Below are positions 1 through 64,000 of a stretch of 64,000 bases of DNA, piece by piece; positions within the stretch are counted from its first letter, which is position 1; every line of letters begins with the position of its first letter. The stretch comes from an uncultured Bacilli bacterium (GTDB lineage Bacteria; Bacillota_I; Bacilli_A; RF39; UBA660). The position numbers and the translations under genes were made by a program. The stretch is from contig CAKOLD010000003.1 of the NCBI GenBank assembly GCA_934096015.1, positions 2,640 through 66,639 of the forward strand, read 5' to 3'. The notes beneath the pieces are model-generated. The model did no database searches and had not been told where the DNA came from. It worked only from the letters and a program-made list of their open reading frames with translations.

Positions 1-719
1 AAAAAATAGGTCCAGTAAGAAGCAGTAGACATTACTTTTTAGATTATGCATTAGAAAATGATGCTATTTATGTTCACTTTGGTTGGAGCCCTCAAGCCCA
101 AAGTGATATAAAAACTATGGGAGTTAACAATTTAAACGGATTAACAAATCCAGCAAGTATGTTCTATAGAAGTAAAGATAGAAAGAGTCCTCATAACGCA
201 TACACCACTAGTGAAAATGTAAAAAAAGCAATTGAAAAAATGGGTTATAGATCCACAAGTGACGATTATAAAATTTTAAACTATAACGTAAATCCAGTAG
301 ATTTAAGCACTAATTCAACATCCGTTGATGCAAATAATGTCAAAGTAAATTACAATGGAAGCTATTATACTAATTATACATATGATGCTGAAAATAAATA
401 TTATTTAAGATACATAAATGGAAAAGCTCATACAGACTTAGAATCTGGTTCTCAATATCATTTTAAAAACATTATTGTAACCAATATTGGAATCTCTTCT
501 ATAGCTGGAGATGCAAAAGGAAGACAAGATTTAAGCGATATTGGAAGTGGAATCGGATATTACATTTCAGAAGGAAAAGCAATACAAATCACTTGGGAGA
601 AAAAATCAAGAAGTGGAAAAACTACTTATAAAACAACTGATGGTAATGAATTACAAGTAAATGATGGTAATACCTTTATTCAAATAATTCCTAACGGAAA
701 AACTGTTGATTTTAGCTAA
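1..719 (+). CDS. DUF3048 (YerB-like) lipoprotein-family protein, 5'-partial; the frame is open to the window start
   Basis: No stop in frame from nt 3. C-terminal region (NYNGSYYTNYTYD...GIGYYISEGKAIQITWEK) resembles the DUF3048 C-domain. Confidence 0.5.
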   Translation, partial: KIGPVRSSRHYFLDYALENDAIYVHFGWSPQAQSDIKTMGVNNLNGLTNPASMFYRSKDRKSPHNAYTTSENVKKAIEKMGYRSTSDDYKILNYNVNPVDLSTNSTSVDANNVKVNYNGSYYTNYTYDAENKYYLRYINGKAHTDLESGSQYHFKNIIVTNIGISSIAGDAKGRQDLSDIGSGIGYYISEGKAIQITWEKKSRSGKTTYKTTDGNELQVNDGNTFIQIIPNGKTVDFS

Positions 720-749
720 TAATACATATAATTAAATAAGGAGGCAAAC

Positions 750-1022
750 ATGCTAGATTTTATAATTGAAAACTATTATGTTATTTTAATTATCTGTGTG
801 TTATTAATTTTTGGAATCATAGGTTACATGATTGATTCAATAAAAAATAAAAAATATAAAGATAATGTAAATAATTTTGATGCTTACATACCAGAAGAAG
901 AAGTATTTATTCAAAATAATAATAATGATAATTCAAAAGAAAACAATGAAAAAGAAACAAATGTTGATGAATTAATTGAAGATTACAATAAAGAACAAAA
1001 TGAAAAAGACTCAAATAATTGA
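750..1022 (+). CDS. small membrane protein with an N/D/E/K-rich tail, hypothetical
   Basis: RBS AAGGAGG 7 nt upstream. One TM helix, then a low-complexity tail. Confidence 0.35.
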   Translation: MLDFIIENYYVILIICVLLIFGIIGYMIDSIKNKKYKDNVNNFDAYIPEEEVFIQNNNNDNSKENNEKETNVDELIEDYNKEQNEKDSNN

Positions 1023-1101
1023 GTCTTTTATGCTCGTTAATAGTAGTAATTAAATTTATATTTTGATATAATATATAAAGAATAAATATAGGAGTGATTA
1101 T

Positions 1102-1914
1102 ATGACATGGACATCATTATGGGGAATAATTACAAAAATATTAGATATTTGTATAGTTTGGTTGATGTTTTACTACATTTTAAAAAATTTAAAAAATAAT
1201 GTTAAACTAGTTTTAATTTTTAAAGGTGTAGTAATTATAATTTTTATAAAGATTTTAAGTAGTATTTTCAATTTATACACTGTTGGATTATTATTGGAAT
1301 ACGTAATAGCTTGGGGACCACTTGCTCTGATAGTTATTTTTCAACCAGAAATTAGAACAGTTCTAGAAAGTATTGGAAGAAGCCAATTGTTAGGTAGACA
1401 CAAAGTTTTAACAGTTGATGAAAGAGAAAGAGTTGTTTTTGAAATCATGAATGCTGTAGAACATTTAAAACGTAACAGAATTGGAGCATTAATTGTAATT
1501 GAACGTAATATGTCATTACAAGAATACATAGATCCTGCAATAAAAATATATGCGGATATAACTTCTCAATTATTAGAAGCAATATTCTTACCTCCAAATC
1601 CATTGCATGATGGTGGAGTTATCATTCAAGGAGATAAGTTAACTTGTGCAGGAGCTGTCTTTAAAACAAGTATGAACCCTAATGTAAATAAGAAATTAGG
1701 AACCAGACATAGAGCAGCATTAGGAATAGCTGAAGAAAGCGATGCAATTGCTTTAATAGTATCAGAAGAAACAGGTAGAATATCTATTGCTGTAGACAGT
1801 AAATTGCATCATAATTTAACTCTTGATGAGTTTAAAATTAAATTATTAGAAGAATTAAAACCAAAAGCAGATGTCTTCTATGATGCAGATGAAGAAGGTG
1901 ATGATGATGAATAA
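1102..1914 (+). CDS. cdaA: diadenylate cyclase CdaA (DisA_N domain with N-terminal TM helices)
   Basis: N-terminal TM segments plus DAC-domain motifs (TRHRAALGI, DGGVII). Conserved position upstream of a YbbR-domain gene. Confidence 0.85.
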   Translation: MTWTSLWGIITKILDICIVWLMFYYILKNLKNNVKLVLIFKGVVIIIFIKILSSIFNLYTVGLLLEYVIAWGPLALIVIFQPEIRTVLESIGRSQLLGRHKVLTVDERERVVFEIMNAVEHLKRNRIGALIVIERNMSLQEYIDPAIKIYADITSQLLEAIFLPPNPLHDGGVIIQGDKLTCAGAVFKTSMNPNVNKKLGTRHRAALGIAEESDAIALIVSEETGRISIAVDSKLHHNLTLDEFKIKLLEELKPKADVFYDADEEGDDDE

Positions 1915-3268
1915 AATATTAAATTTCTTTCTAAACATCTTCAAAAGTATTTATAGTTTTATTGATAAAATTATAGTAACTCCTATAAGTAAAGTTATTT
2001 ATAAGTTTAATGAATTCCTAAAAAATAACAGCGGTAAATTTGAAAAGATTTTAAATAGACCTAATGTTTTAATATATATTTCTCTAATTTGTGCTGTAGC
2101 TGTATTTCTTGTAATCGATATGCAAGTATTAGATTTAACAAATCAAGAAGCAGAAATAATAAGCGGACAAGAAGTAAAAGTTATTTATAATCAAGAAGAA
2201 TATGTAGTTGAAGGAGTACCAGAAACTGTTGATATAACTTTAATTGGAAGCAAAAGTAATTTGTATTTAGCAAAACAAATTGGAGAACATGAAGTTATTC
2301 TTGATTTAACAGGATATAGTATTGGAACTTATAAAGTTAAACTTACTTATAATCACTCAATAACAAGTGTTAATTATAAATTAGATCCATCAACTGTTAC
2401 TGTAAAAATCAGTAAAAAAGAAAGTGCAATTAAGCCATTAACATACGATTTATTAAATGAAGATAAAGACTCCAAATTAACAATAAATGATGTTGAGTTA
2501 GACACAAGTGAAGTAATTGTTAAAGGTTCTAAAGAAGCTTTAGATAAAGTGGCAAAAGTAAAAGCTCTTATTGATTTAAAAGAAGCAGATATTAAAGAAA
2601 AAGGTGAATACAATGTTGATTCAATCACCTTAGTAGCTTATGATAACGAAGGCAACAAAATGGAAAATATTGAAGTTGTTCCAAATAAGATAAGTGCAAA
2701 ATTAACAGTAGAATCTTATTTCGTAGAATTACCTGTAAAAGTCGTTACTAAAGGAACCATAACTAGTGGATATGCTATTAGTAGTATTACAAATACTGTT
2801 AACAAAGTTCAAGTTTATGGTGAAAAAGAATTAATAGATACTCTTACATACATAGAAGCACCTATTGATATTAGTGCTTTAAGTTCTGATAAAACATTTA
2901 ATGTTAATTTAACTAAACCAAATGGTGTTAGATATATGTCTGAAACAAGTTCAAAAGTAACTGTAACAGTAGATACAGAAACTTCAAAAACATTTGAAGG
3001 AATTGAAATTGAATCTCTAAACTTAGCAAATGGCTATTCAGTTAGTGCTTTAACAGAAGAAGATAGAAAAGTTGACGTAATTGTAAAAGGTGTTTCTAGT
3101 GCTCTTGAAACGTTAGATCCATCAAAAATTAAAGCTTATATTGATCTATCTGGATATAATACAGAAAACACTTACGAAGTAGAGATTAAATTATCTATAG
3201 ATGATCCTAGATTTAACTTAGTTCCATCAAAGAAAACTGTAAATATAAAAGTAGTTAAGAGTAATTAA
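1871..3268 (+). CDS. cdaR: CdaA regulatory protein CdaR (YbbR-repeat protein). The true start is probably at 1901-1907.
   Basis: N-terminal TM helix, then repeated YbbR-like beta-rich modules. Overlaps the cdaA 3' end, as in Bacillus. Confidence 0.8.
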   Translation: MSSMMQMKKVMMMNKILNFFLNIFKSIYSFIDKIIVTPISKVIYKFNEFLKNNSGKFEKILNRPNVLIYISLICAVAVFLVIDMQVLDLTNQEAEIISGQEVKVIYNQEEYVVEGVPETVDITLIGSKSNLYLAKQIGEHEVILDLTGYSIGTYKVKLTYNHSITSVNYKLDPSTVTVKISKKESAIKPLTYDLLNEDKDSKLTINDVELDTSEVIVKGSKEALDKVAKVKALIDLKEADIKEKGEYNVDSITLVAYDNEGNKMENIEVVPNKISAKLTVESYFVELPVKVVTKGTITSGYAISSITNTVNKVQVYGEKELIDTLTYIEAPIDISALSSDKTFNVNLTKPNGVRYMSETSSKVTVTVDTETSKTFEGIEIESLNLANGYSVSALTEEDRKVDVIVKGVSSALETLDPSKIKAYIDLSGYNTENTYEVEIKLSIDDPRFNLVPSKKTVNIKVVKSN

Positions 3269-3321
3269 TCTTTTAACTACTTTTTTTTTGCCATTTATGT
3301 TATTATTATGATGGTGATAAT

Positions 3322-3762
3322 ATGAATAAAGGTTTTACTTTAGTAGAATTATTAGCCGTGTTAGCCATTATGAGTTTAGTAATAATAATAACAGCACCTG
3401 CTTATAATGGAATAAGTAATACAATAAAAGAAAATAGTTATAATAGTAAAATTAGTATGATGGAAAAATCTACAAAAACTTTTGTAAATAAATATCATAA
3501 AGATAAAGTTTATGATGGTGAAAATAATAAAACTCTATGTTTAAGTATTCCGTACTTAATAAGTAAAAACGTTTTTGCAGAAGATGAAAAAGACTCTGGA
3601 AAAATTACTAATCCTAAAGGAGGAAACTTTGAAGGATATTTAGAAGCAACATATGATATTGAAGAAAAAGAAATTATAACGAAGTTTAAAGAGTATGAAG
3701 AAGGTAAAGGATTTGATGATCTTACAAATACAGAATGTCCAGGAGGAAAATTAAAATTATGA
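3322..3762 (+). CDS. type IV pilin / pseudopilin-like protein (prepilin N-terminal methylation motif)
   Basis: N-terminus MNKGFTLVELLAVLAIMSLVIII carries the class III signal: G-1, F+1, E+5 and a hydrophobic helix. Two Cys residues in the C-terminal half. Confidence 0.7.
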   Translation: MNKGFTLVELLAVLAIMSLVIIITAPAYNGISNTIKENSYNSKISMMEKSTKTFVNKYHKDKVYDGENNKTLCLSIPYLISKNVFAEDEKDSGKITNPKGGNFEGYLEATYDIEEKEIITKFKEYEEGKGFDDLTNTECPGGKLKL

Positions 3763-5270
3763 AAAAAATATTATTAATGATATTAGATGGATTTGGTTAT
3801 AGAGAAGAAGAACATGGTAATGCCATTAAAGATGCAAATATGACTTATTTTAATAGTTTATGGGATAAATATCCTCATAGTATTTTAAATGCAAGTGGCA
3901 GTTCCGTAGGACTTCCAGATAATTTATTTGGAAATAGTGAAGTTTGCCATACAGCTATAGGAATTGGTAAAAAAATCAAACAAGATATAACAATAGCTGA
4001 AGAAGGTATAAATGATAAACTCTTTGAAAAAGAAGAATTTAATAATATGATTAATCATATTAAAGAAAATAATAGTACCCTACATTTAATGGGACTTTTA
4101 AGTGACGGTGGAGTTCATTCACACATTTCTTATATGAAAAAATTAATACCACTTTTAAAAAAAGCAGAAATTAATAAAATAGTATTTCATGCCATTACCG
4201 ATGGTAGAGATACTCCACCATGTGAATCAATAAAATTTATAAAAGAAATGGACGATTTATTAAAACAAGAACAAATTGGTTATGTCGGTACCGTATGTGG
4301 TAGATTTTACGCAATGGATAGAGACAATAAGTGGGAAAGAACCAGAGTATATACTGACTTAGTTTTAAATACTAAAGGTTTAAAAATCCTAAATTATGAG
4401 ACTGCCATAAAAAATTGTTTCAACAAAGGATTAACTGATGAATTTTTACCACCATTAATTTTAAATGCTAATTCTGAAATTAAAGATCACGATGGAATAT
4501 TATGGTTAAACTTTAGAATTGATAGAGCCAGACAGATACTTACAATATTAACTGACCCATCATTTAAGGAATTTCCTATTAGAACTTTAAATAATATAAA
4601 AGTTACTAGTTTATTTGAAGTTCCAGAAATCAATTGTGAACAGTTATTTGAAAAAGACGATGCTGATGTTTATAGTATTGGTAAATACTTTAGTGATTTA
4701 AATTTAACTCAAGCAAGAATAGCTGAAACCGAAAAATTTAATCATGTTACTTATTTCTTTAATGCTGGAAAATCAAAAAAATATAAGAATTGTGATAATT
4801 ATTTAATACCATCACCTAAAGTACTTACTTATGATGAAACCCCAAGAATGAGTTTAGATGAGGTGGTTAAACAAACAAAAAAATGCTTAGCAAAAGATTA
4901 TGATTTCATTTTAGTTAATTTTGCTAACCCAGATATGGTTGGACACACAGGTAATTATAAAGCATGCATTGAAGCATTACATGCAGTTGATGAAGGATTA
5001 AAAGAAGTAGTGGAATGTGCGGAAGATAACTTTTATAAAATTTTTATAACTTCTGACCATGGTAACATAGATACTATGTTAGATGAAAATAACAATCCAG
5101 TAAGAACTCATAGTATGAGTCCAGTACCATTTATAATAACTGATGAAAAAGTTAAACTTAAAGAAACTGGAGGAATAATTAATATAGCACCAACATTGCT
5201 TAAATATGTTGATATTGCAATACCAAAAGAAATGAAAGAGACTAAAACACTTTTTATTGAAGAGGAGTAA
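3759..5270 (+). CDS. gpmI: 2,3-bisphosphoglycerate-independent phosphoglycerate mutase
   Basis: ILDGFGYRE N-terminus and the ITSDHGN metalloenzyme motif; about 500 aa. ATG at 3759 overlaps the pilin stop (ATGA) and has GGAGG upstream. The track's 3735 start is the same frame. Confidence 0.85.
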   Translation: MKKILLMILDGFGYREEEHGNAIKDANMTYFNSLWDKYPHSILNASGSSVGLPDNLFGNSEVCHTAIGIGKKIKQDITIAEEGINDKLFEKEEFNNMINHIKENNSTLHLMGLLSDGGVHSHISYMKKLIPLLKKAEINKIVFHAITDGRDTPPCESIKFIKEMDDLLKQEQIGYVGTVCGRFYAMDRDNKWERTRVYTDLVLNTKGLKILNYETAIKNCFNKGLTDEFLPPLILNANSEIKDHDGILWLNFRIDRARQILTILTDPSFKEFPIRTLNNIKVTSLFEVPEINCEQLFEKDDADVYSIGKYFSDLNLTQARIAETEKFNHVTYFFNAGKSKKYKNCDNYLIPSPKVLTYDETPRMSLDEVVKQTKKCLAKDYDFILVNFANPDMVGHTGNYKACIEALHAVDEGLKEVVECAEDNFYKIFITSDHGNIDTMLDENNNPVRTHSMSPVPFIITDEKVKLKETGGIINIAPTLLKYVDIAIPKEMKETKTLFIEEE

Positions 5271-5272
5271 AA

Positions 5273-6631
5273 ATGGATACAAGAATATTAAGGGAAAATG
5301 ATATCAGAGGAAAATATCCTACAAGCATAGACGAAGTAACGTGCCTAAAAATAGGAAAAGCCTTTGGTACTTATATAAGAAAAAATAAATGTAATGAATG
5401 TGTAGTTGGACACGATAATAGACTAAGTGGAAAAAGTTTAACTAACGCATTAATTGAAGGACTAAAAAGCACAGGAGTAAACATTATATATTTAAATACC
5501 GTAACCACACCAATGCTAAATTACGCGTGCATTTACTTAAACAAAGTATTTGGAGTAGAAGTAACTGCGAGTCACAACCCTAAAGATGAAAATGGCATAA
5601 AGATGTTTCAAAACTTTCTACACATAACAGGTGAAAATCTTAAAGAAATTTATAATCTTATATTAACAGAAAATTTTATAGAGGAAAAACAAAAGGGAAT
5701 AGTAGAATTATTTACAATAAATGAATTATATAAAAATATGTTAGTAGATTATACAGTACTTGAAAATAAAAACTTAAAAGTAGTAATTGATCCAGGAAAT
5801 GGAACATCTAGCTTAATAGCTAAATCCGTATTTGATTCTCTAGGAATAAAAACCCTTTATATAAATGATATAAGTGACGGTAATTTTCCAAACCATCATC
5901 CAGATCCTAACGTAGCAAAAAATCTAAGTCAATTACAAGAAATGGTTCTTAGAAATAACGCAGATGTTGGATTAGCATTTGATGGAGACTGTGATCGTTT
6001 TGGAGTAGTAGACAACGAGGGAAATATAATAGAGACAGATAAAATGATTGCCTTATTTGCAGAAAATATTATGAAAACTTCTACCAATACAAAATTTTTA
6101 GTAGATGTAAAATGCAGTAGATTAACAAGTGATATTATAAAAAAATATGGGGGCACACCAATAATAGTAAAAAATGGCAGTGCTTACATAGAAACTGAAT
6201 TAAATAAAAGAAATATAGTATTTGGTGGAGAATACTCTGGACACGTATTCTTTAGAGATAGATTCTTTGGCTTTGATGACGGAATTTACGCAGGATTAAG
6301 ATTATTAGAAATTTTATCAAAAAAAGAAAAAAGTTGTAGTGAATTATTTGCAAGTTATCCTAAATATTACAATACAGAAGAAATAAGAGTAGCAACAAAA
6401 GATGAAATAAAATTTGAAATAATAGAAAAAATAAAAAAATATGCCATTGAAAAAAAATATGAATTTAATGATATAGATGGTATAAAAATAGAATTTCCTG
6501 ACTCTTGGGCACTAATTAGATGTAGCAATACAGGACCAAATCTTACAATGCGCTTTGAAGCTACCAATAAAGAAGAACTTTCAAAAATACAAAAAGAGTT
6601 TACAGATTTAGTAAATAAACTAAACATGTAA
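5273..6631 (+). CDS. glmM: phosphohexomutase (phosphoglucosamine mutase / phosphomannomutase family)
   Basis: TASHNP active-site serine loop, DGDCDR metal loop, GEYSGH sugar-binding loop. Lies where glmM is expected in the cdaA-cdaR-glmM cluster. Family membership is solid; GlmM versus PMM/PGM is ambiguous. Confidence 0.6.
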   Translation: MDTRILRENDIRGKYPTSIDEVTCLKIGKAFGTYIRKNKCNECVVGHDNRLSGKSLTNALIEGLKSTGVNIIYLNTVTTPMLNYACIYLNKVFGVEVTASHNPKDENGIKMFQNFLHITGENLKEIYNLILTENFIEEKQKGIVELFTINELYKNMLVDYTVLENKNLKVVIDPGNGTSSLIAKSVFDSLGIKTLYINDISDGNFPNHHPDPNVAKNLSQLQEMVLRNNADVGLAFDGDCDRFGVVDNEGNIIETDKMIALFAENIMKTSTNTKFLVDVKCSRLTSDIIKKYGGTPIIVKNGSAYIETELNKRNIVFGGEYSGHVFFRDRFFGFDDGIYAGLRLLEILSKKEKSCSELFASYPKYYNTEEIRVATKDEIKFEIIEKIKKYAIEKKYEFNDIDGIKIEFPDSWALIRCSNTGPNLTMRFEATNKEELSKIQKEFTDLVNKLNM

Positions 6632-6633
6632 AC

Positions 6634-7353
6634 TCATTTTTTTATTATACTTTCTAAAGCTAATTTAATCATATCATTTAGCATTCTTTCTTTTTCTTCA
6701 CTAGAAAGAATAACTTTTTCATAAGCACTATCAACAACAGTACATAAACAGGCACTTTTTTTCTTTAAATAATTAGACAAATAGAAAAGTCCAAAAGATT
6801 CCATTTCTAATCCATAAGGTTTGTAATTATTTAAAAGATGATTATATATATGTGTAATATCTTGATACAATGAAAAAACATCACTAGTAATCATATTACC
6901 AACTGTTAAATCTATATTTAAGTCTTTTGCAGTATCAATTATAGTCTTATTTAAATCATTATCAGGATAAGCAATATGAACATGTTCTTGATTCCAAGTA
7001 TAAGAAAAATTGGAATTAGAATAACTAGATTTGCTTAATAATATATCTCTAACATGACATTCCTTATTTATTGAACCACAAGTACCAATACGGATAATTT
7101 TTTCAACATTATAAAAATTATATAATTCATAAATATAAATTGCAGAACTAGGAATTCCCATACCACTTGATACAATTGAAATTCTCTTTCCCTTATAAGT
7201 ACCTGTATAACTATACATATTCCTAACATTATTTACTAGTGTATAATTATCTAAAAAATGTTCTGCAATATATTTTGCTCGTAAGGGATCTCCAGGCATT
7301 AAAACCAAAGGAGCAATGTTTTCCTTCTTTGTAATTATATGAACTGGTTCCAT
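6634..7353 (-). CDS. deoD: purine nucleoside phosphorylase DeoD-type (PNP/UDP family 1)
   Basis: VLMPGDPLRAKYIAE...YTGTYKGKRISIVSSGMGIPS...IIRIGTCGS closely matches DeoD over its whole length. Confidence 0.85.
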   Translation of the reverse strand: MEPVHIITKKENIAPLVLMPGDPLRAKYIAEHFLDNYTLVNNVRNMYSYTGTYKGKRISIVSSGMGIPSSAIYIYELYNFYNVEKIIRIGTCGSINKECHVRDILLSKSSYSNSNFSYTWNQEHVHIAYPDNDLNKTIIDTAKDLNIDLTVGNMITSDVFSLYQDITHIYNHLLNNYKPYGLEMESFGLFYLSNYLKKKSACLCTVVDSAYEKVILSSEEKERMLNDMIKLALESIIKK

Positions 7354-7444
7354 AAACTCACCTATTTAAATTATATAATGTTTTATGTTATAATAACAAT
7401 TATAAAATTATTAATTTTACACATAATAGATTTGAGGTGTCAAT

Positions 7445-8704
7445 ATGATATACAAAGACTACAAAATAGGTCCAACTACTTTACATACAATAAAATGTGA
7501 TAAATTTAAACTTTGTCATATGGAAATTATCTTTAGAAATGAAGTTGTAAAAGAAGAACTTATTAAAAGAAGTATGCTATTTGAAATGCTTACTGAAAAT
7601 AATAAAAATTACCCAGAAAGAAGAAAATTAATTTTAAAATTAGAAGATTTATATAACAGTTATATATACTCAGTAACAAGTAAAATAGGTAAACAAATAA
7701 TGACAAGTTTCTGTATGGACTTTATAGATCCTAAATATACAGATGATAATTATTTAAAAGAAGTATTAAACTTACCATTTGATTTAATTAATAATCCTAA
7801 CATAATAAACGATGAATTTGATGGTAAAACATTTGAATTAGTAAAAAAACGTTTAGAATTAGACATAAAGTCCATAAATGAAGATCCCAAAAAGTTAAGT
7901 ATTTTAGAATGTTTAAAGAATATGGATCCTAATAGTGAATCATCATTTTCCATAAATGGAACATTAGAACAATTAGAAAAAATAACCCCAGCAAACTTAT
8001 ATGAGTTCTATGAAAAAACACTTAATCATGATTTAATAGACATTTACATAATAGGAAATCTAGACATGGACAAAGTTGCTGAACTTATAAAAGAATATTC
8101 ATTATTTAATGTAATCAATAATCAAAAACTAGAATTATATGTAAATAATAAAGAGAGAAAAAAAATTAATACAAAATCAGGATTTAGTAATATTAGTCAA
8201 GCAAATCTTGCTATTTCATTAAATCTTACTAATGCTTCTGATTTTGAAAGAGATTATGTATCTAGAATATATAATGTTATTCTTGGCGGAGGTTCATTAA
8301 ATTCAAAATTATATCAACACTTAAGAACCGAAAATTCACTATGTTACAATGTTAGCAGTATGTACCAAAAATTTGATAAACTTTTTATAATTCATACTGC
8401 AGTAAATAAAGAAAACTATCAAAAAACTTTAAAATTAATAAAAAAATCTTTAAAAGAAATGAGTATTGGCCATTTTACTGAAGATGATGTAAATAATGCT
8501 AAAGAAATGATTTCTTCAAGCTTAAATTCTAGTTTTGATAACCCAGGAAGAATTGTAGATAATTATTTATTTCAAAATATTGCAGACCTAGAACCTCTAG
8601 AAATTAGGAAAGAAAAATATAAACAAGTTAACAAAAAAGATATTATCAATTTAGCAAAAAAAATTAAAATTAATACAATATATTTATTAAGTGATGGTGA
8701 TTAG
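7445..8704 (+). CDS. M16 family peptidase-like protein; the non-catalytic partner with no HxxEH motif
   Basis: Size and C-terminal M16 fold signatures. TAG stop is immediately followed by the ATG of the catalytic partner. Confidence 0.55.
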   Translation: MIYKDYKIGPTTLHTIKCDKFKLCHMEIIFRNEVVKEELIKRSMLFEMLTENNKNYPERRKLILKLEDLYNSYIYSVTSKIGKQIMTSFCMDFIDPKYTDDNYLKEVLNLPFDLINNPNIINDEFDGKTFELVKKRLELDIKSINEDPKKLSILECLKNMDPNSESSFSINGTLEQLEKITPANLYEFYEKTLNHDLIDIYIIGNLDMDKVAELIKEYSLFNVINNQKLELYVNNKERKKINTKSGFSNISQANLAISLNLTNASDFERDYVSRIYNVILGGGSLNSKLYQHLRTENSLCYNVSSMYQKFDKLFIIHTAVNKENYQKTLKLIKKSLKEMSIGHFTEDDVNNAKEMISSSLNSSFDNPGRIVDNYLFQNIADLEPLEIRKEKYKQVNKKDIINLAKKIKINTIYLLSDGD

Positions 8705-10003
8705 ATGGAAAAAATAATTATAAAAGGTGTAGATGAAACTATTTTTTATGAAGAATTAAAAAATGGTTTAAAAGTCTACTTATTACCTAATAACAATGTA
8801 AAAAACTTTTATATAACATTTAATACACATTTTGGATCAATGTATACAGAATTTAAAAAAGAAAAAGATAAAAGTTATACAAAAGTACCTGATGGAGTAG
8901 CTCATTATTTAGAACATTTAATGTTTAATATGCCCGATGGGTCTGCTTTTGATTATTTTTCTAAATTAGGTTCAAGTGTTAATGCTTTTACAACCTACGA
9001 TTTAACTTGTTATGAAGTATATGCTTCAAAATATTTTAAAGAAAACTTAAATTATTTATTAGACTATGTTCAAACTCCTTATTTTACAAAAGAAATGGTA
9101 AATAAAGAAAGAGGTATTATAACAGAAGAAATTAAAATGTATGATAATAACCCCAATACCGAATTAATCTATAAAATGAATGAAATGATATTTCAAAAAG
9201 ATAAAAGAAAAGATTTAATAAGTGGTACAGTAGAAGATATAAAAAAAATAACTTATGAAGATATATTAAGTTGTTATGAAACATTCTATCATCCAAGTAA
9301 TATGTTTATAGTTATAACAGGTTGTTTTAATCCTGAAGAAGCTTTAGCAATTATTCATGAAAATCAAAACGGTAAAGAATTTTCTGAAAACCCGAATCCA
9401 GTCATAAAAAAAATAAGTGAACCAAAAACAGTAAAAGAAGAATATTTTGTTAAAGAAATGAATGTAGAAACTAACAAAGTAAACATTGGAATAAAAATTC
9501 CTTTAAAAAGTTTAAATAATTTAAAAATACCATACATAAGATTAAGAACTTATCTTGCTTTAATAACAAAATCAAAATTTGGTAGTTCTAGTTTATTACA
9601 TGAAAGACTTACAAACGGTGGAATTATTTTAAATGGAATGGGAATTAGAAGAACATACACCAATGACTATATTATTATTAATATAATTACTGAAACTGAC
9701 TATCCAGATAGATTTATCAGTATTATAAAAGATGAATTAAATCATATAAGAATTACAAAAGAAGAACTTGAAAGAAAAGTAAAGACTTTTATAAGTGGAT
9801 ATATATTACACTATGATGATATAGAAAGTGTTAACTTAGATATTCAATCAGATATAATAGAATTAAATGAACCAATAGATAATATGATTAATATTTATAA
9901 AGAACTAAATATATTAGAATTAAATAAATTAATAAATGCCTTAAAATTTACTAATATTTCCACTTTAATAATAAAACCATTTCAAGATAAAAAAATTGAT
10001 TAA
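8705..10003 (+). CDS. M16 family zinc peptidase (pitrilysin-like, HxxEH)
   Basis: HYLEHLMF inverted zinc-binding motif. Paired with the upstream M16 homologue (YmfF/YmfH-like arrangement). Confidence 0.7.
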   Translation: MEKIIIKGVDETIFYEELKNGLKVYLLPNNNVKNFYITFNTHFGSMYTEFKKEKDKSYTKVPDGVAHYLEHLMFNMPDGSAFDYFSKLGSSVNAFTTYDLTCYEVYASKYFKENLNYLLDYVQTPYFTKEMVNKERGIITEEIKMYDNNPNTELIYKMNEMIFQKDKRKDLISGTVEDIKKITYEDILSCYETFYHPSNMFIVITGCFNPEEALAIIHENQNGKEFSENPNPVIKKISEPKTVKEEYFVKEMNVETNKVNIGIKIPLKSLNNLKIPYIRLRTYLALITKSKFGSSSLLHERLTNGGIILNGMGIRRTYTNDYIIINIITETDYPDRFISIIKDELNHIRITKEELERKVKTFISGYILHYDDIESVNLDIQSDIIELNEPIDNMINIYKELNILELNKLINALKFTNISTLIIKPFQDKKID

Positions 10004-10111
10004 AACATAATCAATTTTTTAATACTTTACTAATATAATATATTAGTTGACACACTATATTTTACAAAAATAAATAAAAGTGTTATAATCCATGTAGTTC
10101 GAGGTGAATGC

Positions 10112-10612
10112 ATGCAAAATGAGGAAACTTTAAGCTTTGAAAGCTTAGTATCTGATATTATTAGCAATGAAAAGTATAATGAATTAAAAAAAGAGTACCA
10201 CCATGGTATTAATAGATATAGCCACTCAGTTAGAGTAGCAAAAGTAACTTATAAAATTAGTAAAAAATTAAAAATGGATTATAAATCAGCAACACGTGGT
10301 GCAATGCTACATGATTTCTTTAAAAATGAAGAATATGGTAATGTAAAAGGACTTACTACAGCAAAAGTGCATCCCCATATTGCTTGTTATAATGCTAAAC
10401 AAGAATTTTCTATAAATGAAATAGAAGCTGACGTTATAAGTTCTCATATGTTCCCCTTAAATCCACAAAAACCAAGCTATAAAGAAAGTTGGCTTGTTAA
10501 TTATGTAGATGAAGCAGTAGGGCTATATGAATTTAGTAAATTTAAATTTGCTCAACAAATTACATTATGGACTTTATTTATTTTAAATATGATTATATTT
10601 GGACAAAAATAA
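10112..10612 (+). CDS. HD-domain phosphohydrolase
   Basis: H...RV ... LHDFFK HD motif set. Upstream -10 TGtTATAAT with a TTTACA -35. Confidence 0.5.
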   Translation: MQNEETLSFESLVSDIISNEKYNELKKEYHHGINRYSHSVRVAKVTYKISKKLKMDYKSATRGAMLHDFFKNEEYGNVKGLTTAKVHPHIACYNAKQEFSINEIEADVISSHMFPLNPQKPSYKESWLVNYVDEAVGLYEFSKFKFAQQITLWTLFILNMIIFGQK

Positions 10613-10649
10613 TTGTCCATTTTTTTATTTAATGATAAAATATACTTAT

Positions 10650-10726
10650 GTCTTCGTAGCTCAGTAGGATAGAGCAATCGCCTCCTAAGCGATAGGTCGG
10701 CAGTTCGAATCTGCCCGGGGACACCA
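10650..10726 (+). tRNA. tRNA-Arg (anticodon CCT)
   Basis: Cloverleaf folds by eye: acceptor GTCTTCG/CGGGGAC, D-arm GCTC..GAGC, anticodon stem ATCGC/GCGAT with loop CTCCTAA, T-arm GGCAG-TTCGAAT-CTGCC, encoded CCA. Confidence 0.8.
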
Positions 10727-11307
10727 GTTGATTATTAACCTCTAGTAAAATAGGGGTTTTTAAGTATTTTAATGCTTTCAAACACACTTTTTATAAGTTA
10801 TTTAATTTATTGGTTATATCTTCCATTTCACTTATATACACACGCGTATATAAGTCTAATGTAATACTAACTTTAAAATGACCTAAATATTTTGAAACTA
10901 GAGCAATACTTGCTCCTTAAAAAATTTTCAAATTCAGATGATGATAGCATTGATTTTGAGGGTATATTTTGAATATTTATTGTTTTAGGTATATTCGGTT
11001 ATTTTTTCTATCCTTTGTTTTTTGTGATGAAGAATGATGTAAATAATAATTTTTTAAAAGATTCTTTAGTTTTTTTAAAAGACAATGAACTTGTCAACAA
11101 CACCACTGCTTATTTACACAGGAACTAATAATTTAGGAGAAACTAAAACAATAACATTTAATGAAGAGAAAGGAATACTTTAAAGATTATTAGAACCCTT
11201 AAAAAATAATGTAGAATATAAAACTACAATTAATTATTATATAGAAGAATAAAAAACTATTGATAATTAAATATAATATGTTAAAATTATTTTAGAGGAG
11301 TGATATT

Positions 11308-11394
11308 ATGAAATATAATTTATTCGTAAAAAATCACTTCAAATCAAAAAACACTAAGGGTAACTTTAGTGTTTTTTATGTGGAGGTTAAATGA
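11308..11394 (+). other. 28-codon upstream ORF (MKYNLFVKNHFKSKNTKGNFSVFYVEVK) overlapping the prs-like start; possible leader peptide
   Basis: Strong RBS GAGGAG 8 nt upstream. Its 3' end contains the hairpin AACACTAA-gggtaact-TTAGTGTT followed by TTTTTT. Its TGA overlaps the ATG at 11391. Confidence 0.25.
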
Positions 11395-12473
11395 AAGAAA
11401 ATTTAGGATTAATTGTCTTAGACAATATTAAAGAAATAGGAAATGAAGTAAATGATTACCTTAATAAGTTTAGAAAAAATAAAGAGAATTACATTATTCC
11501 TATAAAACTAGACAGATTTGCAAATGGAGAAGGAAAAGCAAAAATATTAGAAACAGTAAGAGATAAAGATATTTACATTTTAACAGATATCGGTAATTAT
11601 GATATGACTTATGAAATGCATGGATTTTTAAACCACATGTCACCAGATGATCATTTCCAAGACATAAAAAGAGTAATTTTAGCAATGTGTGGCCATGCAA
11701 AAAAAATTACTTTAGTAATGCCATTACTTTATGAATCACGTCAACATCGCAAAAAAGGTAGGGAATCTCTAGACTGTGCTTATGGGCTACAAGAACTTTT
11801 GAAAATGGGAGTAAAAGAAATTATAACATTTGATGTCCATGATCCTAATGTTTGTAACTCAACACCATTACTAGCTTTTGAAAATTTTTATCCAACAAAT
11901 ATAGTTTTGGAAGATTTCATAATTAATAATAAACACAATCTTGATAATTTATTAATTGTAAGCCCAGATTTTGGAGCAATGGAAAGAGCCAGATACTTTG
12001 CAGAAATGTTAAAATGTGATGTAGGTGTTTTTTACAAAAGAAGAGATTTGTCAAAAGTTGTTAATGGTAAAAATCCTATAATTGAACATGCATACATGGG
12101 AGCAGATGTTAAAGGAAAAGATATAATTGTTGTAGACGATATGATTGCCTCAGGTGGATCAATGTTAGAAGTAGCAAAAGAGTTAAAAGAAAAAGGAGCA
12201 CATCACGTATATTTAAGTGCTACATTCGCTCTATTTACAGAAGGAATAGAAAAGTTTGAAAAAGCCTTTAACGATGGTTTATATGATAAACTATATACAA
12301 CTAATTTAACTTATGTTAAAAATGAAATTAAAAATAAAGAATGGTATCATGAAGTTAACTGTTCAAAGAAAATTGCAGAAATAATAAATACTTTAAATAA
12401 CGAAGAATCTATTTCTCATTTAATGAATGGTAAAGAAGAATTCTTTAAAAAAATTGAAAAAATAACTAAATAA
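11391..12473 (+). CDS. prs: ribose-phosphate pyrophosphokinase family protein (long, 360-aa form)
   Basis: PRPP-binding loop IIVVDDMIASGGS. N-domain motifs (DRFANGEGK, HDPNV) parallel Prs (RFSDGE, DLHA.Q). Confidence 0.65.
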   Translation: MKENLGLIVLDNIKEIGNEVNDYLNKFRKNKENYIIPIKLDRFANGEGKAKILETVRDKDIYILTDIGNYDMTYEMHGFLNHMSPDDHFQDIKRVILAMCGHAKKITLVMPLLYESRQHRKKGRESLDCAYGLQELLKMGVKEIITFDVHDPNVCNSTPLLAFENFYPTNIVLEDFIINNKHNLDNLLIVSPDFGAMERARYFAEMLKCDVGVFYKRRDLSKVVNGKNPIIEHAYMGADVKGKDIIVVDDMIASGGSMLEVAKELKEKGAHHVYLSATFALFTEGIEKFEKAFNDGLYDKLYTTNLTYVKNEIKNKEWYHEVNCSKKIAEIINTLNNEESISHLMNGKEEFFKKIEKITK

Positions 12474-12531
12474 TAAAAATTGAATAAAAAAACTCCTAAT
12501 CTCCAATTATATAAGGGAAAGGAGTTTTATT

Positions 12532-13308
12532 ATGAGTAAATATAAAGTGGACATAACAGGAATAAATACCAATAATTTAAAAGTATTAAAAAATAATGAA
12601 ATGCAAGTATTATTTGAAAAATATCACAAAGGAGATTTAGAGGCTAAAGAAGAATTAATAAATGGTAATTTGAAATTAGTTTTAAGTATTATAAAAAAAT
12701 ATAATAATGGAAAATATGATATGAATGATTTATTTCAAATAGGCTGTATAGGCCTTATAAAAGCAGTAGATAATTTTGATACTAGTATCGGAGTTATGTT
12801 TTCCACATATGCAGTTCCTTTAATTCTAGGAGAAGTTAAAAGATTTATTAGAGATTCTTCGGTGATACGTATCACAAGAAGTGTAAGAGATAACTCTTAT
12901 AAAATATTAAAATTCAAAGATGAATACACTGCCTTAAATGGATGTGAACCTACAAATGATGAAATATGCAAACATTTAGAAATATCAGAATATGATTTAT
13001 CTAATGCTATGGATAGTTTAAAAGAACCTATGAGTATTTTTGAACCAATATTTAACGATGGAGGAGATACCATTTATTTATTAGATCAAATTGCTGATAT
13101 CAAAAATGCCAATACAGATAGAGATATGTTAATAAGTTTAAGAAAAGCTCTATTTAAAATAAAAGAAAGAGAAAGAAGTATTTTAACAGATAGATACATT
13201 GTAGGAAAAACTCAAACAGAAATAGCCGAAGAACTAGGAGTTAGCCAAGCTCAAGTTAGTAGAATAGAAAAAAGTGCTATCAACAATGTAAAAAGATTAA
13301 TTAAATAA
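12532..13308 (+). CDS. sigG: sporulation sigma factor sigma-G
   Basis: Near-colinear with B. subtilis SigG: MSKYKVDITGINTNNLKVLKNNEM vs MSRNKVEICGVDTSKLPVLKNEEM; SIFEPIFNDGGDTIYLLDQIAD vs SLFEPIYNDGGDPIYVMDQISD; GVSQAQVSRIEK. Confidence 0.8.
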   Translation: MSKYKVDITGINTNNLKVLKNNEMQVLFEKYHKGDLEAKEELINGNLKLVLSIIKKYNNGKYDMNDLFQIGCIGLIKAVDNFDTSIGVMFSTYAVPLILGEVKRFIRDSSVIRITRSVRDNSYKILKFKDEYTALNGCEPTNDEICKHLEISEYDLSNAMDSLKEPMSIFEPIFNDGGDTIYLLDQIADIKNANTDRDMLISLRKALFKIKERERSILTDRYIVGKTQTEIAEELGVSQAQVSRIEKSAINNVKRLIK

Positions 13309-13319
13309 CATATAATTAA

Positions 13320-13556
13320 TTGGTGGAGTTTATGAAAATGAGTGAGTTGCAAGATAAAGATATTATTAATGTGAAAGATGGAAAAAATATAGGTAGAATA
13401 ATTGACTTAGAAGTAACAAATGAAGGAATAATAAGTTATATCATTGCAGAACCCAAACAATTTTTTAAACTCAATGTTTATAACAAAGAAACCTCATTCA
13501 CGTTTAAACAAATTGTAAAAATAGGTAAAGATGTAATACTTGTTGATTTAAACTAA
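13320..13556 (+). CDS. YlmC/YmxH family sporulation protein (PRC-barrel)
   Basis: MSELQDKDIINVKDGKNIGRIIDLEVTNEG matches the YlmC/YmxH signature. It follows sigG, as ylmC does in Bacillus. Confidence 0.7.
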   Translation: MVEFMKMSELQDKDIINVKDGKNIGRIIDLEVTNEGIISYIIAEPKQFFKLNVYNKETSFTFKQIVKIGKDVILVDLN

Positions 13557-13585
13557 ATAGTTTATAATTAACTAGAGGTGCAAAA

Positions 13586-14074
13586 GTGAACAGAAAACAA
13601 TTAATATTAATGATAACAGCATTCATATGTGACCAGATATCTAAAGTAATAATTACAAGTTATTTAAAAGTATTTGATTCTATAACTATTATAAAAAACT
13701 TCTTTAAAATAACTTATTACAATAATTATGGAGCAGCGTGGGGAATGTTTCAAAATAATACCATATTATTAGTAATACTAAGTATTATTGCTTTAATAAT
13801 TATTTATAGATTTAGTTATAACTTTAAAAAAAATACTAGGAATAATATTGCATTTAGTATCTTAACCGCTGGTATATTAGGAAACTTATCAGATAGACTA
13901 TTTTTAGGATATGTAAGAGATTTTTTAGATTTTAAAATATTTAATTACGATTTTCCAATATTTAATTTAGCAGACAGTTTTATAGTTATAGGTGTGATTT
14001 TATTAATAATTTCAATTATAAAAGGAGAAGACAAAAATGGAAGTAGTAGTAACAGAAAAAGAAAGAATAGATAA
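13586..14074 (+). CDS. lspA: lipoprotein signal peptidase II
   Basis: Four TM helices; motifs NYGAAWG and FNLADSFIVIGV. Followed by rluD as in many Firmicutes. Confidence 0.85.
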   Translation: MNRKQLILMITAFICDQISKVIITSYLKVFDSITIIKNFFKITYYNNYGAAWGMFQNNTILLVILSIIALIIIYRFSYNFKKNTRNNIAFSILTAGILGNLSDRLFLGYVRDFLDFKIFNYDFPIFNLADSFIVIGVILLIISIIKGEDKNGSSSNRKRKNR

Positions 14075-14921
14075 ATATTTAAGTAAAAATACTGATATGT
14101 CAAGAAGCTTAATTGCTAAAATGATAAAGTCTGGATTTATATTAGTAAATGGGGAAGAAATAAAAGTTAATTATATAACAAAACTTAATGATGTAATTGA
14201 AATAGATGAAACCTTTAAGGTTGAATCTGATATAGAACCAGAAGATATAAAACTAGATATAGTATATGAAGACGATGATATTATTGTAGTTAATAAACCA
14301 AGTGGAATGGTAGTTCATCCTGGAAATGGTAACAAAAATCATACATTAGTTAATGCTTTAATGTTTCATACAAATAAACTTAGTGATATAAACGGTGAAA
14401 TAAGACCGGGTATAGTTCATAGAATTGATAAAGATACAAGCGGATTAATGTTAGTTGCCAAAAACAATAAAGCTCATGAAATATTAGCAGAAGATTTTAA
14501 AAATAAAAAAGTAAAAAGAGAATATATTGCTTTATTAAAAGGCGTACTTAATGAGAATTCTAACACTATAGATGCCCCGATAGGAAGAGACCAAACTGAC
14601 AGAAAAAAAATGATAGTTACTCCAATAAATTCTAAAAATGCCATAACTCATATGAAAGTTTTAAAAAGATATAAAAAATATACACTAGTTTCTTGTATAT
14701 TAGAAACAGGAAGAACACACCAAATTAGAGTTCATGCTAAATATATAAATCATCCTATATACAATGATCCTGTATATACAAACGATAAAACAACACCATT
14801 TGGACAATTTCTTCACTCTAAAACTATTGATTTTATTCATCCTATTAAGAAAATTCCAATGCATTTTGAATGTGACTTACCAACATACTTTAGTGACTTT
14901 TTAAAAACTTTGGACGAATAA
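14037..14921 (+). CDS. rluD: RluA-family 23S rRNA pseudouridine synthase (RluD)
   Basis: S4-like N-terminus, catalytic HRIDKDTSGLMLVAKN, and the TGRTHQIRVH motif. Confidence 0.8.
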   Translation: MEVVVTEKERIDKYLSKNTDMSRSLIAKMIKSGFILVNGEEIKVNYITKLNDVIEIDETFKVESDIEPEDIKLDIVYEDDDIIVVNKPSGMVVHPGNGNKNHTLVNALMFHTNKLSDINGEIRPGIVHRIDKDTSGLMLVAKNNKAHEILAEDFKNKKVKREYIALLKGVLNENSNTIDAPIGRDQTDRKKMIVTPINSKNAITHMKVLKRYKKYTLVSCILETGRTHQIRVHAKYINHPIYNDPVYTNDKTTPFGQFLHSKTIDFIHPIKKIPMHFECDLPTYFSDFLKTLDE

Positions 14922-15341
14922 AAATATCAGATAAACATCAATAAAAAAGCCTAAAAATAAATATTTACAATATGTAATATTTATTTTTTTAATTTTATAA
15001 AAAATATATACTAGATTCAATAAGTCCAAAACTATAAATATTAAACTAAAAATTATGCTATTAAAAAAATTGAAATATATTGAACAAAATATTCTGAAAA
15101 TCCACAATAAAGAAAAATTAAATAAAAAAGAATTATCAAATTTTAATTTATTAATAAGTCTAGTTATAAGTATACTAATAAACAAAACATCTAAAAATCC
15201 CACAACATAAAAAACTTTAAATGGTAAATAATAATTAAGATTTAAAGTATTAAAAAAAGCATAATCTTTTTTTATAACAAATGGTACTAGATACACTAAA
15301 AAAGCGAAAACTATATTCATAAAATCACCCTTTACTATCAA
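14901..15341 (-). CDS. hypothetical polytopic membrane protein
   Basis: Four hydrophobic segments and no recognisable motif. Sits in an otherwise empty 450-bp gap. Confidence 0.3.
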   Translation of the reverse strand: MIVKGDFMNIVFAFLVYLVPFVIKKDYAFFNTLNLNYYLPFKVFYVVGFLDVLFISILITRLINKLKFDNSFLFNFSLLWIFRIFCSIYFNFFNSIIFSLIFIVLDLLNLVYIFYKIKKINITYCKYLFLGFFIDVYLIFLFVQSF

Positions 15342-15367
15342 TACACTTTGTTATAAAATATGAATAG

Positions 15368-16516
15368 GTGAATTATTTTATGAACGAAACAATAGAATTT
15401 AAAGAAAAAGACAGAATTATTATGCAATTAGTTCACTATTTTGTAACTAAAGAAAATTATGCTCCAATCTTAGTAAATGGCGTAAAAAATGAAATTTGGT
15501 TAGAAAATTTAAATAGTACTTATAAAATAATTAGAATAAATTCTAATTATATTCATAATAATGAACAATTAAATTTTGATTTATTAAAAATAAAAAGTGT
15601 AGTAAAACAAATAAAAAGAAAAACAATTAGTTTTTCTCTACCAGTATTAAATATTTTATTAGATGTAAATGAAGATGTTAATTTAAATAATGATAAGCAT
15701 ATAGATACTCTAATAATAAATAATTATGATAACTTCAATGATGAATTAGGAATTCTCAGTATGTATCCTCAATTAGTTGATGATGAAGTTGAAGGACAAG
15801 ACTTGGATTTCTTTATAAATGTAACTAATGATATCAATAAAAAAACAGAAGAAAACAATAATTATTATGAAAAAGTTTTTCTAAAAAAGACTCCAATAGT
15901 AACTTATACATTAATTGCCATAAATGTAATAATGTTTATATTATGTTTAATTGGAGAAATTTCTGGTTTATTTGATATGTATACTTTATTTGCAGTTCAA
16001 ATTAATCGTTTAAGAAACTTTGAGTTATATAGACTGATTACAGGAGCATTTCTCCATGCTGATACTGCTCACTTAATATGCAATATGTATTCTCTTGCCG
16101 TAATCGGAACTCAGTTAGAATCTTTTATCGGAAAGAAAAAATATTTATTCATTTACTTTGTAAGTATGATTACAGGAAATCTACTAGCATGTGTTACGAG
16201 CAGTGCTTGGTGTGTAGGAGCAAGTGGAGCTATATTCGGTCTTTTAGGAGGAATGTTATACTTTGGTTATCACTTTAGAATTTATTTAGGAAGTGCTTTA
16301 AAAACTCAAATAATACCAGTCTTAATTTTAAACATTTTCTTAAGTTTCTTAGTGAGTAATATATCCTTAGGAGCTCACTTGGGTGGACTAGTAGGCGGAT
16401 TATTTGCTGCAACTGCAGTAGGTATTGAAAGAAAAACAGAAAAAAGTGAATCAATAAATGGATTAATAGTTTTAATAATATTTATAGCATTTTTATTATT
16501 TTTAATATTTAAATAA
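15368..16516 (+). CDS. rhomboid family intramembrane serine protease with an N-terminal cytoplasmic domain (GluP/YqgP-like)
   Basis: GASGAIFGLLGG catalytic serine helix and AHLGGL histidine helix in a 6-TM core. Confidence 0.8.
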   Translation: MNYFMNETIEFKEKDRIIMQLVHYFVTKENYAPILVNGVKNEIWLENLNSTYKIIRINSNYIHNNEQLNFDLLKIKSVVKQIKRKTISFSLPVLNILLDVNEDVNLNNDKHIDTLIINNYDNFNDELGILSMYPQLVDDEVEGQDLDFFINVTNDINKKTEENNNYYEKVFLKKTPIVTYTLIAINVIMFILCLIGEISGLFDMYTLFAVQINRLRNFELYRLITGAFLHADTAHLICNMYSLAVIGTQLESFIGKKKYLFIYFVSMITGNLLACVTSSAWCVGASGAIFGLLGGMLYFGYHFRIYLGSALKTQIIPVLILNIFLSFLVSNISLGAHLGGLVGGLFAATAVGIERKTEKSESINGLIVLIIFIAFLLFLIFK

Positions 16517-16804
16517 TTATTGAAAGAATACTGGATTATTATTCAGTTCTTTTTTTTGAGATAAAACTTTAGTATTAGAATTAGATTTTGATTTAGTAGA
16601 ACTCTTATTAAATTCTTTGACAATCTTAGATAAATTCCTAAAGTTTCCTACCATAGGTTTAACCTCTTTGTATATAGGAACAACCTGGTTAGCAACTCGT
16701 AAAACCTTACTTAGACCTGTTAAAATATTAGCAAAATTTGTAAAAGATGAATTCATATAATCACCTAAGATTATTATATGATTTGAACTAAAATTGTTTA
16801 ACAA
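16517..16804 (-). CDS. hypothetical small basic protein
   Basis: ORF only. It is divergent from the PilC-like gene. Confidence 0.3.
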   Translation of the reverse strand: MLNNFSSNHIIILGDYMNSSFTNFANILTGLSKVLRVANQVVPIYKEVKPMVGNFRNLSKIVKEFNKSSTKSKSNSNTKVLSQKKELNNNPVFFQ

Positions 16805-16851
16805 ATAAATAAATTATGATATAATCCAAATATAATAGATGAAAAGAGGTT

Positions 16852-18483
16852 GTGGTAATGAATAAATTAAAACAAAACAAATTATTATTGCCACTATACT
16901 ACATATTATTGCCATTTAAACCAATACTAATATTTTTTATGTACGTTTCTTTAGGAGTATATTATTCTATGTACGGTTTAATATATCCCTTTATACTTTT
17001 ATATAATGTTTTATCATCTTCACTTTATAATATTTATAAAAATAGCAAAAAAGAAAAAGATATTGCTGAAATAAAAGAAACAGTTAATTTAAATATTGAT
17101 GAAAAAATGCATGCAAATGCAAAAAGAGATAAAGAATTAGCTAAAATCGAAAAAGCAAAAAAACAAGAAAATGCAAAAAAGTTAAATGCTAAATTAGAAT
17201 TAGAAAAACAACAACTATTAAGTGAACTTGACAAAACAGAAAATATTAGAAGCGAAAAACCAATAACATTTAAATATACAGCAAGAAACTCTGATGGTAA
17301 AAAAGTTACAGGAATTTTTTCTGCATATTCTAAAACTGAAGTATTTAACTATTTAGAAGGAGAAAACTATAACGTATATAAAATAGAAACCAATAAATTA
17401 ATAGAATTTATGTACGGAAATCAACAGTTTTTAACCAAAAAAATGTCTACAAAAGATTTAATATTTTGGTTAACCCAATTATCAACTTATTTAAAAAGTG
17501 GAATAACTCTAACAGATTCTATGAAAATCTTAAGTAAACAAATGGGTAAAAATGATATAAATAAGAAAAGAATTTTTGATTCAATAATTTATAATTTAAC
17601 CTTAGGAGAAAGTTTTTCAGACGCTTTAGATAAACAAAATAATACTTTTCCTCCATTATTAGTAAATATGATTAAAGCTGCGGAAGCAACCGGAGAATTA
17701 GAACAAACATTAGATGACATGGCAGAATACTATACTGAAACTGAACAAACTAGAAAACAAATGATTAGTGCTCTAACGTATCCATCAGTAATTTTAATAA
17801 TAGCAGTCGCTGTTGTTTCATTTATGTTACTTTACATTGTTCCTCAATTTGAAGGAATATACTCATCAGCAGGTGTTGTGATAAATGGTTTTACAGCCTT
17901 TGTCTTAGCAGCTAGTCAATTTTTAAAAAATAATATTTTTATAATACTATTAATGATATTATTAATAATTCTTGCAATTATTTTAATGTATCGAAAAATC
18001 AAAGCTTTTAGAGAAGCCTTCCAAATATTTGCTATGAAATTACCAATTATTGGTAAAGTTATAATTTATAAAGAATTAACCATATTTACCAAAACTTTTG
18101 CATCTTTATTAAAAAATAACGTATTTATTACGGAAAGTATGGATATTTTATCTAAAATAACCAATAATGAAGTATACAAAAAAATTATGATAAACACAAT
18201 TACTAATATAGCAAGAGGCGACAAAATATCAGACTCATTTAAAGATCATTGGGCCATTCCTGATGTTGCTTATTTCATGATAGTAACAGGAGAATCAACA
18301 GGAGAACTTGCAAGTATGATGAGTAAAGTAAGTACATACTATCAAGAAGAACACAGGGCGGTAATATCAACTCTTAAATCATTTATTGAACCTGCTATAA
18401 TAGTACTACTAGCAATTGTAGTTGGAGGAGTAGTATTAGCTATTATTATTCCAATGTTTAGTTTATATTCACAAATATCATAG
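16852..18483 (+). CDS. type II secretion / type IV pilus platform protein (GspF/PilC/ComGB family) with an atypical N-terminal extension
   Basis: Two T2SSF repeats and 3 TM helices in the C-terminal 400 aa. About 130 extra N-terminal residues: hydrophobic hairpin plus a K/E-rich coiled coil. A likely ATG is at 16858 after AAAGAGG. Confidence 0.75.
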   Translation: MVMNKLKQNKLLLPLYYILLPFKPILIFFMYVSLGVYYSMYGLIYPFILLYNVLSSSLYNIYKNSKKEKDIAEIKETVNLNIDEKMHANAKRDKELAKIEKAKKQENAKKLNAKLELEKQQLLSELDKTENIRSEKPITFKYTARNSDGKKVTGIFSAYSKTEVFNYLEGENYNVYKIETNKLIEFMYGNQQFLTKKMSTKDLIFWLTQLSTYLKSGITLTDSMKILSKQMGKNDINKKRIFDSIIYNLTLGESFSDALDKQNNTFPPLLVNMIKAAEATGELEQTLDDMAEYYTETEQTRKQMISALTYPSVILIIAVAVVSFMLLYIVPQFEGIYSSAGVVINGFTAFVLAASQFLKNNIFIILLMILLIILAIILMYRKIKAFREAFQIFAMKLPIIGKVIIYKELTIFTKTFASLLKNNVFITESMDILSKITNNEVYKKIMINTITNIARGDKISDSFKDHWAIPDVAYFMIVTGESTGELASMMSKVSTYYQEEHRAVISTLKSFIEPAIIVLLAIVVGGVVLAIIIPMFSLYSQIS

Positions 18484-18494
18484 AAGGGAAAAAT

Positions 18495-19262
18495 ATGAAA
18501 GCATTATACTCAATTTTTATTTTCATTCTAGGTTTGATAATGGGATCTTTTTATAATGTTGTTGGTTTAAGATTACCAAAAAAACAATCATTAATAACCC
18601 CAAGAAGTCATTGCCCAGAATGTAATCACCAATTAAAATGGTACGAAAATATTCCAGTACTTAGTTATCTGTTTTTAAAAGGAAAATGCAAAAATTGTAA
18701 AGAACCAATAAGTCTAATGTATCCCCTAATAGAATTACTAACAGGAATAATGTTTTTATTAAATTATTTATTATTTGATTTTACTGAACCATTTTATATC
18801 TCTTTAGTAATTTCTAGCCTTTTATCAATAATATTTGTAAGCGACACTAAATATTATATTATTGATGATGAACCATTAATTGCTGCGACAATTTTAATAA
18901 TTATAATAAGGTTTATTTTTGAAGGACCATCATGTATGTTAAATATAATTGTTGGTGGAACATCTGCTTTTTTATTTGCATACTCTTTAAGAATATTTGG
19001 ATTTATTGTCTTTAAACAAGAAGCTTTAGGTGGCGGAGATATAAAATTATCCTTTTTAGCAGGCATAATTTTAGGTGGCAAGTTAGGAATACTTTATATA
19101 ATATTCGCTTCATTTCTAGCATTTCCTTATGCCATATATATATCATTTAAAAAAAGTAATATGGTTCCTTTTGGGCCTTTTCTCATAACAAGTTTATATA
19201 TAATATTTCTAAATATGGATAAATTTAATCTCTTAATACAACATCTCTTAAATTTTAAATAG
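18495..19262 (+). CDS. prepilin peptidase (A24 family; PilD/ComC)
   Basis: CPECNHQLKWYENIPVLSY zinc-ribbon N-terminus; GGGDIKL active-site aspartate motif. Confidence 0.8.
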   Translation: MKALYSIFIFILGLIMGSFYNVVGLRLPKKQSLITPRSHCPECNHQLKWYENIPVLSYLFLKGKCKNCKEPISLMYPLIELLTGIMFLLNYLLFDFTEPFYISLVISSLLSIIFVSDTKYYIIDDEPLIAATILIIIIRFIFEGPSCMLNIIVGGTSAFLFAYSLRIFGFIVFKQEALGGGDIKLSFLAGIILGGKLGILYIIFASFLAFPYAIYISFKKSNMVPFGPFLITSLYIIFLNMDKFNLLIQHLLNFK

Positions 19263-19284
19263 GACTAAAAAAGTCCTTTTTTTC
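19261..19284 (+). terminator. rho-independent terminator after the prepilin peptidase gene
   Basis: AGGACT-aaaaa-AGTCCT hairpin followed by TTTTTTT. Confidence 0.6.
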
Positions 19285-19306
19285 ATACTATTTTTTAGGT
19301 GATACA

Positions 19307-20359
19307 ATGAAAAAAATATTTCTTTTAATCCTTATAATAATTCCAATAACTGTAAAAGCTGGAACAAGCTATACAGTTATGGATATGGATACAAATAGAG
19401 TACTCTTAAACCAAAATCAAGAAGAAAAAAAATTAATTGCTAGTACCACTAAAATAATGACAGCTTTAGTAACCTTAAATAATGTTAGTGATATAAATAA
19501 AACAATCACAGTAAAAGATGAAGTTTTAAAAAGTTATGGAAGTGGAATTTATATTGAGATAGGAGAACATATAAAAATTAAAGATTTATTATACGGCCTT
19601 ATGTTAAGAAGTGGAAATGATGCTGCTATAGAACTTGCATACAATGTTTCTGGTTCTATGGAAGGATTTGTTTTAAATATGAATGAATTAGCAAATTCCA
19701 TTGGTATGAAAAATACTACATTTATAAACTCTCATGGTTTAGAAAATGAATTCGGAGAAGGAAACATTTCAACTAGTTATGATATGGCTATACTATCAAG
19801 TTATGCTATGAAAAACAAAACATATAAAGCAATTGTTAAAACTTCAAAATATACAGTAAAAACTGATAAAAAGACTTACATATGGCATAACAAAAATAGA
19901 TTACTAAATGAATATAAATACTGCACAGGAGGAAAAACTGGATTTACTAAAAAAGCTAGGAGAACTCTAGTTACGACTGCTAGTAAAGATAATATGAATA
20001 TAACCGTAGTAACTTTAAACGACCCCAATGATTTTGCTAATCATCAAAAATATTATGAAGAAATATTTAAAAATTATAAAAAATACCAGATTTTAAATAC
20101 CAAAAAAACTATAATGAATAATAAAAAATATTATATAAAAAATAACTTTTATATGACCCTAACAAAAGAAGAATATTTAAAAATAAAAACTGATATTATT
20201 ATGTATGAGAACTCTGTAAATAAAAAAGTTGGAGAATATATCGTAAAGTTAGATGAAAAAACATATCATAAGGAACCTATATATCTAAAAAATAATCAAC
20301 AAAAGAAAAAGTTAAAATGGTACCAAAAACTATTCAAAGAGGATAATAAAAATGGTTAA
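19307..20359 (+). CDS. dacB: serine-type D-Ala-D-Ala carboxypeptidase (PBP5*-like, sporulation-type)
   Basis: Signal peptide; STTK (SxxK), SGND (SxN) and KTGFT (KTG) motifs. Directly upstream of spmA-spmB, as dacB is in B. subtilis. Confidence 0.75.
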   Translation: MKKIFLLILIIIPITVKAGTSYTVMDMDTNRVLLNQNQEEKKLIASTTKIMTALVTLNNVSDINKTITVKDEVLKSYGSGIYIEIGEHIKIKDLLYGLMLRSGNDAAIELAYNVSGSMEGFVLNMNELANSIGMKNTTFINSHGLENEFGEGNISTSYDMAILSSYAMKNKTYKAIVKTSKYTVKTDKKTYIWHNKNRLLNEYKYCTGGKTGFTKKARRTLVTTASKDNMNITVVTLNDPNDFANHQKYYEEIFKNYKKYQILNTKKTIMNNKKYYIKNNFYMTLTKEEYLKIKTDIIMYENSVNKKVGEYIVKLDEKTYHKEPIYLKNNQQKKKLKWYQKLFKEDNKNG

Positions 20360-20939
20360 TATTATTTGGGGCCTATTTATTGTAATTGGGATTATTTATG
20401 GAATATTAAGTGGTAATGTAAAAACAATAAATGATATCTTAATAAATAGTGGAAAAACTTCAATAGAAATTATTATGGAAATGATTCCTGTTTTAGTAAT
20501 TTGGATGGGATTAATGGAAATAGCAGAAAAAAGTGGCCTTTTAAATCTTATTTCTAAGAAATTATCAAATATATTGAGAATTCTTTTTCCTTCAATACCT
20601 AAAGATAATAAAGCATTAGGTTACATTGCTAGTAACGTTGCAGTGAATATGGCCGGATTAGGTTCTGCAGCAACACCTTTTGGACTAAAAGCAATGGAAG
20701 AATTACAAAAAATAAATCCTAAAAAAGATACCGCAAGTGAAGCTATGATAACATTTTTAGTACTTAACACAGGTGGCGTAACCATAATTCCAACAACAAT
20801 AATTGCTTTAAGATCATTCCATAAATCAGCAAATCCTAATGAAATAATTATTACCTGTATTTTAGCAACCTTCATATCATGTACTTGTGGATTAATTTTA
20901 GACTATATTATAAGGAGAAAAAATCATGGGAAAAATTAG
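20352..20939 (+). CDS. spmA: spore maturation protein A (nucleoside-recognition/Gate domain)
   Basis: Membrane protein with Gate-domain motifs; dacB-spmA-spmB synteny. Confidence 0.75.
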   Translation: MVNIIWGLFIVIGIIYGILSGNVKTINDILINSGKTSIEIIMEMIPVLVIWMGLMEIAEKSGLLNLISKKLSNILRILFPSIPKDNKALGYIASNVAVNMAGLGSAATPFGLKAMEELQKINPKKDTASEAMITFLVLNTGGVTIIPTTIIALRSFHKSANPNEIIITCILATFISCTCGLILDYIIRRKNHGKN

Positions 20940-21450
20940 TCTTTTTGTTTTACCCTTCCTAGTAATTGTAATTATAATTTATGGATTTAAAAAGAAAGTT
21001 GATATTTATGATACCTTTTGCATTGGAGCAATGAATGGTTTAAAAACATCATTAAAAGTATTTCCTTTCTTATGTGGAATGATATTTGCTGTTAATTTAA
21101 TTGTAGATAGTGGATTAATAAATTTTATTTTCTCTCCACTAACGAATATTCTTTCTAAAGTCAACTTACCAATTGATATTTTACCAATGGCTTTTTTAAG
21201 ACCAATATCTGGAACTGCCTCATTAGCCCTTTTAAATGACATATTAGGAAACTTTGGGCCAGATTCTTTTGTTGGTAGAGTGGCATCAACAATTCAGGGA
21301 AGTACTGATACTACTTTTTATGTAATTACTTTATATTTTGGAAGTATTGGTGTTACCAAAATAAAGTATGCTTTAAAAGTAGGATTATTTGCTGATCTAA
21401 TAGGAATAACTCTAAGTTTTATATTAGTATATTTATTTTTTGGAATATAG
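20926..21450 (+). CDS. spmB: spore maturation protein B
   Basis: Paired Gate-domain membrane protein overlapping spmA by 14 nt. Confidence 0.75.
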   Translation: MGKISLFVLPFLVIVIIIYGFKKKVDIYDTFCIGAMNGLKTSLKVFPFLCGMIFAVNLIVDSGLINFIFSPLTNILSKVNLPIDILPMAFLRPISGTASLALLNDILGNFGPDSFVGRVASTIQGSTDTTFYVITLYFGSIGVTKIKYALKVGLFADLIGITLSFILVYLFFGI

Positions 21451-21525
21451 TATTATACCTATATTTTTATTTAAAAAAATAGACTTTAAATCAAAGGTCT
21501 GCTAAAATAAAAATAGGTGATTTAA

Positions 21526-22239
21526 ATGGAACGTTTACAAAAAGTAATTGCTAATACTGGGTATACTTCAAGAAGAAAAGCAGAAGAGTTAATCAAATCA
21601 GGAAAAGTCTATGTAAATGGTGAAATTGTAACAGAACTTGGAACAAAAGTCAGTGGAAACGATGATATTGTTATTGATGGTATTCACTTATTAAAAGAAG
21701 AAAAAGAATACTATTTATTAAATAAACCAAGAAGTATAATTTCATCAGTAAAAGATGATTTAGATAGAAAAACAGTAAGAGATTTAATAAAAACTGATAA
21801 ACGAATTTATCCAATAGGTAGATTAGATTATGATACAACTGGAATAATTCTATTAACAAACGATGGAGAACTTGCTAATGTTTTAATGCATCCCAAAAGT
21901 CATGTTGAAAAAACCTATTTAGCAAAACTAAATAAATTTATGCAAAAAGAAGATTTAGAAAAACTAAAAAAAGGTGTTTTAATTGATGGAATAAAATGTT
22001 TACCAACTAAAGTAAGAATTAAAAATAATGATTTGAAAAAGGATACTTCAATGATAGAAATTACTATTACAGAAGGAAGAAACCATATTATAAAAAGACT
22101 TTTTGAATCTATAGGTTACCTAGTAGATAAATTAACTAGAACTCAATATGGTTTTTTAACGTTGGATAATTTAAAAAGTGGAGAATATAGAAAATTATCT
22201 ATCAAAGAAGTAAAAAAACTATATGAATACAAAAGATAA
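21526..22239 (+). CDS. rluB: rRNA pseudouridine synthase, RsuA/RluB family
   Basis: S4 domain N-terminus; GRLDYDTTGIILLTNDG catalytic motif. Confidence 0.8.
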   Translation: MERLQKVIANTGYTSRRKAEELIKSGKVYVNGEIVTELGTKVSGNDDIVIDGIHLLKEEKEYYLLNKPRSIISSVKDDLDRKTVRDLIKTDKRIYPIGRLDYDTTGIILLTNDGELANVLMHPKSHVEKTYLAKLNKFMQKEDLEKLKKGVLIDGIKCLPTKVRIKNNDLKKDTSMIEITITEGRNHIIKRLFESIGYLVDKLTRTQYGFLTLDNLKSGEYRKLSIKEVKKLYEYKR

Positions 22240-23425
22240 TATGAAAGTAAAAGTAGAAAAATTAGATAATTTTGGCAACGGAATAGCTCATATAGATAAC
22301 AAAGTATGTTTTATAAAATCAGCTTTACCAGACGAATTAGCTGAAATTAATATAAAAGAAGAAAAAAAGAAATATATTAATGCAGAAATAAAAGAGATTT
22401 TAACTCCTTCTAAATCTAGAATTAAATCTGAATGTCCTTATAGTAAAGCATGCGGAGGATGTTCCTTAGGACATATTAAGTATGAAGAGGCACTATTATA
22501 TAAAAAAGAAAAAGTCACAAATATTTTAAAAAGAAATCTTAACTGTAAAATAAATCCTCAAGTCATAGCATCTAACAAACAGTACTATTACAGAAATAAA
22601 ATTACTTTAAAAATTAATAATTATAAGTGGGGATATTATAATAGTGAATCTCATGATTTTGTACCAATAAAAAAATGCCTATTAGCCAAAAAAAGTATAA
22701 ACGATATAATTGAAAATCAAGAGATATTTAAAATAAAAAATGGTGAAATTGTACTAAGAACAAACGATAAAAATGAAATATTAATTAGTATAAAAACTAG
22801 TGATAATTACAATATAAATTATGATTTATTACAAGAAAATGTAGTAGGAATAGTTGTAAATAATAAAGTAATAAAAGGAAATAACTATTTTTATCACAAT
22901 ATTAATAATAGAACCTACAAGATAAGCTATGATTCCTTTTTCCAAATAAATGATTATATATGTTCTCAAATATTTGATATTTTAAATTCTCAAAACTTGG
23001 GATCAAATGTACTTGATTTATACTGTGGCGTAGGTTCACTTGGTTTAGCAATAAGTGATTCAGTAAAAAAAATATATGGTATTGAATTAATTGAAAATGC
23101 TGTAAAAGATGCCAAATTAAATGCAGAAAATAATGATATTAATAATGCTATCTATCTAGTTGGCGAAGTTGAAAAAAACTTACAAAAAATTAAAGAACAT
23201 ATTGATACCATAATTTTAGATCCTCCTAGAAAAGGACTTGCAAACATAGATGAAATAATGGATATTAATGCTGATAATATTATATATATATCGTGTGATC
23301 CAGTAACTTTAGGAAGAGACCTTGAAAAAATCTGTTTAAAATACACTATTAATGAAATATATGTATTAGATATGTTTCCAGAAACTTATCACGTAGAAAC
23401 AATTTGTATTATGAAAAGGAAATAA
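22223..23425 (+). CDS. rlmD: 23S rRNA (uracil-5)-methyltransferase, RlmD/RumA family (TRAM + Fe-S + SAM MTase)
   Basis: TRAM-like N-terminus; Cys cluster CPYSKACGGCSLGH; SAM motif DLYCGVGSL; C-terminal catalytic Cys region. Confidence 0.7.
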   Translation: MNTKDNMKVKVEKLDNFGNGIAHIDNKVCFIKSALPDELAEINIKEEKKKYINAEIKEILTPSKSRIKSECPYSKACGGCSLGHIKYEEALLYKKEKVTNILKRNLNCKINPQVIASNKQYYYRNKITLKINNYKWGYYNSESHDFVPIKKCLLAKKSINDIIENQEIFKIKNGEIVLRTNDKNEILISIKTSDNYNINYDLLQENVVGIVVNNKVIKGNNYFYHNINNRTYKISYDSFFQINDYICSQIFDILNSQNLGSNVLDLYCGVGSLGLAISDSVKKIYGIELIENAVKDAKLNAENNDINNAIYLVGEVEKNLQKIKEHIDTIILDPPRKGLANIDEIMDINADNIIYISCDPVTLGRDLEKICLKYTINEIYVLDMFPETYHVETICIMKRK

Positions 23426-23428
23426 AAT

Positions 23429-23983
23429 ATGAAAGGTAAAGTAGTAATAATAGCAGGAAATAAAAGAGCTGGAAAAACCACAATAACGCAAATTTTACAT
23501 AACGAGTATAATTATAATTATTATAATTTTGATATGCTATTAGATGCGTTGGAAGAGTCGTTTAATATATTACAAGATCACAATGATGATAAATATATTC
23601 TATTATTAAATGAAATGGTCAAAAGAAGTTTAGAAGATGCTAAAAATTATGGAGTAAGTACTGTATATGAATATATATTTACACCAAAACAATTAAATAC
23701 TTTTAAGTATAAAGAAAAAGTACAAATATATTTTTTAGCCAATTTAGATGCAAATCAAGACAATATAAGAGAAGATATGAAAAAATATTCTAAAAGTTAT
23801 GATTGGCCATCTTATGTAAGTAATGAAGATATTGAAAGAAATGTAAAAGAGATTCTTGATAAAAATGAAGTTTTAAAAGAAGAATGCAAAAAGTATAATT
23901 TTGAGTTAGTTAATACTTCTAGAGAAGAAAAGAGAGAAAAAATATTAAGTAATCTTGCAAAAAAAATTATTTTTAATAAATAA
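23429..23983 (+). CDS. P-loop NTPase / small kinase-like protein, hypothetical
   Basis: Walker A IIAGNKRAGKTT at the N-terminus. Confidence 0.4.
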   Translation: MKGKVVIIAGNKRAGKTTITQILHNEYNYNYYNFDMLLDALEESFNILQDHNDDKYILLLNEMVKRSLEDAKNYGVSTVYEYIFTPKQLNTFKYKEKVQIYFLANLDANQDNIREDMKKYSKSYDWPSYVSNEDIERNVKEILDKNEVLKEECKKYNFELVNTSREEKREKILSNLAKKIIFNK

Positions 23984-24052
23984 ATTAAGAACAGCGAATA
24001 GACAGAAAAACTTATTATATTCTAAAAAAAGTGTAAAAGGTGAGAAAGTATT

Positions 24053-24508
24053 ATGAAAATTGAATATAAAAAATTAGAAAATGAGGAATATGTTAATCAA
24101 TGTGATTTTTTGTTAACAAAGCTTATACAAAGTGAAAAAATTTGGAATGACAATATAAATGAATATTTTTTAGTTAAAGATTACTTTATTAATATATACA
24201 AAAATAAAAATAACATTATATATTTTGCTCAAGATCAAGAAAAAGTGATAGGTTATGTGTATGCGAAAATAAATTGGGATAATTCTTCGAAAGAAAGAGA
24301 AGCTTTGTTAGATAGTATCTACGTTTTACCAGAATATAGAAACAACGATGTTGGAAAAAACTTGATAGGTCTAATTGAAAAAGAACTTAAATCAAAAAAT
24401 ATAAAATATTTAAATTTAAATGTTATAAAAGACAATATTGGAGCTAGAAACTTTTATAAACAACTTAAATTTCAAGAGTATGGAATAATATTAAGAAAAA
24501 ATATATAA
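24053..24508 (+). CDS. GNAT family N-acetyltransferase
   Basis: Acetyl-CoA binding motif region (SIYVLPEYRNNDVGKNLI). Confidence 0.7.
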   Translation: MKIEYKKLENEEYVNQCDFLLTKLIQSEKIWNDNINEYFLVKDYFINIYKNKNNIIYFAQDQEKVIGYVYAKINWDNSSKEREALLDSIYVLPEYRNNDVGKNLIGLIEKELKSKNIKYLNLNVIKDNIGARNFYKQLKFQEYGIILRKNI

Positions 24509-24540
24509 GGTATGATTATATAAAATAGAAAGGAATATTT

Positions 24541-26745
24541 ATGATAACACTAAAAAAAGTTTCTAAATTCTACTATAGTAAAGGAGTAATTGCTAGTGGG
24601 TTTAGTAAAATTAATCTTGAATTTAACTTAGGAGAATTTGTAGCAATCACTGGAGAATCTGGAAGTGGGAAATCCACATTATTAAATGTAATAAGTGGCT
24701 TGGATACTTATGAAGAAGGAGAAATGTATATTAATGGCAACGAAACAAGCCATTATACGGAAAAAGATTTTGAAGATTACAGGCGTAAATATATAGGTAA
24801 TATATTTCAGAATTTTAATTTAGTTAATAGCTATACTGTTTATCAAAATGTAGAATTAGTTTTATTATTAAATGGTGCTAAGAAAAAAAATATAAAAAAT
24901 AAAGTTTTAACTTTGATAAAAAAAGTTGGATTATATAAATTTAGAAATACTAAAGTCTCTAAACTTTCAGGAGGACAAAAACAAAGAGTAGCAATTGCTA
25001 GAGCTTTAGCCAAAGAGACACCAATAATAATTGCTGATGAACCTACTGGTAATTTAGATTCAAAAGCTAGTGAAGAAATTATAAAATTACTAAGTGAAGT
25101 TGCCAAAGATAAATTAGTAATTATAGTGACTCATAACTATGAACAAGTTGAAAAATATATTACAAGAAAAATAAAAATGCACGATGGTAAGGTACTAGAA
25201 GATAAAAAAATAAAAGAAATAAAGGAAGAAAAGAAACCAAAAAATTTAACATATCAAAATATAACTAACTTAAACAAAATAAGATTAGCAGTAAGAAATA
25301 CCTTTAATATAATTCCAAAATTTTTACTATTATTTTTTATTTATTTGTTTATTACTGTAGCAATTATAGGAGAATATGCATTTTTTAAAGACCAAGAATA
25401 TGTAGCCGAAAAATTTGGCTCTAATTATATTTTTAATAACACAAGTGATAAAAGAATAATCATAAAAAAATTAGATAAAACTAGTTTTACTGATGAAGAC
25501 TATAATAAAATAATGGCAATGGAAAATGTTGACTACGTAATTAAAAATGATTTGCTAGTTGATAATTCAATCAATTTAACAAACAATGAAACTCTATGGT
25601 TAGATGGAATTAGTGAAAATATTGAAAATTTTAGAGGAAAAATTGATGTTGGAAGAATGCCAGAAAACGATAATGAAATTATAATTGAGGAAGATAATTA
25701 CTTAAAAAATTTAGAAGAAGAAATTTTAAATAAAAAACTTTATTTACAAAATGTATATAATGGAAAAATTAATGAAGAAGATGCTTTAACGATCGTAGGA
25801 ATCAAATATATTGAAAATACTGGAAATTTTAATAATAAAATTTACTTAAGTAATACTATATTAGATAAAATTTCATTTCAAATTAACCAAGAATCAAGTA
25901 ATCTAACATTCCATTTTATGGATAAATATTACAATCTTTATGATAATAATTTACAAATAAGTCCAAGTGATAAAGTTTCTACAGGAAAAGCTTATATTAG
26001 TTATGACCTAAGTTATTTATGTCCATATCAAAATTGTATAAATAAAATAATGGGTATTAAAGTAGAAAACTTGTATTACACCGAAAATTTAGAATTATCT
26101 GTTGATAAAATGTATACTAAATATACTTACAAAAATTTATTAGAATTAAACAATTATGACTCAGCAAATGGAACAGTATTTATTAACACAATAGACTACA
26201 ATAATTTATTTAATAAAAATAGTTATCAAAGTAGTGTATTTATAAAGGATGCTAAAAAATTAGATGAAACAGTAGAAAAGTTAAATAAATCCGGAATTAA
26301 AACACTTGCAATAAAAAATACACTTGTGCAAGATGGAAGTGCGGAAATTATTAAAATTCTTAGAGCAATTGTAACTGCAATTCTTGTAATAGCCTTATTC
26401 TTTATATCATACTTTGTAATTAGTATTATTTTAAAATCTCGAAATGTTTATTTTTCAACTATAAGAATGCTAGGAGCAACAAAAAAAATATGTAAGCAAT
26501 TGCTAATTATTGAACTGTTAACAATAAGTAATTTATCATACTTTTTATACTTAATAGCATTATTGCTAAACCACGAGAAAGTATTTAATTTAAAATTTTT
26601 AGACACAGCAACTAACTATTTAACCATAAGAGATTTTATTATATTATATTTAATACTAACTGTAATGTCATATTTAATTAGCCAAAAATTTGCTAAAAAA
26701 CTCTTCAAAAAAAGTGCAATTAGTTCAATGAAGGAGGAAGTATAA
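24541..26745 (+). CDS. fused ABC transporter ATP-binding + FtsX-like permease protein (MacB-type)
   Basis: Walker A GESGSGKST, signature LSGGQKQR, Walker [12 protein letters not shown]. Then a large extracytoplasmic region and a C-terminal FtsX 4-TM domain. Confidence 0.7.
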   Translation: MITLKKVSKFYYSKGVIASGFSKINLEFNLGEFVAITGESGSGKSTLLNVISGLDTYEEGEMYINGNETSHYTEKDFEDYRRKYIGNIFQNFNLVNSYTVYQNVELVLLLNGAKKKNIKNKVLTLIKKVGLYKFRNTKVSKLSGGQKQRVAIARALAKETPIIIADEPTGNLDSKASEEIIKLLSEVAKDKLVIIVTHNYEQVEKYITRKIKMHDGKVLEDKKIKEIKEEKKPKNLTYQNITNLNKIRLAVRNTFNIIPKFLLLFFIYLFITVAIIGEYAFFKDQEYVAEKFGSNYIFNNTSDKRIIIKKLDKTSFTDEDYNKIMAMENVDYVIKNDLLVDNSINLTNNETLWLDGISENIENFRGKIDVGRMPENDNEIIIEEDNYLKNLEEEILNKKLYLQNVYNGKINEEDALTIVGIKYIENTGNFNNKIYLSNTILDKISFQINQESSNLTFHFMDKYYNLYDNNLQISPSDKVSTGKAYISYDLSYLCPYQNCINKIMGIKVENLYYTENLELSVDKMYTKYTYKNLLELNNYDSANGTVFINTIDYNNLFNKNSYQSSVFIKDAKKLDETVEKLNKSGIKTLAIKNTLVQDGSAEIIKILRAIVTAILVIALFFISYFVISIILKSRNVYFSTIRMLGATKKICKQLLIIELLTISNLSYFLYLIALLLNHEKVFNLKFLDTATNYLTIRDFIILYLILTVMSYLISQKFAKKLFKKSAISSMKEEV

Positions 26746-29166
26746 ATGATTACTTTAAATAATGTTAACAAATACTTTAATAAAAATAGAAAAAATCAAA
26801 TACATGTAATTAATAATACTTCTTTAGAGTTTCAGGACACAGGACTTGTTGCTTTACTAGGACCATCTGGATGTGGTAAAACTACACTACTAAATGCAAT
26901 AGGTGGATTAGATAAGATAAAAAAGGGAAGTATTTACATTAATGATAAAAAAATAAGTTCAAGATTTGCTTACAAAGTTGATAAAATTCGTAATCTAAAT
27001 GTAGGTTATATTTTTCAAGATTATAAACTTATAGATAATATCAGTGTTTATGACAATGTAGCACTAGTTTTAAAAATGTTAGGAATAAAAGATAAGCAAG
27101 AAATAAAAAATAGAGTAGAATACGTTTTAGATAGAGTGGGAATGTTAAGGTATAAGTATAGACCTGCTGGAATGCTATCTGGAGGCGAAAGACAAAGAGT
27201 AGGAATAGCTCGCGCTATCGTTAAAGATCCTGAAATCATTTTAGCCGATGAACCAACAGGGAATTTAGACAGTAAAAATTCTTTGGAAGTAATGAATATA
27301 ATAAAAGCAATTTCTAAAGAAAAACTTATAATTTTAGTTACCCATGAAGAAGCTCTTGCCAAATTTTATGCAAGCAGAATTATTGAAATTCAAGATGGTA
27401 AAGTTATAAAAGATTATGAAAATGACCACGTAGATGATTTAGATTATGCCATTGATAATCGCTTTTATTTGAAAGATTTTGAAAACTTTAAAACGATAAA
27501 AGACGATAATGTAAATATAGAAATATATAGTGATAAAAAAGAAAAACTAAAATTAGATATTGTTTTAAAAAATGGTAATATTTATATAAATAGCAAAACT
27601 AATGAAGCCATTCAAGTAGTAGACGAAAACTCTAGCATAGAGTTTGTAAATGAGCACTATAAAAAAATTCATAAAAACGATATTGATAAATATACTTTTG
27701 ATTTTGATAAAATAATCGATAAAAATATTAAGAAGAGATATTCATCTATTCTAAATCCTTTAACGCTTATTATAAAAGGCTTTAAAAGAGTTTTTGATTA
27801 TCCAATATTAAAAAAAATATTGTTAATTGGTTTTTTCGTTTCAGCAATTTTTATAATGTACTCTGTTAGTACCACATCAGCGACCTTTAATATTAAAGAT
27901 GAAGATTTTGTAGTATACAATAAAAATTATTTATTAGTAAACACAAAAAAGATAAAAATAGATAATTATATATCATACGAACAAAATGCCAACATTCTTT
28001 ATATGATACCAACAAATTCTTTAGTTAATTTTAAATTAAGATTTAAAGAATACTATCAAACTAAAGATCTTCAAATTTCTATTGCTGGATCATTAACAGA
28101 TATTAATACTCTAGAAAAAAATACCCTAATTTTAGGAAGAATGCCAGAAAATGATAAAGAAATAGTAGTAGATAAACAGTTACTAAAAAGATATTTATCT
28201 AAAGAAGAAAAATTTCAGATGATAGGAATCACTAAAGACGAAGATTTTTTAGAAAGAGAATTAACAATTACTAATGTTGACAATTTTAAAATAGTGGGGA
28301 TTTCAGACACAAATAGTCCATCAATATATGCTGCAAAAAATATGTTTGTAAATATACTTGCTAATCAAACAAATGACAACTATATTGAAGAAAGTAACAA
28401 TCAATTATTAGACTATAACTTAGTGCAAGATAAAATCACTTTAAAAGAAGGCCGATTACCAGAAAACGATTATGAGACAATTGTAAATATAACTAATAAA
28501 GATTTAATGCCACTTAATAAAACTATTAATCAAAAAATTAATGATAAAAAATTAACCGTTGTTGGATATTATACAAGTGAATATGATTATAGCTTCTTTT
28601 TAGTAAATAATAATACTATAAAATATAAATTAATAACTGAAAGTTCAGATTTTATGGTATATCCTAAAGATAGAGAAAAAGCTTTAAATGACTTTCAAAA
28701 TTTAAATTTAAACATTAAAGATTCTTATGAAAGTAGCAAAGTAGATTATAAAAAAACAATACATGATAATGTTAAAAGTACACTAATTGTGTCAGGTATT
28801 ATTTTACTTATTTCATTAGTTGAAATCTTTTTGATGATTAGATCATCATTCTTATCAAGAATAAAAGAAATAGGAATATATAGGGCAATAGGTGTTAAGA
28901 AAAAGGATATTTACAAAATGTTTTTTGGAGAAATATTTGCTATTACAACTTTAGCAAGTATTCCAGGATTAGTACTAATGGCATACATATTGTATAATAT
29001 TTCAAAAATAAAATATTTCTCCCCATTATTTTTAATAAATATTCCGATAGTGCTTGTATCAATAATTTTTGTGTATTTATTTAATTTACTTATCGGATTA
29101 CTTCCAGTTCATAGAGTCGTCAAAAAAAGACCAGCCGAAATTTTATCAAGGCATGATCTTGATTAA
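26746..29166 (+). CDS. fused ABC transporter ATP-binding + FtsX-like permease protein (MacB-type), second copy
   Basis: Walker [10 protein letters not shown], signature LSGGERQR, Walker [12 protein letters not shown]. Long extracellular region and a C-terminal FtsX domain. Confidence 0.7.
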
Positions 29167-29191
29167 CTTTAGATATATTTCTAAAGTTTTT

Positions 29192-29980
29192 TTATCCTAA
29201 ACTTACATCCAAAATCATCATAATTGAAAAACCAACTAATGTTAATAACGCAATTAAACCTTTATTTTTATTTAATTGGCTTTCTGGTATAATTTCTTCT
29301 ATGACAACGTATAACATTGCACCAGCAGCTATTGAAAGCAGGTAAGGCAATACGATTTTCATTTTTAGTACCATTAAAGCTCCAATAAATGCTGCAATTG
29401 GTTCAACTGCACCTGAAAGAGCTCCAATTATAAAAGCTTTAAATCTTGAGACACCTTCACGCCTTAAAGGAAGTGAAATAGCAGCTCCTTCTGGAAAATT
29501 TTGAATTCCTATTCCAATTGCTAATGTAATTGCACTTAAAATTGTTGCACCACTAAGATTATAACCAACTGACCCAAAAGCAACTCCAACTGCCATCCCT
29601 TCTGGTATATTATGAATTATGATAGAAAAAATTAAAAGAGATATTCTTTTTTTGGCAACTAGTTCCTTTTTCATTTTAAATTCAAATAATTTATCACAAA
29701 TAAATAGGAAAATAGCCCCTAACAAAAAACCAGAAGTAACTACTATAATAGAATTCATATTTAAATTATCGGCCATTGAAAAAGCCGGATTTAAAAGAGA
29801 AAAGAAGCTAGCAGCAATCATAACACCAGCTGAAATCCCTAAAAAAGCGTCCATAACATCAGCATTACTTTTCTTAAATAAAAATACACTTGCTGAACCA
29901 AGACTTGTTACTAAAAAAGTAAATATACAAGCAATAAAAGCTTGCTCTTGGGCACTTAAACTATAAAAAAAATCAATCAT
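29192..29980 (-). CDS. ZIP family metal (zinc) transporter
   Basis: Eight TM helices; IHNIPEGMAVG and NFPEGAAISLPL ZIP signatures. Confidence 0.8.
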   Translation of the reverse strand: MIDFFYSLSAQEQAFIACIFTFLVTSLGSASVFLFKKSNADVMDAFLGISAGVMIAASFFSLLNPAFSMADNLNMNSIIVVTSGFLLGAIFLFICDKLFEFKMKKELVAKKRISLLIFSIIIHNIPEGMAVGVAFGSVGYNLSGATILSAITLAIGIGIQNFPEGAAISLPLRREGVSRFKAFIIGALSGAVEPIAAFIGALMVLKMKIVLPYLLSIAAGAMLYVVIEEIIPESQLNKNKGLIALLTLVGFSIMMILDVSLG

Positions 29981-30023
29981 ACAATATCCTCCAAAATATT
30001 AAATGATTGATTTTTTAATATGG

Positions 30024-31694
30024 TTACATGTTATTAACTTCCATTATAACTGGTAAAATAATTGGCCTTCTTCCTGTTATTTCACTAATAAAAGGATTTA
30101 ATTCTAAGATAATTTGATTTTTTAAATCAATATAATTATAACTTTTTAGTAAACATTTTTTTACTATTTCAGAAACTTTCTTTTCTATTTCATGGATTAA
30201 TTCACCATTTTCATTAACCATAATAAAGCCTCTAGTAGTAATATTAGGTTTAATTAATAATTCTCTAGTGATAGGGTTAACATTAATAATAGTAACTAAA
30301 ATTCCATCTTTACTCATTAAATTTCTTTCTTTAATAACAACAGATCCTACATCTCCAATTCTAGAGCCATCAACATAAATGTCTCCAGCCTGAATTCTTT
30401 TACCAATTTTAACACCATTATCACTAAGCTCTAATGTTTGACCATTTTCCAAAATAAATATATTTTCTGGTTTAATATCAACAGATTGAGCAATATCTCC
30501 ATGTTGTTTTAACATTCTATATTCTCCATGCATAGGCATAAAGTATTCTGGTTTAATAATTCTAAGCATCCATCTAAGTTCATCAGCCTTAGCATGACCA
30601 GATGTATGAATATCACTCAACTCGGTATTTGTATATACACGAACACCTTTTAAATATAATTTATTAATTATTCTATTAATGCTCGCACGATTACCTGGAA
30701 TAGGACTTGAAGAAAAAACAACAACATCATCTGGTATAAGTTGAATTTGTTTGTGAGTACCATTTGCAATTCTTGAAAGCGCTGCTAAAGGTTCACCTTG
30801 ACTTCCAGTACATAAAATACAAATTTGATTTTTCTTTAAACTTTTTGCTTCATTTGGTTCTATAAATATTGATTTATCAGAAATTAAATTATTTTTTAAA
30901 GCTATTTCTTTAGCATTTTCCATGCTTCTTCCAAAAGTAATAATTTTTCTATTATTTTTTCTACAAGTTTCTATTATATGTTTAATTCTGTAAATGTTAG
31001 ATGCAAACGTAGCAAGAATGATACGAGAATTTGTTCTTGCAAATATGTCACTTAACGCCTCATCAACAGAACTTTCACTTTTAGAATATCCTTCACTTAA
31101 AGCATTAGTACTATCACTTAGTAATAATTTAACGCCTTTTTCACCCAATCTAGCCATTTTATGAATATCAGCCATTGGTCCAATAGGAGTCAAATCAAAT
31201 TTGAAATCTCCTGTAGAAACAATTACACCATGTGGTGTATGAACAACAATACCATAACTATCAGGAATTGAGTGAGTTGTTTGAATGAATTCTACACTCA
31301 TATTTTGAAATTTAACATAAGAATCTTTATTAATAATTTTCATATTATCATACTTAATATTCTTATCTTCTAACTTTTTATAGATTAGATCAGCTGCAAT
31401 CTGTGGAGCATAAATATTAGGAAGAGAAATACTTTGTAATAAAAAAGTAATTCCTCCAATATGATCTTCATGTCCATGAGTAATAAATAAACCTTTAATT
31501 TTAGACTCATTTTGCTTTAAATAACTAATATCTTGGATTACATAATCTACACCAAGTAAATCATCCTCTGGAAACATTACCCCAGCATCAATAATTATTA
31601 TTTCATTTTTATGTTCAATACAATACATGTTTTTTCCAACTTCGCCCAATCCACCTAAAGCGTAAACGGACGTAATTGTCTCATTATTTTTCAT
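30024..31694 (-). CDS. rnj: ribonuclease J (metallo-beta-lactamase/beta-CASP)
   Basis: ITHGHEDHIGG motif and beta-CASP region. Start trimmed to MKNNETITSVYALGG, which has GGAGG 6 nt upstream; the track ORF extends to 31760. Confidence 0.85.
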   Translation of the reverse strand: MKNNETITSVYALGGLGEVGKNMYCIEHKNEIIIIDAGVMFPEDDLLGVDYVIQDISYLKQNESKIKGLFITHGHEDHIGGITFLLQSISLPNIYAPQIAADLIYKKLEDKNIKYDNMKIINKDSYVKFQNMSVEFIQTTHSIPDSYGIVVHTPHGVIVSTGDFKFDLTPIGPMADIHKMARLGEKGVKLLLSDSTNALSEGYSKSESSVDEALSDIFARTNSRIILATFASNIYRIKHIIETCRKNNRKIITFGRSMENAKEIALKNNLISDKSIFIEPNEAKSLKKNQICILCTGSQGEPLAALSRIANGTHKQIQLIPDDVVVFSSSPIPGNRASINRIINKLYLKGVRVYTNTELSDIHTSGHAKADELRWMLRIIKPEYFMPMHGEYRMLKQHGDIAQSVDIKPENIFILENGQTLELSDNGVKIGKRIQAGDIYVDGSRIGDVGSVVIKERNLMSKDGILVTIINVNPITRELLIKPNITTRGFIMVNENGELIHEIEKKVSEIVKKCLLKSYNYIDLKNQIILELNPFISEITGRRPIILPVIMEVNNM

Positions 31695-31814
31695 AAAATT
31701 CCTCCTTAATAATAAAAAAACAAGTTCTTCGCTAAAAAAATTATACAATATATTGAACAAAAAGTAAAGGATAGCGCATATCTATATGCTACATAAACAT
31801 TAGGAGGAGATAAA

Positions 31815-33113
31815 ATGCTATTCTTAATAACAATACTATTTTTTACATTACTATCAACAAATACATATGCCCAAACTTTTTATAGCGATTATGAACCAGT
31901 AACAAACTTTTTTACAAAAGAAGATGATTTACATAAAATAGAAATAGTCACTTTATATAATAGATTTTATGTTGAAAATAACAATATAGGATATTATCCA
32001 GAAACAAAGAAAATTAAAAACAGCAAAATTGATTATAATAATTTTATAACTAAAATCAACTACAGTTTAATGTACGATGAACTTACAACGAATTATGAAA
32101 CATTATGTGAAAACAATAATTATTTTTTAAATAAAATAGAATTTAAAAATTTAAGAAAAGATTTAAAACTAAATGAAATAATTTTAAAATACAACAAAGA
32201 AATTATTAATTATAATTTAACTATTTCCAATTATAATGGAAAAATAGATAATTTATTTAATAATGATTTAAATGATGATGAAGTCATAATCAAAAGTGGT
32301 AGTGCTTTAATTTTAATGCTAGAAGAACCAGTTATGTTAGAAGATTTAGAAATAGATTTTTTCTCTCAAGAAAGAGATTCTGAAAAATATTACTTTGAAT
32401 TAGTTTTGAATGAAGAAAAGGGAAATACTCTAGTTTTTGAAAAGAATTTAAATATAAAAATAAGTTTTAAAAATGATTATATAGATATATTAAATAACAA
32501 AAAAATATATACAATAAGAAAATGTTTAAGTTATTATACAAGAGAACAAAAACTATACATGTTTTATCAGCCACTAATAAAATATACAGATGAATATTTA
32601 GAAGTAAATAGTGACAATAATTTAGATTACCAAAAATCAAAAATAATTGAAAAAAAATATGAAAGAAATAAACTTGTTTTAAGCGATAATATAATTATAT
32701 ATGACTTAGAAGAACTTGCTTCTAAAGTTATTTTAAAAACTAATAATAATTTTACAATAAAATATAACATAAATACAAATTATTCTGGAATATATGATTT
32801 AAATATTTATTACAAAGATAAACTAATTGGTAATCAGAAAATAGAATACATAAAAAAAGAAATGAAGGAGCAAACTAAAAATGATTATAATATTCCTACA
32901 ACAAGAAAAATAGAAAAAGTTAAAACTACAGAAATACAAACTAAGATTAAAAAAATTACTACCTCCAGTAGAAATATTACAACTAAAATAAAATCGCAAG
33001 AAATAGATGATAAAGATTATATTACAAAAAGTATCATAATTATTTTAATAATAATTCTTTCTATTTTTGAATTTATTTTACTTTACGTAAAACGCAAATA
33101 CTATAATAAGTAA
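31815..33113 (+). CDS. hypothetical secreted protein, Asn/Lys-rich, with a C-terminal membrane anchor
   Basis: Signal peptide ending AYA-Q; C-terminal TM helix plus a KRKYYNK stop-transfer tail. No recognisable domain. Confidence 0.45.
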   Translation: MLFLITILFFTLLSTNTYAQTFYSDYEPVTNFFTKEDDLHKIEIVTLYNRFYVENNNIGYYPETKKIKNSKIDYNNFITKINYSLMYDELTTNYETLCENNNYFLNKIEFKNLRKDLKLNEIILKYNKEIINYNLTISNYNGKIDNLFNNDLNDDEVIIKSGSALILMLEEPVMLEDLEIDFFSQERDSEKYYFELVLNEEKGNTLVFEKNLNIKISFKNDYIDILNNKKIYTIRKCLSYYTREQKLYMFYQPLIKYTDEYLEVNSDNNLDYQKSKIIEKKYERNKLVLSDNIIIYDLEELASKVILKTNNNFTIKYNINTNYSGIYDLNIYYKDKLIGNQKIEYIKKEMKEQTKNDYNIPTTRKIEKVKTTEIQTKIKKITTSSRNITTKIKSQEIDDKDYITKSIIIILIIILSIFEFILLYVKRKYYNK

Positions 33114-33116
33114 TTT

Positions 33117-33123
33117 TGTCGAA
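33117..33123 (+). promoter_or_regulatory. Spo0A-box-like heptamer TGTCGAA upstream of the spoIIAA-like gene
   Basis: Exact 7/7 match to the 0A-box consensus, 53 nt upstream of the ATG at 33176. The overlapping CGAATAT also resembles a sigma-H -10. Confidence 0.3.
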
Positions 33124-33175
33124 TATATTTAAAAAACATTATTAAATAATTATATTAATGAGGAGGCAACAAAAG

Positions 33176-33445
33176 ATGCTCAAAATATTTATGCAATATA
33201 AAGAAGGGAGATTGATTGTAGAACTAAAAGGGATTTTGAATTATTTGACATCACGAAAGATTGAAAAATATTTAAAATTAGTGATAAAAAAACACAAAAT
33301 TAAATACTTGACTTTCAATACAGCAAACTTAATAGGAATAGATAAAATTGGAATTAATAGTTTAAAGAAAAGCATTAAAGAAGTTCAAAAAAATTCTGGA
33401 GAATTTAATTTTACACAAAATTCTCAAATAAAATTAATAGGATGA
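33176..33445 (+). CDS. STAS-domain anti-sigma-factor-antagonist-like protein (SpoIIAA-like) lacking the conserved phospho-serine
   Basis: By-eye alignment with SpoIIAA shows LIGIDKIGIN in place of LSFMDSSGLG. ATG at 33176 has GGAGG 9 nt upstream. The gene overlaps the sigma gene by ATGA. Confidence 0.6.
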   Translation: MLKIFMQYKEGRLIVELKGILNYLTSRKIEKYLKLVIKKHKIKYLTFNTANLIGIDKIGINSLKKSIKEVQKNSGEFNFTQNSQIKLIG

Positions 33446-34113
33446 GGAAAATGGACGAACAAAGTGCAATTGAAGAAACTAAATTATTAATATACAAAAG
33501 TGCTCATAAACTAAAAAGTAAACTTAATAATTTAGATATTAATGATTTATTTCAAGCAGGATGTATTGGAGTTTTAAAAGCATTAAAAAATTATCAACCA
33601 GATGGTTCTACTAAGTTTTCAACATATGCCTATAAATATATACTTGGAGAAATGTATGAACTTGCTAATATTTCTAGGGATATTAAGTTAAACAAAGTAT
33701 ATTTAAAATCAAAAAAATTAATTGAAAAAGCTCGGTCGGTATTAGCTCAAAAATTAAATAGATACCCAACAATTGAAGAAATTAGTACTTTTACTGAACT
33801 TGAACCTGAGTTTGTAGAAGAAATAATAAATATTAGTTATGATACTATTAGTTTAGATGAAGAACCTGAAACATTAACTGATGGGTACAATTTATATAAT
33901 TATATTGGAACGACAGAAGATGTAGATACACAAATTCTAATTAATGATTCCTTAGAAGAATTAGAAGAACCATTAAAGTCAATAATAAATTATAGATATT
34001 ACCAAGATTTGACTCAAGCAGAAATAGCTGAAATTATGGGATTAAGCCAAGTAAAAGTATCAAGATTAGAGAATAAAGGAAAACAAAAAATCAAAGAGTA
34101 TATCTCTGCATAA
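33442..34113 (+). CDS. sigF: sporulation sigma factor, sigma-F-like (divergent, 223 aa)
   Basis: DLFQAGCIGVLKAL...FSTYA (region 2) and YYQDLTQAEIAEIMGLSQVKVSRLE (region 4.2) resemble SigF. It sits in the spoIIA-to-spoVA position. Confidence 0.6.
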   Translation: MRKMDEQSAIEETKLLIYKSAHKLKSKLNNLDINDLFQAGCIGVLKALKNYQPDGSTKFSTYAYKYILGEMYELANISRDIKLNKVYLKSKKLIEKARSVLAQKLNRYPTIEEISTFTELEPEFVEEIINISYDTISLDEEPETLTDGYNLYNYIGTTEDVDTQILINDSLEELEEPLKSIINYRYYQDLTQAEIAEIMGLSQVKVSRLENKGKQKIKEYISA

Positions 34114-34139
34114 ATATTAAAAAATTCTTCATAATAAAA

Positions 34140-34592
34140 ATGGAGGATTTTTTAATGAAAAAAGAAGAATATTTAAAATTAGTAAATGAAATAACTCCAA
34201 AACCAGATAGAATAAAAAATTGTTTATATGCATTTCTAACTGGGGGAGTTCTTGGTACCTCATGTGAAATAATTAGATTAATTCTAATTAATGTATTCAA
34301 ATTATCTAAAAGTGAAGCATGTATGTGGATAGGTCTAATATTAATAACAGGCGCTTGTTTTTTAACTATAATTCATAAATTTGATCATTTAGTTGCTAAA
34401 TATCAGGCAGGATTAATAGTTCCAACAACTGGATTCGCTCACTCGGTTCAAAGCACTATGTTAGATTATAAAAAAGACGGCTTAATAACAGGCATAGGTT
34501 CAAACGCTTTTAAATTAGCAGGTAGTGTAATAGTTTATGGAGTTGTAAGTTCCTTTATTTTAGTGATTGTGAAGGTGATATTAGGTGGCTAG
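34140..34592 (+). CDS. spoVAC: stage V sporulation protein AC
   Basis: SpoVAC signature N-terminus and 4 TM helices; synteny with spoVAD and spoVAE. Confidence 0.8.
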   Translation: MEDFLMKKEEYLKLVNEITPKPDRIKNCLYAFLTGGVLGTSCEIIRLILINVFKLSKSEACMWIGLILITGACFLTIIHKFDHLVAKYQAGLIVPTTGFAHSVQSTMLDYKKDGLITGIGSNAFKLAGSVIVYGVVSSFILVIVKVILGG

Positions 34593-35547
34593 TTTTTCAT
34601 TTAAAAACGTTTTTATTAATAATTTCTATTCAATAGCAGGGATCAATGAAAACAATGGAAATTTAAAAAACGTTAATTTATATTTAAAAGATTATTTATT
34701 TGAAGAAAAAACATTTGAAAATGCTGAAATTAAAATGCAAAAAATAGTTATAAATAATTTAATTGCCAAAAATAATAAGCCTGAAATCGTTGTTGGCGGT
34801 GAGTTATCTAATCAATTATCAATTACTAGTTCAAGTTTAAAAAATAGCAATATTCCTTTTTTAGGACAGTACTCAGCATGTGCAACTTTTGTTGAGAATT
34901 TAATAACTTTAGCTTTATTAATAGATACAAAAAAAGTAAAAAATGGTTTATGTATAACTAGCAGTCATAATTTAACTAGTGAAAGGCAATTTAGATACCC
35001 TATAGAATACGGAGCACCAAAGCCACAATATTCAACATTTACAACTACGGGAGCTGTAGGTACTTTTTTATCAAAAACAATGACAGGTGTGAGAGTAACA
35101 AATGCAACAATTGGTAAAGTAATAGATTATGGCGTTAAAGATGCATACAATATGGGAGCAGTAATGGCTCCTGCTGCTGCAGATACGCTAGTAACTCATC
35201 TAACAGAAACTAAAACATCAATTAGTGATTACGATCTAATATTAACTGGTGATTTAGGAAAAATTGGAATGGATTTATTCCAGATAATTTTAAAAAAGGA
35301 TCATAATATTACATTAAAAAATTACATTGATGCTGGTGCAGTTATTTATAATAAAGAACAAGAAATATATTCTGGTGGAAGCGGACCAGTTTGTTTGCCA
35401 CTAGTATTATTTAACAAAATTCTACAAACTAAAAAATATAAAAAGATTCTAGTAATTGCAACAGGGTCATTACACAATCCTACACTAGTTAATCAAAAAA
35501 ATAGTATTCCAGCAATTGCTCACGGTATAACATTGGAGGTGCAATAA
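34585..35547 (+). CDS. spoVAD: stage V sporulation protein AD (thiolase-like fold)
   Basis: About 320 aa with GQYSACATF and other SpoVAD motifs; synteny. Confidence 0.8.
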   Translation: MASFSFKNVFINNFYSIAGINENNGNLKNVNLYLKDYLFEEKTFENAEIKMQKIVINNLIAKNNKPEIVVGGELSNQLSITSSSLKNSNIPFLGQYSACATFVENLITLALLIDTKKVKNGLCITSSHNLTSERQFRYPIEYGAPKPQYSTFTTTGAVGTFLSKTMTGVRVTNATIGKVIDYGVKDAYNMGAVMAPAAADTLVTHLTETKTSISDYDLILTGDLGKIGMDLFQIILKKDHNITLKNYIDAGAVIYNKEQEIYSGGSGPVCLPLVLFNKILQTKKYKKILVIATGSLHNPTLVNQKNSIPAIAHGITLEVQ

Positions 35548-35897
35548 TGACAATCATTTATTCTTTTCTATTTTGTGGAATAGTGTGTTTAATTGGTCAA
35601 ACTATTTTAGATAACACAAAACTGACTCCAGGACATTTAACAAGTATATATGTTGTTATTGGTGCTTTATTAGGATTCTTAAACATATATGACAAAATAA
35701 TAGAAGTAGTAGGAGCAGGAGCAACAATACCAATAATTAATTTTGGGAATAGTCTATTTACTGCAAGTCTTATGGGATTTAAAACAAATGGATTTTTAGG
35801 AATATTTTCAAATATGTTTGATACTTCCTGTTTATCTCTTAGTGCAACTATAATTTTCTCATTTATATTCACTCTTTTTAGCTATCCAAAAGACTAA
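35547..35897 (+). CDS. spoVAE: stage V sporulation protein AE (SpoVAEb-type membrane protein)
   Basis: 116-aa membrane protein, homologous in arrangement to SpoVAC; synteny. Confidence 0.75.
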   Translation: MTIIYSFLFCGIVCLIGQTILDNTKLTPGHLTSIYVVIGALLGFLNIYDKIIEVVGAGATIPIINFGNSLFTASLMGFKTNGFLGIFSNMFDTSCLSLSATIIFSFIFTLFSYPKD

Positions 35898-35911
35898 TCA
35901 GAAATCATCAA

Positions 35912-35936
35912 AAATTGCTTAAACAGCAATTTTTTA
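35912..35936 (+). terminator. rho-independent terminator after the spoVA genes
   Basis: AATTGCT-taaac-AGCAATT hairpin followed by TTTTT. Confidence 0.6.
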
Positions 35937-36054
35937 AACGTTTGACAGGGGGGCTAAATGTATAATGGTAAGTGGTATAGGGTTCTTGGTCTACTTATAA
36001 AGTTAGACAAAATATTCTATATTGATGTAGTAGTATAACATTAGGATGTGAAGT

Positions 36055-36570
36055 ATGAAAAATAAACATATAATAATATCAGGAATAGCTTTATTTTTAA
36101 TAACAATATTATTATTAGGATTAACATATGCTTAGTACAAAACTAATATAGTTGAGAATAGTAAAGAAAAAAGCGTAAGTGTTGTAAGTAAAAATCTAGA
36201 AATTACTTATAGTGACGGAAATGGAAAAATAGAAGGCACGGAAATAGAACCAGGATATGCAGTAACTAAAACCTTTATAGTAGAGAATACAGGAGATGAG
36301 ATATTAAAATATAGTATTAAGTTAGATAACATTACTAACACATTTACCAGAACAGAAGATTGGACATATGTTTTAAAAAAGGGAGATACAAAGATTAGTA
36401 GTGGAGTCTTACCAAAAAGCGAAACTTATGAAACTTATATAGTAAATACAGCTAGTATAGATTCTAAAACAACAGATTCTTATAGTATAACGGTAACTTA
36501 TGTTAACTTAACAGATGTAGATCAAAGTATAGATATGGGTAAATCTTTAAGTTTTTGCGATCTGATGTAA
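36055..36570 (+). pseudogene. TasA/camelysin (SipW-cognate signal peptide) family gene interrupted by an in-frame TAG at codon 27
   Basis: MKNKHIIISGIALFLITILLLGLTYA-[TAG]-YKTNIVENSKEKSVSVVSKNLEITYSDGNGKIEGTEIEPGYAVTKTFIVENTGDE... is one continuous frame of 171 codons. The mature part resembles the TasA/CalY N-region. No alternative start lies downstream of the TAG. Confidence 0.5.
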
Positions 36571-36637
36571 AAATAACAAGTGGAAATGGAACTCAAAAAA
36601 ATCCATACGTAGTAAATTAACAAAAGTTGAAATGATT

Positions 36638-37666
36638 TCATTTCAACTTTTTAATATTTATTATAAAAAATATAATTAAACACCCCAGTAATAAATAAGC
36701 TTCATATTTGTATAAAAACAGTAACCAAGTTATTCTTTTAAACGTTGTAAAATGTAAAAGTATTAAAATTAGAAAAAGATATATTGGAAACAAATACTTT
36801 TTATTACATAGATTTTGTATAGTAACTTTTAATGATAAGGCCGTAGTTAATGAAAAAACGATGTAGATCATTATCCAAAAAAATGCTGTAATATTTTCTA
36901 TATTATTTATAAAGTTAAAAACACTAACTCTTTTTAAAACAATATATTCAGGATATCTATATAAATTAACTAAATCTGTACCCATTACGCCAACAGTTAA
37001 TAAGAATGCAACAAGAATAAGTATACTGGCGACAAAATAAGTTTTTACAATACTATATTTTTTTATCCCATTAACTTCGGTAGGAGAATATAAACTTAAA
37101 AGTAAAAGTGGAGAAGTACTATAAAAAGCATAATTGCACGCTTCTTTTAAAATTATTTGCCATTTTGTATTAAATAATGGTAAAAAATTATCAATTTTAA
37201 TTTGAAAGCTAACTGTTGCAATTATAATACTTACTAAAATTAAGCAAAGTATTAATAGTAGAATAGAAATTCTTCCTAAAACTTCTTTATCTTTACTTCC
37301 ATAAATCATTAGAAAAATAAGTGGAAGACAAATAATAAAAGGACTTAATTTTGTTAAATATATTGAAACAATTAAATTAGTTAACGTGCTTAAACAGACT
37401 ATTGTATAGAAGGTAATAATAATTATATAGCATATATTTCTAAATTTATTATCATCAACAAACAAAGCAGTAGAAGAACTAATCCATATTTTTGAAAACA
37501 TTAAAACTATTATTGATCCCATCAAAATACCTAAAATTACACTTATCCAAAATGATTCTTTACAAGTACGTACTATATTTGATAAACCAATACCAAAAAA
37601 CATAGTTATTGTAAGTAAAAATATAATGGATTGAAATTGTTTTAAACTAATCTTTTTCATTGTCAC
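36638..37666 (-). CDS. spore germination protein, GerAB/amino-acid-permease-like subunit
   Basis: Ten TM helices and a Spore_permease-like N-terminus. Last gene of an A-C-B germinant receptor operon. Confidence 0.75.
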   Translation of the reverse strand: MTMKKISLKQFQSIIFLLTITMFFGIGLSNIVRTCKESFWISVILGILMGSIIVLMFSKIWISSSTALFVDDNKFRNICYIIIITFYTIVCLSTLTNLIVSIYLTKLSPFIICLPLIFLMIYGSKDKEVLGRISILLLILCLILVSIIIATVSFQIKIDNFLPLFNTKWQIILKEACNYAFYSTSPLLLLSLYSPTEVNGIKKYSIVKTYFVASILILVAFLLTVGVMGTDLVNLYRYPEYIVLKRVSVFNFINNIENITAFFWIMIYIVFSLTTALSLKVTIQNLCNKKYLFPIYLFLILILLHFTTFKRITWLLFLYKYEAYLLLGCLIIFFIINIKKLK

Positions 37667-38747
37667 CTCTAACAGGATCCATTAATAATCCTTTTTTTGT
37701 AATTGTATTTTTTACCTCAACAACATAATTGTATTCTTTCCAATCTTTTTCTATTTTCCCGTATTTTTTATAAATTTTATTATTGATTCCTAAAACATCA
37801 GAATTATTTTCTTTTAAAAAATTAATTAAATTAATTACATCTTTTTTGATATTATCTTCTATTTTTTTATCTAATTTAAAAATATTTTTTGTACTAATAG
37901 TGTCATATTCTGAATTAACTTCATCAAGTCTACTAGTCGTAGCTATATTTATAGTTATATTATTTTTATCAACTTTAATTTTAGTTTTAGAATCAAATAT
38001 TTTAGCAACTAAGTAACCAGAGTTTTCATTTATTCTATAATATAATGCATTATTATTACCATTTAATAAGCTGATACTCCTAGTTTGAATATTATCAAGT
38101 TTATTTACCATTTTTGATCCTTTAAAAATTCCAACCTTGTATATTTCTATATAGCCTTCAGTAATTTTGATAAAAGGTAAAAATATATCTTTGTTAGGAT
38201 TAACATACTGTTCTAATAATTCAAAAAAACGATTATATATAAAAGCACTATTGTTTAATTGAGTGTTATTGAATAAGGATACTATTGCATCACCAACAAT
38301 TTCATTTTTAATTTCTTTAGATTTTAATAACTCACTCGGTTTTTCTTTTTCAGAAATTGTTATATAGGAAACAAAAGAGTAATCAGTGCTTCTACTTAAA
38401 TAATCCATAATTCCACTTATACCTTCACTTGCTAACTCAGCATCAATAATTATTCCTTCAATATGAGTGAAGAACAATAACTTTTCACTAACAAAAGAAG
38501 CATTATTAACAGCTTCATCTAAACTTTTCCCTTCACCAGCAATTACAATTCTTTTCTTTCTTGATGCTCCACTTCCAGGTTCTTTTTCCTCTTTAAATAT
38601 TTCCAAAGATACTAAATAATTTTCTTTTTCTTTTTCAATTCCCATAACTGAAACGATTGCTAAATCATTAAGTTCATTGTAATTGCTACAACCAGTACAA
38701 AGTAACAAAGAAAAACAAATTAATATAATTAAAATTATCCTTTTCAT
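37647..38747 (-). CDS. germinant receptor C subunit lipoprotein (Ger(x)C)
   Basis: Lipobox LLLCTGC; about 360 aa; position between the A and B subunits. Confidence 0.8.
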   Translation of the reverse strand: MKRIILIILICFSLLLCTGCSNYNELNDLAIVSVMGIEKEKENYLVSLEIFKEEKEPGSGASRKKRIVIAGEGKSLDEAVNNASFVSEKLLFFTHIEGIIIDAELASEGISGIMDYLSRSTDYSFVSYITISEKEKPSELLKSKEIKNEIVGDAIVSLFNNTQLNNSAFIYNRFFELLEQYVNPNKDIFLPFIKITEGYIEIYKVGIFKGSKMVNKLDNIQTRSISLLNGNNNALYYRINENSGYLVAKIFDSKTKIKVDKNNITINIATTSRLDEVNSEYDTISTKNIFKLDKKIEDNIKKDVINLINFLKENNSDVLGINNKIYKKYGKIEKDWKEYNYVVEVKNTITKKGLLMDPVRGDNEKD

Positions 38748-40177
38748 GAGTCCCTCTTTTTAACAATATTATTTGATAACATCTTACTTCTTTTATTATC
38801 ATTTTCACTTTTTGCTTCAAATAGTGTGCTTTTTATATAACTAAGATCAAATGGTTGAATAGGAAAAAAGTATGGATATCCAAAAGAATTATTAGAACAT
38901 AAAGATATTAAAAGAAATACAATAGATAAACTTATTCCATACAGTCCCCAAAATGCTGCAAAAAGCAAAAAAATAAATCTCCATGTTCTAATGCTGGCAA
39001 TTGTTTCAAGATCAGAAAACATTAAACTTGCTATAAAAGTAATTGCAATAACTATTATCATAATAGGACTAACTATACCAGCAGAAACTGCTGCTTCTCC
39101 TAAAACTAAAGCTCCCAATATTGAAATAGCTGATCCATAGCTACTAGGAAATCTTATATCACTTTCTCTTAATATTTCACACGTAATAAGCATTATTAAA
39201 CATTCTACAATAGCAGGGAAGGGAACACCTTCTCTTTGTGTTGAAAAACTTATTAAAAGTTCAAGAGGTATTGCTTCTTGATTAAAATTAGTTAAAGCAA
39301 CATATATTCCAGGAGTAACAATACCTAAAATAAAACACAGTAATCTCAAAAACTTAAGAAAATTAGTATTAATACTTTTAGAATAATTATCAACAATAGG
39401 ATTAATAAAATCAGCAAAAAAAGCTGGAACTATTATTGCAAATGGAGAATTATCAACGAGTATAACTACCTTTCCTAAAAGTAAATTTTTACAAACTACA
39501 TCAGGTCTTTCAGTAATCTGGGTACTAGGAAAAACATTTTTATTCTCATTTTCAATCAATTTTTTTAAATTACCAGCATCCAATATTCCATCAATATCAA
39601 TTCCATTTAAAGACTTACAAATTTTATTAACTAAACTTTTTTTAACCACATTATCTACATATATTACAGAGCATGTAGTTTTTGTTAATCTTCCAATATT
39701 ATAATTTTTATTTTTTAAATGACTATCAGAAATTCTTCTCTTTATAAGCCCCATATTTTGTTGAATATTTTCTACAAAAGCATCTTTTGGACCATACAAA
39801 CTAGGTTCAGTACTAGGACTACTTATACTTCTTGTTAACTCAGCTTTAGTTTCACATGCATAAATACATTCATCTGAAATAACAATACTAAATCCATGAT
39901 TTAAATAAAACTCAATTAAATTACTATTTTCTAATTTTATAGTATGAGGAGTAGGAATAAAATCCAAAATATTTTTTGCTTTTGAATTCTCAGTTAATTT
40001 TTTTAATATAAAATCATTTATTTGAGTAGAACTACATAACGTTTCCAAATAAACTAAATAAACATATTTATTTCTATTTTTAATTTTGTGAATTATTAAA
40101 TCAGAACAATTATTAAATTCTTCTTTAATATTAGAAATTAATTCTTCCATAGTCCTCACCATTATTATTTTGACCAA
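38744..40177 (-). CDS. germinant receptor A subunit (GerAA family)
   Basis: About 480 aa; soluble N-domain plus a C-terminal 5-TM region with GerA motifs (PSTQITERPD, FLRLLC). Confidence 0.8.
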   Translation of the reverse strand: MVKIIMVRTMEELISNIKEEFNNCSDLIIHKIKNRNKYVYLVYLETLCSSTQINDFILKKLTENSKAKNILDFIPTPHTIKLENSNLIEFYLNHGFSIVISDECIYACETKAELTRSISSPSTEPSLYGPKDAFVENIQQNMGLIKRRISDSHLKNKNYNIGRLTKTTCSVIYVDNVVKKSLVNKICKSLNGIDIDGILDAGNLKKLIENENKNVFPSTQITERPDVVCKNLLLGKVVILVDNSPFAIIVPAFFADFINPIVDNYSKSINTNFLKFLRLLCFILGIVTPGIYVALTNFNQEAIPLELLISFSTQREGVPFPAIVECLIMLITCEILRESDIRFPSSYGSAISILGALVLGEAAVSAGIVSPIMIIVIAITFIASLMFSDLETIASIRTWRFIFLLFAAFWGLYGISLSIVFLLISLCSNNSFGYPYFFPIQPFDLSYIKSTLFEAKSENDNKRSKMLSNNIVKKRDS

Positions 40178-40258
40178 TATATCAATAAATATGTACTAAT
40201 TTATCTATTATTATTGTTAAAAACAACTAACTAATATATAATGTAACTAGGTGGTTAA

Positions 40259-41506
40259 ATGAAAAATTTATTAAAAAATAAATATGTACAATTAGGACTT
40301 AGTATTTTTGGAGTAGTTGGATTAAGCATTATTTTTTTCTTTTTAATATATAGATGGAATGCTTTTTTAAGCGTAATAAAAAATATTTTTACAATACTTA
40401 TGCCAATAATTTATGGTTTAGTAATAGCTTATATTTTAAATCCTGGAATTAAAGCTTTAGAATCCAAAGTATTTAATAAAGCTCTTAAAAAGAGTAATCT
40501 ACCACAAGAAAAAATAAAAGAACGAAGTAGAATTTTTAGTATAATTACATCTTCTATAATATTTCTTATTGTTTTATATTTAATAGTTACTTACATAATT
40601 CCAGAAATATTAACAAGTATCCAAGTTTTAATAGGGAATGTACCTAATTATATTAAGAGTATTCAAGATTGGTTAAGCAGTACCTTAAAAAATAATCCTG
40701 ATGTTTCTAATCAAATACTAGAAAATTATGAACAAATGAGTACTTACTTAATGAAAGTTATTAATGAATCGGTTAAACCTAACATAAATGATATGATAGT
40801 AAATCTTTCAACAGGTGTAGTAGGAGTATTTAAATTCTTATATAACTTTATAATTGGTTTTATAATTTCTATTTATTTATTAGCCGGAAAAGAAAATTAT
40901 ATTGCGCTTACCAAAAAAGTTACCTATAGTGTCTTCAGTAAAAAAATTGCTAATGATATTTTAGAAAAATGTAGATTTATTAATCAAATATTTGGAAAAT
41001 ATATGATGGGGGTGTTAATAGACAGCTGTGCCGTAGGTATTATTATATTCATTTTTTCAATAATTTTCCAAATGCCATATGCGATGCTTATATCTGTAAT
41101 ATGTGCAGTAACAAACGCAATTCCTTATTTTGGACCTTTTATTGGAGCCATACCAAGTGGTTTACTAATTCTTTTAGTAAGTCCACCAAAAGCTATTATC
41201 TTTGCAATTTTCATAGTAATTCTTCAACAATTTGATGGAATGTATTTAGCTCCTAAAATAATTGGTAACCAAACTGGATTAAAACGTTTTTGGGTATTAT
41301 GTGCCATTTTAATATTTGGAGGATTATTTGGTTTTATTGGACTTTTAATAGGAGTTCCATTATTCGCAATTATTTACACTTTTGTAAAAGATTATATAAA
41401 TGATAATCTAAAATCTAAAAAATTGAGTAGTAGCACAAAAAAATATAATAATCTTTCTTATATAAATAATGAAAACGAATACGTTTATTTAGAAGATCAT
41501 AAGTAA
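40259..41506 (+). CDS. AI-2E family transporter (UPF0118; YtvI/PerM-like)
   Basis: Eight TM helices with the AI-2E topology; conserved P..IG region near the C-terminus. Confidence 0.7.
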   Translation: MKNLLKNKYVQLGLSIFGVVGLSIIFFFLIYRWNAFLSVIKNIFTILMPIIYGLVIAYILNPGIKALESKVFNKALKKSNLPQEKIKERSRIFSIITSSIIFLIVLYLIVTYIIPEILTSIQVLIGNVPNYIKSIQDWLSSTLKNNPDVSNQILENYEQMSTYLMKVINESVKPNINDMIVNLSTGVVGVFKFLYNFIIGFIISIYLLAGKENYIALTKKVTYSVFSKKIANDILEKCRFINQIFGKYMMGVLIDSCAVGIIIFIFSIIFQMPYAMLISVICAVTNAIPYFGPFIGAIPSGLLILLVSPPKAIIFAIFIVILQQFDGMYLAPKIIGNQTGLKRFWVLCAILIFGGLFGFIGLLIGVPLFAIIYTFVKDYINDNLKSKKLSSSTKKYNNLSYINNENEYVYLEDHK

Positions 41507-41544
41507 AACTTATGATTTTAAAATAGTAAAATATAGAGTATAAG

Positions 41545-42492
41545 GTGATAAAAATGAAAAATTTAAAAGTAGTATTTATGGGTACTCCAACATTCGCAAA
41601 ACCCATATTAGAAAAATTAATTAATCTTACTAGAGTAGAATTAGTAGTAACTCAACCAGATAAAATAGTTGGTAGAAAAAGAATATTAACACCAAGTCCT
41701 ATTAAAAAATTAGCTTTAGAAAATAACATAGAAATATTTACTCCGTCAAAGATAAAAGAAGAATATCAAAAAATTTTAGATTGTAAGCCAGATCTTATAG
41801 TTACATGTGCATATGGACAAATAATTCCAAAAATACTATTAGATTGTCCAAAATATGGATGTATTAATGTTCATGCATCATTATTACCAAAATATAGAGG
41901 AGGAGCTCCAATTCAAGCATCACTTTTAAATGGCGATAAAGAAACTGGAGTAACTTTGATGTACATGGCTGAAGGAATGGATGATGGTGATATTATAACT
42001 GAAAAAAGGATAAGCATTGAAGATAACGATGATATTCACTCCCTAAGTCAAAAATTATCTACTTTAGGAGCAGATATTTTAGCAGAAAACCTAAGTGATA
42101 TTATAAAGGGAAAAATAACCAGAATAAAACAAAATAGTGAAGATGTATCCTTTGCGTTTATTCCTAAAAGAGAAGAAGAAAAATTAGATTTTAACACTTC
42201 TGCCAAAATACTTCACAATAAAGTTAGAGCCCTTACGCCATACACTTATGCAATATTTAAAAATCAAGAAATGAAAATAGTAAAATCAAAATATATTGAC
42301 GAAGTTGCACCAGGTAAAAACGGTGAAATAGTGAAAGTTGATAAAAATAGTTTTTATATAAAATGTAAAGAAGGATTATTACAAGTTTTAGAAATAACTC
42401 CATTTTCGAAAAAAAATATGTTAGTAAGAGATTATTTTAACGGAATAAAAAAGGAAAGTTTAATTGGTGAAGTTTTAAATGAAGAAAAATAA
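41545..42492 (+). CDS. fmt: methionyl-tRNA formyltransferase
   Basis: VVFMGTPTFA N-terminus, HASLLPKYRGGAPIQ formyltransferase motif, C-terminal Fmt domain. Confidence 0.85.
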   Translation: MIKMKNLKVVFMGTPTFAKPILEKLINLTRVELVVTQPDKIVGRKRILTPSPIKKLALENNIEIFTPSKIKEEYQKILDCKPDLIVTCAYGQIIPKILLDCPKYGCINVHASLLPKYRGGAPIQASLLNGDKETGVTLMYMAEGMDDGDIITEKRISIEDNDDIHSLSQKLSTLGADILAENLSDIIKGKITRIKQNSEDVSFAFIPKREEEKLDFNTSAKILHNKVRALTPYTYAIFKNQEMKIVKSKYIDEVAPGKNGEIVKVDKNSFYIKCKEGLLQVLEITPFSKKNMLVRDYFNGIKKESLIGEVLNEEK

Positions 42493-43096
42493 TCTAAAAA
42501 AATATTGGAAAATATTAAAAGAAAATTGGAAAATACCTCGATTTAGAGCAATTATAAAGTTAAGTTTATATACTCTAATGTTTCTTATGATCATTGTTTT
42601 AGTAAGAATAGGAAATGATACAGCAAATATGGATAAAAAAACTGAAAATAAAGTTTCTTATAACGATATAATAAAAAATACTAAAGAATTGAAATATAAA
42701 CTTAGCTACAAATTAAGTAATGATAGTAATATTTGTACAATAGATGGTGATACAGAAAATAATATTTTAACTGGATACATAACATGTAATAATCAAATAA
42801 AAAAGATTCAGGTAAAAGATAACGAAATTTATAATGTAAATTATAATTCTTTAGATGAAGAATTAAACAATATTTTTGAAGGAATATTTCTATTACCGAA
42901 CAATATTATAGAATTAGTAAATAATGAAAAAAGTTATATTGAAAAAAATGAAAATAGTAGCAAATATTTATATAAAGTTAATTGGAAAGAATCAGATTAT
43001 ACTATAGAAATTATTACTGATTTATCTAAAATCGAAAAAATAATAGTGTATAATGACGAAATAAATTACGAAATTAACTTTATCTTTGACAAATAG
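42479..43096 (+). CDS. hypothetical membrane-anchored protein
   Basis: N-terminal TM helix, then a 170-aa N/K-rich domain with two Cys. Confidence 0.4.
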   Translation: MKKNNLKKYWKILKENWKIPRFRAIIKLSLYTLMFLMIIVLVRIGNDTANMDKKTENKVSYNDIIKNTKELKYKLSYKLSNDSNICTIDGDTENNILTGYITCNNQIKKIQVKDNEIYNVNYNSLDEELNNIFEGIFLLPNNIIELVNNEKSYIEKNENSSKYLYKVNWKESDYTIEIITDLSKIEKIIVYNDEINYEINFIFDK

Positions 43097-43139
43097 CACT
43101 TTTTTTGCTATTATAGCTCTTACAAAAAGAGGGGGTAAT

Positions 43140-44111
43140 ATGAAAAGAAAAACCAAAAAGATAATAGTAAATGCAATGACATTTTCAAGAATCATTGGTA
43201 CATTTTTATTACCAGGAATTATATCATTATGTGGCCCTATAGAAATGGTAGCCTATATAAGTAGTCTTTTATTAACAGACTTTATAGATGGTAAGTTAGC
43301 CAGAAAATGGGACGTTTCTACAGTTTTTGGAGCAACTTTAGATGCTTTTTCTGATAAACTTTTTGGAATATCCTTATTAATTTATTTGGTAAAATTTTAT
43401 CCTGTAATATGGCTTACAATCATTAATGAACTAATTATTGCGGGCTGTAATCTTGATGGCCTTAGAAAAGGAGTAGATATAAAATCTTCTAAAATTGGAA
43501 AATTCAAAACAGGAATACTTGATGTGACCAGTGCTCTAGCAATATTATCTGCTATAATTCCTAGTTTTAGTTTACAAGTTATAACATATTCTTTTTGTGC
43601 CTTAACTTTAGCTTCACAAGCCGCAGCATTTGTTGATTACAAATCAGAAATTGAAAAACAGTACAAATCTAATGATAATAATAAAGAGAGTTTTAAAAAA
43701 GTTATAACTGACATCATGGAAAATGCTAAGGATAAAGAAAAATTTAAGGAAATCTTATTTAGTACAAATTATTTTAAGCAAAATGAAGATAAGCCATTAT
43801 TAGAAAAATTAACAGAAAAAGAAGAAAAAAATAATAATGACAATAATCACGAAGAAATAAAATTAGACAATCTTGAAAACAACAAAGAAATCAATCAAGA
43901 ATTGACAATAGAAGAAGAAAATAAATTAAAGATTGAATTTAATCTTAATGAAAAAGAAATTGAAAAAATTAAAGAATATTTAAAGCTTACTAAATGTAAT
44001 AAAGAATCATTGGAAAAAGCTATAAAGAATATTATAGAATTAGAAAAATCACAAGATAACAATGTAATAGAAACAAGAGCTATTAAAAAGAAGGGAAAAA
44101 AATATGAATAA
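43140..44111 (+). CDS. CDP-alcohol phosphatidyltransferase (PgsA-like) with a roughly 150-aa charged coiled-coil C-terminal tail
   Basis: DG..AR...G..D...D signature (DFIDGKLARKWDVSTVFGATLDAFSDK); RBS AGAGGGGG precedes the ATG at 43140. The C-terminal half is E/K/N-rich. Confidence 0.6.
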   Translation: MKRKTKKIIVNAMTFSRIIGTFLLPGIISLCGPIEMVAYISSLLLTDFIDGKLARKWDVSTVFGATLDAFSDKLFGISLLIYLVKFYPVIWLTIINELIIAGCNLDGLRKGVDIKSSKIGKFKTGILDVTSALAILSAIIPSFSLQVITYSFCALTLASQAAAFVDYKSEIEKQYKSNDNNKESFKKVITDIMENAKDKEKFKEILFSTNYFKQNEDKPLLEKLTEKEEKNNNDNNHEEIKLDNLENNKEINQELTIEEENKLKIEFNLNEKEIEKIKEYLKLTKCNKESLEKAIKNIIELEKSQDNNVIETRAIKKKGKKYE

Positions 44112-44673
44112 TAATATTGAAAATGAGAGAACAAAAAAAGACATTGAAAAAGATATGGCAACAAATAGATTGCTTCTAGTAGGATTATCATTTTCTTCAT
44201 TAATTGGAGCAATAATGTTACTTACAGATCCAACAATTTTAAGTGTTGCTGTTACATTAATTAATGCAGGATTTATGTGCTACGGAATGGCTGCTATAGA
44301 AAAAAATCGAAGAGAATTAGAAACTGTGGAAGAAAATAAAGTTGATATGAAAGAAAATGAAAACTTTGAGCCAGTAAAAGAAGAAACAAAAACTTTAAAT
44401 CTATCTAAAAAATTAGATGAAAAACACGATTATAGTTTTTCAGTAAGTGAAAAAACAGAATTAAAGTATATCTATAATTTAACTCCAATTGAAGTTGATA
44501 GATTAGAAGAATATGCTAAAGCAAATAAAATTGATTATGAAACACTATTAAATTATTTTAATGAATACATTGAAATATTAGAAAACGCTTATGTTTATCC
44601 AGATGAAAGCAAATTTGAACAATTTGTAAGTAATAAAAAGTTAAAAAAAGAAAAAACTATTGACAACAACTAA
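44104..44673 (+). CDS. hypothetical membrane protein with an acidic C-terminal region
   Basis: Two TM helices; ORF only. Confidence 0.35.
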   Translation: MNNNIENERTKKDIEKDMATNRLLLVGLSFSSLIGAIMLLTDPTILSVAVTLINAGFMCYGMAAIEKNRRELETVEENKVDMKENENFEPVKEETKTLNLSKKLDEKHDYSFSVSEKTELKYIYNLTPIEVDRLEEYAKANKIDYETLLNYFNEYIEILENAYVYPDESKFEQFVSNKKLKKEKTIDNN

Positions 44674-44687
44674 AAAAATGTTATAAT
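44660..44687 (+). promoter_or_regulatory. sigma-A-type promoter for the infC-rpmI-rplT operon
   Basis: TTGACA at 44660-44665, 16-nt spacer, TATAAT at 44682-44687. Confidence 0.5.
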
Positions 44688-44694
44688 AAATAAC

Positions 44695-44815
44695 GAAAAA
44701 AAGGAAAGAGATGTATCCACATCCACCTGATTACTTACAGTAATAGGTAAATAGCCGAATAAAACTAAAGCTAAAAGTGGATACATTTTGTATTCACTTT
44801 TTTAATTATATGGAG
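44695..44815 (+). ncRNA. L20-type (infC) autoregulatory leader with a long-range helix and an attenuator terminator
   Basis: GATGTATCCAC at about 44711 pairs with GTGGATACAT at about 44777. Then AAAAGTG...CACTTTTTT hairpin with a U-tract just before the infC RBS GGAGGTG. Confidence 0.45.
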
Positions 44816-44834
44816 GTGCGTTTGTATAGCAAAC

Positions 44835-45353
44835 ATGAAAAAAGATGATCTACCGATCAATGGGCAAATTAGAGTTGAAGAATTAATGGTAATTGGTCCA
44901 AATGGAGAACAAATGGGTACTAAAAAATTAAAAGATGCCTTAACATTAGCCAACTATGCAGGTCTTGATTTAGTTTTAATGAATAATTCAAAAACATCAG
45001 CAGTTGGAAAAATAATGGATTATAACAAATTCCGTTATGAAAAACAAAAGAAACAAAAAGAAGCATTAAAAAAACAAAGAGAAAACAACAAAGAAATAAA
45101 AGAATATCAATTATCAGTAACAATCGATGTTCATGATTTTGAAACGCGTAAAAAAAACGCAGTAGAATACTTAAAAAAAGGACATAAAATAAAAGTCTCT
45201 TTAAGATTTAAAGGCCGTCAAATGGCACATACAGAACTTGGAAGAGATGTATTATTAAAATTTGCTGAAGAGTTAAGTGAAGTAGCAGATAAAGAATCTG
45301 AACCAAAACTTGAAGGTAGAAATATGACAATGATGTTAGCACCAAAAAAATAA
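44835..45353 (+). CDS. infC: translation initiation factor IF-3
   Basis: INGQIRVEELMVIGPNGEQMG ... GRNMTMMLAPKK colinear with IF3. Confidence 0.85.
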   Translation: MKKDDLPINGQIRVEELMVIGPNGEQMGTKKLKDALTLANYAGLDLVLMNNSKTSAVGKIMDYNKFRYEKQKKQKEALKKQRENNKEIKEYQLSVTIDVHDFETRKKNAVEYLKKGHKIKVSLRFKGRQMAHTELGRDVLLKFAEELSEVADKESEPKLEGRNMTMMLAPKK

Positions 45354-45366
45354 GGAGGAAATAAAT

Positions 45367-45555
45367 ATGCCAAAAATGAAAACACACAAATCAAGTAGTA
45401 AAGTGTTAAAAAAGAAAAAAAATGGTAGCTTAGTTTATAAAAAATCTAATGGTAATCATAAAACTGCAAAAGATTCTAGTAAACAAGTTAGACAAAGAAG
45501 AAATAAAGGAATTTTAGCGAAAGGAGAAGCTGACAGATTAAAAAATGTCATCTAA
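45367..45555 (+). CDS. rpmI: 50S ribosomal protein L35
   Basis: MPKMKTHKSSSK... basic 62-aa protein; operon position. Confidence 0.85.
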   Translation: MPKMKTHKSSSKVLKKKKNGSLVYKKSNGNHKTAKDSSKQVRQRRNKGILAKGEADRLKNVI

Positions 45556-45566
45556 TGTGATGTAAT

Positions 45567-46085
45567 ATGACAAGAGTTAAAGGCGGTTCTGTTGCTAAAA
45601 ACAGAAGAAGAAAAGTATTAAAACAAGCTAAAGGTTATTTTGGAAGTAAACATAGATTATTTAAAACAGCACAAGAACAAGTTTTCCACAGTGGAGCATA
45701 TGCTTACAGAGACCGTAAAGCTAATAAGAGAAATTTCAGAAAATTATGGATTACAAGAATCAATGCAGCTTGTAGAGAAAATAATATAAGTTATTCAAAA
45801 TTTATTAATGGTCTTAACAAAGCAGGTATTGAAATCAATAGAAAAATGTTAAGTGAAGTAGCAATCGATAATCCAGCTATGTTCACAGAATTAGTAAATC
45901 AAGCAAATAATGCTTTAGCAGGTAAAAAAACAGTTAAAAATACACCAAAAGCTGAACCAGCAAAAGAAGAAACAAAAGATTTAAGTAAAATGACTGTTGC
46001 TGAATTAAAAAATCTCGCTAAAGAAAAAGGAATAACTGGTTATACCACAATGAAAAAAGACGAGTTATTAAATGCCTTAAAATAA
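45567..46085 (+). CDS. rplT: 50S ribosomal protein L20 with a roughly 50-aa C-terminal Rho_N/SAP-like extension
   Basis: First roughly 120 aa colinear with L20 ([29 protein letters not shown]...WITRINAA). The tail ends [31 protein letters not shown]. Confidence 0.85.
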
Positions 46086-46087
46086 GT

Positions 46088-46112
46088 AGTTGAATATATC
46101 AACTATTTTTTT
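46088..46112 (+). terminator. rho-independent terminator after rplT
   Basis: AGTTGA-atata-TCAACT hairpin followed by ATTTTTTTT. Confidence 0.6.
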
Positions 46113-46113
46113 A

Positions 46114-46141
46114 TTGACTTTTAAATGTTATTTTATATAAT
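46114..46141 (+). promoter_or_regulatory. sigma-A-type promoter upstream of the kinase-like gene
   Basis: TTGACT at 46114-46119, 16-nt spacer, TATAAT at 46136-46141. Confidence 0.45.
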
Positions 46142-46164
46142 ATTTGTTTGCAAGGACAAATTAT

Positions 46165-47025
46165 ATGGAAATTATAAATTATGAAAGTAAAAATTTTAGA
46201 AAATTAAAAAAATATAAATTACATAAAAAAATAGATAATAGTGAGTCTTTTTTGTATGTTAAAAATAATTCTGACACCAAAAAAGAATTGATTAAAATAT
46301 TTATACTTAATGACGGATCATATTTTGAAAATAAAAAATCCACATTAGAAAAGCTTTATAATCTAAAAGGAAAAGCAATACCAGATCAAATTGTTTTACC
46401 CAATAATTTTATATCAATTAACGGAAAAATAAGTGGATATAGTCAAGATTTAATAGAAAATAATATTAATTTACAAATTATTTTAGATAACCCTTTAATT
46501 CCGATTTCAACAAAAATAGACCTTTTATACAAAGTTGCAATTTTACTCGAAAAAATTGAGAAGAACCCTCTACTAAGAGAACATAATTTTTATTTAGGTG
46601 ATATTCATTCAGGTAATTTCATTTACGATAAGAATAGCCAAAATATTAAAGCAATTGATGTTGATAGTTCAACAATTGATGCTAATAAACCGGGAACAGC
46701 AAAATATTTATGTAATAGTATCAATCTTGGAAATAAATATTCCAACAATAAAAGAAATTACAATTCTACAATACTATGTTACTATTACATGCTGTTAAGT
46801 TTTCTAGCAAATACTAACATAAGTAATCAACCAAAAGGTTTTTATTTAAGATATCTAAAATTTTTAAAACAATGCGGAATAAACGAAGAATTATGTTATT
46901 ATTTATCGTTAATATATACAGATTCTGATAATATCTTAAAACCAGACCTTATTAAAACTCTCGACGATCAAACTTTAAAAAAAGTGCAAAAAAAAAGCTT
47001 TTATTCAAGCTTTAAAACATTTTAA
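46165..47025 (+). CDS. phosphotransferase/kinase-like protein (APH/CotS-like fold)
   Basis: Catalytic-loop-like LGDIHSGNFIYD and metal-binding-like IKAIDVDSS resemble the aminoglycoside/choline/CotS kinase family. ATG at 46165 follows AAGGA. Confidence 0.4.
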   Translation: MEIINYESKNFRKLKKYKLHKKIDNSESFLYVKNNSDTKKELIKIFILNDGSYFENKKSTLEKLYNLKGKAIPDQIVLPNNFISINGKISGYSQDLIENNINLQIILDNPLIPISTKIDLLYKVAILLEKIEKNPLLREHNFYLGDIHSGNFIYDKNSQNIKAIDVDSSTIDANKPGTAKYLCNSINLGNKYSNNKRNYNSTILCYYYMLLSFLANTNISNQPKGFYLRYLKFLKQCGINEELCYYLSLIYTDSDNILKPDLIKTLDDQTLKKVQKKSFYSSFKTF

Positions 47026-47735
47026 CTAATAAAATTTTTAATATACTCATTATATGCTTTATAATCTAAAGTGTTAGTGTTGGGAATAAACCCAATATTT
47101 TTTTTATCTAAAACCGTTTTTACAATATAGTCAGTTAACTGTGGATTTCTAATTAAAATAGGCCCAATTATATAAGTAGCAATAAAGTTCTTATAATGAA
47201 TACCTTCATATTTAGTTTTATAATTTTCTGCATGTCCATTAATAACACTAAATAAATAATTTTCTTTATTGTTCATTATACATTGTCTATTTTGAAAACC
47301 AATCAAAGGTTCCTTTAAAAAATCACACTCTACAAGTTGTTCTCCCATTATTCTTTCATGAACTTCTTTTGCATAAAAATCAAATATCCCTAAACAATCA
47401 ATAATAGAATCATTAATTCTTTCAATATAATTACCAAATAATTCAATGGAATTTCCTGTACAAATAATAAATTTGTTATTATTTATAGCATTCTTAAAAT
47501 CATCTTTATGTTTAATAATATCTTGAGCAACGATATTTTCATTAAATTCACTTCCTGATCCTATATAACCTATGTCATATTTTGAAAGATTAATTTCATC
47601 ACCAATAGTTAATTTTTCAACCTCACAACTTACACCTTGAGAGATAAAATTTTCCCTTAATGCTAACACATTTCCATTTTCTCCATATAAATTCATTAAA
47701 TCATAATATAAATGAGCTATTCTAATTGTTTTCAT
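47022..47735 (-). CDS. gatD: lipid II isoglutaminyl synthase glutaminase subunit (CobB/CobQ-like GATase)
   Basis: N-terminus MKTIRIAHLYYDLMNLYGENGN is typical of GatD. Immediately downstream of, and overlapping, murT. Confidence 0.75.
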   Translation of the reverse strand: MKTIRIAHLYYDLMNLYGENGNVLALRENFISQGVSCEVEKLTIGDEINLSKYDIGYIGSGSEFNENIVAQDIIKHKDDFKNAINNNKFIICTGNSIELFGNYIERINDSIIDCLGIFDFYAKEVHERIMGEQLVECDFLKEPLIGFQNRQCIMNNKENYLFSVINGHAENYKTKYEGIHYKNFIATYIIGPILIRNPQLTDYIVKTVLDKKNIGFIPNTNTLDYKAYNEYIKNFIS

Positions 47736-49077
47736 TGTAATCTCTCACTTTCTTTTTTATTATTGCAGTCATATCAAAACATACCATAGTATAAATGTTA
47801 CCTTGAGAATTACTTCTTATTAAATCGATCAAATTATTTAAATTATCAACAAGTATAATTTTATCATCATCTATGTTATCGTATTTTAAACGAGTTCTAA
47901 CATCATATCTGAATCGACCAATACAGAATATTTTATCTATACTTTCATCATTAAATGAACTGAAATCAACATCATATAACCAACTCAAATCATTTTCTTT
48001 ATATCTTCTTGAAACATTATCAAATCCTAATATAACAGTTTTTAATCCTTTTTGATCTTTTATAAAATTTAATGATTGTAAATAACTTAAGCAATTTTCA
48101 TTTTTACTTTCAAGCATAAGTATAGGTCTATCATCAATTTTAAGTTCTTGCATTCTTTTACTTTCCATAACATTAACATTTAATGCTTGTTTTAAAATTT
48201 CTTCACTAATTCCCAAAGTTTTACAAAGAGCATAAGTAGCAGTTGTATAGTAAACAGCAAAAAAGATATTTTTATTTAATCTAATTAAAGAATCATTAAT
48301 TGTAAAAAAGCCTTTATCTAAATTAATATCTTTAGCCTCATAATCAAGTTTCCCTCTAGTAAATTCACAATTAGGACAAGTATATTTTCCCATATGTCCA
48401 TAATGATAAAAAGAATATTTAAGTTTTGTAAAACATAAAGGACAATATTGAGCATCAACAGAGTCATTTTCTTTTAAGTTACGAGAATATTTATTCTTTC
48501 CAATTCCGTAAGTAGTAATTATTCCATTATGAAAATATTTAAAACGATTCAAAAACGGATCATCAGCATTTATTATCAAATGTAAGTTAGGATCAATTGA
48601 TTTCTTTATTTTTTCTAAAATCAATTCAGGATGTCCATTTCTAGCAGGTTGATCTCTAGTAATATTAGTTAAAACCATATGAGTTAAAACACCTTTATCA
48701 AAAATTTGATCAATATATGATTCATCAAGTTCCATTAATAATACATCACATTTTAACTTATGACTAAAAAAAGTACTATTATTCAATATTAAAGTTACAG
48801 CAGCATTAATTAAATTAGAACCACTTTTATTCCAAACCACTTTATAACCAGCTTCATTTAAAACGTGTGCGACCAAACTAGTTGTTGAACCCTTACCACT
48901 AGAACCTGTTACTCCTATAACATATTTGGGATATTTTATTTTTTTTAAAATATTTTTATCAAACGGAACAACTAAACTTCCAGGAAATACGCTTCCATCT
49001 CTTCCAAATAATTTACAAACTAATGTAGCAAATTTATTAAGTAAAATTAAAAATGTAGTTTTCATAATAATCACCAA
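47722..49077 (-). CDS. murT: lipid II isoglutaminyl synthase, Mur-ligase-like subunit
   Basis: Mur ligase central domain P-loop VTGSSGKGSTT; Cys4 ribbon CPLCF...CPNCEF; DUF1727-type C-terminus. Confidence 0.75.
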   Translation of the reverse strand: MVIIMKTTFLILLNKFATLVCKLFGRDGSVFPGSLVVPFDKNILKKIKYPKYVIGVTGSSGKGSTTSLVAHVLNEAGYKVVWNKSGSNLINAAVTLILNNSTFFSHKLKCDVLLMELDESYIDQIFDKGVLTHMVLTNITRDQPARNGHPELILEKIKKSIDPNLHLIINADDPFLNRFKYFHNGIITTYGIGKNKYSRNLKENDSVDAQYCPLCFTKLKYSFYHYGHMGKYTCPNCEFTRGKLDYEAKDINLDKGFFTINDSLIRLNKNIFFAVYYTTATYALCKTLGISEEILKQALNVNVMESKRMQELKIDDRPILMLESKNENCLSYLQSLNFIKDQKGLKTVILGFDNVSRRYKENDLSWLYDVDFSSFNDESIDKIFCIGRFRYDVRTRLKYDNIDDDKIILVDNLNNLIDLIRSNSQGNIYTMVCFDMTAIIKKKVRDYNENN

Positions 49078-49175
49078 TATTATTATAACACGCAGGTCAA
49101 AAAAAACTAACTAAAATATATTGTTGAGTAAATTTTTTGTTTATAGTATAATTATTAAAGTGGATAGGTGTTAAT

Positions 49176-50417
49176 ATGAGACGAATACTAGGAAGTGTTG
49201 ATTTAGGCAGTGACACAATAAAACTTGTTGTCGCTGAAATTATTAATAATCAAATAAAGATATTATGTGCAATCAATGAACCATCAAGAGGAATAAAAAA
49301 TGGTCTTATTATAAATGCTGATGACGCAGTTTTTTGTCTAAAAAAAGCTTTTAAAAGAGCAGAAGAACTCTTAGGAGTTAAAGTAAATAAGATAATAGCA
49401 AACATTTCATCAATTAATTTAGAAATCATAAAAGGGGAAGGCACTAACACCATATCTGGAGAAGACAGTATAATTAGTGGTAATGATATTGTTAGAATTT
49501 TACAAACTAGTTGTTACAATAAAATACCTGACAATTTAGAATTAATAAATGTGCTTCCTATAAGTTATAAAGTTGATAATAAAATAGTTAGAGATCCTAG
49601 AGGAATGCAAGGGAAAAAATTAAGTGTAAAATCACTACTAATTGCAACTCCCAAAAAAAATGTTTATTCTGTAGTGAAATGCTTAGAAAAATGTAATGTT
49701 AAAGTAATAGATATTACTTTAGGAAGTATTGCAGATTACAGCACCATTAAAAATAAATATACAGAAGAAAATACGGGAATAATAGTCAATATGGGAAAAG
49801 ATAAAACTACTTTGAGTGCCTTTACAAAAGGAATACTATTTAAAGAAAAAATAATAGATGCTGGTGGCTTTAACTTAGATAATGATATTTCTTTCATATA
49901 TAAATTAAAGCTAGAAGACTCAAAAATGTTAAAAGAAAAATTAGCATTAGCTAATAAGTATAATTCTAATCCTAAAGAAATAGAAACAATAATAAATAAG
50001 TTAGGAGAAAAAGTTGAAATAAATCAATATGAATTAACAGAAATTTGTTCAAGTAGATTAGATGAAATTTTAAATTTAATAAAAAAAGAAATAAACTACT
50101 TAACAAAAAAAGAAATTAGTTATATAATATTCACAGGAGGAACGTCGGAATTTAAAGACTTTCCCATAGAAATAGATAGTATTTTTAATGAAAAAGCCAA
50201 AGTTGATGAACTAAAAATCATAGGAGCAAGAAGTAATATTTATTCAACTTCAATTGGCATGATAAAATATTTTAATGAAAAATTAAATCTTAGAGATAGA
50301 GAATATTCGATATTTGACGAGGAAGATATAGAAACTATTAGTAGTGAAAATACCAAAGTTAATATAACGAATGATTCAATAATAGGTAAGGTTTTTGGTT
50401 ATTTTTTTGACAATTAA
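49176..50417 (+). CDS. ftsA: cell division protein FtsA
   Basis: Actin-like ATPase N-terminus VDLGSDTIKLVVAEI; directly upstream of ftsZ. Confidence 0.85.
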   Translation: MRRILGSVDLGSDTIKLVVAEIINNQIKILCAINEPSRGIKNGLIINADDAVFCLKKAFKRAEELLGVKVNKIIANISSINLEIIKGEGTNTISGEDSIISGNDIVRILQTSCYNKIPDNLELINVLPISYKVDNKIVRDPRGMQGKKLSVKSLLIATPKKNVYSVVKCLEKCNVKVIDITLGSIADYSTIKNKYTEENTGIIVNMGKDKTTLSAFTKGILFKEKIIDAGGFNLDNDISFIYKLKLEDSKMLKEKLALANKYNSNPKEIETIINKLGEKVEINQYELTEICSSRLDEILNLIKKEINYLTKKEISYIIFTGGTSEFKDFPIEIDSIFNEKAKVDELKIIGARSNIYSTSIGMIKYFNEKLNLRDREYSIFDEEDIETISSENTKVNITNDSIIGKVFGYFFDN

Positions 50418-50429
50418 GGAGGAGTTTTA

Positions 50430-51494
50430 ATGAACGGTCTACAAATGGACGCAATAGCAAAAATAAAAGTAATCGGTGCCGGTGGAGGCGGGTGTAACGC
50501 TGTAAACCGTATGATAGAATCAGGGGTAAAAGGTGTAGAATTCATAGTTGCAAATACTGATTTGCAAGTATTAAATGCTTCTAAAGCTGAAATAAAATTG
50601 CAAATAGGAGAATCAATTACAAATGGTTTAGGAGCAGGAGCAAATCCAGAAATTGGAAGAGAAGCCGCTTTAGAAAGTAAAACAGAAATATCAGAAGCTT
50701 TAAAAGGCGCTGATATGGTATTTGTAACTTGTGGTATGGGAGGCGGAACTGGAACAGGTGCCGCACCAGTAATAGCAGAAATAGCCCAAGATTTAGGAGC
50801 ACTAACAGTTGGAATAGTAACAAAACCTTTTAAATTTGAAGGTAAAAAAAGAATGGAACAAGCAGTTTTAGGATTAGACGAGTTAAAAAAACACGTTGAT
50901 ACCCTTATTGTTATTCCTAATGATAGATTAAGAGATATTATTGATAAATCTACTCCAATGTTAGAAGCCTTTAAAGAAGTAGACAATGTTTTACATAGAG
51001 GTGTTCAATCAATTTCAGACCTAATTGCAGTATCTGGTTTAGTCAATCTAGACTTTGCTGACGTAAAAGCAGTAATGGAAAAACGAGGAAATGCTTTAAT
51101 TGGAATTGGTCTAGGTGTTGGAGAAAATAGAGCAATTGAAGCCGCTAAACAAGCAGTATCAAGCCCTCTATTAGAAACAAGTATAACAGGAGCTACAGAT
51201 GCAATAATAAATGTTACAGGTGGAAATTCCTTAACATTGTTTGAAGCAGAAGATGCAGCTGAAGTTGTTAGAGCTAGCGCTAACACTGATATAAACATCA
51301 TATTCGGTGCAGTTATCAATGAAAATTTAAATGATGAAGTAATCGTTACCGTAATTGCTACTGGATTTGATGAAGAAAATCCAAGTATGGAATACACAGA
51401 TTACACTACAAGCCAAACAAGAAGTAGTAAATCTATAACAGATGACAGCGATTTTGATATTCCTCCCTTTTTAAGAGATAGAGATGATTTTTAA
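50430..51494 (+). CDS. ftsZ: cell division protein FtsZ
   Basis: [29 protein letters not shown] tubulin signature, NVDFAD T7 loop. Confidence 0.9.
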
Positions 51495-51515
51495 AAGATA
51501 ATTTTTATCTTTTTT

Positions 51516-51549
51516 TTTGACATTTTTTTTATGAGTAATAAGCTAAAAT
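51516..51549 (+). promoter_or_regulatory. candidate spoIIG-type promoter: TTGACA -35 overlapping a near-0A-box, 22-nt spacer, TAAAAT
   Basis: TTGACA at 51516-51521 (TTTGACA is 6/7 of the TTCGACA 0A box), a 22-nt spacer, TAAAAT at 51544-51549. It follows the ftsZ terminator AAGATAA-ttt-TTATCTT plus a T-run. Confidence 0.3.
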
Positions 51550-51553
51550 ATAA

Positions 51554-52339
51554 TTGGTGGTTAAATTGACCATATATATTGATTTAGTAATATTTATTAA
51601 TTTTATGTTTGATTTTGATCTTTTACTAAGCTTAAATATGCTTCTAAAAAGAAGAACAAAAATATGGAAAATAGTAATTGGATCCTTAATTGGAAGTTTA
51701 AGTCTTCTTACTTTATTTTTAAATCTAAATAGTTTAATGCTTTTTATTTTTAAATTTTTAATAAGTGTAGTTATGATATTAGTAACATTTAAAAATAATT
51801 CTAGACAAGAATTTATTGATAACATGGTTTATTTATATCTTTTAAGTATAATTTTAGGAGGAACTTTATATTTGCTAAATGATCACTTTAGTTATAAAAG
51901 CTCTGGATTAATTTTTATAAATAAAGATTATAATATAAATTTAATCATAATATTAATTATTACACCACTGTTACTTATAGGATATAATATACAATTAAAA
52001 AAATTTCAATTAAACTATTCTAAATATTATAAATTAGACATATTATTAAGTGGAAAAATTATAAATTTAACCGCTTTTTTAGATACTGGTAATAAACTTA
52101 TCGATCCTATAACAAAAAAACCAATAATTATAATAAATCAAAATGTATTATCAGATAATTATCATTATTTTTTTGTACCTTATACTACAATAAATGGTTC
52201 AAGTATTTTAAAATGCATAAAACCAGATTATATTGTTATAGACAATAAAGTAATTAAAAATGTTTTAGTAGGGATAAGTGAACAACCAATAAAAATACCA
52301 GGTGTTGATTGTATCTTAAACGAAAGGATATTTGTATGA
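51554..52339 (+). CDS. spoIIGA: sigma-E processing aspartic peptidase SpoIIGA
   Basis: Five N-terminal TM helices (IYIDLVIFINFMFD...LLKRR) and catalytic FLDTGN. The likely start is the TTG at 51566 after GGTGG. Confidence 0.8.
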   Translation: MVVKLTIYIDLVIFINFMFDFDLLLSLNMLLKRRTKIWKIVIGSLIGSLSLLTLFLNLNSLMLFIFKFLISVVMILVTFKNNSRQEFIDNMVYLYLLSIILGGTLYLLNDHFSYKSSGLIFINKDYNINLIIILIITPLLLIGYNIQLKKFQLNYSKYYKLDILLSGKIINLTAFLDTGNKLIDPITKKPIIIINQNVLSDNYHYFFVPYTTINGSSILKCIKPDYIVIDNKVIKNVLVGISEQPIKIPGVDCILNERIFV

Positions 52340-53022
52340 AATTTTTAAAAAAATTATTAAAACTATTAAAAAAAGACAATGAATGTTTTTTTGTAGGAAG
52401 TACCGATATTCTACCGCCACCTCTTTCAAGCGAAGAGGAACTTCATTATTTAATGCTTGCCAAACAAGGTGATGAAAATGCTAAAAATAAATTGATAGAA
52501 CATAATTTAAGACTAGTTGTATTTTTGGCAAAAAAATATGATAATACAAAAACCGATATTGAAGACTTAGTAAGCATTGGCTCAATAGGTTTAATAAAAG
52601 GCATAAATACTTACAAAATAGATAAGAACATTAAATTAGCAACATATGCAAGTAGATGTATAAGTAATGAGATATTAATGTTTTTAAGAAAAAATAAAAA
52701 AAGAAAAACCGAAATAAGTTTTGAAGATGCTTTAAATTATGATGCTGAAGGTAATGAGTTGCATCTTGAAGACATATTAGGTACTGAAGAAGATGTAGTA
52801 TATAAAGAATTTGAACAAGGACTCGATAAAGTTGCCTTAGAAAAAGAATTAAATCTTTTAAATGACCGAGAAAAACAAATTATGACTCTAAGATATGGTT
52901 TAAATAACACAGATGAATTTACTCAAAAAGAAGTAGCAGAAATGTTAGGAATTAGTCAATCATATATTTCTAGGATAGAAAAGAAAGTAATTAAAAAACT
53001 AAGAACAATCATGAAAACATAA
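52336..53022 (+). CDS. sigE: sporulation sigma factor sigma-E (pro-sigma-E)
   Basis: FVGSTDILPPPLSSEEE, NLRLVVFLAKKY, KLATYASRCISNEILMFLR and GISQSYISRIEKKVIKKLR are nearly colinear with SigE. ATG at 52336 overlaps the spoIIGA stop. Confidence 0.85.
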   Translation: MKFLKKLLKLLKKDNECFFVGSTDILPPPLSSEEELHYLMLAKQGDENAKNKLIEHNLRLVVFLAKKYDNTKTDIEDLVSIGSIGLIKGINTYKIDKNIKLATYASRCISNEILMFLRKNKKRKTEISFEDALNYDAEGNELHLEDILGTEEDVVYKEFEQGLDKVALEKELNLLNDREKQIMTLRYGLNNTDEFTQKEVAEMLGISQSYISRIEKKVIKKLRTIMKT

Positions 53023-53068
53023 TTTACTTTATTCTTTTTTTTTGCTATTATTTAAAATAGGTGAGACT

Positions 53069-53497
53069 ATGAAAAAGTTAAATATTTATGTTATTCACGG
53101 AGAAAAATTTAACTACAAAGAAGAATTTTATAAACCTTTACTTTTAAGCAAAATTGCTGAGCACAATCTTATTCTCCCACGCACAGAAAGATATAGAGAA
53201 GTTTACGCTAAAGATCTTATAAACAAAAGCGACTTCATCATAGTAAATTTAACAAATGCAACTTTTAGTGTATATCTTGAAACAAAATGGGCGAAGAAAG
53301 CAGAAAAGGATATTCTATTTATAACAAAAAATAATTCAAAATGTTCTTTTCTTTTAAATAAATATAAAAAACAGGCTCTTAAATATAATACAATAGAAGA
53401 AGAAAAAGAAATAATAGAGCAATATATAAAGCAGAACATAAATAATTTAAGCACTGAAGAAACAGACGGTACAATAAATTTAGGAAGTATAAATTAA
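53069..53497 (+). CDS. hypothetical protein
   Basis: ORF with RBS AGGTGAG. It occupies the position where sigG sits in Bacillus. Confidence 0.4.
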   Translation: MKKLNIYVIHGEKFNYKEEFYKPLLLSKIAEHNLILPRTERYREVYAKDLINKSDFIIVNLTNATFSVYLETKWAKKAEKDILFITKNNSKCSFLLNKYKKQALKYNTIEEEKEIIEQYIKQNINNLSTEETDGTINLGSIN

Positions 53498-53555
53498 CTA
53501 TTTACTAAATTGAACTTCTTTGATAGAATATATTATATAGTATGGAGGAATACAA

Positions 53556-53975
53556 ATGGCATTTGATGGATTAAAAAAAGCTTTATTTGCAGAAGACAAT
53601 AGCAACGCTACTAACGAAGACGAATTTTATTCAATAAGTAAAAAAGAAATGAAAAATGAAGATTTAAAAAGTGGTAATAAAATGATATTAGTAGAACCAC
53701 GCGCTTATTCAGAAAGTCAACAAATAGCTGATTATCTAAAAAATCGTAATAGTGTTGTAGTTAACTTAAAAAGAGTTACATCAGATCAAGCAAAAAGAAT
53801 AATAGATTTTTTAACAGGAACTATTTATGCTATTGGTGGAGATCTTCAAAAGTTAGGTAACGGTATCTACTTATGTACACCTAATAATGTAAGTGTTCAA
53901 GGAAAAATGACAGAACAGGAAGAAAAGTCAAAAAATAATAGTAAATCCAAATTTGAAGAAGAAATAGAATTTTAA
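53556..53975 (+). CDS. sepF: cell division protein SepF
   Basis: MILVEPRAYSESQQIADYLKNRNSVVVNLKRV...IDFLTGTIYAIGGDLQKLGNGIYLCTPNNV matches the SepF C-domain. Confidence 0.8.
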   Translation: MAFDGLKKALFAEDNSNATNEDEFYSISKKEMKNEDLKSGNKMILVEPRAYSESQQIADYLKNRNSVVVNLKRVTSDQAKRIIDFLTGTIYAIGGDLQKLGNGIYLCTPNNVSVQGKMTEQEEKSKNNSKSKFEEEIEF

Positions 53976-54000
53976 TTTTATTTCTTTTTGAGGTGATCAT

Positions 54001-54429
54001 ATGGAAAAATTTAACACCAGTATAACCGGATACAAAAAAAGTGAAGTTAATAAATTTGTAAATGATGTTATAAGAGAAGTCGATGACATGATTAATAAAA
54101 TGAAAGCCAAAGACTTAGAAATAGAAAAATTAAAAGCAGAATTAGAACATTATAAAAATATGGAATCGACGTTTAATAGAGCTATTTTAATGGCCGAAGA
54201 AGCGTCAAGCCAAATAAAAAAAATGGCTAGAGAAGAAAGTGAAAGTTTAATTAACGACGCAAAACGTAACGCAAACAGAATAATTAATGATGCGCTTCGA
54301 GCACGTGAAAAAGCCGAAGACGATACAGAAAGACTTAGAAGAAATATTATTACCTTTAAAAGAAGATTAAAAAGCATAGTAGAAAATCAACTTGAAGTTA
54401 TTGAAGATATAGAACATATTAATTTATAA
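54001..54429 (+). CDS. DivIVA-domain protein
   Basis: N-terminal DivIVA lipid-binding domain (F..SITGYKKSEVNKFVNDV), then a coiled coil. Confidence 0.7.
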   Translation: MEKFNTSITGYKKSEVNKFVNDVIREVDDMINKMKAKDLEIEKLKAELEHYKNMESTFNRAILMAEEASSQIKKMAREESESLINDAKRNANRIINDALRAREKAEDDTERLRRNIITFKRRLKSIVENQLEVIEDIEHINL

Positions 54430-54489
54430 TATGTTTTTTTTAAAGGAAAAATTAATTTACTCACTACATTAATAAATGGAGGGAGTAAT

Positions 54490-56481
54490 ATGAAGAAAAA
54501 ATTAATTGTAAAACAAGCTGATGAAAATGATTGCGGAGCCTGCTGCTTACTATCTATAATCAAGTATTACGGTGGTAACAGTTCCTTAGAATTATTAAAA
54601 GTAGAAACCAACACTAGTAACCTAGGAACTAATGCTTACGAAATAATAAAATGTGCGGAAAAATATGGTTTAGAAGGAACAGGAATTAAAAATCATGACA
54701 TAAATAAAATAAAAACACCATTTATAGCACACTTAAAAATAAAAGAAAACTTTCATTTTATTGTAGTTTATAAGATAGAAAAAGAACATTTAATTATCAT
54801 GGATCCATCTAAAGGAAAAGAAAAAATCAAAGAATCAATTTTTTTAAAACAATTCACAGGTAATTTAATAATTTTAAGACCAGCTACCACAGTGTTGTAT
54901 TTAGAAAAAAACAGCACTTTAATTCATATTTTAAAAAATTTTTTTAAATATAATAAAAAAACTTTTAAAAGTTATTATTTTATATCTTTAATATTACTTT
55001 TAATAGATATTATATTTTCTCTAATTATTAAAATTTTAATTGATAGTCAAAACATCTTGCTCTACACAAATATTTTTTTTCTGCTTTTAGTTGTCAAATT
55101 ATTTTTAACTTATAAAAAAAATACAAAAGAATCTTTCTTAGAAAACCTCTTAAAGTTACATTTAAATTATCAATTTTTTAATCATATAATCTCTCTTCCA
55201 TTAAAATATATTCAATTAAAAACCTCAGGAGAAATATTTACAAAATTCAAAGAAGTAAATAAAATAGCAGAAGCATCCTCTAATTTTCTATTTAAAACAA
55301 TATTTGAATTGTTATCCGCTTTGATCATTTTAGTAGTTGTTACGTTATACAAATTTAAATTAGCAATAATTATCTATCTTTTTTTAATATTTTATTCATT
55401 TGTATCACTTATTCAAACTAAAAGACTAATTTATAAAATAAATAAATCTATAAACCTAGAAAGCGAATGTAATACTATACTAGATGAATATATTAATAAT
55501 ATTTTAAACATCAATATGTTAAACAGTAATAATTATTTTATAAAAAATTTTAATAAAGTATTATTACTAAAAAATAAAAATAAAAGTCAATTTGATAAAA
55601 TGATTATTATCTTTAGTATTTTAAAGGAAACAATATATCTATCATTTTATATCATTACTATATTATATTCATTCTATTTAAATTATTCAGTAGTTGATTT
55701 AATTACATTCCTTAATTTAGAAATAATTATTTTTGATAATATACAAAGTATTTTTAATGATATCCCAATATATTTATATGAAAAACAAGTATTTTTAAAG
55801 ATAAGTGATTTTTTTGGCCTTCCTTCTACAATAAAATTAGAAAATAAATATATATACGATGAAATTAAATTTAATAACGTGACATTTAAATACAATGAAT
55901 GCAATAAATATATTTACAATTTTAAAATCAACAAAAATGAACACGTGATGATTAAAGGCAAAAATGGTACAGGTAAAAGCACAATGTGCAAATTGTTATT
56001 AAGAATTTATGAAAATTATGAAGGAACTATTGAAATTGGAAATACCAATATAATGGATATAAATAAACAGATTTTAAAAAATTCTATTTCTATTGCCAAC
56101 CAAAATTCTAATATTTTTCATGATACTATAAAAAACAATATAATGTTGAATAAACAATATAGTGAAAAATTATTTAATAAGATAGCATTCATTTGTGATT
56201 TGGAATCTCTTGTTAGTAAGAAAAATAATAGATATGAGACAATAATATACGAAAAATCTTTTAACCTCTCTGGCGGAGAAATGCAAAAAATTATACTCGC
56301 TAGAACACTTATAAAACCGGCAAAAATTATAATACTAGACGAAACTTTAAGTGAATTAAGTATTGAATCAGAAATAGAAATTATTAAAAAATTAAATTTA
56401 TATTTAAAAGATAAAACAATCATATATATAACTCATAGAAATTTTGATAAATATTTTAAGAGAGTAATAACATTGAATTAG
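54490..56481 (+). CDS. peptidase-C39 domain ABC transporter (bacteriocin/peptide-processing exporter; SunT/LagD/ComA type)
   Basis: N-terminal C39 peptidase (catalytic Cys in QADENDCGACCLLSII, His in HFIVVYKIE), 6-TM domain, NBD with GKNGTGKST, LSGGEMQKI, ILDE, ITHR. Confidence 0.8.
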   Translation: MKKKLIVKQADENDCGACCLLSIIKYYGGNSSLELLKVETNTSNLGTNAYEIIKCAEKYGLEGTGIKNHDINKIKTPFIAHLKIKENFHFIVVYKIEKEHLIIMDPSKGKEKIKESIFLKQFTGNLIILRPATTVLYLEKNSTLIHILKNFFKYNKKTFKSYYFISLILLLIDIIFSLIIKILIDSQNILLYTNIFFLLLVVKLFLTYKKNTKESFLENLLKLHLNYQFFNHIISLPLKYIQLKTSGEIFTKFKEVNKIAEASSNFLFKTIFELLSALIILVVVTLYKFKLAIIIYLFLIFYSFVSLIQTKRLIYKINKSINLESECNTILDEYINNILNINMLNSNNYFIKNFNKVLLLKNKNKSQFDKMIIIFSILKETIYLSFYIITILYSFYLNYSVVDLITFLNLEIIIFDNIQSIFNDIPIYLYEKQVFLKISDFFGLPSTIKLENKYIYDEIKFNNVTFKYNECNKYIYNFKINKNEHVMIKGKNGTGKSTMCKLLLRIYENYEGTIEIGNTNIMDINKQILKNSISIANQNSNIFHDTIKNNIMLNKQYSEKLFNKIAFICDLESLVSKKNNRYETIIYEKSFNLSGGEMQKIILARTLIKPAKIIILDETLSELSIESEIEIIKKLNLYLKDKTIIYITHRNFDKYFKRVITLN

Positions 56482-56494
56482 AAAGGATGATAAA

Positions 56495-56632
56495 GTGGTT
56501 TTAAAAAAAGCTGAATTAGAAAACATCTATGGTGGTAAAAATAAATGGAGTATAGGAATTGTTATAGGAATACTAGGAACATTCTTTGCTGGTGTTATAG
56601 ATGGATATTTTAGGCCTCTTAGGTGCAATTAA
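56495..56632 (+). CDS. double-glycine-leader peptide 1 (class II bacteriocin-like precursor, 45 aa, GTG start)
   Basis: VVLKKAELENIYGG | KNKWSIGIVIGILGTFFAGVIDGYFRPLRCN. AAGGA lies 7 nt upstream of the GTG. Leader fits L-x3-E-L-x2-I-x-GG. Mature peptide has GxxxG motifs and is cationic. Confidence 0.6.
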   Translation: MVLKKAELENIYGGKNKWSIGIVIGILGTFFAGVIDGYFRPLRCN

Positions 56633-56778
56633 TGAATAAAAAAGAATTGGAATTAATTGTAGGAGGCATCTCTGGTAATTACTTAAATTATTTATCAAAG
56701 ATGATTAATACCATCTTTAATATTGGTAGAAGTATAGGTAGTGCGATTAACTATTTAAGAAAAGGGAAAACATGCTAA
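56632..56778 (+). CDS. double-glycine-leader peptide 2 (class II bacteriocin-like precursor, 48 aa)
   Basis: MNKKELELIVGG | ISGNYLNYLSKMINTIFNIGRSIGSAINYLRKGKTC. Its ATG overlaps the peptide-1 TAA by 1 nt. GxxxG (GRSIG), cationic C-terminus ending in Cys. Confidence 0.6.
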   Translation: MNKKELELIVGGISGNYLNYLSKMINTIFNIGRSIGSAINYLRKGKTC

Positions 56779-56790
56779 TCCCTTTCTTTT
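56761..56790 (+). terminator. rho-independent terminator at the end of the peptide pair
   Basis: AAAGGGA-aaacatgctaa-TCCCTTT hairpin followed by CTTTT; it overlaps the peptide-2 stop. Confidence 0.55.
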
Positions 56791-56829
56791 AATATAAAAA
56801 ATTGTTATAATGTAAAAAGGTGAATATAT

Positions 56830-57891
56830 TTGAATAAAGAAATAGAAAAAATTCTAAAAAAGATAGAAAAACATGGATTTAAAGCCTATATAGTAGGAGG
56901 ATATGTTAGAAATTATTTAATGGGAATTAAAACTTTTGATGTAGACATCGCAACTAGTGCCAAACCCAAAGATCTAATTAATATATTTCCTAATGCCAAA
57001 TATAATCAAAATTATGGAACAATTAAAATAATAACCAATGATTATAAATACGATATAACAACTTTTAGAAAAGAAAATTATTTTAACAATCAAATAAAAA
57101 TAGATTATGTCGATAACTTTGAAGAAGATTTTTCAAGAAGAGACTTTACAATAAATTCCATTTATATGGATAGATCAGGAAGTATCTATGATCCAACAAA
57201 TGGATTAAAAGATCTCCAAAATAAAAATATTATTGTTATTGGACAAACTTCAAAAAGATTTCAAGAAGATCCTCTAAGAATCCTAAGAGGCTTAAGATTT
57301 AAAATAGAATTAGATTTTAAGTTAGACAAAGGTATAATTGATTACATAAAAACAAATGGACAAGAACTATCTAAAATAAGCTATTTTAGAAAAAAAGAAG
57401 AATTAAATAAAATTTTTTCCTTAAAAAATAAACTAAGTGGATTAAACCTTTTAAAAGAATATAACCTTTTAAAACCATTAGATATTAATTTTAATAAAGT
57501 AGTTTATACTACAGATCCATTAGGAATGTGGTCTCAAATAGAATACAGCGATAAGTATCCTTTTACAAAAGAAGAAAAATATATAATAAAGAAAATTAAA
57601 AACATTAAAAAGCTAGATGACTATACTATATATCAAAATGGTTTATACATATCATTAATTTGTGCAGAAATTCTTGAAATCGAAAAAAAGAAAATTATTG
57701 ATACTTACAAAAATTTACCGATAAAAAATAAAAAAGATATAAAAATCAATTATAAAAAATTGGTGAATTTAGGATATGCTCCAAATAAAATAAATGATAT
57801 AATAAATTTTATAGAAAAAGGCATAATATTTGGAAAATGCAAAAATAATTATAAAAGCATAAAAGAATATTTACAACACAATTGGAAGTGA
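56830..57891 (+). CDS. cca: CCA-adding tRNA nucleotidyltransferase (TTG start)
   Basis: GGYVRNYLMG...DVDIAT polymerase-beta head motifs, then RRDFTINS. Confidence 0.8.
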   Translation: MNKEIEKILKKIEKHGFKAYIVGGYVRNYLMGIKTFDVDIATSAKPKDLINIFPNAKYNQNYGTIKIITNDYKYDITTFRKENYFNNQIKIDYVDNFEEDFSRRDFTINSIYMDRSGSIYDPTNGLKDLQNKNIIVIGQTSKRFQEDPLRILRGLRFKIELDFKLDKGIIDYIKTNGQELSKISYFRKKEELNKIFSLKNKLSGLNLLKEYNLLKPLDINFNKVVYTTDPLGMWSQIEYSDKYPFTKEEKYIIKKIKNIKKLDDYTIYQNGLYISLICAEILEIEKKKIIDTYKNLPIKNKKDIKINYKKLVNLGYAPNKINDIINFIEKGIIFGKCKNNYKSIKEYLQHNWK

Positions 57892-57895
57892 TTTA

Positions 57896-58537
57896 ATGCA
57901 GCAAAAATTTATAAGTAACATCTTAAAAAAGAAAGACTATATTATAAAGCCTTTTATTTTTGAATTAGTAAAAAGCCAAAATTTAGATTTAAATGATACT
58001 CTACTATTAATATTTTTAACAAATCAAGAAAAACCAATATTAGATATTAGTCTAATAAAAGAAACAATTTTTTTATCGGAAATAGAAATTATGACATCGT
58101 TTAGTAATCTCTCAAGTAAAAATTTAATTAAAACAGATGTAGTAAAAAAAGATGATAAGATAGAAGAATATATTAATATTGATAATATTTACAATTTAGC
58201 ATTTATGGATATAGAAAAAGAAGTGAAAAATACTGAAAAACAAGATATTTTTAGTATTTTTGAACAAGAATTTGGAAGAACACTTTCACCAATGGAATGT
58301 GAACTTATAAATGCTTGGATTAATAGTGGAATAAATGAAGAATTAGTTATAGGTGCTTTAAAAGAAGCTATATACAATGGGGTAAATAATTTAAGATATA
58401 TAGATAAAATTATTTATGAATGGGGTAAAAAAGGATTTAAAACAATGGATGACGTAAATAAACATTTAAAAAATAAAGAAAAAAAAGATTACACAGACGA
58501 TGGCTTTGACTACAATTGGTTAGATGGAAATGAATAA
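57896..58537 (+). CDS. dnaD: DnaD-domain replication initiation/membrane attachment protein
   Basis: C-terminal DnaD/DnaB2 domain (FGRTLSPMECELINAWINSG...YIDKIIYEWGKKG). Adjacent to nth, as in Bacillus. Confidence 0.7.
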   Translation: MQQKFISNILKKKDYIIKPFIFELVKSQNLDLNDTLLLIFLTNQEKPILDISLIKETIFLSEIEIMTSFSNLSSKNLIKTDVVKKDDKIEEYINIDNIYNLAFMDIEKEVKNTEKQDIFSIFEQEFGRTLSPMECELINAWINSGINEELVIGALKEAIYNGVNNLRYIDKIIYEWGKKGFKTMDDVNKHLKNKEKKDYTDDGFDYNWLDGNE

Positions 58538-59156
58538 TATATTAGAATATTTAGATAAAATTATCCCAAATCCTGTTTGTGAATTAAATTACAACAAAGA
58601 TTATGAACTATTAATTGCTACAGTTCTATCAGCACAATGTACAGATGCTAGAGTTAATAAAGTTACAAAAATCCTATTTGAAAAATATCCTACACTTGTA
58701 AAACTTAACGAAGCAAAAATAGATGATATTAAAACAATTATAAGAAGTTGTGGAAACTTTAATAAAAAGAGTATTTATATAAAAGAAATAACGAGCAAAT
58801 TACTTTTAGAAAAAGAAGGAAAAGTTCCGAACGATTATAATTATTTAATTAAATTACCAGGAGTTGGTAGAAAAACTATAAATGTTGTATTATCAGAATT
58901 ATATAATAAACCAACAATTGCTGTAGATACTCATGTAGAAAGAGTAAGCAAAAGACTTAACATCACTTCACCAAATGCTACAGTGTTAAAAATAGAAGAG
59001 AAACTAATGAAAAAAATCCCAGAAAATAAATGGAATAGAGTAAATCATCAATTAGTTTTATTTGGTAGATATTTTTGTAAAAGTATTAACCCCAACTGTC
59101 AAGATTGTGAACTGAAAAAACAATGTAAGTATTATAAAAAAAATAAAATTAAATAA
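58524..59156 (+). CDS. nth: endonuclease III
   Basis: HhH-GPD motif LPGVGRKTINVVL, catalytic Lys/Asp region, 4Fe-4S cluster C-x6-C-x2-C-x5-C. Confidence 0.85.
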   Translation: MEMNNILEYLDKIIPNPVCELNYNKDYELLIATVLSAQCTDARVNKVTKILFEKYPTLVKLNEAKIDDIKTIIRSCGNFNKKSIYIKEITSKLLLEKEGKVPNDYNYLIKLPGVGRKTINVVLSELYNKPTIAVDTHVERVSKRLNITSPNATVLKIEEKLMKKIPENKWNRVNHQLVLFGRYFCKSINPNCQDCELKKQCKYYKKNKIK

Positions 59157-59169
59157 ACTATATGATATA

Positions 59170-60411
59170 ATGATAACTAGTGAGTTGATAACAATGAAAA
59201 AATATTTTCTACTTTTTATATTAAGCATAATTTGTTTATTAAATGTACATGCAGCAGATTTAAATACTATTAATTCTCAAAATGCCTTAGTAATCAATTT
59301 AAATGATAATTCTATTTTATACAGTAAAAATATCGATGAGAAAATTGAAATAGCCAGTCTAACTAAAATTATGACATGCCTAGTTGCAATAGAAAAGATA
59401 GATGACTTTAATAAAACAGTTACTATAACTGAGCCAATGTTAGAAGATATTTTTGAATACTCTAAAGCAGGTTTAAAAGTAGGAGATACGGTAACTTTAG
59501 AGGACTTATTATATGGGATAATGTTGCCTAGTGGTGCCGATGCTGTTCAAGCTGTAGCGATTACTTTGGCAGGTAGTAATGAATCATTTGCCGAATTAAT
59601 GAATGAGAGAGCTAAAAGTTTAAATTTAAGCAATACACATTTCAGTAACGGAATAGGAAAAGACGAAGACAATTATTCTACAGTAAGTGATGTATCTAAA
59701 ATTCTTATTGAAGCTTTAAAAAATCCTAAATTTTATAAAATTTATACAACTAAAAGTTATACCATGACAAATGGATTAGAACTCACATCCACAATAAGCA
59801 CTCATAAATTAGATACTAGTTTAATTAAAGGATCTAAAACTGGATTTACAGATGCAGCAGGATTATGTATAACAGCATTTTATGAAGATGATACATATAA
59901 GTACCTTGTTGTTACAGCAAAAGCCAACTTTACTGAAGGAAAACCGTACCATATTTTAGATGCTTTAACTTTTATTCAATATTATTTAGAAAACTATCAT
60001 TATATTGATTTATATAAAAAAGGAGACACTTTAACTTCAATACCAGTTATAAATAGCTTAAAAGATAAGTACGATATATTATCAAAAGAAACTATAAAAT
60101 TATATGTACCAACAAATATTACACCAGAAAATTTGAACATAAAAATCAATACTATTGATAATATTAGTAATAATTTAAAAAAAGGCTCTTACTTGGGAAA
60201 TATTAAGGTAAGTAATAATGAAAATGAACTTTACTATGAGGATTTTACACTTGATGAAGATATTAAATATAAAAATAATAGTGATAAACCAATAATAATT
60301 CTTTTAATTATTGCCATGGTTCTTTTAATGATCTATAACATTTTATTAAGATGTAAAATTCATCGCATAATCAATTCTTTAAAATCTAAAAAAAATAATA
60401 AAATCACCTAA
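59170..60411 (+). CDS. serine-type D-Ala-D-Ala carboxypeptidase (PBP5-like) with a C-terminal membrane anchor
   Basis: Signal peptide; SLTKIM (SxxK), PSGAD (SxN-like), KTGFT. C-terminal TM helix. The probable start is MKKYFLLF at 59194. Confidence 0.7.
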   Translation: MITSELITMKKYFLLFILSIICLLNVHAADLNTINSQNALVINLNDNSILYSKNIDEKIEIASLTKIMTCLVAIEKIDDFNKTVTITEPMLEDIFEYSKAGLKVGDTVTLEDLLYGIMLPSGADAVQAVAITLAGSNESFAELMNERAKSLNLSNTHFSNGIGKDEDNYSTVSDVSKILIEALKNPKFYKIYTTKSYTMTNGLELTSTISTHKLDTSLIKGSKTGFTDAAGLCITAFYEDDTYKYLVVTAKANFTEGKPYHILDALTFIQYYLENYHYIDLYKKGDTLTSIPVINSLKDKYDILSKETIKLYVPTNITPENLNIKINTIDNISNNLKKGSYLGNIKVSNNENELYYEDFTLDEDIKYKNNSDKPIIILLIIAMVLLMIYNILLRCKIHRIINSLKSKKNNKIT

Positions 60412-60465
60412 ATTTGAATATTTGATATATTACTTTTACCAAATATTTGATATAATCATTATTAG

Positions 60466-60867
60466 GTGATTTTTGTGTCTTTAAATAGAAGTGAATTAAG
60501 AGAAAAAATAATGACTATACTATATCAAATAAATTTATATAAAACTAATAACATGAATTATAATGTTGATGATATTATAAAAGAAAATATGGATGTTGAA
60601 AATGAATTTGTAAAAGAAATTGTTTACGGAGTAATGACATATTACGATGAACTTATAAAAATCGCTAATGACAATTTAGTTGATTGGACAATTGATAGAC
60701 TTGATTTAACAGGTGCCACGATTTTAATGATGGGGCTATATGAATTAAAATATATGGATACTCCAGAAATAGTAGTTATAAACGAAGCTTTAGATCTTGC
60801 TAATAAATACAGTAGTGAAAATGTTAGAAAAATGATTAATGCCGTTTTAGACAAAGTGAGATCTTAA
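60466..60867 (+). CDS. nusB: transcription antitermination factor NusB
   Basis: All-helical 130-aa protein with DRLDLTGATILMMGLYEL and the NEALDLA motif. Upstream of xseA, as in Bacillus. Confidence 0.8.
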   Translation: MIFVSLNRSELREKIMTILYQINLYKTNNMNYNVDDIIKENMDVENEFVKEIVYGVMTYYDELIKIANDNLVDWTIDRLDLTGATILMMGLYELKYMDTPEIVVINEALDLANKYSSENVRKMINAVLDKVRS

Positions 60868-62129
60868 TGGAAAAAAGATATATAACAGTAACAACTTTAA
60901 ACAATTATTTAAAACATAAATTTGATACTGACCCCAATATTCAACGCGTATCATTAAGAGGAGAAATATCTAATTTTAAAGGACACACAAGAGGCCATCT
61001 TTATTTTACAATTAAAGATGAAAATTCCAGAATTAGTGCTGTAATGTTTGCATCTCATGCTTCTAAAATTACATTCACCCCGATTGATGGCATGAAAGTA
61101 TTAGCAACAGGAAGAGTAAGTATTTATCCTGCCACGGGATCCTATCAAATCTATGTTGAAGAAATGGAAGAAGACGGAATAGGAAATTTATATCTAAAAT
61201 TCGAAGAACTTAAGAAAAAATTAGCATCAGAAGGTTTATTTGATCAGAATCTAAAAAAGCCGATTCCTAAGTACCCAGAAAAAATTGGAATAGTAACCGC
61301 TTCAACTGGAGCAGCTATAAGAGATATTCAAAGTACGATAAAAAGAAGATATCCTTTGTGTGAAACTATTTTATTTCCCTCTTTAGTTCAAGGAGAGTTG
61401 GCTGCACCTAATATCGTAAAACAAATAGAGATTGCTGATGAATATGGATTAGATGTTCTTATCGTCGGCAGAGGTGGAGGATCCATAGAAGACTTATGGG
61501 CTTTTAACGAAGAAATAGTTGCTAGAGCAATATATAAAGCAAAGACCCCAATAATTAGTGCAGTTGGGCATGAAATAGATTTTACAATAGCCGACTTTGT
61601 AGCAGATTTACGTGCCCCAACTCCAACAGGAGCTGCAGAAATGGCAGTTCCTAATATTACAGATTTAAAAGAATTAACAAATCAATTAACTATACGATTA
61701 AATAAAACTATAAATCGTAAACTGGATGAAGAGAAAAATAAATACAATAATTTACGTAACAATCATGTATTAACATCCCCATTGGCACCAATTGAAATTA
61801 AAGAGGAAAAATTAGCAAATATTATCACTAATCTTGAAAATATAATAAAACATAAAATAGAAATTAATAAAAATAATTATTTAAATTTAATAAATAATAA
61901 TATATTAAAAAATCCTGAGATTTTATTTGGAAAATCAAAAGAAAGATACAATCTTAATATAAATAAATTAGAACTTTTAAATCCCTTAAATATCTTAAAA
62001 AAAGGATATAGTATTGTAAAAAAAGATAACGAAGTAATAAAAAAGAAAGAACAAATTAAAGTTAATGATTTAATAAATATTACATTAAATAATGGTGAGT
62101 TAAAAGCAGAAATAAAGGAAGTGAAATAA
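60867..62129 (+). CDS. xseA: exodeoxyribonuclease VII large subunit
   Basis: N-terminal OB fold (ITVTTLNNYLK..RVSLRGEISNF) and a catalytic domain with GRGGGSIEDLWAFNEE. Confidence 0.85.
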   Translation: MEKRYITVTTLNNYLKHKFDTDPNIQRVSLRGEISNFKGHTRGHLYFTIKDENSRISAVMFASHASKITFTPIDGMKVLATGRVSIYPATGSYQIYVEEMEEDGIGNLYLKFEELKKKLASEGLFDQNLKKPIPKYPEKIGIVTASTGAAIRDIQSTIKRRYPLCETILFPSLVQGELAAPNIVKQIEIADEYGLDVLIVGRGGGSIEDLWAFNEEIVARAIYKAKTPIISAVGHEIDFTIADFVADLRAPTPTGAAEMAVPNITDLKELTNQLTIRLNKTINRKLDEEKNKYNNLRNNHVLTSPLAPIEIKEEKLANIITNLENIIKHKIEINKNNYLNLINNNILKNPEILFGKSKERYNLNINKLELLNPLNILKKGYSIVKKDNEVIKKKEQIKVNDLINITLNNGELKAEIKEVK

Positions 62130-62356
62130 TGCAAGAAAAAAAATTTGAAGAACTTATGGTAGATTTAGAAAAAATAGTTAAAGAACTAGAAACTGGAGAA
62201 GTTGATTTAGAAAGCAGCATAGAAAAATATACAGAAGCTATGAAGTTAGCAAAAATATGTGGAGATAAACTAGACAAAGCCACAGAATCAGTAAATAAAA
62301 TTTTAAATGAAGACGGTACACTTACTGATTTTAATGTAGAAGAGAATAACCAATAA
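62129..62356 (+). CDS. xseB: exodeoxyribonuclease VII small subunit
   Basis: 75-aa helical protein FEELMVDLEKIVKELETGEVDLESSIEKY; overlaps the xseA stop. Confidence 0.8.
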   Translation: MQEKKFEELMVDLEKIVKELETGEVDLESSIEKYTEAMKLAKICGDKLDKATESVNKILNEDGTLTDFNVEENNQ

Positions 62357-62405
62357 ATGGTTATTTTTTTTTGACTATTTTATTCATAATAATAAGGGTG
62401 AGATT

Positions 62406-63374
62406 ATGAAAAGAAAATTAATTATATTATTAATAAGTTTATTTATTCCTTTAAATACCTTAGCATATTCAAAATTTATCATACCTGGTGGAGAAAATAT
62501 AGGAATTGAAGTCAAAAATAATGGTGTTTTAATAATAGGATTTTATAAAATAAATGAATCTTACAACAAAAATGGCTTAAAAATAGGAGATACAATACTA
62601 AAAGTTAATGATAAAAATATTACTACCATTGAGGAACTTGTAAATACCATAGATGAAAAACAAAAAGATGGCAAAGTAAATATCACAATATTAAGGGATA
62701 ATAAAGAAAAAAATATAGAATTTGAACTTATCGAAGATAACAATAGATACAAAACAGGTTTATATGTTAAAGATTCTATTACAGGAATAGGAACTCTAAC
62801 ATATATTGATCCTTCTACTCACATTTATGGAGCTCTCGGTCACGAAATAATTGAATCCAATAGCCTAAAAAAAATTGAAGTAAGAACTGGAGCCATATTT
62901 GAAAGTAATATTACTGGAATAGATAAAAGTGAAAGGGGAGTAGCTGGTACTAAAAATGCCAAATTTAATTTTAAAAATATTTATGGAACAATTAATAAAA
63001 ATACTGGAAGTGGTATATACGGAGAATACAAAGTTAACTTTCCAGAAAAAGAACTTTTAGAAGTTGCTACAAATGAAGAAATAAAAACCGGAGAAGCCAA
63101 AATATTAACAGTTTTAAAAAATAATAAAGTTGAAGAATTCAATATAAATATTTTAAAAATAGATTCTACTACAAAAATAAAAAATATCTATTTTGAAATA
63201 ACTGATAAAAACTTAATAAATCAAACTGGTGGAATAGTACAAGGGATGAGTGGATCACCAATTATTCAAAACAATAAAATTATTGGAGCGGTAACTCATG
63301 TCATTATTAATGAACCAGTAACTGGCTATGGCATATTCATAACCACAATGTTAGAAACTGGAGAAGCAAATTAA
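62406..63374 (+). CDS. spoIVB: stage IV sporulation protein B (S55 peptidase with PDZ domain)
   Basis: PDZ region, catalytic His in GTLTYIDPSTHIYGALGH, catalytic Ser in GGIVQGMSGSPII. Confidence 0.8.
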   Translation: MKRKLIILLISLFIPLNTLAYSKFIIPGGENIGIEVKNNGVLIIGFYKINESYNKNGLKIGDTILKVNDKNITTIEELVNTIDEKQKDGKVNITILRDNKEKNIEFELIEDNNRYKTGLYVKDSITGIGTLTYIDPSTHIYGALGHEIIESNSLKKIEVRTGAIFESNITGIDKSERGVAGTKNAKFNFKNIYGTINKNTGSGIYGEYKVNFPEKELLEVATNEEIKTGEAKILTVLKNNKVEEFNINILKIDSTTKIKNIYFEITDKNLINQTGGIVQGMSGSPIIQNNKIIGAVTHVIINEPVTGYGIFITTMLETGEAN

Positions 63375-63504
63375 GCTTCTTTTTTTGTTTAAAAGTAAGA
63401 GTTTTATGCCCAAATAAAAAAATAGACGCAAAACTAGATATTTAAAACATAATAAAAATTAAAAATAAAACTTTATTATAAACTAACAAAAAAGGAGGTC
63501 ATAT

Positions 63505-64000
63505 ATGGATAATTGGACAGATAAATATCAACATCTTCTATACGGCGCAAAACAGCGTTTTCTTAATTCTGAAAAACAATACCTAGTAGTTGGAATGGAT
63601 GAAAACCATGATTTTAGAGAATTGTTCTTAAATGAAATACCAAACATTGGTTTTTTTGTCGATTCCTACAAAAAAGAAAAATATTTAAAAGTTTCTCTAT
63701 TCGAATTAAAAGAAGACAAATTAAATCTTATTTATTCATACGATATGGAAAGTCAAATAAAAAATACAGATTTATTGTCATCAAACACTTGGAAAGCACC
63801 AGAAGAAATTTTATTGGAAGCTACTAAGAATATTCCTGAAGTATGCAATAAATATTTGATATTAACATATAAAAATAATGAATATAATTGGGCTTATTTA
63901 AATGAGGCCGATCCTAATATTTTTCTAGAAAAATACGAAATAGAAAAAATAGAAGCTTGCGCTTTATATCAAAAAAATGGTAACCATTATCTTTTAATAG
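63505..64000 (+). CDS. hypothetical protein, 3'-partial (runs off the window end)
   Basis: Strong RBS AAGGAGG 6 nt upstream of the ATG; open frame to nt 64000. Confidence 0.4.
   Translation, partial: MDNWTDKYQHLLYGAKQRFLNSEKQYLVVGMDENHDFRELFLNEIPNIGFFVDSYKKEKYLKVSLFELKEDKLNLIYSYDMESQIKNTDLLSSNTWKAPEEILLEATKNIPEVCNKYLILTYKNNEYNWAYLNEADPNIFLEKYEIEKIEACALYQKNGNHYLLI

What the first reader, a model, noticed from the sequence alone, without database searches (positions are those of the whole stretch)
33117..34113. Sigma-F-like module with a phospho-serine-less STAS partner and no SpoIIAB kinase gene
In the canonical spoIIA operon, spoIIAA (STAS), spoIIAB (anti-sigma kinase) and sigF are consecutive, followed by the spoVA genes. 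Here a STAS protein (33176-33445) overlaps directly with the sigma factor gene (ATGA), which is followed by spoVAC/AD/AE. There is no room for a spoIIAB. By-eye alignment to SpoIIAA places LIGIDKIGIN opposite LSFMDSSGLG, so the phospho-acceptor Ser58 is replaced (Lys/Ile). That fits the absence of the kinase. The sigma factor is also shorter than SigF in region 1.2/2.1. An exact Spo0A box (TGTCGAA) sits 53 nt upstream. Together this points to a non-canonical control mechanism for the earliest forespore sigma factor. Alternatively, spoIIAB sits elsewhere in the genome.
Basis: partly seen in the sequence, partly recalled or inferred. Interest (0 to 1): 0.7.

Follow-up and report, generated by a model that had tools for sequence, protein, structure and literature searches.

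The report
Sigma-F operon without its anti-sigma kinase
In a large group of uncultured, very AT-rich gut bacteria, the operon for the first spore-specific sigma factor has no gene for its inhibitor/kinase SpoIIAB, and its partner protein has lost the serine that kinase normally phosphorylates, so the textbook switch that starts forespore gene expression seems to be missing or replaced.

Summary
At 33176-35897 (+) there is a tight operon: an 89-aa STAS protein (SpoIIAA homologue), a divergent sigma-F-like factor, then spoVAC, spoVAD and spoVAE. There is no space for spoIIAB. Lys57 sits where SpoIIAA carries its phospho-acceptor Ser58.

The arrangement is not a quirk of this window or its assembly. 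It recurs in 84 related loci from independent assemblies (gut 'Bacilli/Mollicutes/Tenericutes' MAGs), and no SpoIIAB/RsbW-like gene lies within 10 kb of any of them.

Across 56 STAS-bearing loci (55 related loci plus the window), the flanking Asp and Gly are each kept in 53, but the Ser position is free (E, N, S, D, K, L...). Where the STAS gene is retained it is under strong purifying selection (dN/dS 0.03-0.15). It has also been cleanly deleted in about six separate branches.

A Spo0A box (TGTCGAA), followed by a sigma-A-type -35/-10, is conserved in 72 of 79 loci.

A 2024 gene-content survey already lists spoIIAB and spoIIE as reduced or absent in the order RF39. I could not scan a whole genome myself.

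Best reading: a real evolutionary loss of the phospho-partner switch. Sigma F would then be set mainly by Spo0A-driven transcription, with a phosphorylation-independent STAS accessory. This is a new variant of a known system and is moderately to highly interesting.

The parts
33117..33123 (+). Spo0A box TGTCGAA, 4 nt upstream of the -35 element
   Evidence: It is the only exact copy in the window. The same box in the same orientation lies 28-67 nt before the first gene of the operon (mostly 41-67) in 72 of 79 related loci, against a background of 0.07 per 250 nt.
33128..33133 (+). -35-like hexamer TTTAAA of a sigma-A-type promoter
   Evidence: Conserved as TTTAAa in the alignment of 75 unique upstream regions anchored on the 0A box. 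The consensus scan also lists it, with a 17-nt spacer.
33151..33156 (+). -10-like hexamer TATATT
   Evidence: Conserved as TATAtT at a fixed distance from the 0A box in related loci. Listed in the scan. Function is inferred.
33160..33166 (+). Ribosome-binding site GAGGAGG for the STAS gene
   Evidence: Read directly from the sequence. It lies 9 nt before the ATG at 33176. A G-rich RBS sits at the same place in related loci.
33176..33445 (+). 89-aa minimal STAS protein: a SpoIIAA homologue with Lys57 in place of the phospho-acceptor Ser and no C-terminal alpha3/alpha4 helices
   Evidence: Pfam STAS scores 30.4 bits. TIGR02886 (spoIIAA) scores 26.8 bits against a cut-off of 114.75. The alignment to SpoIIAA structures is gapless. 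The AF2 model has the order b1-b2-a1-b3-a2-b4 at pLDDT 72.9. Foldseek matches SpoIIAA 1THN_B with TM 0.76. P0121 is a 97% identical 89-aa protein from another assembly.
33442..34113 (+). Divergent, N-terminally short sigma-F-like factor (223 aa from the ATG at 33442; more likely 220 aa from the ATG at 33451)
   Evidence: It has Sigma70 r2/r3/r4. TIGR02885 (sigF) scores 124.7 bits against a cut-off of 321. The best PDB hit is sigma F, 1L0O_C, E=1.4e-24. Its synteny with STAS and spoVA is conserved. Separate SigG and SigE genes are present in the window.
34140..34592 (+). spoVAC
   Evidence: Pfam SpoVAC_SpoVAEB 83.5 bits; TIGR02838 125 bits. No terminator-like site lies between it and the sigma gene.
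34585..35547 (+). spoVAD
   Evidence: Pfam SpoVAD 329 bits.
35547..35897 (+). spoVAE (SpoVAEB type)
   Evidence: TIGR02839 112.7 bits.

Best explanation
This is the orthologous spoIIA-spoVA locus of a fast-evolving, genome-reduced lineage of gut Bacilli. It is probably GTDB order RF39 or close relatives; that placement is an inference.

In this lineage the anti-sigma/kinase gene spoIIAB has been deleted from the operon and, most likely, from the genome. With the kinase gone, the phospho-acceptor Ser of SpoIIAA became unconstrained; here it is Lys57. Sigma F lost about 35 N-terminal residues and diverged much faster than SigG and SigE. In several sub-lineages the STAS gene itself was then deleted.

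Shown here:
- the gene order;
- the absence of any HATPase_c gene within 10 kb in 84 related loci;
- the free Ser column flanked by conserved Asp and Gly;
- purifying selection on the retained STAS gene;
- repeated loss of the STAS gene;
- a conserved 0A box with a -35/-10 promoter.

Inferred:
- The amount of sigma F is set mainly by Spo0A~P activating a sigma-A-type promoter, with the 0A box abutting the -35.
- There is no phosphorylation-based partner switch (no SpoIIAB kinase, no SpoIIE phosphatase, no Ser).
- The STAS protein, translationally coupled to sigma F, serves as a phosphorylation-independent and dispensable accessory. It may act directly on sigma F or on an unidentified partner through its conserved alpha2 face.
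For: In 80 species-level loci the order is STAS-sigma-spoVAC-AD-AE, or sigma-spoVA without STAS. The STAS stop lies within 22 nt of the sigma start, or overlaps it. Four more loci show the same, and their precomputed Pfam tables list no HATPase_c.

tblastn with B. subtilis SpoIIAB and RsbW found nothing at E<0.01 in 1.3 Mb of these loci and nothing in the window. The upstream ORFs in STAS-less loci have no kinase domain.

In the 56 STAS sequences (55 loci plus the window), the Ser58 column reads E13 N10 S9 D6 K4 L4 T2 and others. D57 and G60 are each kept in 53 of 56.

dN/dS of the STAS gene in closely related pairs is 0.03-0.15, similar to or lower than the sigma gene.

The STAS gene is absent, with no remnant, in about 23 loci that fall in about six places on the sigma tree. 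In nearly all of these (21 of the 23 tested) the 0A-box promoter is then placed directly before the sigma gene.

The sigma-F-like protein reaches only 125 bits against a cut-off of 321. In the same window SigG reaches 330 of 372 and SigE 325 of 339.

Against: I could not scan any complete genome of the clade, so genome-wide absence of spoIIAB rests on a KEGG-orthologue survey. Such a survey could miss a fast-evolving SpoIIAB; the sigma factor here reaches only 39% of its own family cut-off.

Assigning the window to RF39 is an inference.

Strong purifying selection on STAS, and the conserved Asp-x-x-Gly at the start of alpha2 (the face that contacts SpoIIAB in canonical systems), suggest that it still binds a partner. 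That partner could be an unlinked anti-sigma factor.

One sub-branch (L037/38/42/43 and relatives) keeps Ser at the site.

In B. subtilis, loss of spoIIAB is deleterious, so some replacement control would be expected.

These organisms are uncultured, and sporulation has not been observed in them.
Confidence: 0.6

Rival explanations
1. A SpoIIAB/RsbW-type anti-sigma factor still exists but is encoded elsewhere and may be highly diverged. The STAS protein would then be a non-phosphorylatable antagonist of it, regulated by something other than phosphorylation. Precedent: Mycobacterium tuberculosis RsfA with UsfX.
For: STAS is under purifying selection. It keeps the Asp and Gly that flank the former phosphosite, and its fold superposes on SpoIIAA taken from the SpoIIAB complex. 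Proteins of this lineage evolve fast enough that sigma F scores only 125 bits against a cut-off of 321, so KO-based surveys could miss a diverged kinase. From my own knowledge, phospho-independent STAS antagonists are known (RsfA).
Against: No HATPase_c-like gene was found within 10 kb in 84 loci or in the 64-kb window. The published survey reports spoIIAB as reduced or absent in RF39. STAS was deleted independently about six times with no compensating change at the 43 conserved sigma positions examined; that is hard to reconcile with an essential antagonist of a resident anti-sigma factor.
Confidence: 0.2
2. Non-orthologous replacement: an unrelated, still unrecognised anti-sigma factor or other inhibitor, possibly the STAS protein itself acting directly on sigma F, has taken over the job of holding sigma F inactive until the septum forms.
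For: The STAS and sigma genes are tightly coupled (overlapping, or at most 22 nt apart) in all 56 STAS-bearing loci. STAS is under selection. From established B. subtilis genetics, some control of sigma F would be expected.
Against: No conserved candidate gene lies next to the operon. The only conserved neighbour is an extracytoplasmic, membrane-anchored protein. STAS-less lineages show no convergent change in sigma F. No STAS-sigma fusion appeared among 240 listed homologues, all of which are 154-232 aa. I know of no precedent for a STAS domain binding a sigma factor directly.
Confidence: 0.12
3. The sporulation programme is defunct in this lineage, and the module is a decaying relic.
For: The lineage has a reduced genome, and the survey reports several core sporulation genes as missing. 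The sigma F and STAS proteins are very divergent.
Against: The ORFs are intact in more than 80 species. dN/dS is 0.02-0.25 for sigma and 0.03-0.15 for STAS. The promoter with its 0A box is conserved. In the same window SigG, SpoIIGA-SigE, spoVAC/AD/AE and a GerA-type germinant receptor operon are all intact.
Confidence: 0.05
4. Assembly or binning artefact: spoIIAB was dropped by misassembly.
For: None found.
Against: The same junction occurs in 84 independently assembled loci, and near-identical copies of both proteins exist in other assemblies (P0001 98%, P0121 97%).
Confidence: 0.01

Closest known systems
Canonical spoIIA operon (spoIIAA-spoIIAB-sigF) followed by spoVA genes, as in Bacillus subtilis, clostridia and Turicibacter sanguinis
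   Same: A STAS gene lies immediately upstream of sigF, with spoVAC/AD/AE immediately downstream. A Spo0A box sits in the promoter. The sigma factor is closest to sigma F (1L0O_C), and the STAS protein is closest to SpoIIAA. Turicibacter, a related gut spore-former, has all three genes (PMC13492147).
   Different: There is no spoIIAB. The phospho-acceptor Ser is replaced. The STAS protein is truncated: 89 aa, lacking alpha3/alpha4. Sigma F lacks about 35 N-terminal residues. The conserved promoter looks sigma-A-type with a 0A box next to the -35, more like B. subtilis spoIIG/spoIIE than the sigma-H-dependent spoIIA promoter (that comparison is from my own knowledge). In some relatives spoVAC overlaps the sigF gene.
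Mycobacterium tuberculosis SigF - UsfX - RsfA/RsfB
   Same: A sigma-F-family factor is paired with a STAS antagonist that is not controlled through the canonical Ser phosphorylation (RsfA; from my own knowledge). The UsfX-RsfB complex 8IH8 is among the structural matches to the window's STAS protein.
   Different: Mycobacteria keep the HATPase_c-type anti-sigma factor UsfX. Here no such gene is found near the operon in any of the 84 related loci.
RsbV-RsbW-SigB partner-switching module
   Same: A STAS protein is paired with a SigB/F/G-family sigma factor (TIGR02980 is the best NCBIfam hit at 133 bits). The RsbV fold is matched (6M36).
   Different: There is no RsbW and no PP2C phosphatase gene nearby. 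The context is sporulation genes (spoVA, a Ger receptor operon, a 0A box), not stress-response genes.
Gene-content survey of RF39, RFN20 and ML615J-28 (Microb Genom 2024, PMC10868615)
   Same: It reports that RF39 genomes show reduced presence or absence of spoIIAB and spoIIE while keeping many sporulation genes, including spoIIGA. The window has spoIIGA-sigE.
   Different: The survey is a KO presence/absence table. It does not describe the operon structure, the loss of the phospho-Ser, the repeated STAS loss, the divergence of sigma F, or the conserved Spo0A promoter, and it does not discuss how sigma F would be controlled.

Membership tests
SpoIIAA (anti-sigma F factor antagonist, TIGR02886) | STAS domain / SpoIIAA fold | tested here: met
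   Pfam STAS scores 30.4 bits against a cut-off of 22.6. The AF2 model superposes on SpoIIAA 1THN_B with TM 0.76 and rmsd 1.9. The model lacks the C-terminal alpha3/alpha4 helices.
SpoIIAA (anti-sigma F factor antagonist, TIGR02886) | Reaches the curated equivalog score | tested here: not met
   26.8 bits against a cut-off of 114.75.
SpoIIAA (anti-sigma F factor antagonist, TIGR02886) | Phosphorylatable Ser at the N-terminus of helix alpha2 (Ser58 in B. subtilis) | tested here: not met
   Lys57 occupies this position in gapless HMMER alignments to 1TH8_B and 1AUZ and in MAFFT alignments. The column is variable across 56 STAS-bearing loci, the window included.
SpoIIAA (anti-sigma F factor antagonist, TIGR02886) | Encoded directly upstream of spoIIAB-sigF, and binds SpoIIAB | tested here: not met
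   It lies directly upstream of the sigF-like gene with no spoIIAB between them. Binding cannot be tested with these tools.
Sporulation sigma factor SigF (TIGR02885) | Sigma-70 regions 2, 3 and 4; SigB/F/G subfamily | tested here: met
   Pfam r2/r3/r4 are all above their cut-offs. The top NCBIfam hits are SigBFG and SigF. The best solved relative is sigma F, 1L0O_C, at 90 bits, with the next hit at 51 bits.
Sporulation sigma factor SigF (TIGR02885) | Reaches the curated equivalog score | tested here: not met
   124.7 bits against a cut-off of 321.45. The N-terminal ~35 residues are missing.
Sporulation sigma factor SigF (TIGR02885) | Conserved position between spoIIAA and the spoVA genes; distinct from SigG, SigE and SigK of the same genome | tested here: met
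   The synteny holds in the window and in most of the 84 related loci. Separate SigG (12532-13308) and SigE (52309-53022) genes are in the window. SigK was not seen in the window.
Sporulation sigma factor SigF (TIGR02885) | First forespore-specific sigma factor, held by SpoIIAB until septation | not testable with these tools
   This needs expression and genetic data. No SpoIIAB gene was found nearby.
SpoIIAA-SpoIIAB-SpoIIE phospho-partner switch | HATPase_c anti-sigma/kinase gene (SpoIIAB) in the operon | tested here: not met
   Absent from the operon in the window and in the 84 related loci. No tblastn or Pfam hit within 10 kb.
SpoIIAA-SpoIIAB-SpoIIE phospho-partner switch | SpoIIAB and the PP2C phosphatase SpoIIE present somewhere in the genome | not testable with these tools
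   No whole genome of the clade could be fetched. Among the window ORFs scanned, none matched a SpoIIE family. The literature reports both genes as reduced or absent in RF39 (PMC10868615).
Spo0A-activated promoter | 0A box TGNCGAA close to the core promoter elements | tested here: met
   TGTCGAA at 33117-33123 lies 4 nt upstream of TTTAAA-17 nt-TATATT. The arrangement is conserved in 72 of 79 loci.
Spo0A-activated promoter | Spo0A~P binding and activation | not testable with these tools
   This needs footprinting or reporter assays.

The most novel reading that the evidence does not exclude
A very large, widespread lineage of gut Bacilli makes endospores with no SpoIIAA~P/SpoIIAB/SpoIIE partner switch at all. 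The earliest forespore sigma factor would be controlled only by Spo0A-dependent transcription. It would be aided, where the gene is retained, by a minimal STAS protein that acts on sigma F directly and without phosphorylation. That would collapse the three-protein switch into a two-protein module, or into a single protein where STAS is gone.
Probability: 0.3. Interest if true: 0.8.

Novelty: new variant of a known kind. Interest (0 to 1): 0.62.

Why it matters
SpoIIAA, SpoIIAB and SpoIIE are regarded as part of the universal core of endospore formation. [quoted passage not shown] The partner switch is also the textbook explanation for how gene expression first becomes compartment-specific.

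A species-rich gut clade keeps Spo0A-driven sigF, sigE/spoIIGA, sigG, spoVA and germinant receptor genes under purifying selection. It lacks the kinase gene and the phospho-site, and reportedly the phosphatase. If it does sporulate, forespore-specific activation can be achieved another way, or is not strictly needed.

That gives a natural 'minimal' system for asking what the switch is for. It also gives a concrete, testable pair of proteins: an 89-110 aa STAS protein and a ~215 aa sigma F.

There is a practical consequence too. Pipelines that predict sporulation from core-gene lists will misjudge these abundant gut taxa.

Tried and rejected
- Exact look-up of the window's sigma protein in public assemblies found nothing.
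- The word-indexed homologue search with the window's STAS protein found just one near-identical protein, so it could not provide an alignment for structure prediction.
The AF2 model therefore rests on a two-sequence alignment and has only moderate confidence.
- I used the last homologue search on the most SigF-like member of the clade (from L065), hoping to reach canonical neighbours that still carry spoIIAB. All 120 listed hits were again short, at most 232 aa, so the evolutionary boundary of the loss was not located.
- I looked for convergent changes in sigma F in lineages that lost STAS, as a sign of direct interaction. None of the 43 conserved columns changed in three or more of the six groups.
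- Most dN/dS pairs were saturated (dS around 1). Only the close pairs are informative.
- Supplementary tables of PMC10868615 did not contain the per-gene data.
- Attempts to place 'CAG:582' (L042) in a GTDB order from the literature failed.
- Rfam found only a tRNA in the window.
- I considered a sigma-H promoter reading of TGTCGAAT. I rejected it because it leaves the conserved TTTAAA-17-TATATT downstream unexplained.
Full report
**What is in the window**

The region 33117-35897 (+) of this ~25% G+C window holds five tightly packed genes.
- An 89-aa STAS protein at 33176-33445.
- A sigma factor at 33442/33451-34113.
- spoVAC (34140-34592), spoVAD (34585-35547) and spoVAE (35547-35897).

The STAS protein passes the Pfam STAS threshold (30.4 bits against 22.6). 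It reaches only 26.8 bits on the SpoIIAA equivalog model, whose cut-off is 114.75. Its only significant solved relatives are SpoIIAA of Geobacillus and Bacillus.

The sigma factor has regions 2, 3 and 4. Its best family hits are SigB/F/G (133 bits) and SigF (125 bits, cut-off 321). Its best solved relative is sigma F from the SpoIIAB complex, 1L0O_C (90 bits, E=1.4e-24), well ahead of the next hit at 51 bits.

The same window also carries a well-conserved SigG (12532-13308; 330 bits against a cut-off of 372). It carries ftsZ-spoIIGA-sigE (50430-53022; SigE 325 bits against 339). A GerA-type germinant receptor operon sits at 36638-40177 (-). By similarity, synteny and exclusion, the factor at 33442 is therefore the sigma F orthologue, but an unusually diverged one.

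**Details of the observation**

The true STAS start is the ATG at 33176, 9 nt after GAGGAGG. The longer ORF from 33158 begins inside the promoter/RBS region. An independent assembly holds a 97% identical 89-aa protein.

The STAS stop (33443-33445) overlaps an ATG at 33442. However, homologues and the gene call for the 98% identical P0001 begin at the ATG at 33451, 5 nt after the stop. Either way no gene fits between them.

The gapless HMMER alignment to SpoIIAA structures puts D56-K57-I58-G59 opposite D-S-S-G. MAFFT alignments agree. An AF2 model was built from a two-sequence alignment, with mean pLDDT 72.9. It gives b1-b2-a1-b3-a2-b4, with K57 as the first residue of alpha2, exactly where Ser58 sits in SpoIIAA. 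The model superposes on SpoIIAA from the SpoIIAB complex (1THN_B, TM 0.76, rmsd 1.9 Å). The protein lacks the C-terminal alpha3/alpha4 part of the domain.

The sigma factor lacks about 35 N-terminal residues compared with the window's own SigG and with B. subtilis SigF.

No SpoIIAB/RsbW-like sequence was found in the 64 kb. tblastn gave nothing better than E=0.16, and Pfam/NCBIfam scans of 30 window ORFs gave no HATPase_c-type match.

**The arrangement is a property of a large clade**

The sigma protein has hundreds of relatives of about 215 aa in gut metagenomes. Where a source names them, they are called 'Bacilli', 'Mollicutes' or 'Tenericutes' bacterium. A second query, taken from a different sub-branch, found 1872 proteins at E<=1e-10, all those listed being 232 aa or shorter.

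A scan of one genome per species returned 80 loci. In 55 of them a STAS gene ends within 22 nt of, or overlaps, the sigma start. Most continue into spoVAC-AD-AE.

tblastn with SpoIIAB and RsbW found nothing at E<0.01 in the 1.3 Mb of flanks. Four further loci came with precomputed Pfam tables, two of them from the window's own sub-branch. They show RNase J - ORF - STAS (91 aa) - sigma - spoVA - Ger operon. None has an HATPase_c gene. Misassembly is therefore excluded.

**The STAS gene: unconstrained at the phosphosite, but functional and yet dispensable**

Across 56 STAS sequences (55 related loci plus the window), the residues flanking the phosphosite are nearly invariant: Asp in 53 of 56 and Gly in 53 of 56. 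The Ser58 column reads E13, N10, S9, D6, K4, L4, T2, M2, I2, R2, G1, A1. This is what one expects of a helix N-terminal position that is no longer phosphorylated.

In closely related pairs, dN/dS of STAS is 0.03-0.15, comparable to or lower than sigma at 0.02-0.25. Where it is retained, then, it is a working gene.

In about 23 loci there is no STAS gene, and a six-frame profile search finds no remnant. These loci fall in about six separate places on a rough NJ tree of the sigma proteins. In them the conserved promoter sits directly in front of the sigma gene. The ORFs upstream in these loci have no kinase domain.

Sigma shows no convergent substitutions at conserved positions in the STAS-less lineages.

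**A conserved Spo0A-type promoter**

TGTCGAA at 33117-33123 is the only copy in the window. With 2.0 expected by chance, it is not significant on its own.

In 72 of 79 loci, however, a TG(T/A)CGAA box lies in the same orientation 28-67 nt (mostly 41-67) before the first gene of the operon. That holds whether the first gene is STAS or sigma. The background is 0.07 per 250 nt.

Aligning on the box gives the consensus TtTTGTCGAA-N4-TTTAAa-N17-TATAtT-N~8-GG. In the window the -35 is at 33128-33133 and the -10 at 33151-33156. I read this as a sigma-A-type promoter with a Spo0A box abutting the -35. Function is inferred.

There is no terminator-like site between sigma and spoVAC, and in some relatives these two genes overlap. 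The spoVA genes may therefore be co-transcribed with sigF, at least in part.

**Is spoIIAB elsewhere in the genome?**

I could not test this directly.

The literature helps. [quoted passage not shown] The window's composition, source labels and spoIIGA-sigE fit RF39, but that placement is my inference.

By contrast, comparative work on cultured spore-formers finds spoIIAA, spoIIAB and spoIIE conserved in every lineage. Turicibacter has the canonical trio.

One caveat. Proteins of this clade evolve so fast that a diverged SpoIIAB might fall below KO thresholds.

**Mechanism**

The best-supported account (confidence about 0.6) is a real loss of the phosphorylation-based partner switch: no kinase/anti-sigma gene, no acceptor Ser, and reportedly no SpoIIE. 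Three things would follow from it:
- relaxed constraint on the regions of sigma F that served SpoIIAB binding;
- fast divergence of SpoIIAA;
- repeated deletion of SpoIIAA.

Sigma F output would then depend mainly on Spo0A~P at the conserved promoter. The retained STAS protein is translationally coupled to sigma F and under selection. It presumably still binds something through its alpha2 face. The candidates are sigma F itself or an unknown partner; this step is speculative.

The rivals are:
- an unlinked, diverged SpoIIAB with a non-phosphorylatable antagonist, on the model of M. tuberculosis RsfA/UsfX (about 0.2);
- a non-orthologous inhibitor (about 0.12);
- a decaying programme (about 0.05, contradicted by the selection data and the intact sporulation genes);
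- an assembly artefact (excluded).

**Novelty**

The bare absence of spoIIAB and spoIIE in RF39 is already in a published presence/absence table. The following were not found in the literature I could search:
- the operon anatomy;
- the clade-wide loss of the phospho-Ser with the flanking motif kept;
- the minimal 89-91 aa STAS form;
- the repeated STAS deletions;
- the contrast between a fast-evolving sigma F and conserved SigG/SigE;
- the conserved 0A-box promoter.

It is a new variant of a known system rather than a new kind of system.

Noticed in passing
window 31815-33113 (+): A 432-aa ORF lies just upstream of the operon. It has an N-terminal signal peptide, a C-terminal membrane anchor and no Pfam or NCBIfam family. 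It belongs to a fast-evolving, clade-specific family that occupies the same position, between RNase J and the STAS gene, in many related loci. A profile built from 15 members hits the window ORF at E=5e-38. Its function is unknown.
   Followed up: partly
window 45567-46085 (+): Ribosomal protein L20 carries an extra C-terminal domain of about 35 aa resembling Rho_N/SAP (Pfam Rho_N, E=3e-9), making a 172-aa protein. That is unusual for L20.
   Followed up: no
window 11391-13308 (+) and 50430-53022 (+): sigG is not next to spoIIGA-sigE as it is in B. subtilis. It follows a PRPP synthetase gene about 39 kb away. The gene after sigE (53042-53497, 151 aa) has no family match, and SepF and a DivIVA-like gene follow it.
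   Followed up: partly
L001, L003, L008, L045, L051 and other loci (sigma/spoVAC junction); window 34113-34140: In several relatives spoVAC overlaps the end of the sigF-like gene. In the window only 26 nt separate them, with no terminator-like site. spoVAC/AD/AE may therefore be co-transcribed with sigF from the Spo0A promoter, rather than only from a late forespore promoter.
   Followed up: partly
L083 and L084, 8872-10651; L065 1834-3662: In another large sub-branch the order is a 234-aa sigma factor, then STAS (113 aa), then the sigma-F-like gene. rRNA/tRNA-modification genes follow instead of spoVA, and cotE lies nearby. The identity of the extra sigma factor was not determined.
   Followed up: no
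L037, L038, L042, L043 and close relatives (STAS genes): One sub-branch keeps Ser at the former phosphosite while still lacking an adjacent spoIIAB. This could be chance, or a hint that phosphorylation persists there.
   Followed up: no
window 36622-36651: A perfect 13-bp hairpin with T-runs on both strands sits between the spoVA side and the convergent Ger receptor operon. It is probably a bidirectional terminator. About 700 nt between spoVAE and this site hold no ORF of 60 aa or more.
   Followed up: no
window 3322-3762 and 16852-18483 (+): Type IV pilus or competence-pilus genes are present in this small-genome organism: a prepilin with an N-methylation motif, and a PilC/GspF-type platform protein with an N-terminal extension of about 135 aa.
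   Followed up: no

Follow-up and report, generated by a model that had tools for sequence, protein, structure and literature searches.

In two-peptide bacteriocins of class IIb, by definition, the two peptide genes stand side by side in an operon, the double-glycine leaders are cut by a dedicated ABC transporter, and the peptides carry GxxxG motifs; an immunity gene is always found in the operon, the leaders comprise 15–30 residues, and antibacterial activity requires the two peptides in roughly equal amounts (PMC2850506). A two-peptide bacteriocin that is conserved throughout a species has been described in Streptococcus pneumoniae, where CibAB of the CibAB(C) system is present in every strain and SP_0125 is named a member of the lactobin A/cerein 7B family (PMC6722419). 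In the rtg locus (RtgAB) of S. pneumoniae, a peptidase-containing exporter secretes dedicated, adjacent double-glycine peptides; the abstract of that report describes a fitness advantage in colonisation rather than a killing activity, and states that such exporters serve communication as well as competition (PMC7018657). In PCAT1/CtA of Clostridium (Acetivibrio) thermocellum, a spore-forming Firmicute, the PCAT gene adjoins the gene of its double-glycine-leader substrate. We know of no biological role for that substrate.

The window analysed here, a 64-kb stretch of DNA, carries a three-gene unit in which a C39-peptidase ABC exporter gene (54490-56481) is followed by the two small genes pepA (56495-56632) and pepB (56632-56778), all on the forward strand. 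We consider it fairly probable (about 0.6) that this is a self-contained operon whose product, a secreted peptide with two components, is of the class IIb bacteriocin type. It is best read as a minimal form of a class IIb-like system that has neither an immunity gene nor an accessory gene and has unusually short leaders. The features of the locus are as follows.

54001-54429: divIVA, flanking the exporter gene upstream
54411..54441, + strand: intrinsic terminator of divIVA, whose A/T-rich 11-bp stem closes a 5-nt loop and is followed by a U-run
54444..54450, + strand: AGGAAAA element, which precedes the ABC start codon by 46 nt and may be a -35-like promoter or a regulator site of the operon
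54478..54485, + strand: Shine-Dalgarno sequence of the ABC gene, GGAGGGAG, read from the sequence
54490..56481, + strand: PCAT exporter, 663 aa (C39 domain ~1-135, transmembrane part ~135-445, nucleotide-binding domain ~445-663)
56482-56487: ribosome-binding site of pepA, AAAGGA
56495..56632, + strand: pepA precursor, 45 aa (leader 56495-56536, 14 aa, ending in GG; mature part 56537-56629, 31 aa)
56632..56778, + strand: pepB precursor, 48 aa (leader 56632-56667, 12 aa, ending in GG; mature part 56668-56775, 36 aa)
56755..56792, + strand: terminator hairpin, overlapping the pepB stop codon
56802..56810, + strand: extended -10 promoter of cca, TGnTATAAT, read from the sequence and lying outside the cassette
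56830-57891: cca, flanking pepB downstream

The locus is like the class IIb systems lactococcin G, plantaricin E/F and plantaricin J/K in that two different, adjacent peptide genes lie in one operon, each precursor starts with a double-glycine leader, and a dedicated C39 ABC transporter accompanies them. The mature peptides are likewise cationic, 30–40 residues long and furnished with GxxxG, and one partner is hydrophobic while the other is amphipathic and helical. The class IIb reading is favoured because these include the published defining traits of operon, leaders, dedicated transporter and GxxxG (PMC2850506). On the other hand, the window operon has no immunity gene or LcnD-type accessory gene, and its leaders have 12 and 14 residues instead of the usual 15–30; both points count against this reading. 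The invariant C-terminal Cys of both window peptides is a further difference. The locus is also chromosomal and not plasmid-borne, vertically inherited and conserved in position across a broad clade, whereas bacteriocin loci are typically strain-variable. Such deep conservation in a fixed housekeeping neighbourhood likewise counts against the class IIb reading, as it would also suit a physiological or signalling function.

The comparison with CibAB covers the family name and the organisation: SP_0125, one of the two CibAB genes, bears the NCBIfam name that pepA matches, and export is by a peptidase-containing ABC transporter. As a precedent for a two-peptide bacteriocin that is conserved species-wide, CibAB supports the class IIb reading, but it has an adjoining dedicated immunity gene, cibC, and its conservation is at the level of a species, while the window trio extends across a broad clade. 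CibAB acts against siblings in a developmental programme, the fratricide of competence, and its exporter ComAB is encoded elsewhere. PCAT1/CtA shares with our locus the adjoining double-glycine-leader substrate, but CtA is a single, longer substrate and the window has a pair. The rtg locus resembles ours in its dedicated adjacent peptides; it differs in being under an adjacent Rgg/SHP pheromone pair, where the window has no adjacent regulator, and in varying extensively between strains, where the window locus is highly conserved (PMC7018657).

A sequence-only reading of this DNA had also drawn a resemblance to lactococcin G and plantaricin EF. The resemblance extends to the motifs and no further: the models for lactococcin G/enterocin 1071 (NF038035 for alpha, NF038034 for beta; cut-off 37 bits) gave only 15.0 and 14.2 bits with pepA and 14.5 bits with pepB. 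Sub-threshold matches were found with NF038035 in 11 of 18 pepB-family members (best E 0.0032) and with NF038034 in 7 of 12 pepA-family members (best E 8.6e-6). Membership of the lactococcin G family was rejected because these scores are far below the cut-off, and the weak alpha match of pepB counts against the class IIb reading.

The exporter contains the Pfam domains Peptidase_C39 (PF03412, E 8.7e-33, residues 6-132), ABC_membrane (PF00664) and ABC_tran (PF00005). The catalytic residues Q9, C15, H89 and D105 of the C39 domain are invariant in 27 homologues, and so are all the nucleotide-binding motifs, namely Walker A (G490-T498), the Q-loop (Q538), the signature (S594-G596), Walker B (D617-E618) and the H-loop (H649). 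This architecture with its invariant catalytic residues is one reason for the class IIb reading. The protein scored below the cut-off of all NCBIfam models, including the curated PCAT models TIGR01193 (226 bits, cut-off 524), TIGR03796 (241, cut-off 853) and NF045998 (233, cut-off 500). No close relative was found among species-representative genomes, only distant ABC proteins with 24-37% identity. We regard it as a putative divergent PCAT, assigned only by its architecture.

The two small ORFs of 45 and 48 codons are present in tandem after the exporter, as the sequence-only reading had proposed, and the pepA TAA and the pepB ATG share one base (TAATG). That reading had called the locus unannotated. 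Indeed no function has been assigned to the peptides, but public metagenome gene callers already predict both ORFs. In a six-frame search of the 64-kb window with a double-glycine-leader regular expression, exactly pepA and pepB were found, while shuffled sequences gave a mean of 0.2 per window. Chance ORFs were rejected on this excess and on the conservation, as both genes are under purifying selection (dN/dS 0.18-0.41 for pepA and 0.07-0.21 for pepB, four related contigs). In both leaders, MVLKKAELENIYGG of pepA and MNKKELELIVGG of pepB, positions -12, -7 and -4 are hydrophobic, -8 is Glu and -2/-1 are Gly-Gly; the residues at -8, -7, -4 and -2/-1 agree with those noted earlier. The leaders of orthologues have 12-15 residues. 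The class IIb reading is strengthened because these canonical positions occur in both leaders.

The mature part of pepA, KNKWSIGIVIGILGTFFAGVIDGYFRPLRCN, has 31 residues, a net charge of about +3 and a hydrophobic core. It contains the GxxxG motifs GIVIG and GVIDG, of which G33/G37 is invariant, and ends in the motif G-x-x-D-G...R-P-L-x-C-N. In alignment A3 (12 sequences), G33, D36, G37, R40, P41, L42, C44 and N45 are invariant; in three further pairs that are not in A3 (L028, L041 and L043), R-P-L varies and the Cys is kept. The outcome of the bacteriocin model search that had been proposed was divided, as pepA exceeded the cut-off of TIGR03949 and pepB fell into no curated family. The score of pepA was 25.6 bits (E 7.7e-6) against a curated cut-off of 21.5 bits, and 11 of 12 orthologues matched at E <= 0.1 (best 1.5e-6), which supports the class IIb reading. 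The match covers residues 3-34, that is, the leader and the glycine-rich helix, and the invariant C-terminal motif lies outside it, which counts against this reading. A word-indexed search with pepA found nothing beyond its own cluster.

The mature part of pepB, ISGNYLNYLSKMINTIFNIGRSIGSAINYLRKGKTC, has 36 residues and a net charge of about +5, so that both mature peptides are cationic, as had been claimed. It is amphipathic, with an 18-residue hydrophobic moment of 0.64. Its GxxxG is GRSIG, with G32/G36 invariant in alignment A1, and a Cys stands near the C-terminus. AlphaFold2 predicted a helical leader and a second, long helix spanning residues 13-44 (pLDDT 75). A search of 1.84 billion proteins found 13 representatives of the family at E <= 1e-3. 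TIGR03949 matched 1 of 18 family members (E 0.018), and pepB is not a member; the lack of a curated bacteriocin family for pepB counts against the class IIb reading. When the profiles were compared with PDB sequences, the sole match was that of the leader of CtA, from the solved PCAT structure 7s5j, to the pepB-family leader (E 0.2). This match to the leader of a PCAT substrate is in favour of the class IIb reading, although the resemblance stops at the leader.

The exporter-pepA-pepB trio was found in 13 of 13 orthologous contexts and on four partial contigs, with exporter identities of 32-50%. In all 17 pairs the two peptides occur together with their order unchanged, neither was found alone in the contexts examined, and the stop-start overlap is present at 11 of 15 loci. 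Obligate pairing, translational coupling and selection together speak for the class IIb reading. The profiles have only the leader in common, and the mature parts are unrelated, which indicates two different peptides and not duplicates; that the two are cationic, one hydrophobic and one amphipathic, argues in the same direction as the pairing. The GxxxG and the near-C-terminal Cys that had been noticed in both peptides are conserved, the Cys standing 0-3 residues from the C-terminus in every pair (17/17), and these parallel traits are a further reason for the class IIb reading. Full-text searching of the literature with the conserved peptide motifs gave no match.

The divIVA terminator (-7.4 kcal/mol, z -1.95) is the upstream boundary of the exporter-pepA-pepB operon. 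In L023 and L027 the equivalent position shows this inverted repeat too, with a T-run after it, and L025 has a hairpin made from a different sequence. The hairpin after pepB is the downstream boundary. It had been described as a terminator, and in the window it is weak (-9 kcal/mol, z -1.2), but its position is conserved: a stronger stem of different sequence, followed by a U-run, was present in five of six relatives folded, namely L023 (z -6.3), L025, L026, L027 and L029, while L041 had no clear one. The sequence TTGATATAAT was found at the position of the cca promoter in L023, L025, L026 and L027, and this extended -10 element indicates that cca is transcribed independently of the cassette. 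No RNA elements were found near the locus by Rfam.

The operon is probably driven by its own promoter. In 10 of 13 orthologous loci, some of them with other genes upstream, AGGAWWW stands 45-51 nt before the ABC start; across the whole window, AAAGGAAAW showed no enrichment (9 found, 9.7 expected). We take AGGAWWW to resemble the -35 element of sigma-H promoters (RNAGGAWWW), but GAAT, the expected sigma-H -10 element, is not conserved among the orthologous loci. A firm sigma-H call was rejected on this ground, and any sigma-factor assignment of the element stays conjectural. GGAGG-type motifs stand at the Shine-Dalgarno position of the ABC gene in all orthologues. The peptide ORFs start 13 nt downstream of the exporter gene in the same operon; pepA begins with GTG, where relatives have ATG, and pepB begins with ATG.

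As had been reported for this DNA, the cassette in the window adjoins neither an immunity gene nor genes for an accessory protein or a two-component system. The stretch from pepB to the terminator or cca contains no ORF, and the same holds in L023, L025, L026, L027, L029 and L041; a 53-58-aa transmembrane ORF was found after pepB only in some distant relatives. In distant relatives, a single-pass membrane protein of 131-156 aa that matches no family is encoded between the ABC gene and pepA; tblastn found no homologue of it in the window. The genes beside the cassette include none for a histidine kinase, a response regulator or an Rgg-type receptor. Nearby exporters had been put forward as a source of self-protection, but the fused ATPase-FtsX pair (24.5-29.2 kb) lies 25 kb away, is below all family cut-offs and has no link to the cassette, and it finds no support in this role.

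The sequence-only reading was right that divIVA and cca flank the locus, but took the cassette to look inserted into a conserved neighbourhood of division and replication genes, which would make it a mobile bacteriocin cassette of recent acquisition. Terminators indeed bound the operon on both sides, and the GC content of the ABC gene (17-21%) is below that of the flanks (25-28%); the spoIIGA membrane-protein gene has the same dip, and therefore the low GC is not evidence of foreign origin. The order divIVA-ABC-pepA-pepB-cca is kept in relatives whose FtsZ is 94-96% and whose ABC protein is 45-48% identical, and more distant relatives keep the ABC-pepA-pepB-cca-dnaD-nth link. There is no integrase, transposase or repeat at the boundaries, and tblastn of both peptides against 72,556 plasmid records gave no match. 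Insertion is thus refuted by synteny, the shared GC dip and a divergence that matches that of the neighbours, and we regard it as hardly credible. The operon has its own terminators and a fixed place beside cca-dnaD-nth, and the exporter diverges in step with these housekeeping genes; it is therefore an ancestral trait, passed on vertically, of a clade of uncultured spore-forming Bacilli with low GC.

This inheritance, with the position kept across exporter identities of 32-50%, also bears on what the peptides are for. The same export could deliver a lineage-wide signal or developmental factor instead of a weapon against competitors, for example a stationary-phase or sporulation-linked factor acting on sibling or mother cells, as in cannibalism and fratricide, or a cell-to-cell cue. 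A dedicated immunity gene would then be dispensable, in keeping with its absence beside the cassette in the window and its near relatives, and the conserved AGGAWWW as well as the use of such exporters in communication agree with this. Sporulation genes adjoin the cassette in relatives (spoIIIAH, a GerE-family regulator gene and a Germane-domain gene upstream; yabP and yqfD downstream), but this may be coincidence in small, gene-dense genomes. Without an adjacent sensor or receptor gene or a conserved sigma-H -10 element, and with a pepA that is in essence a transmembrane helix and a pepB that forms a 32-residue amphipathic helix, traits that characterise pore-formers rather than pheromones, we find such a role rather unlikely. 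The bacteriocin model match of pepA also speaks against it, and Pfam ComC gave one pepB-family member at E 0.05 and no match to the window's own peptides. A narrower version, which we judge unlikely, is a clade-wide, vertically inherited, disulfide-linked heterodimer that serves the producer's own life cycle and is no ordinary bacteriocin. One possibility would be an AGGAWWW-driven stationary-phase or sporulation-linked factor acting on siblings or mother cells, or a population cue; the self-protection of the relatives would be the 53-58-aa third ORF, encoding a membrane-anchored protein that has no leader and imitates the C-terminus of pepB; the window's lineage would have lost it. It is also conceivable that pepA and pepB are two independent class IId-like bacteriocins that share an exporter and are each active alone. 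Their mature parts come from unrelated families, loci with several bacteriocins behind a single exporter are common, and some peptides of the lactobin A/cerein 7B family have been reported to be active singly. However, the strict co-occurrence in one order, the overlap favouring equimolar synthesis, and the Cys and GxxxG conserved in parallel make this quite improbable.

Under the preferred class IIb reading, one mRNA would yield both precursors, with translation coupled through the TAATG overlap. The C39 domain would recognise the 14- and 12-residue leaders and cut after Gly14 of pepA and Gly12 of pepB, and the same transporter would export both mature peptides. Once secreted, pepA (31 aa, hydrophobic) and pepB (36 aa, amphipathic) would act together as a 1:1 pair in the target membrane, probably packed in parallel through their invariant GxxxG motifs, and permeabilise competing Gram-positive bacteria. 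Parallel packing would bring the C-terminal Cys residues near each other, so that an interchain disulfide may form; an extracellular disulfide is less certain because the organism lives in the anoxic gut. In the window's lineage, the system would have been reduced to its minimal form, with no immunity or accessory gene adjacent.

The importance of this finding is moderate, and it touches no long-standing question of the field. The source group is one of uncultured, apparently widespread gut Bacilli that are otherwise closed to experiment, and peptides of 31 and 36 residues can be synthesised. The deep vertical conservation of the exporter with its substrates raises the question of why a supposed competitive weapon would behave like a core gene, and a minimal operon without an immunity gene is relevant to self-protection in producers of receptor-dependent bacteriocins. 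The single invariant Cys at each C-terminus could mean a covalently linked two-peptide bacteriocin, for which a shallow literature search found no precedent. If the peptides are active, they would represent a new two-peptide family: no curated model covers pepB, and the invariant motif at the C-terminus of pepA is new.

The cassette consists of a C39-peptidase ABC exporter of the PCAT type and two tiny genes, pepA and pepB, and the tandem double-glycine-leader ORFs with their TAATG-type overlap read as the sequence-only reading had described them. The features of the operon are as follows:

54411-54441, + strand: terminator of divIVA, an A/T-rich hairpin with a U-run
54444-54450, + strand: AGGAWWW element (here AGGAAAA) upstream of the exporter start codon
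54490-56481, + strand: exporter ORF, 663 aa, with Pfam Peptidase_C39 (E 8.7e-33), ABC_membrane and ABC_tran
56495-56632, + strand: pepA, GTG start, 45 codons, 13 bases past the exporter stop, with an AAAGGA ribosome-binding site before it
56632-56778, + strand: pepB, ATG start, 48 codons, the ATG overlapping the pepA TAA
56755-56792, + strand: terminator hairpin overlapping the pepB stop

Both leaders are canonical (MVLKKAELENIYGG in pepA and MNKKELELIVGG in pepB), and a leader regular expression run over the six frames of the 64-kb window returned these two small ORFs alone, with a mean of 0.2 in shuffled windows. Orthologues of both are clear on translation in the near relatives, with ATG where the window has GTG. 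The peptides are 48-73% identical overall to those of the near relatives and are conserved at least as well as the exporter, which shows 45-48% overall and 34-41% in its transmembrane domain. Conservation in related genomes, on which the earlier claim had been made to depend, was found, with orthologues in the same place and dN/dS of 0.07-0.41; pairwise values were 0.18-0.41 (pepA) and 0.07-0.21 (pepB), synonymous sites being close to saturation. Public metagenome assemblies have an identical exporter protein on seven contigs, and there both small ORFs are called by gene callers too. Both small ORFs are real genes, and chance ORFs are excluded.

The mature peptides are cationic, as had been proposed: mature pepA (KNKWSIGIVIGILGTFFAGVIDGYFRPLRCN; 31 aa) has a charge of about +3 and mature pepB (ISGNYLNYLSKMINTIFNIGRSIGSAINYLRKGKTC; 36 aa) of about +5. 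They had also been called amphipathic, which is strongly so for pepB but not for pepA, essentially a single hydrophobic helix with three small-xxx-small motifs. The AlphaFold2 model of the pepB precursor has a short helix in the leader and then a single long one (pLDDT 75). The GxxxG motif noted in both mature peptides proved invariant, and the one cysteine on the C-terminal side of each peptide lies 0-3 residues from the C-terminus in 17 of 17 pairs. In pepA, the motif G-x-x-D-G-(Y/F)-x-R-P-L-x-C-N is invariant in a 12-sequence alignment; its R-P-L varies in three further pairs (L028, L041 and L043), which keep the cysteine. The conserved positions of pepB are S-G, G32-x-x-x-G36 and the terminal cysteine.

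The match of pepA to its curated family, NCBIfam TIGR03949 (lactobin A/cerein 7B), spans the leader and the glycine-rich helix, and the invariant C-terminal motif falls outside it. pepB matched no curated Pfam or NCBIfam family; when 1.84 billion representatives were scanned in full with HMMER, just 13 relatives reached E <= 1e-3, every one a double-glycine peptide of 50-61 aa with the same design. pepB is a new family, and each partner carries an invariant cysteine. Profile-profile comparison showed that the two families share the leader only, and thus these are two different peptides. Lactococcin G alpha and beta gave weak matches to the pepB (11/18) and pepA (7/12) families, respectively, which lie under threshold and are a curiosity that confers no family membership.

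The operon is a discrete transcription unit, as judged from its flanking signals, with the divIVA terminator before it and a TGnTATAAT promoter for the CCA-adding enzyme gene (cca) after the pepB hairpin. The proposed hairpin terminator after the pair is weak in the window, but of six relatives whose sequences were folded, five keep a hairpin at this position, with stems that differ in sequence. Ten of 13 orthologous loci (window, L023, L025, L026, L027, L028, L038, L041, L043 and L045) carry AGGAWWW 45-51 nt before the exporter start codon, some of them behind other upstream genes, and AAAGGAAAW is not enriched elsewhere in the window. We take the element to resemble the -35 of sigma-H promoters; the GAAT -10 expected for sigma-H is not conserved at these loci.

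The contigs have a GC content of 23-33% and carry the sporulation genes spoIIGA, sigE, spoIIIAH, spoIVB, yabP and yqfD, and the labels of some samples point to the gut of ruminants or other herbivores as a possible source. A conserved 142-aa ORF without a family match (53069-53497) follows sigE where many spore-formers carry sigG, a position kept in all four near relatives at 52-60% identity. The SigF/SigG-like sigma factor (33442-34113) falls far short of the equivalog cut-offs, with 125 bits where SigF requires 321. This score suggests that the sporulation sigma factors of the lineage form a divergent set. The rplT product (L20; 45567-46085) has 172 aa versus about 118, with an extra C-terminal Rho_N (SAP-like) domain; a search with Rfam gave no L20 leader ahead of infC-rpmI-rplT.

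Wherever the context of an exporter homologue was fetched, at identities as low as 32%, two ORFs come next, one like pepA and one like pepB; pepA and pepB always travel together. In the window, the operon has divIVA and sepF upstream and cca downstream, and among homologues 45-50% identical the order sepF-divIVA-ABC-45/50-aa ORF-49-aa ORF-cca recurs on four independent contigs (L023, L025, L026 and L027). The trio has spoIIIAH upstream and cca-dnaD-nth downstream in L029-L031 and L041, and rpsU-yqeY downstream in L028, L032, L042, L043 and L045/L046. The pepB profile found six JGI/WGS metagenome contigs (L035-L040), and the pepA stop overlaps the pepB start in 11 of 15 loci. In L023 (10650-10757) and L025 (10644-10751), the space between nth and a D-Ala-D-Ala carboxypeptidase gene contains a conserved transmembrane ORF of 35 aa (MKKILNFNFYIIILLLILLG...); the window lacks a separate counterpart.

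The cassette had been thought to look inserted into a division/replication neighbourhood, a reading that synteny refutes. Between the window and its near relatives, identity is 94-96% for FtsZ and 87-89% for SigE but only 45-48% for the exporter in the same position, indicating that the cassette has been long in place and evolves fast. Across six loci, exporter identities pattern like those of the neighbours cca, dnaD and nth, with the same grouping (window/L023/L025; L029/L040; L041 apart), as vertical co-inheritance would predict. GC falls to 17-21% over the ABC gene, with 17-19% over its transmembrane part (54750-56000), and a matching dip lies over the membrane-protein gene spoIIGA (17-19% at 51500-52250; 18% for the gene). 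In this genome, low GC thus seems to go with membrane-protein genes and gives no sign of foreign DNA. No mobility genes were found near the cassette, and a recent insertion is highly improbable.

The exporter has the complete set of catalytic residues expected of an active C39 peptidase and an active ATPase, invariant across 27 homologues. It falls far under every cut-off of the curated NCBIfam models, PCAT models included. As had been noted, no immunity gene or accessory protein gene adjoins the cassette in the window. Extra genes occur in some distant relatives, and two further ABC genes in the window had been proposed for self-protection as MacB-type exporters:

L028 8057-8497, L032 1873-2343, L042 7099-7545, L043 7034-7429, L045 7081-7533: membrane protein of 131-156 aa between exporter and pepA
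L045 7850-8011, L032 2645-2821: third ORF of 53-58 aa overlapping the end of pepB
24541-29166 of the window: tandem ABC genes (734 and 806 aa), both with an N-terminal ABC ATPase domain

The copies of the 131-156-aa protein have one N-terminal transmembrane helix, are weakly similar to one another and have no Pfam or NCBIfam match; the protein is absent from the window and is a candidate accessory or immunity gene that this lineage lacks. The third ORF, a leaderless transmembrane protein without a family match, is absent from the window and its clade. From GxxxG to Cys, pepB aligns weakly and in register with the C-terminal half of this ORF, which likewise has a terminal cysteine; the ORF is a candidate immunity gene and could be an immunity decoy. 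At 25 kb from the cassette, the tandem ABC pair showed no link to it. Pfam detected an FtsX-type permease domain only in the 806-aa gene, and "putative bacteriocin export ABC transporter" (lactococcin 972 group) is the best NCBIfam match of the 734-aa gene and the second-best of the 806-aa gene, both under cut-off.

Taken together, we read the locus as an exporter and two secreted peptides that function together (probability about 0.85), and the sequence-only reading was right about the kind of locus. The C39 domain would cut pepA after G14 and pepB after G12 during export, and the mature peptides would act 1:1 in the target membrane, as drawn from the established behaviour of such exporters and of class IIb peptides. 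The invariant GxxxG precedes the cysteine by 7 residues in pepA and 12 in pepB, so parallel packing through it would bring the two thiols close, compatible, from conservation alone, with an interchain disulfide. A shallow literature search found no description of an interchain-linked two-peptide bacteriocin. Class IIb is defined by adjacent genes in one operon, double-glycine leaders of 15-30 residues, a C39 ABC transporter, GxxxG, an in-operon immunity gene, an accessory protein and equimolar synergy (PMC2850506). The locus shares the adjacent genes in one operon, the dedicated exporter and the invariant GxxxG; its leaders are of the double-glycine type but have 12-15 residues, and it has neither in-operon immunity gene nor accessory protein.

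That the pair is a bacteriocin in the strict sense is somewhat favoured. The serious rival, though on the unlikely side, is a non-antagonistic lineage-specific role as a signal or a sporulation-linked sibling or mother-cell factor. Such a role would explain why the cassette behaves like a core gene, why an immunity gene is missing and why the promoter element is conserved; according to PMC7018657, such exporters serve communication and competition alike. However, the peptides are pore-former-like and no receptor gene is present. CibAB of pneumococcus is found in all strains, and SP_0125, one of its two genes, has the NCBIfam name of pepA (PMC6722419). It is the closest precedent for a "core" two-peptide system, but it has the immunity gene cibC alongside (PMC6722419). 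Two independent one-peptide bacteriocins are improbable, since strict co-occurrence and translational coupling speak against them. The locus, from an uncultured clade of gut Bacilli, is a minimal two-peptide system: it follows a peptidase-containing ABC exporter, is deeply conserved and has no immunity gene. Two short synthetic peptides suffice for a direct test of its two-peptide function.
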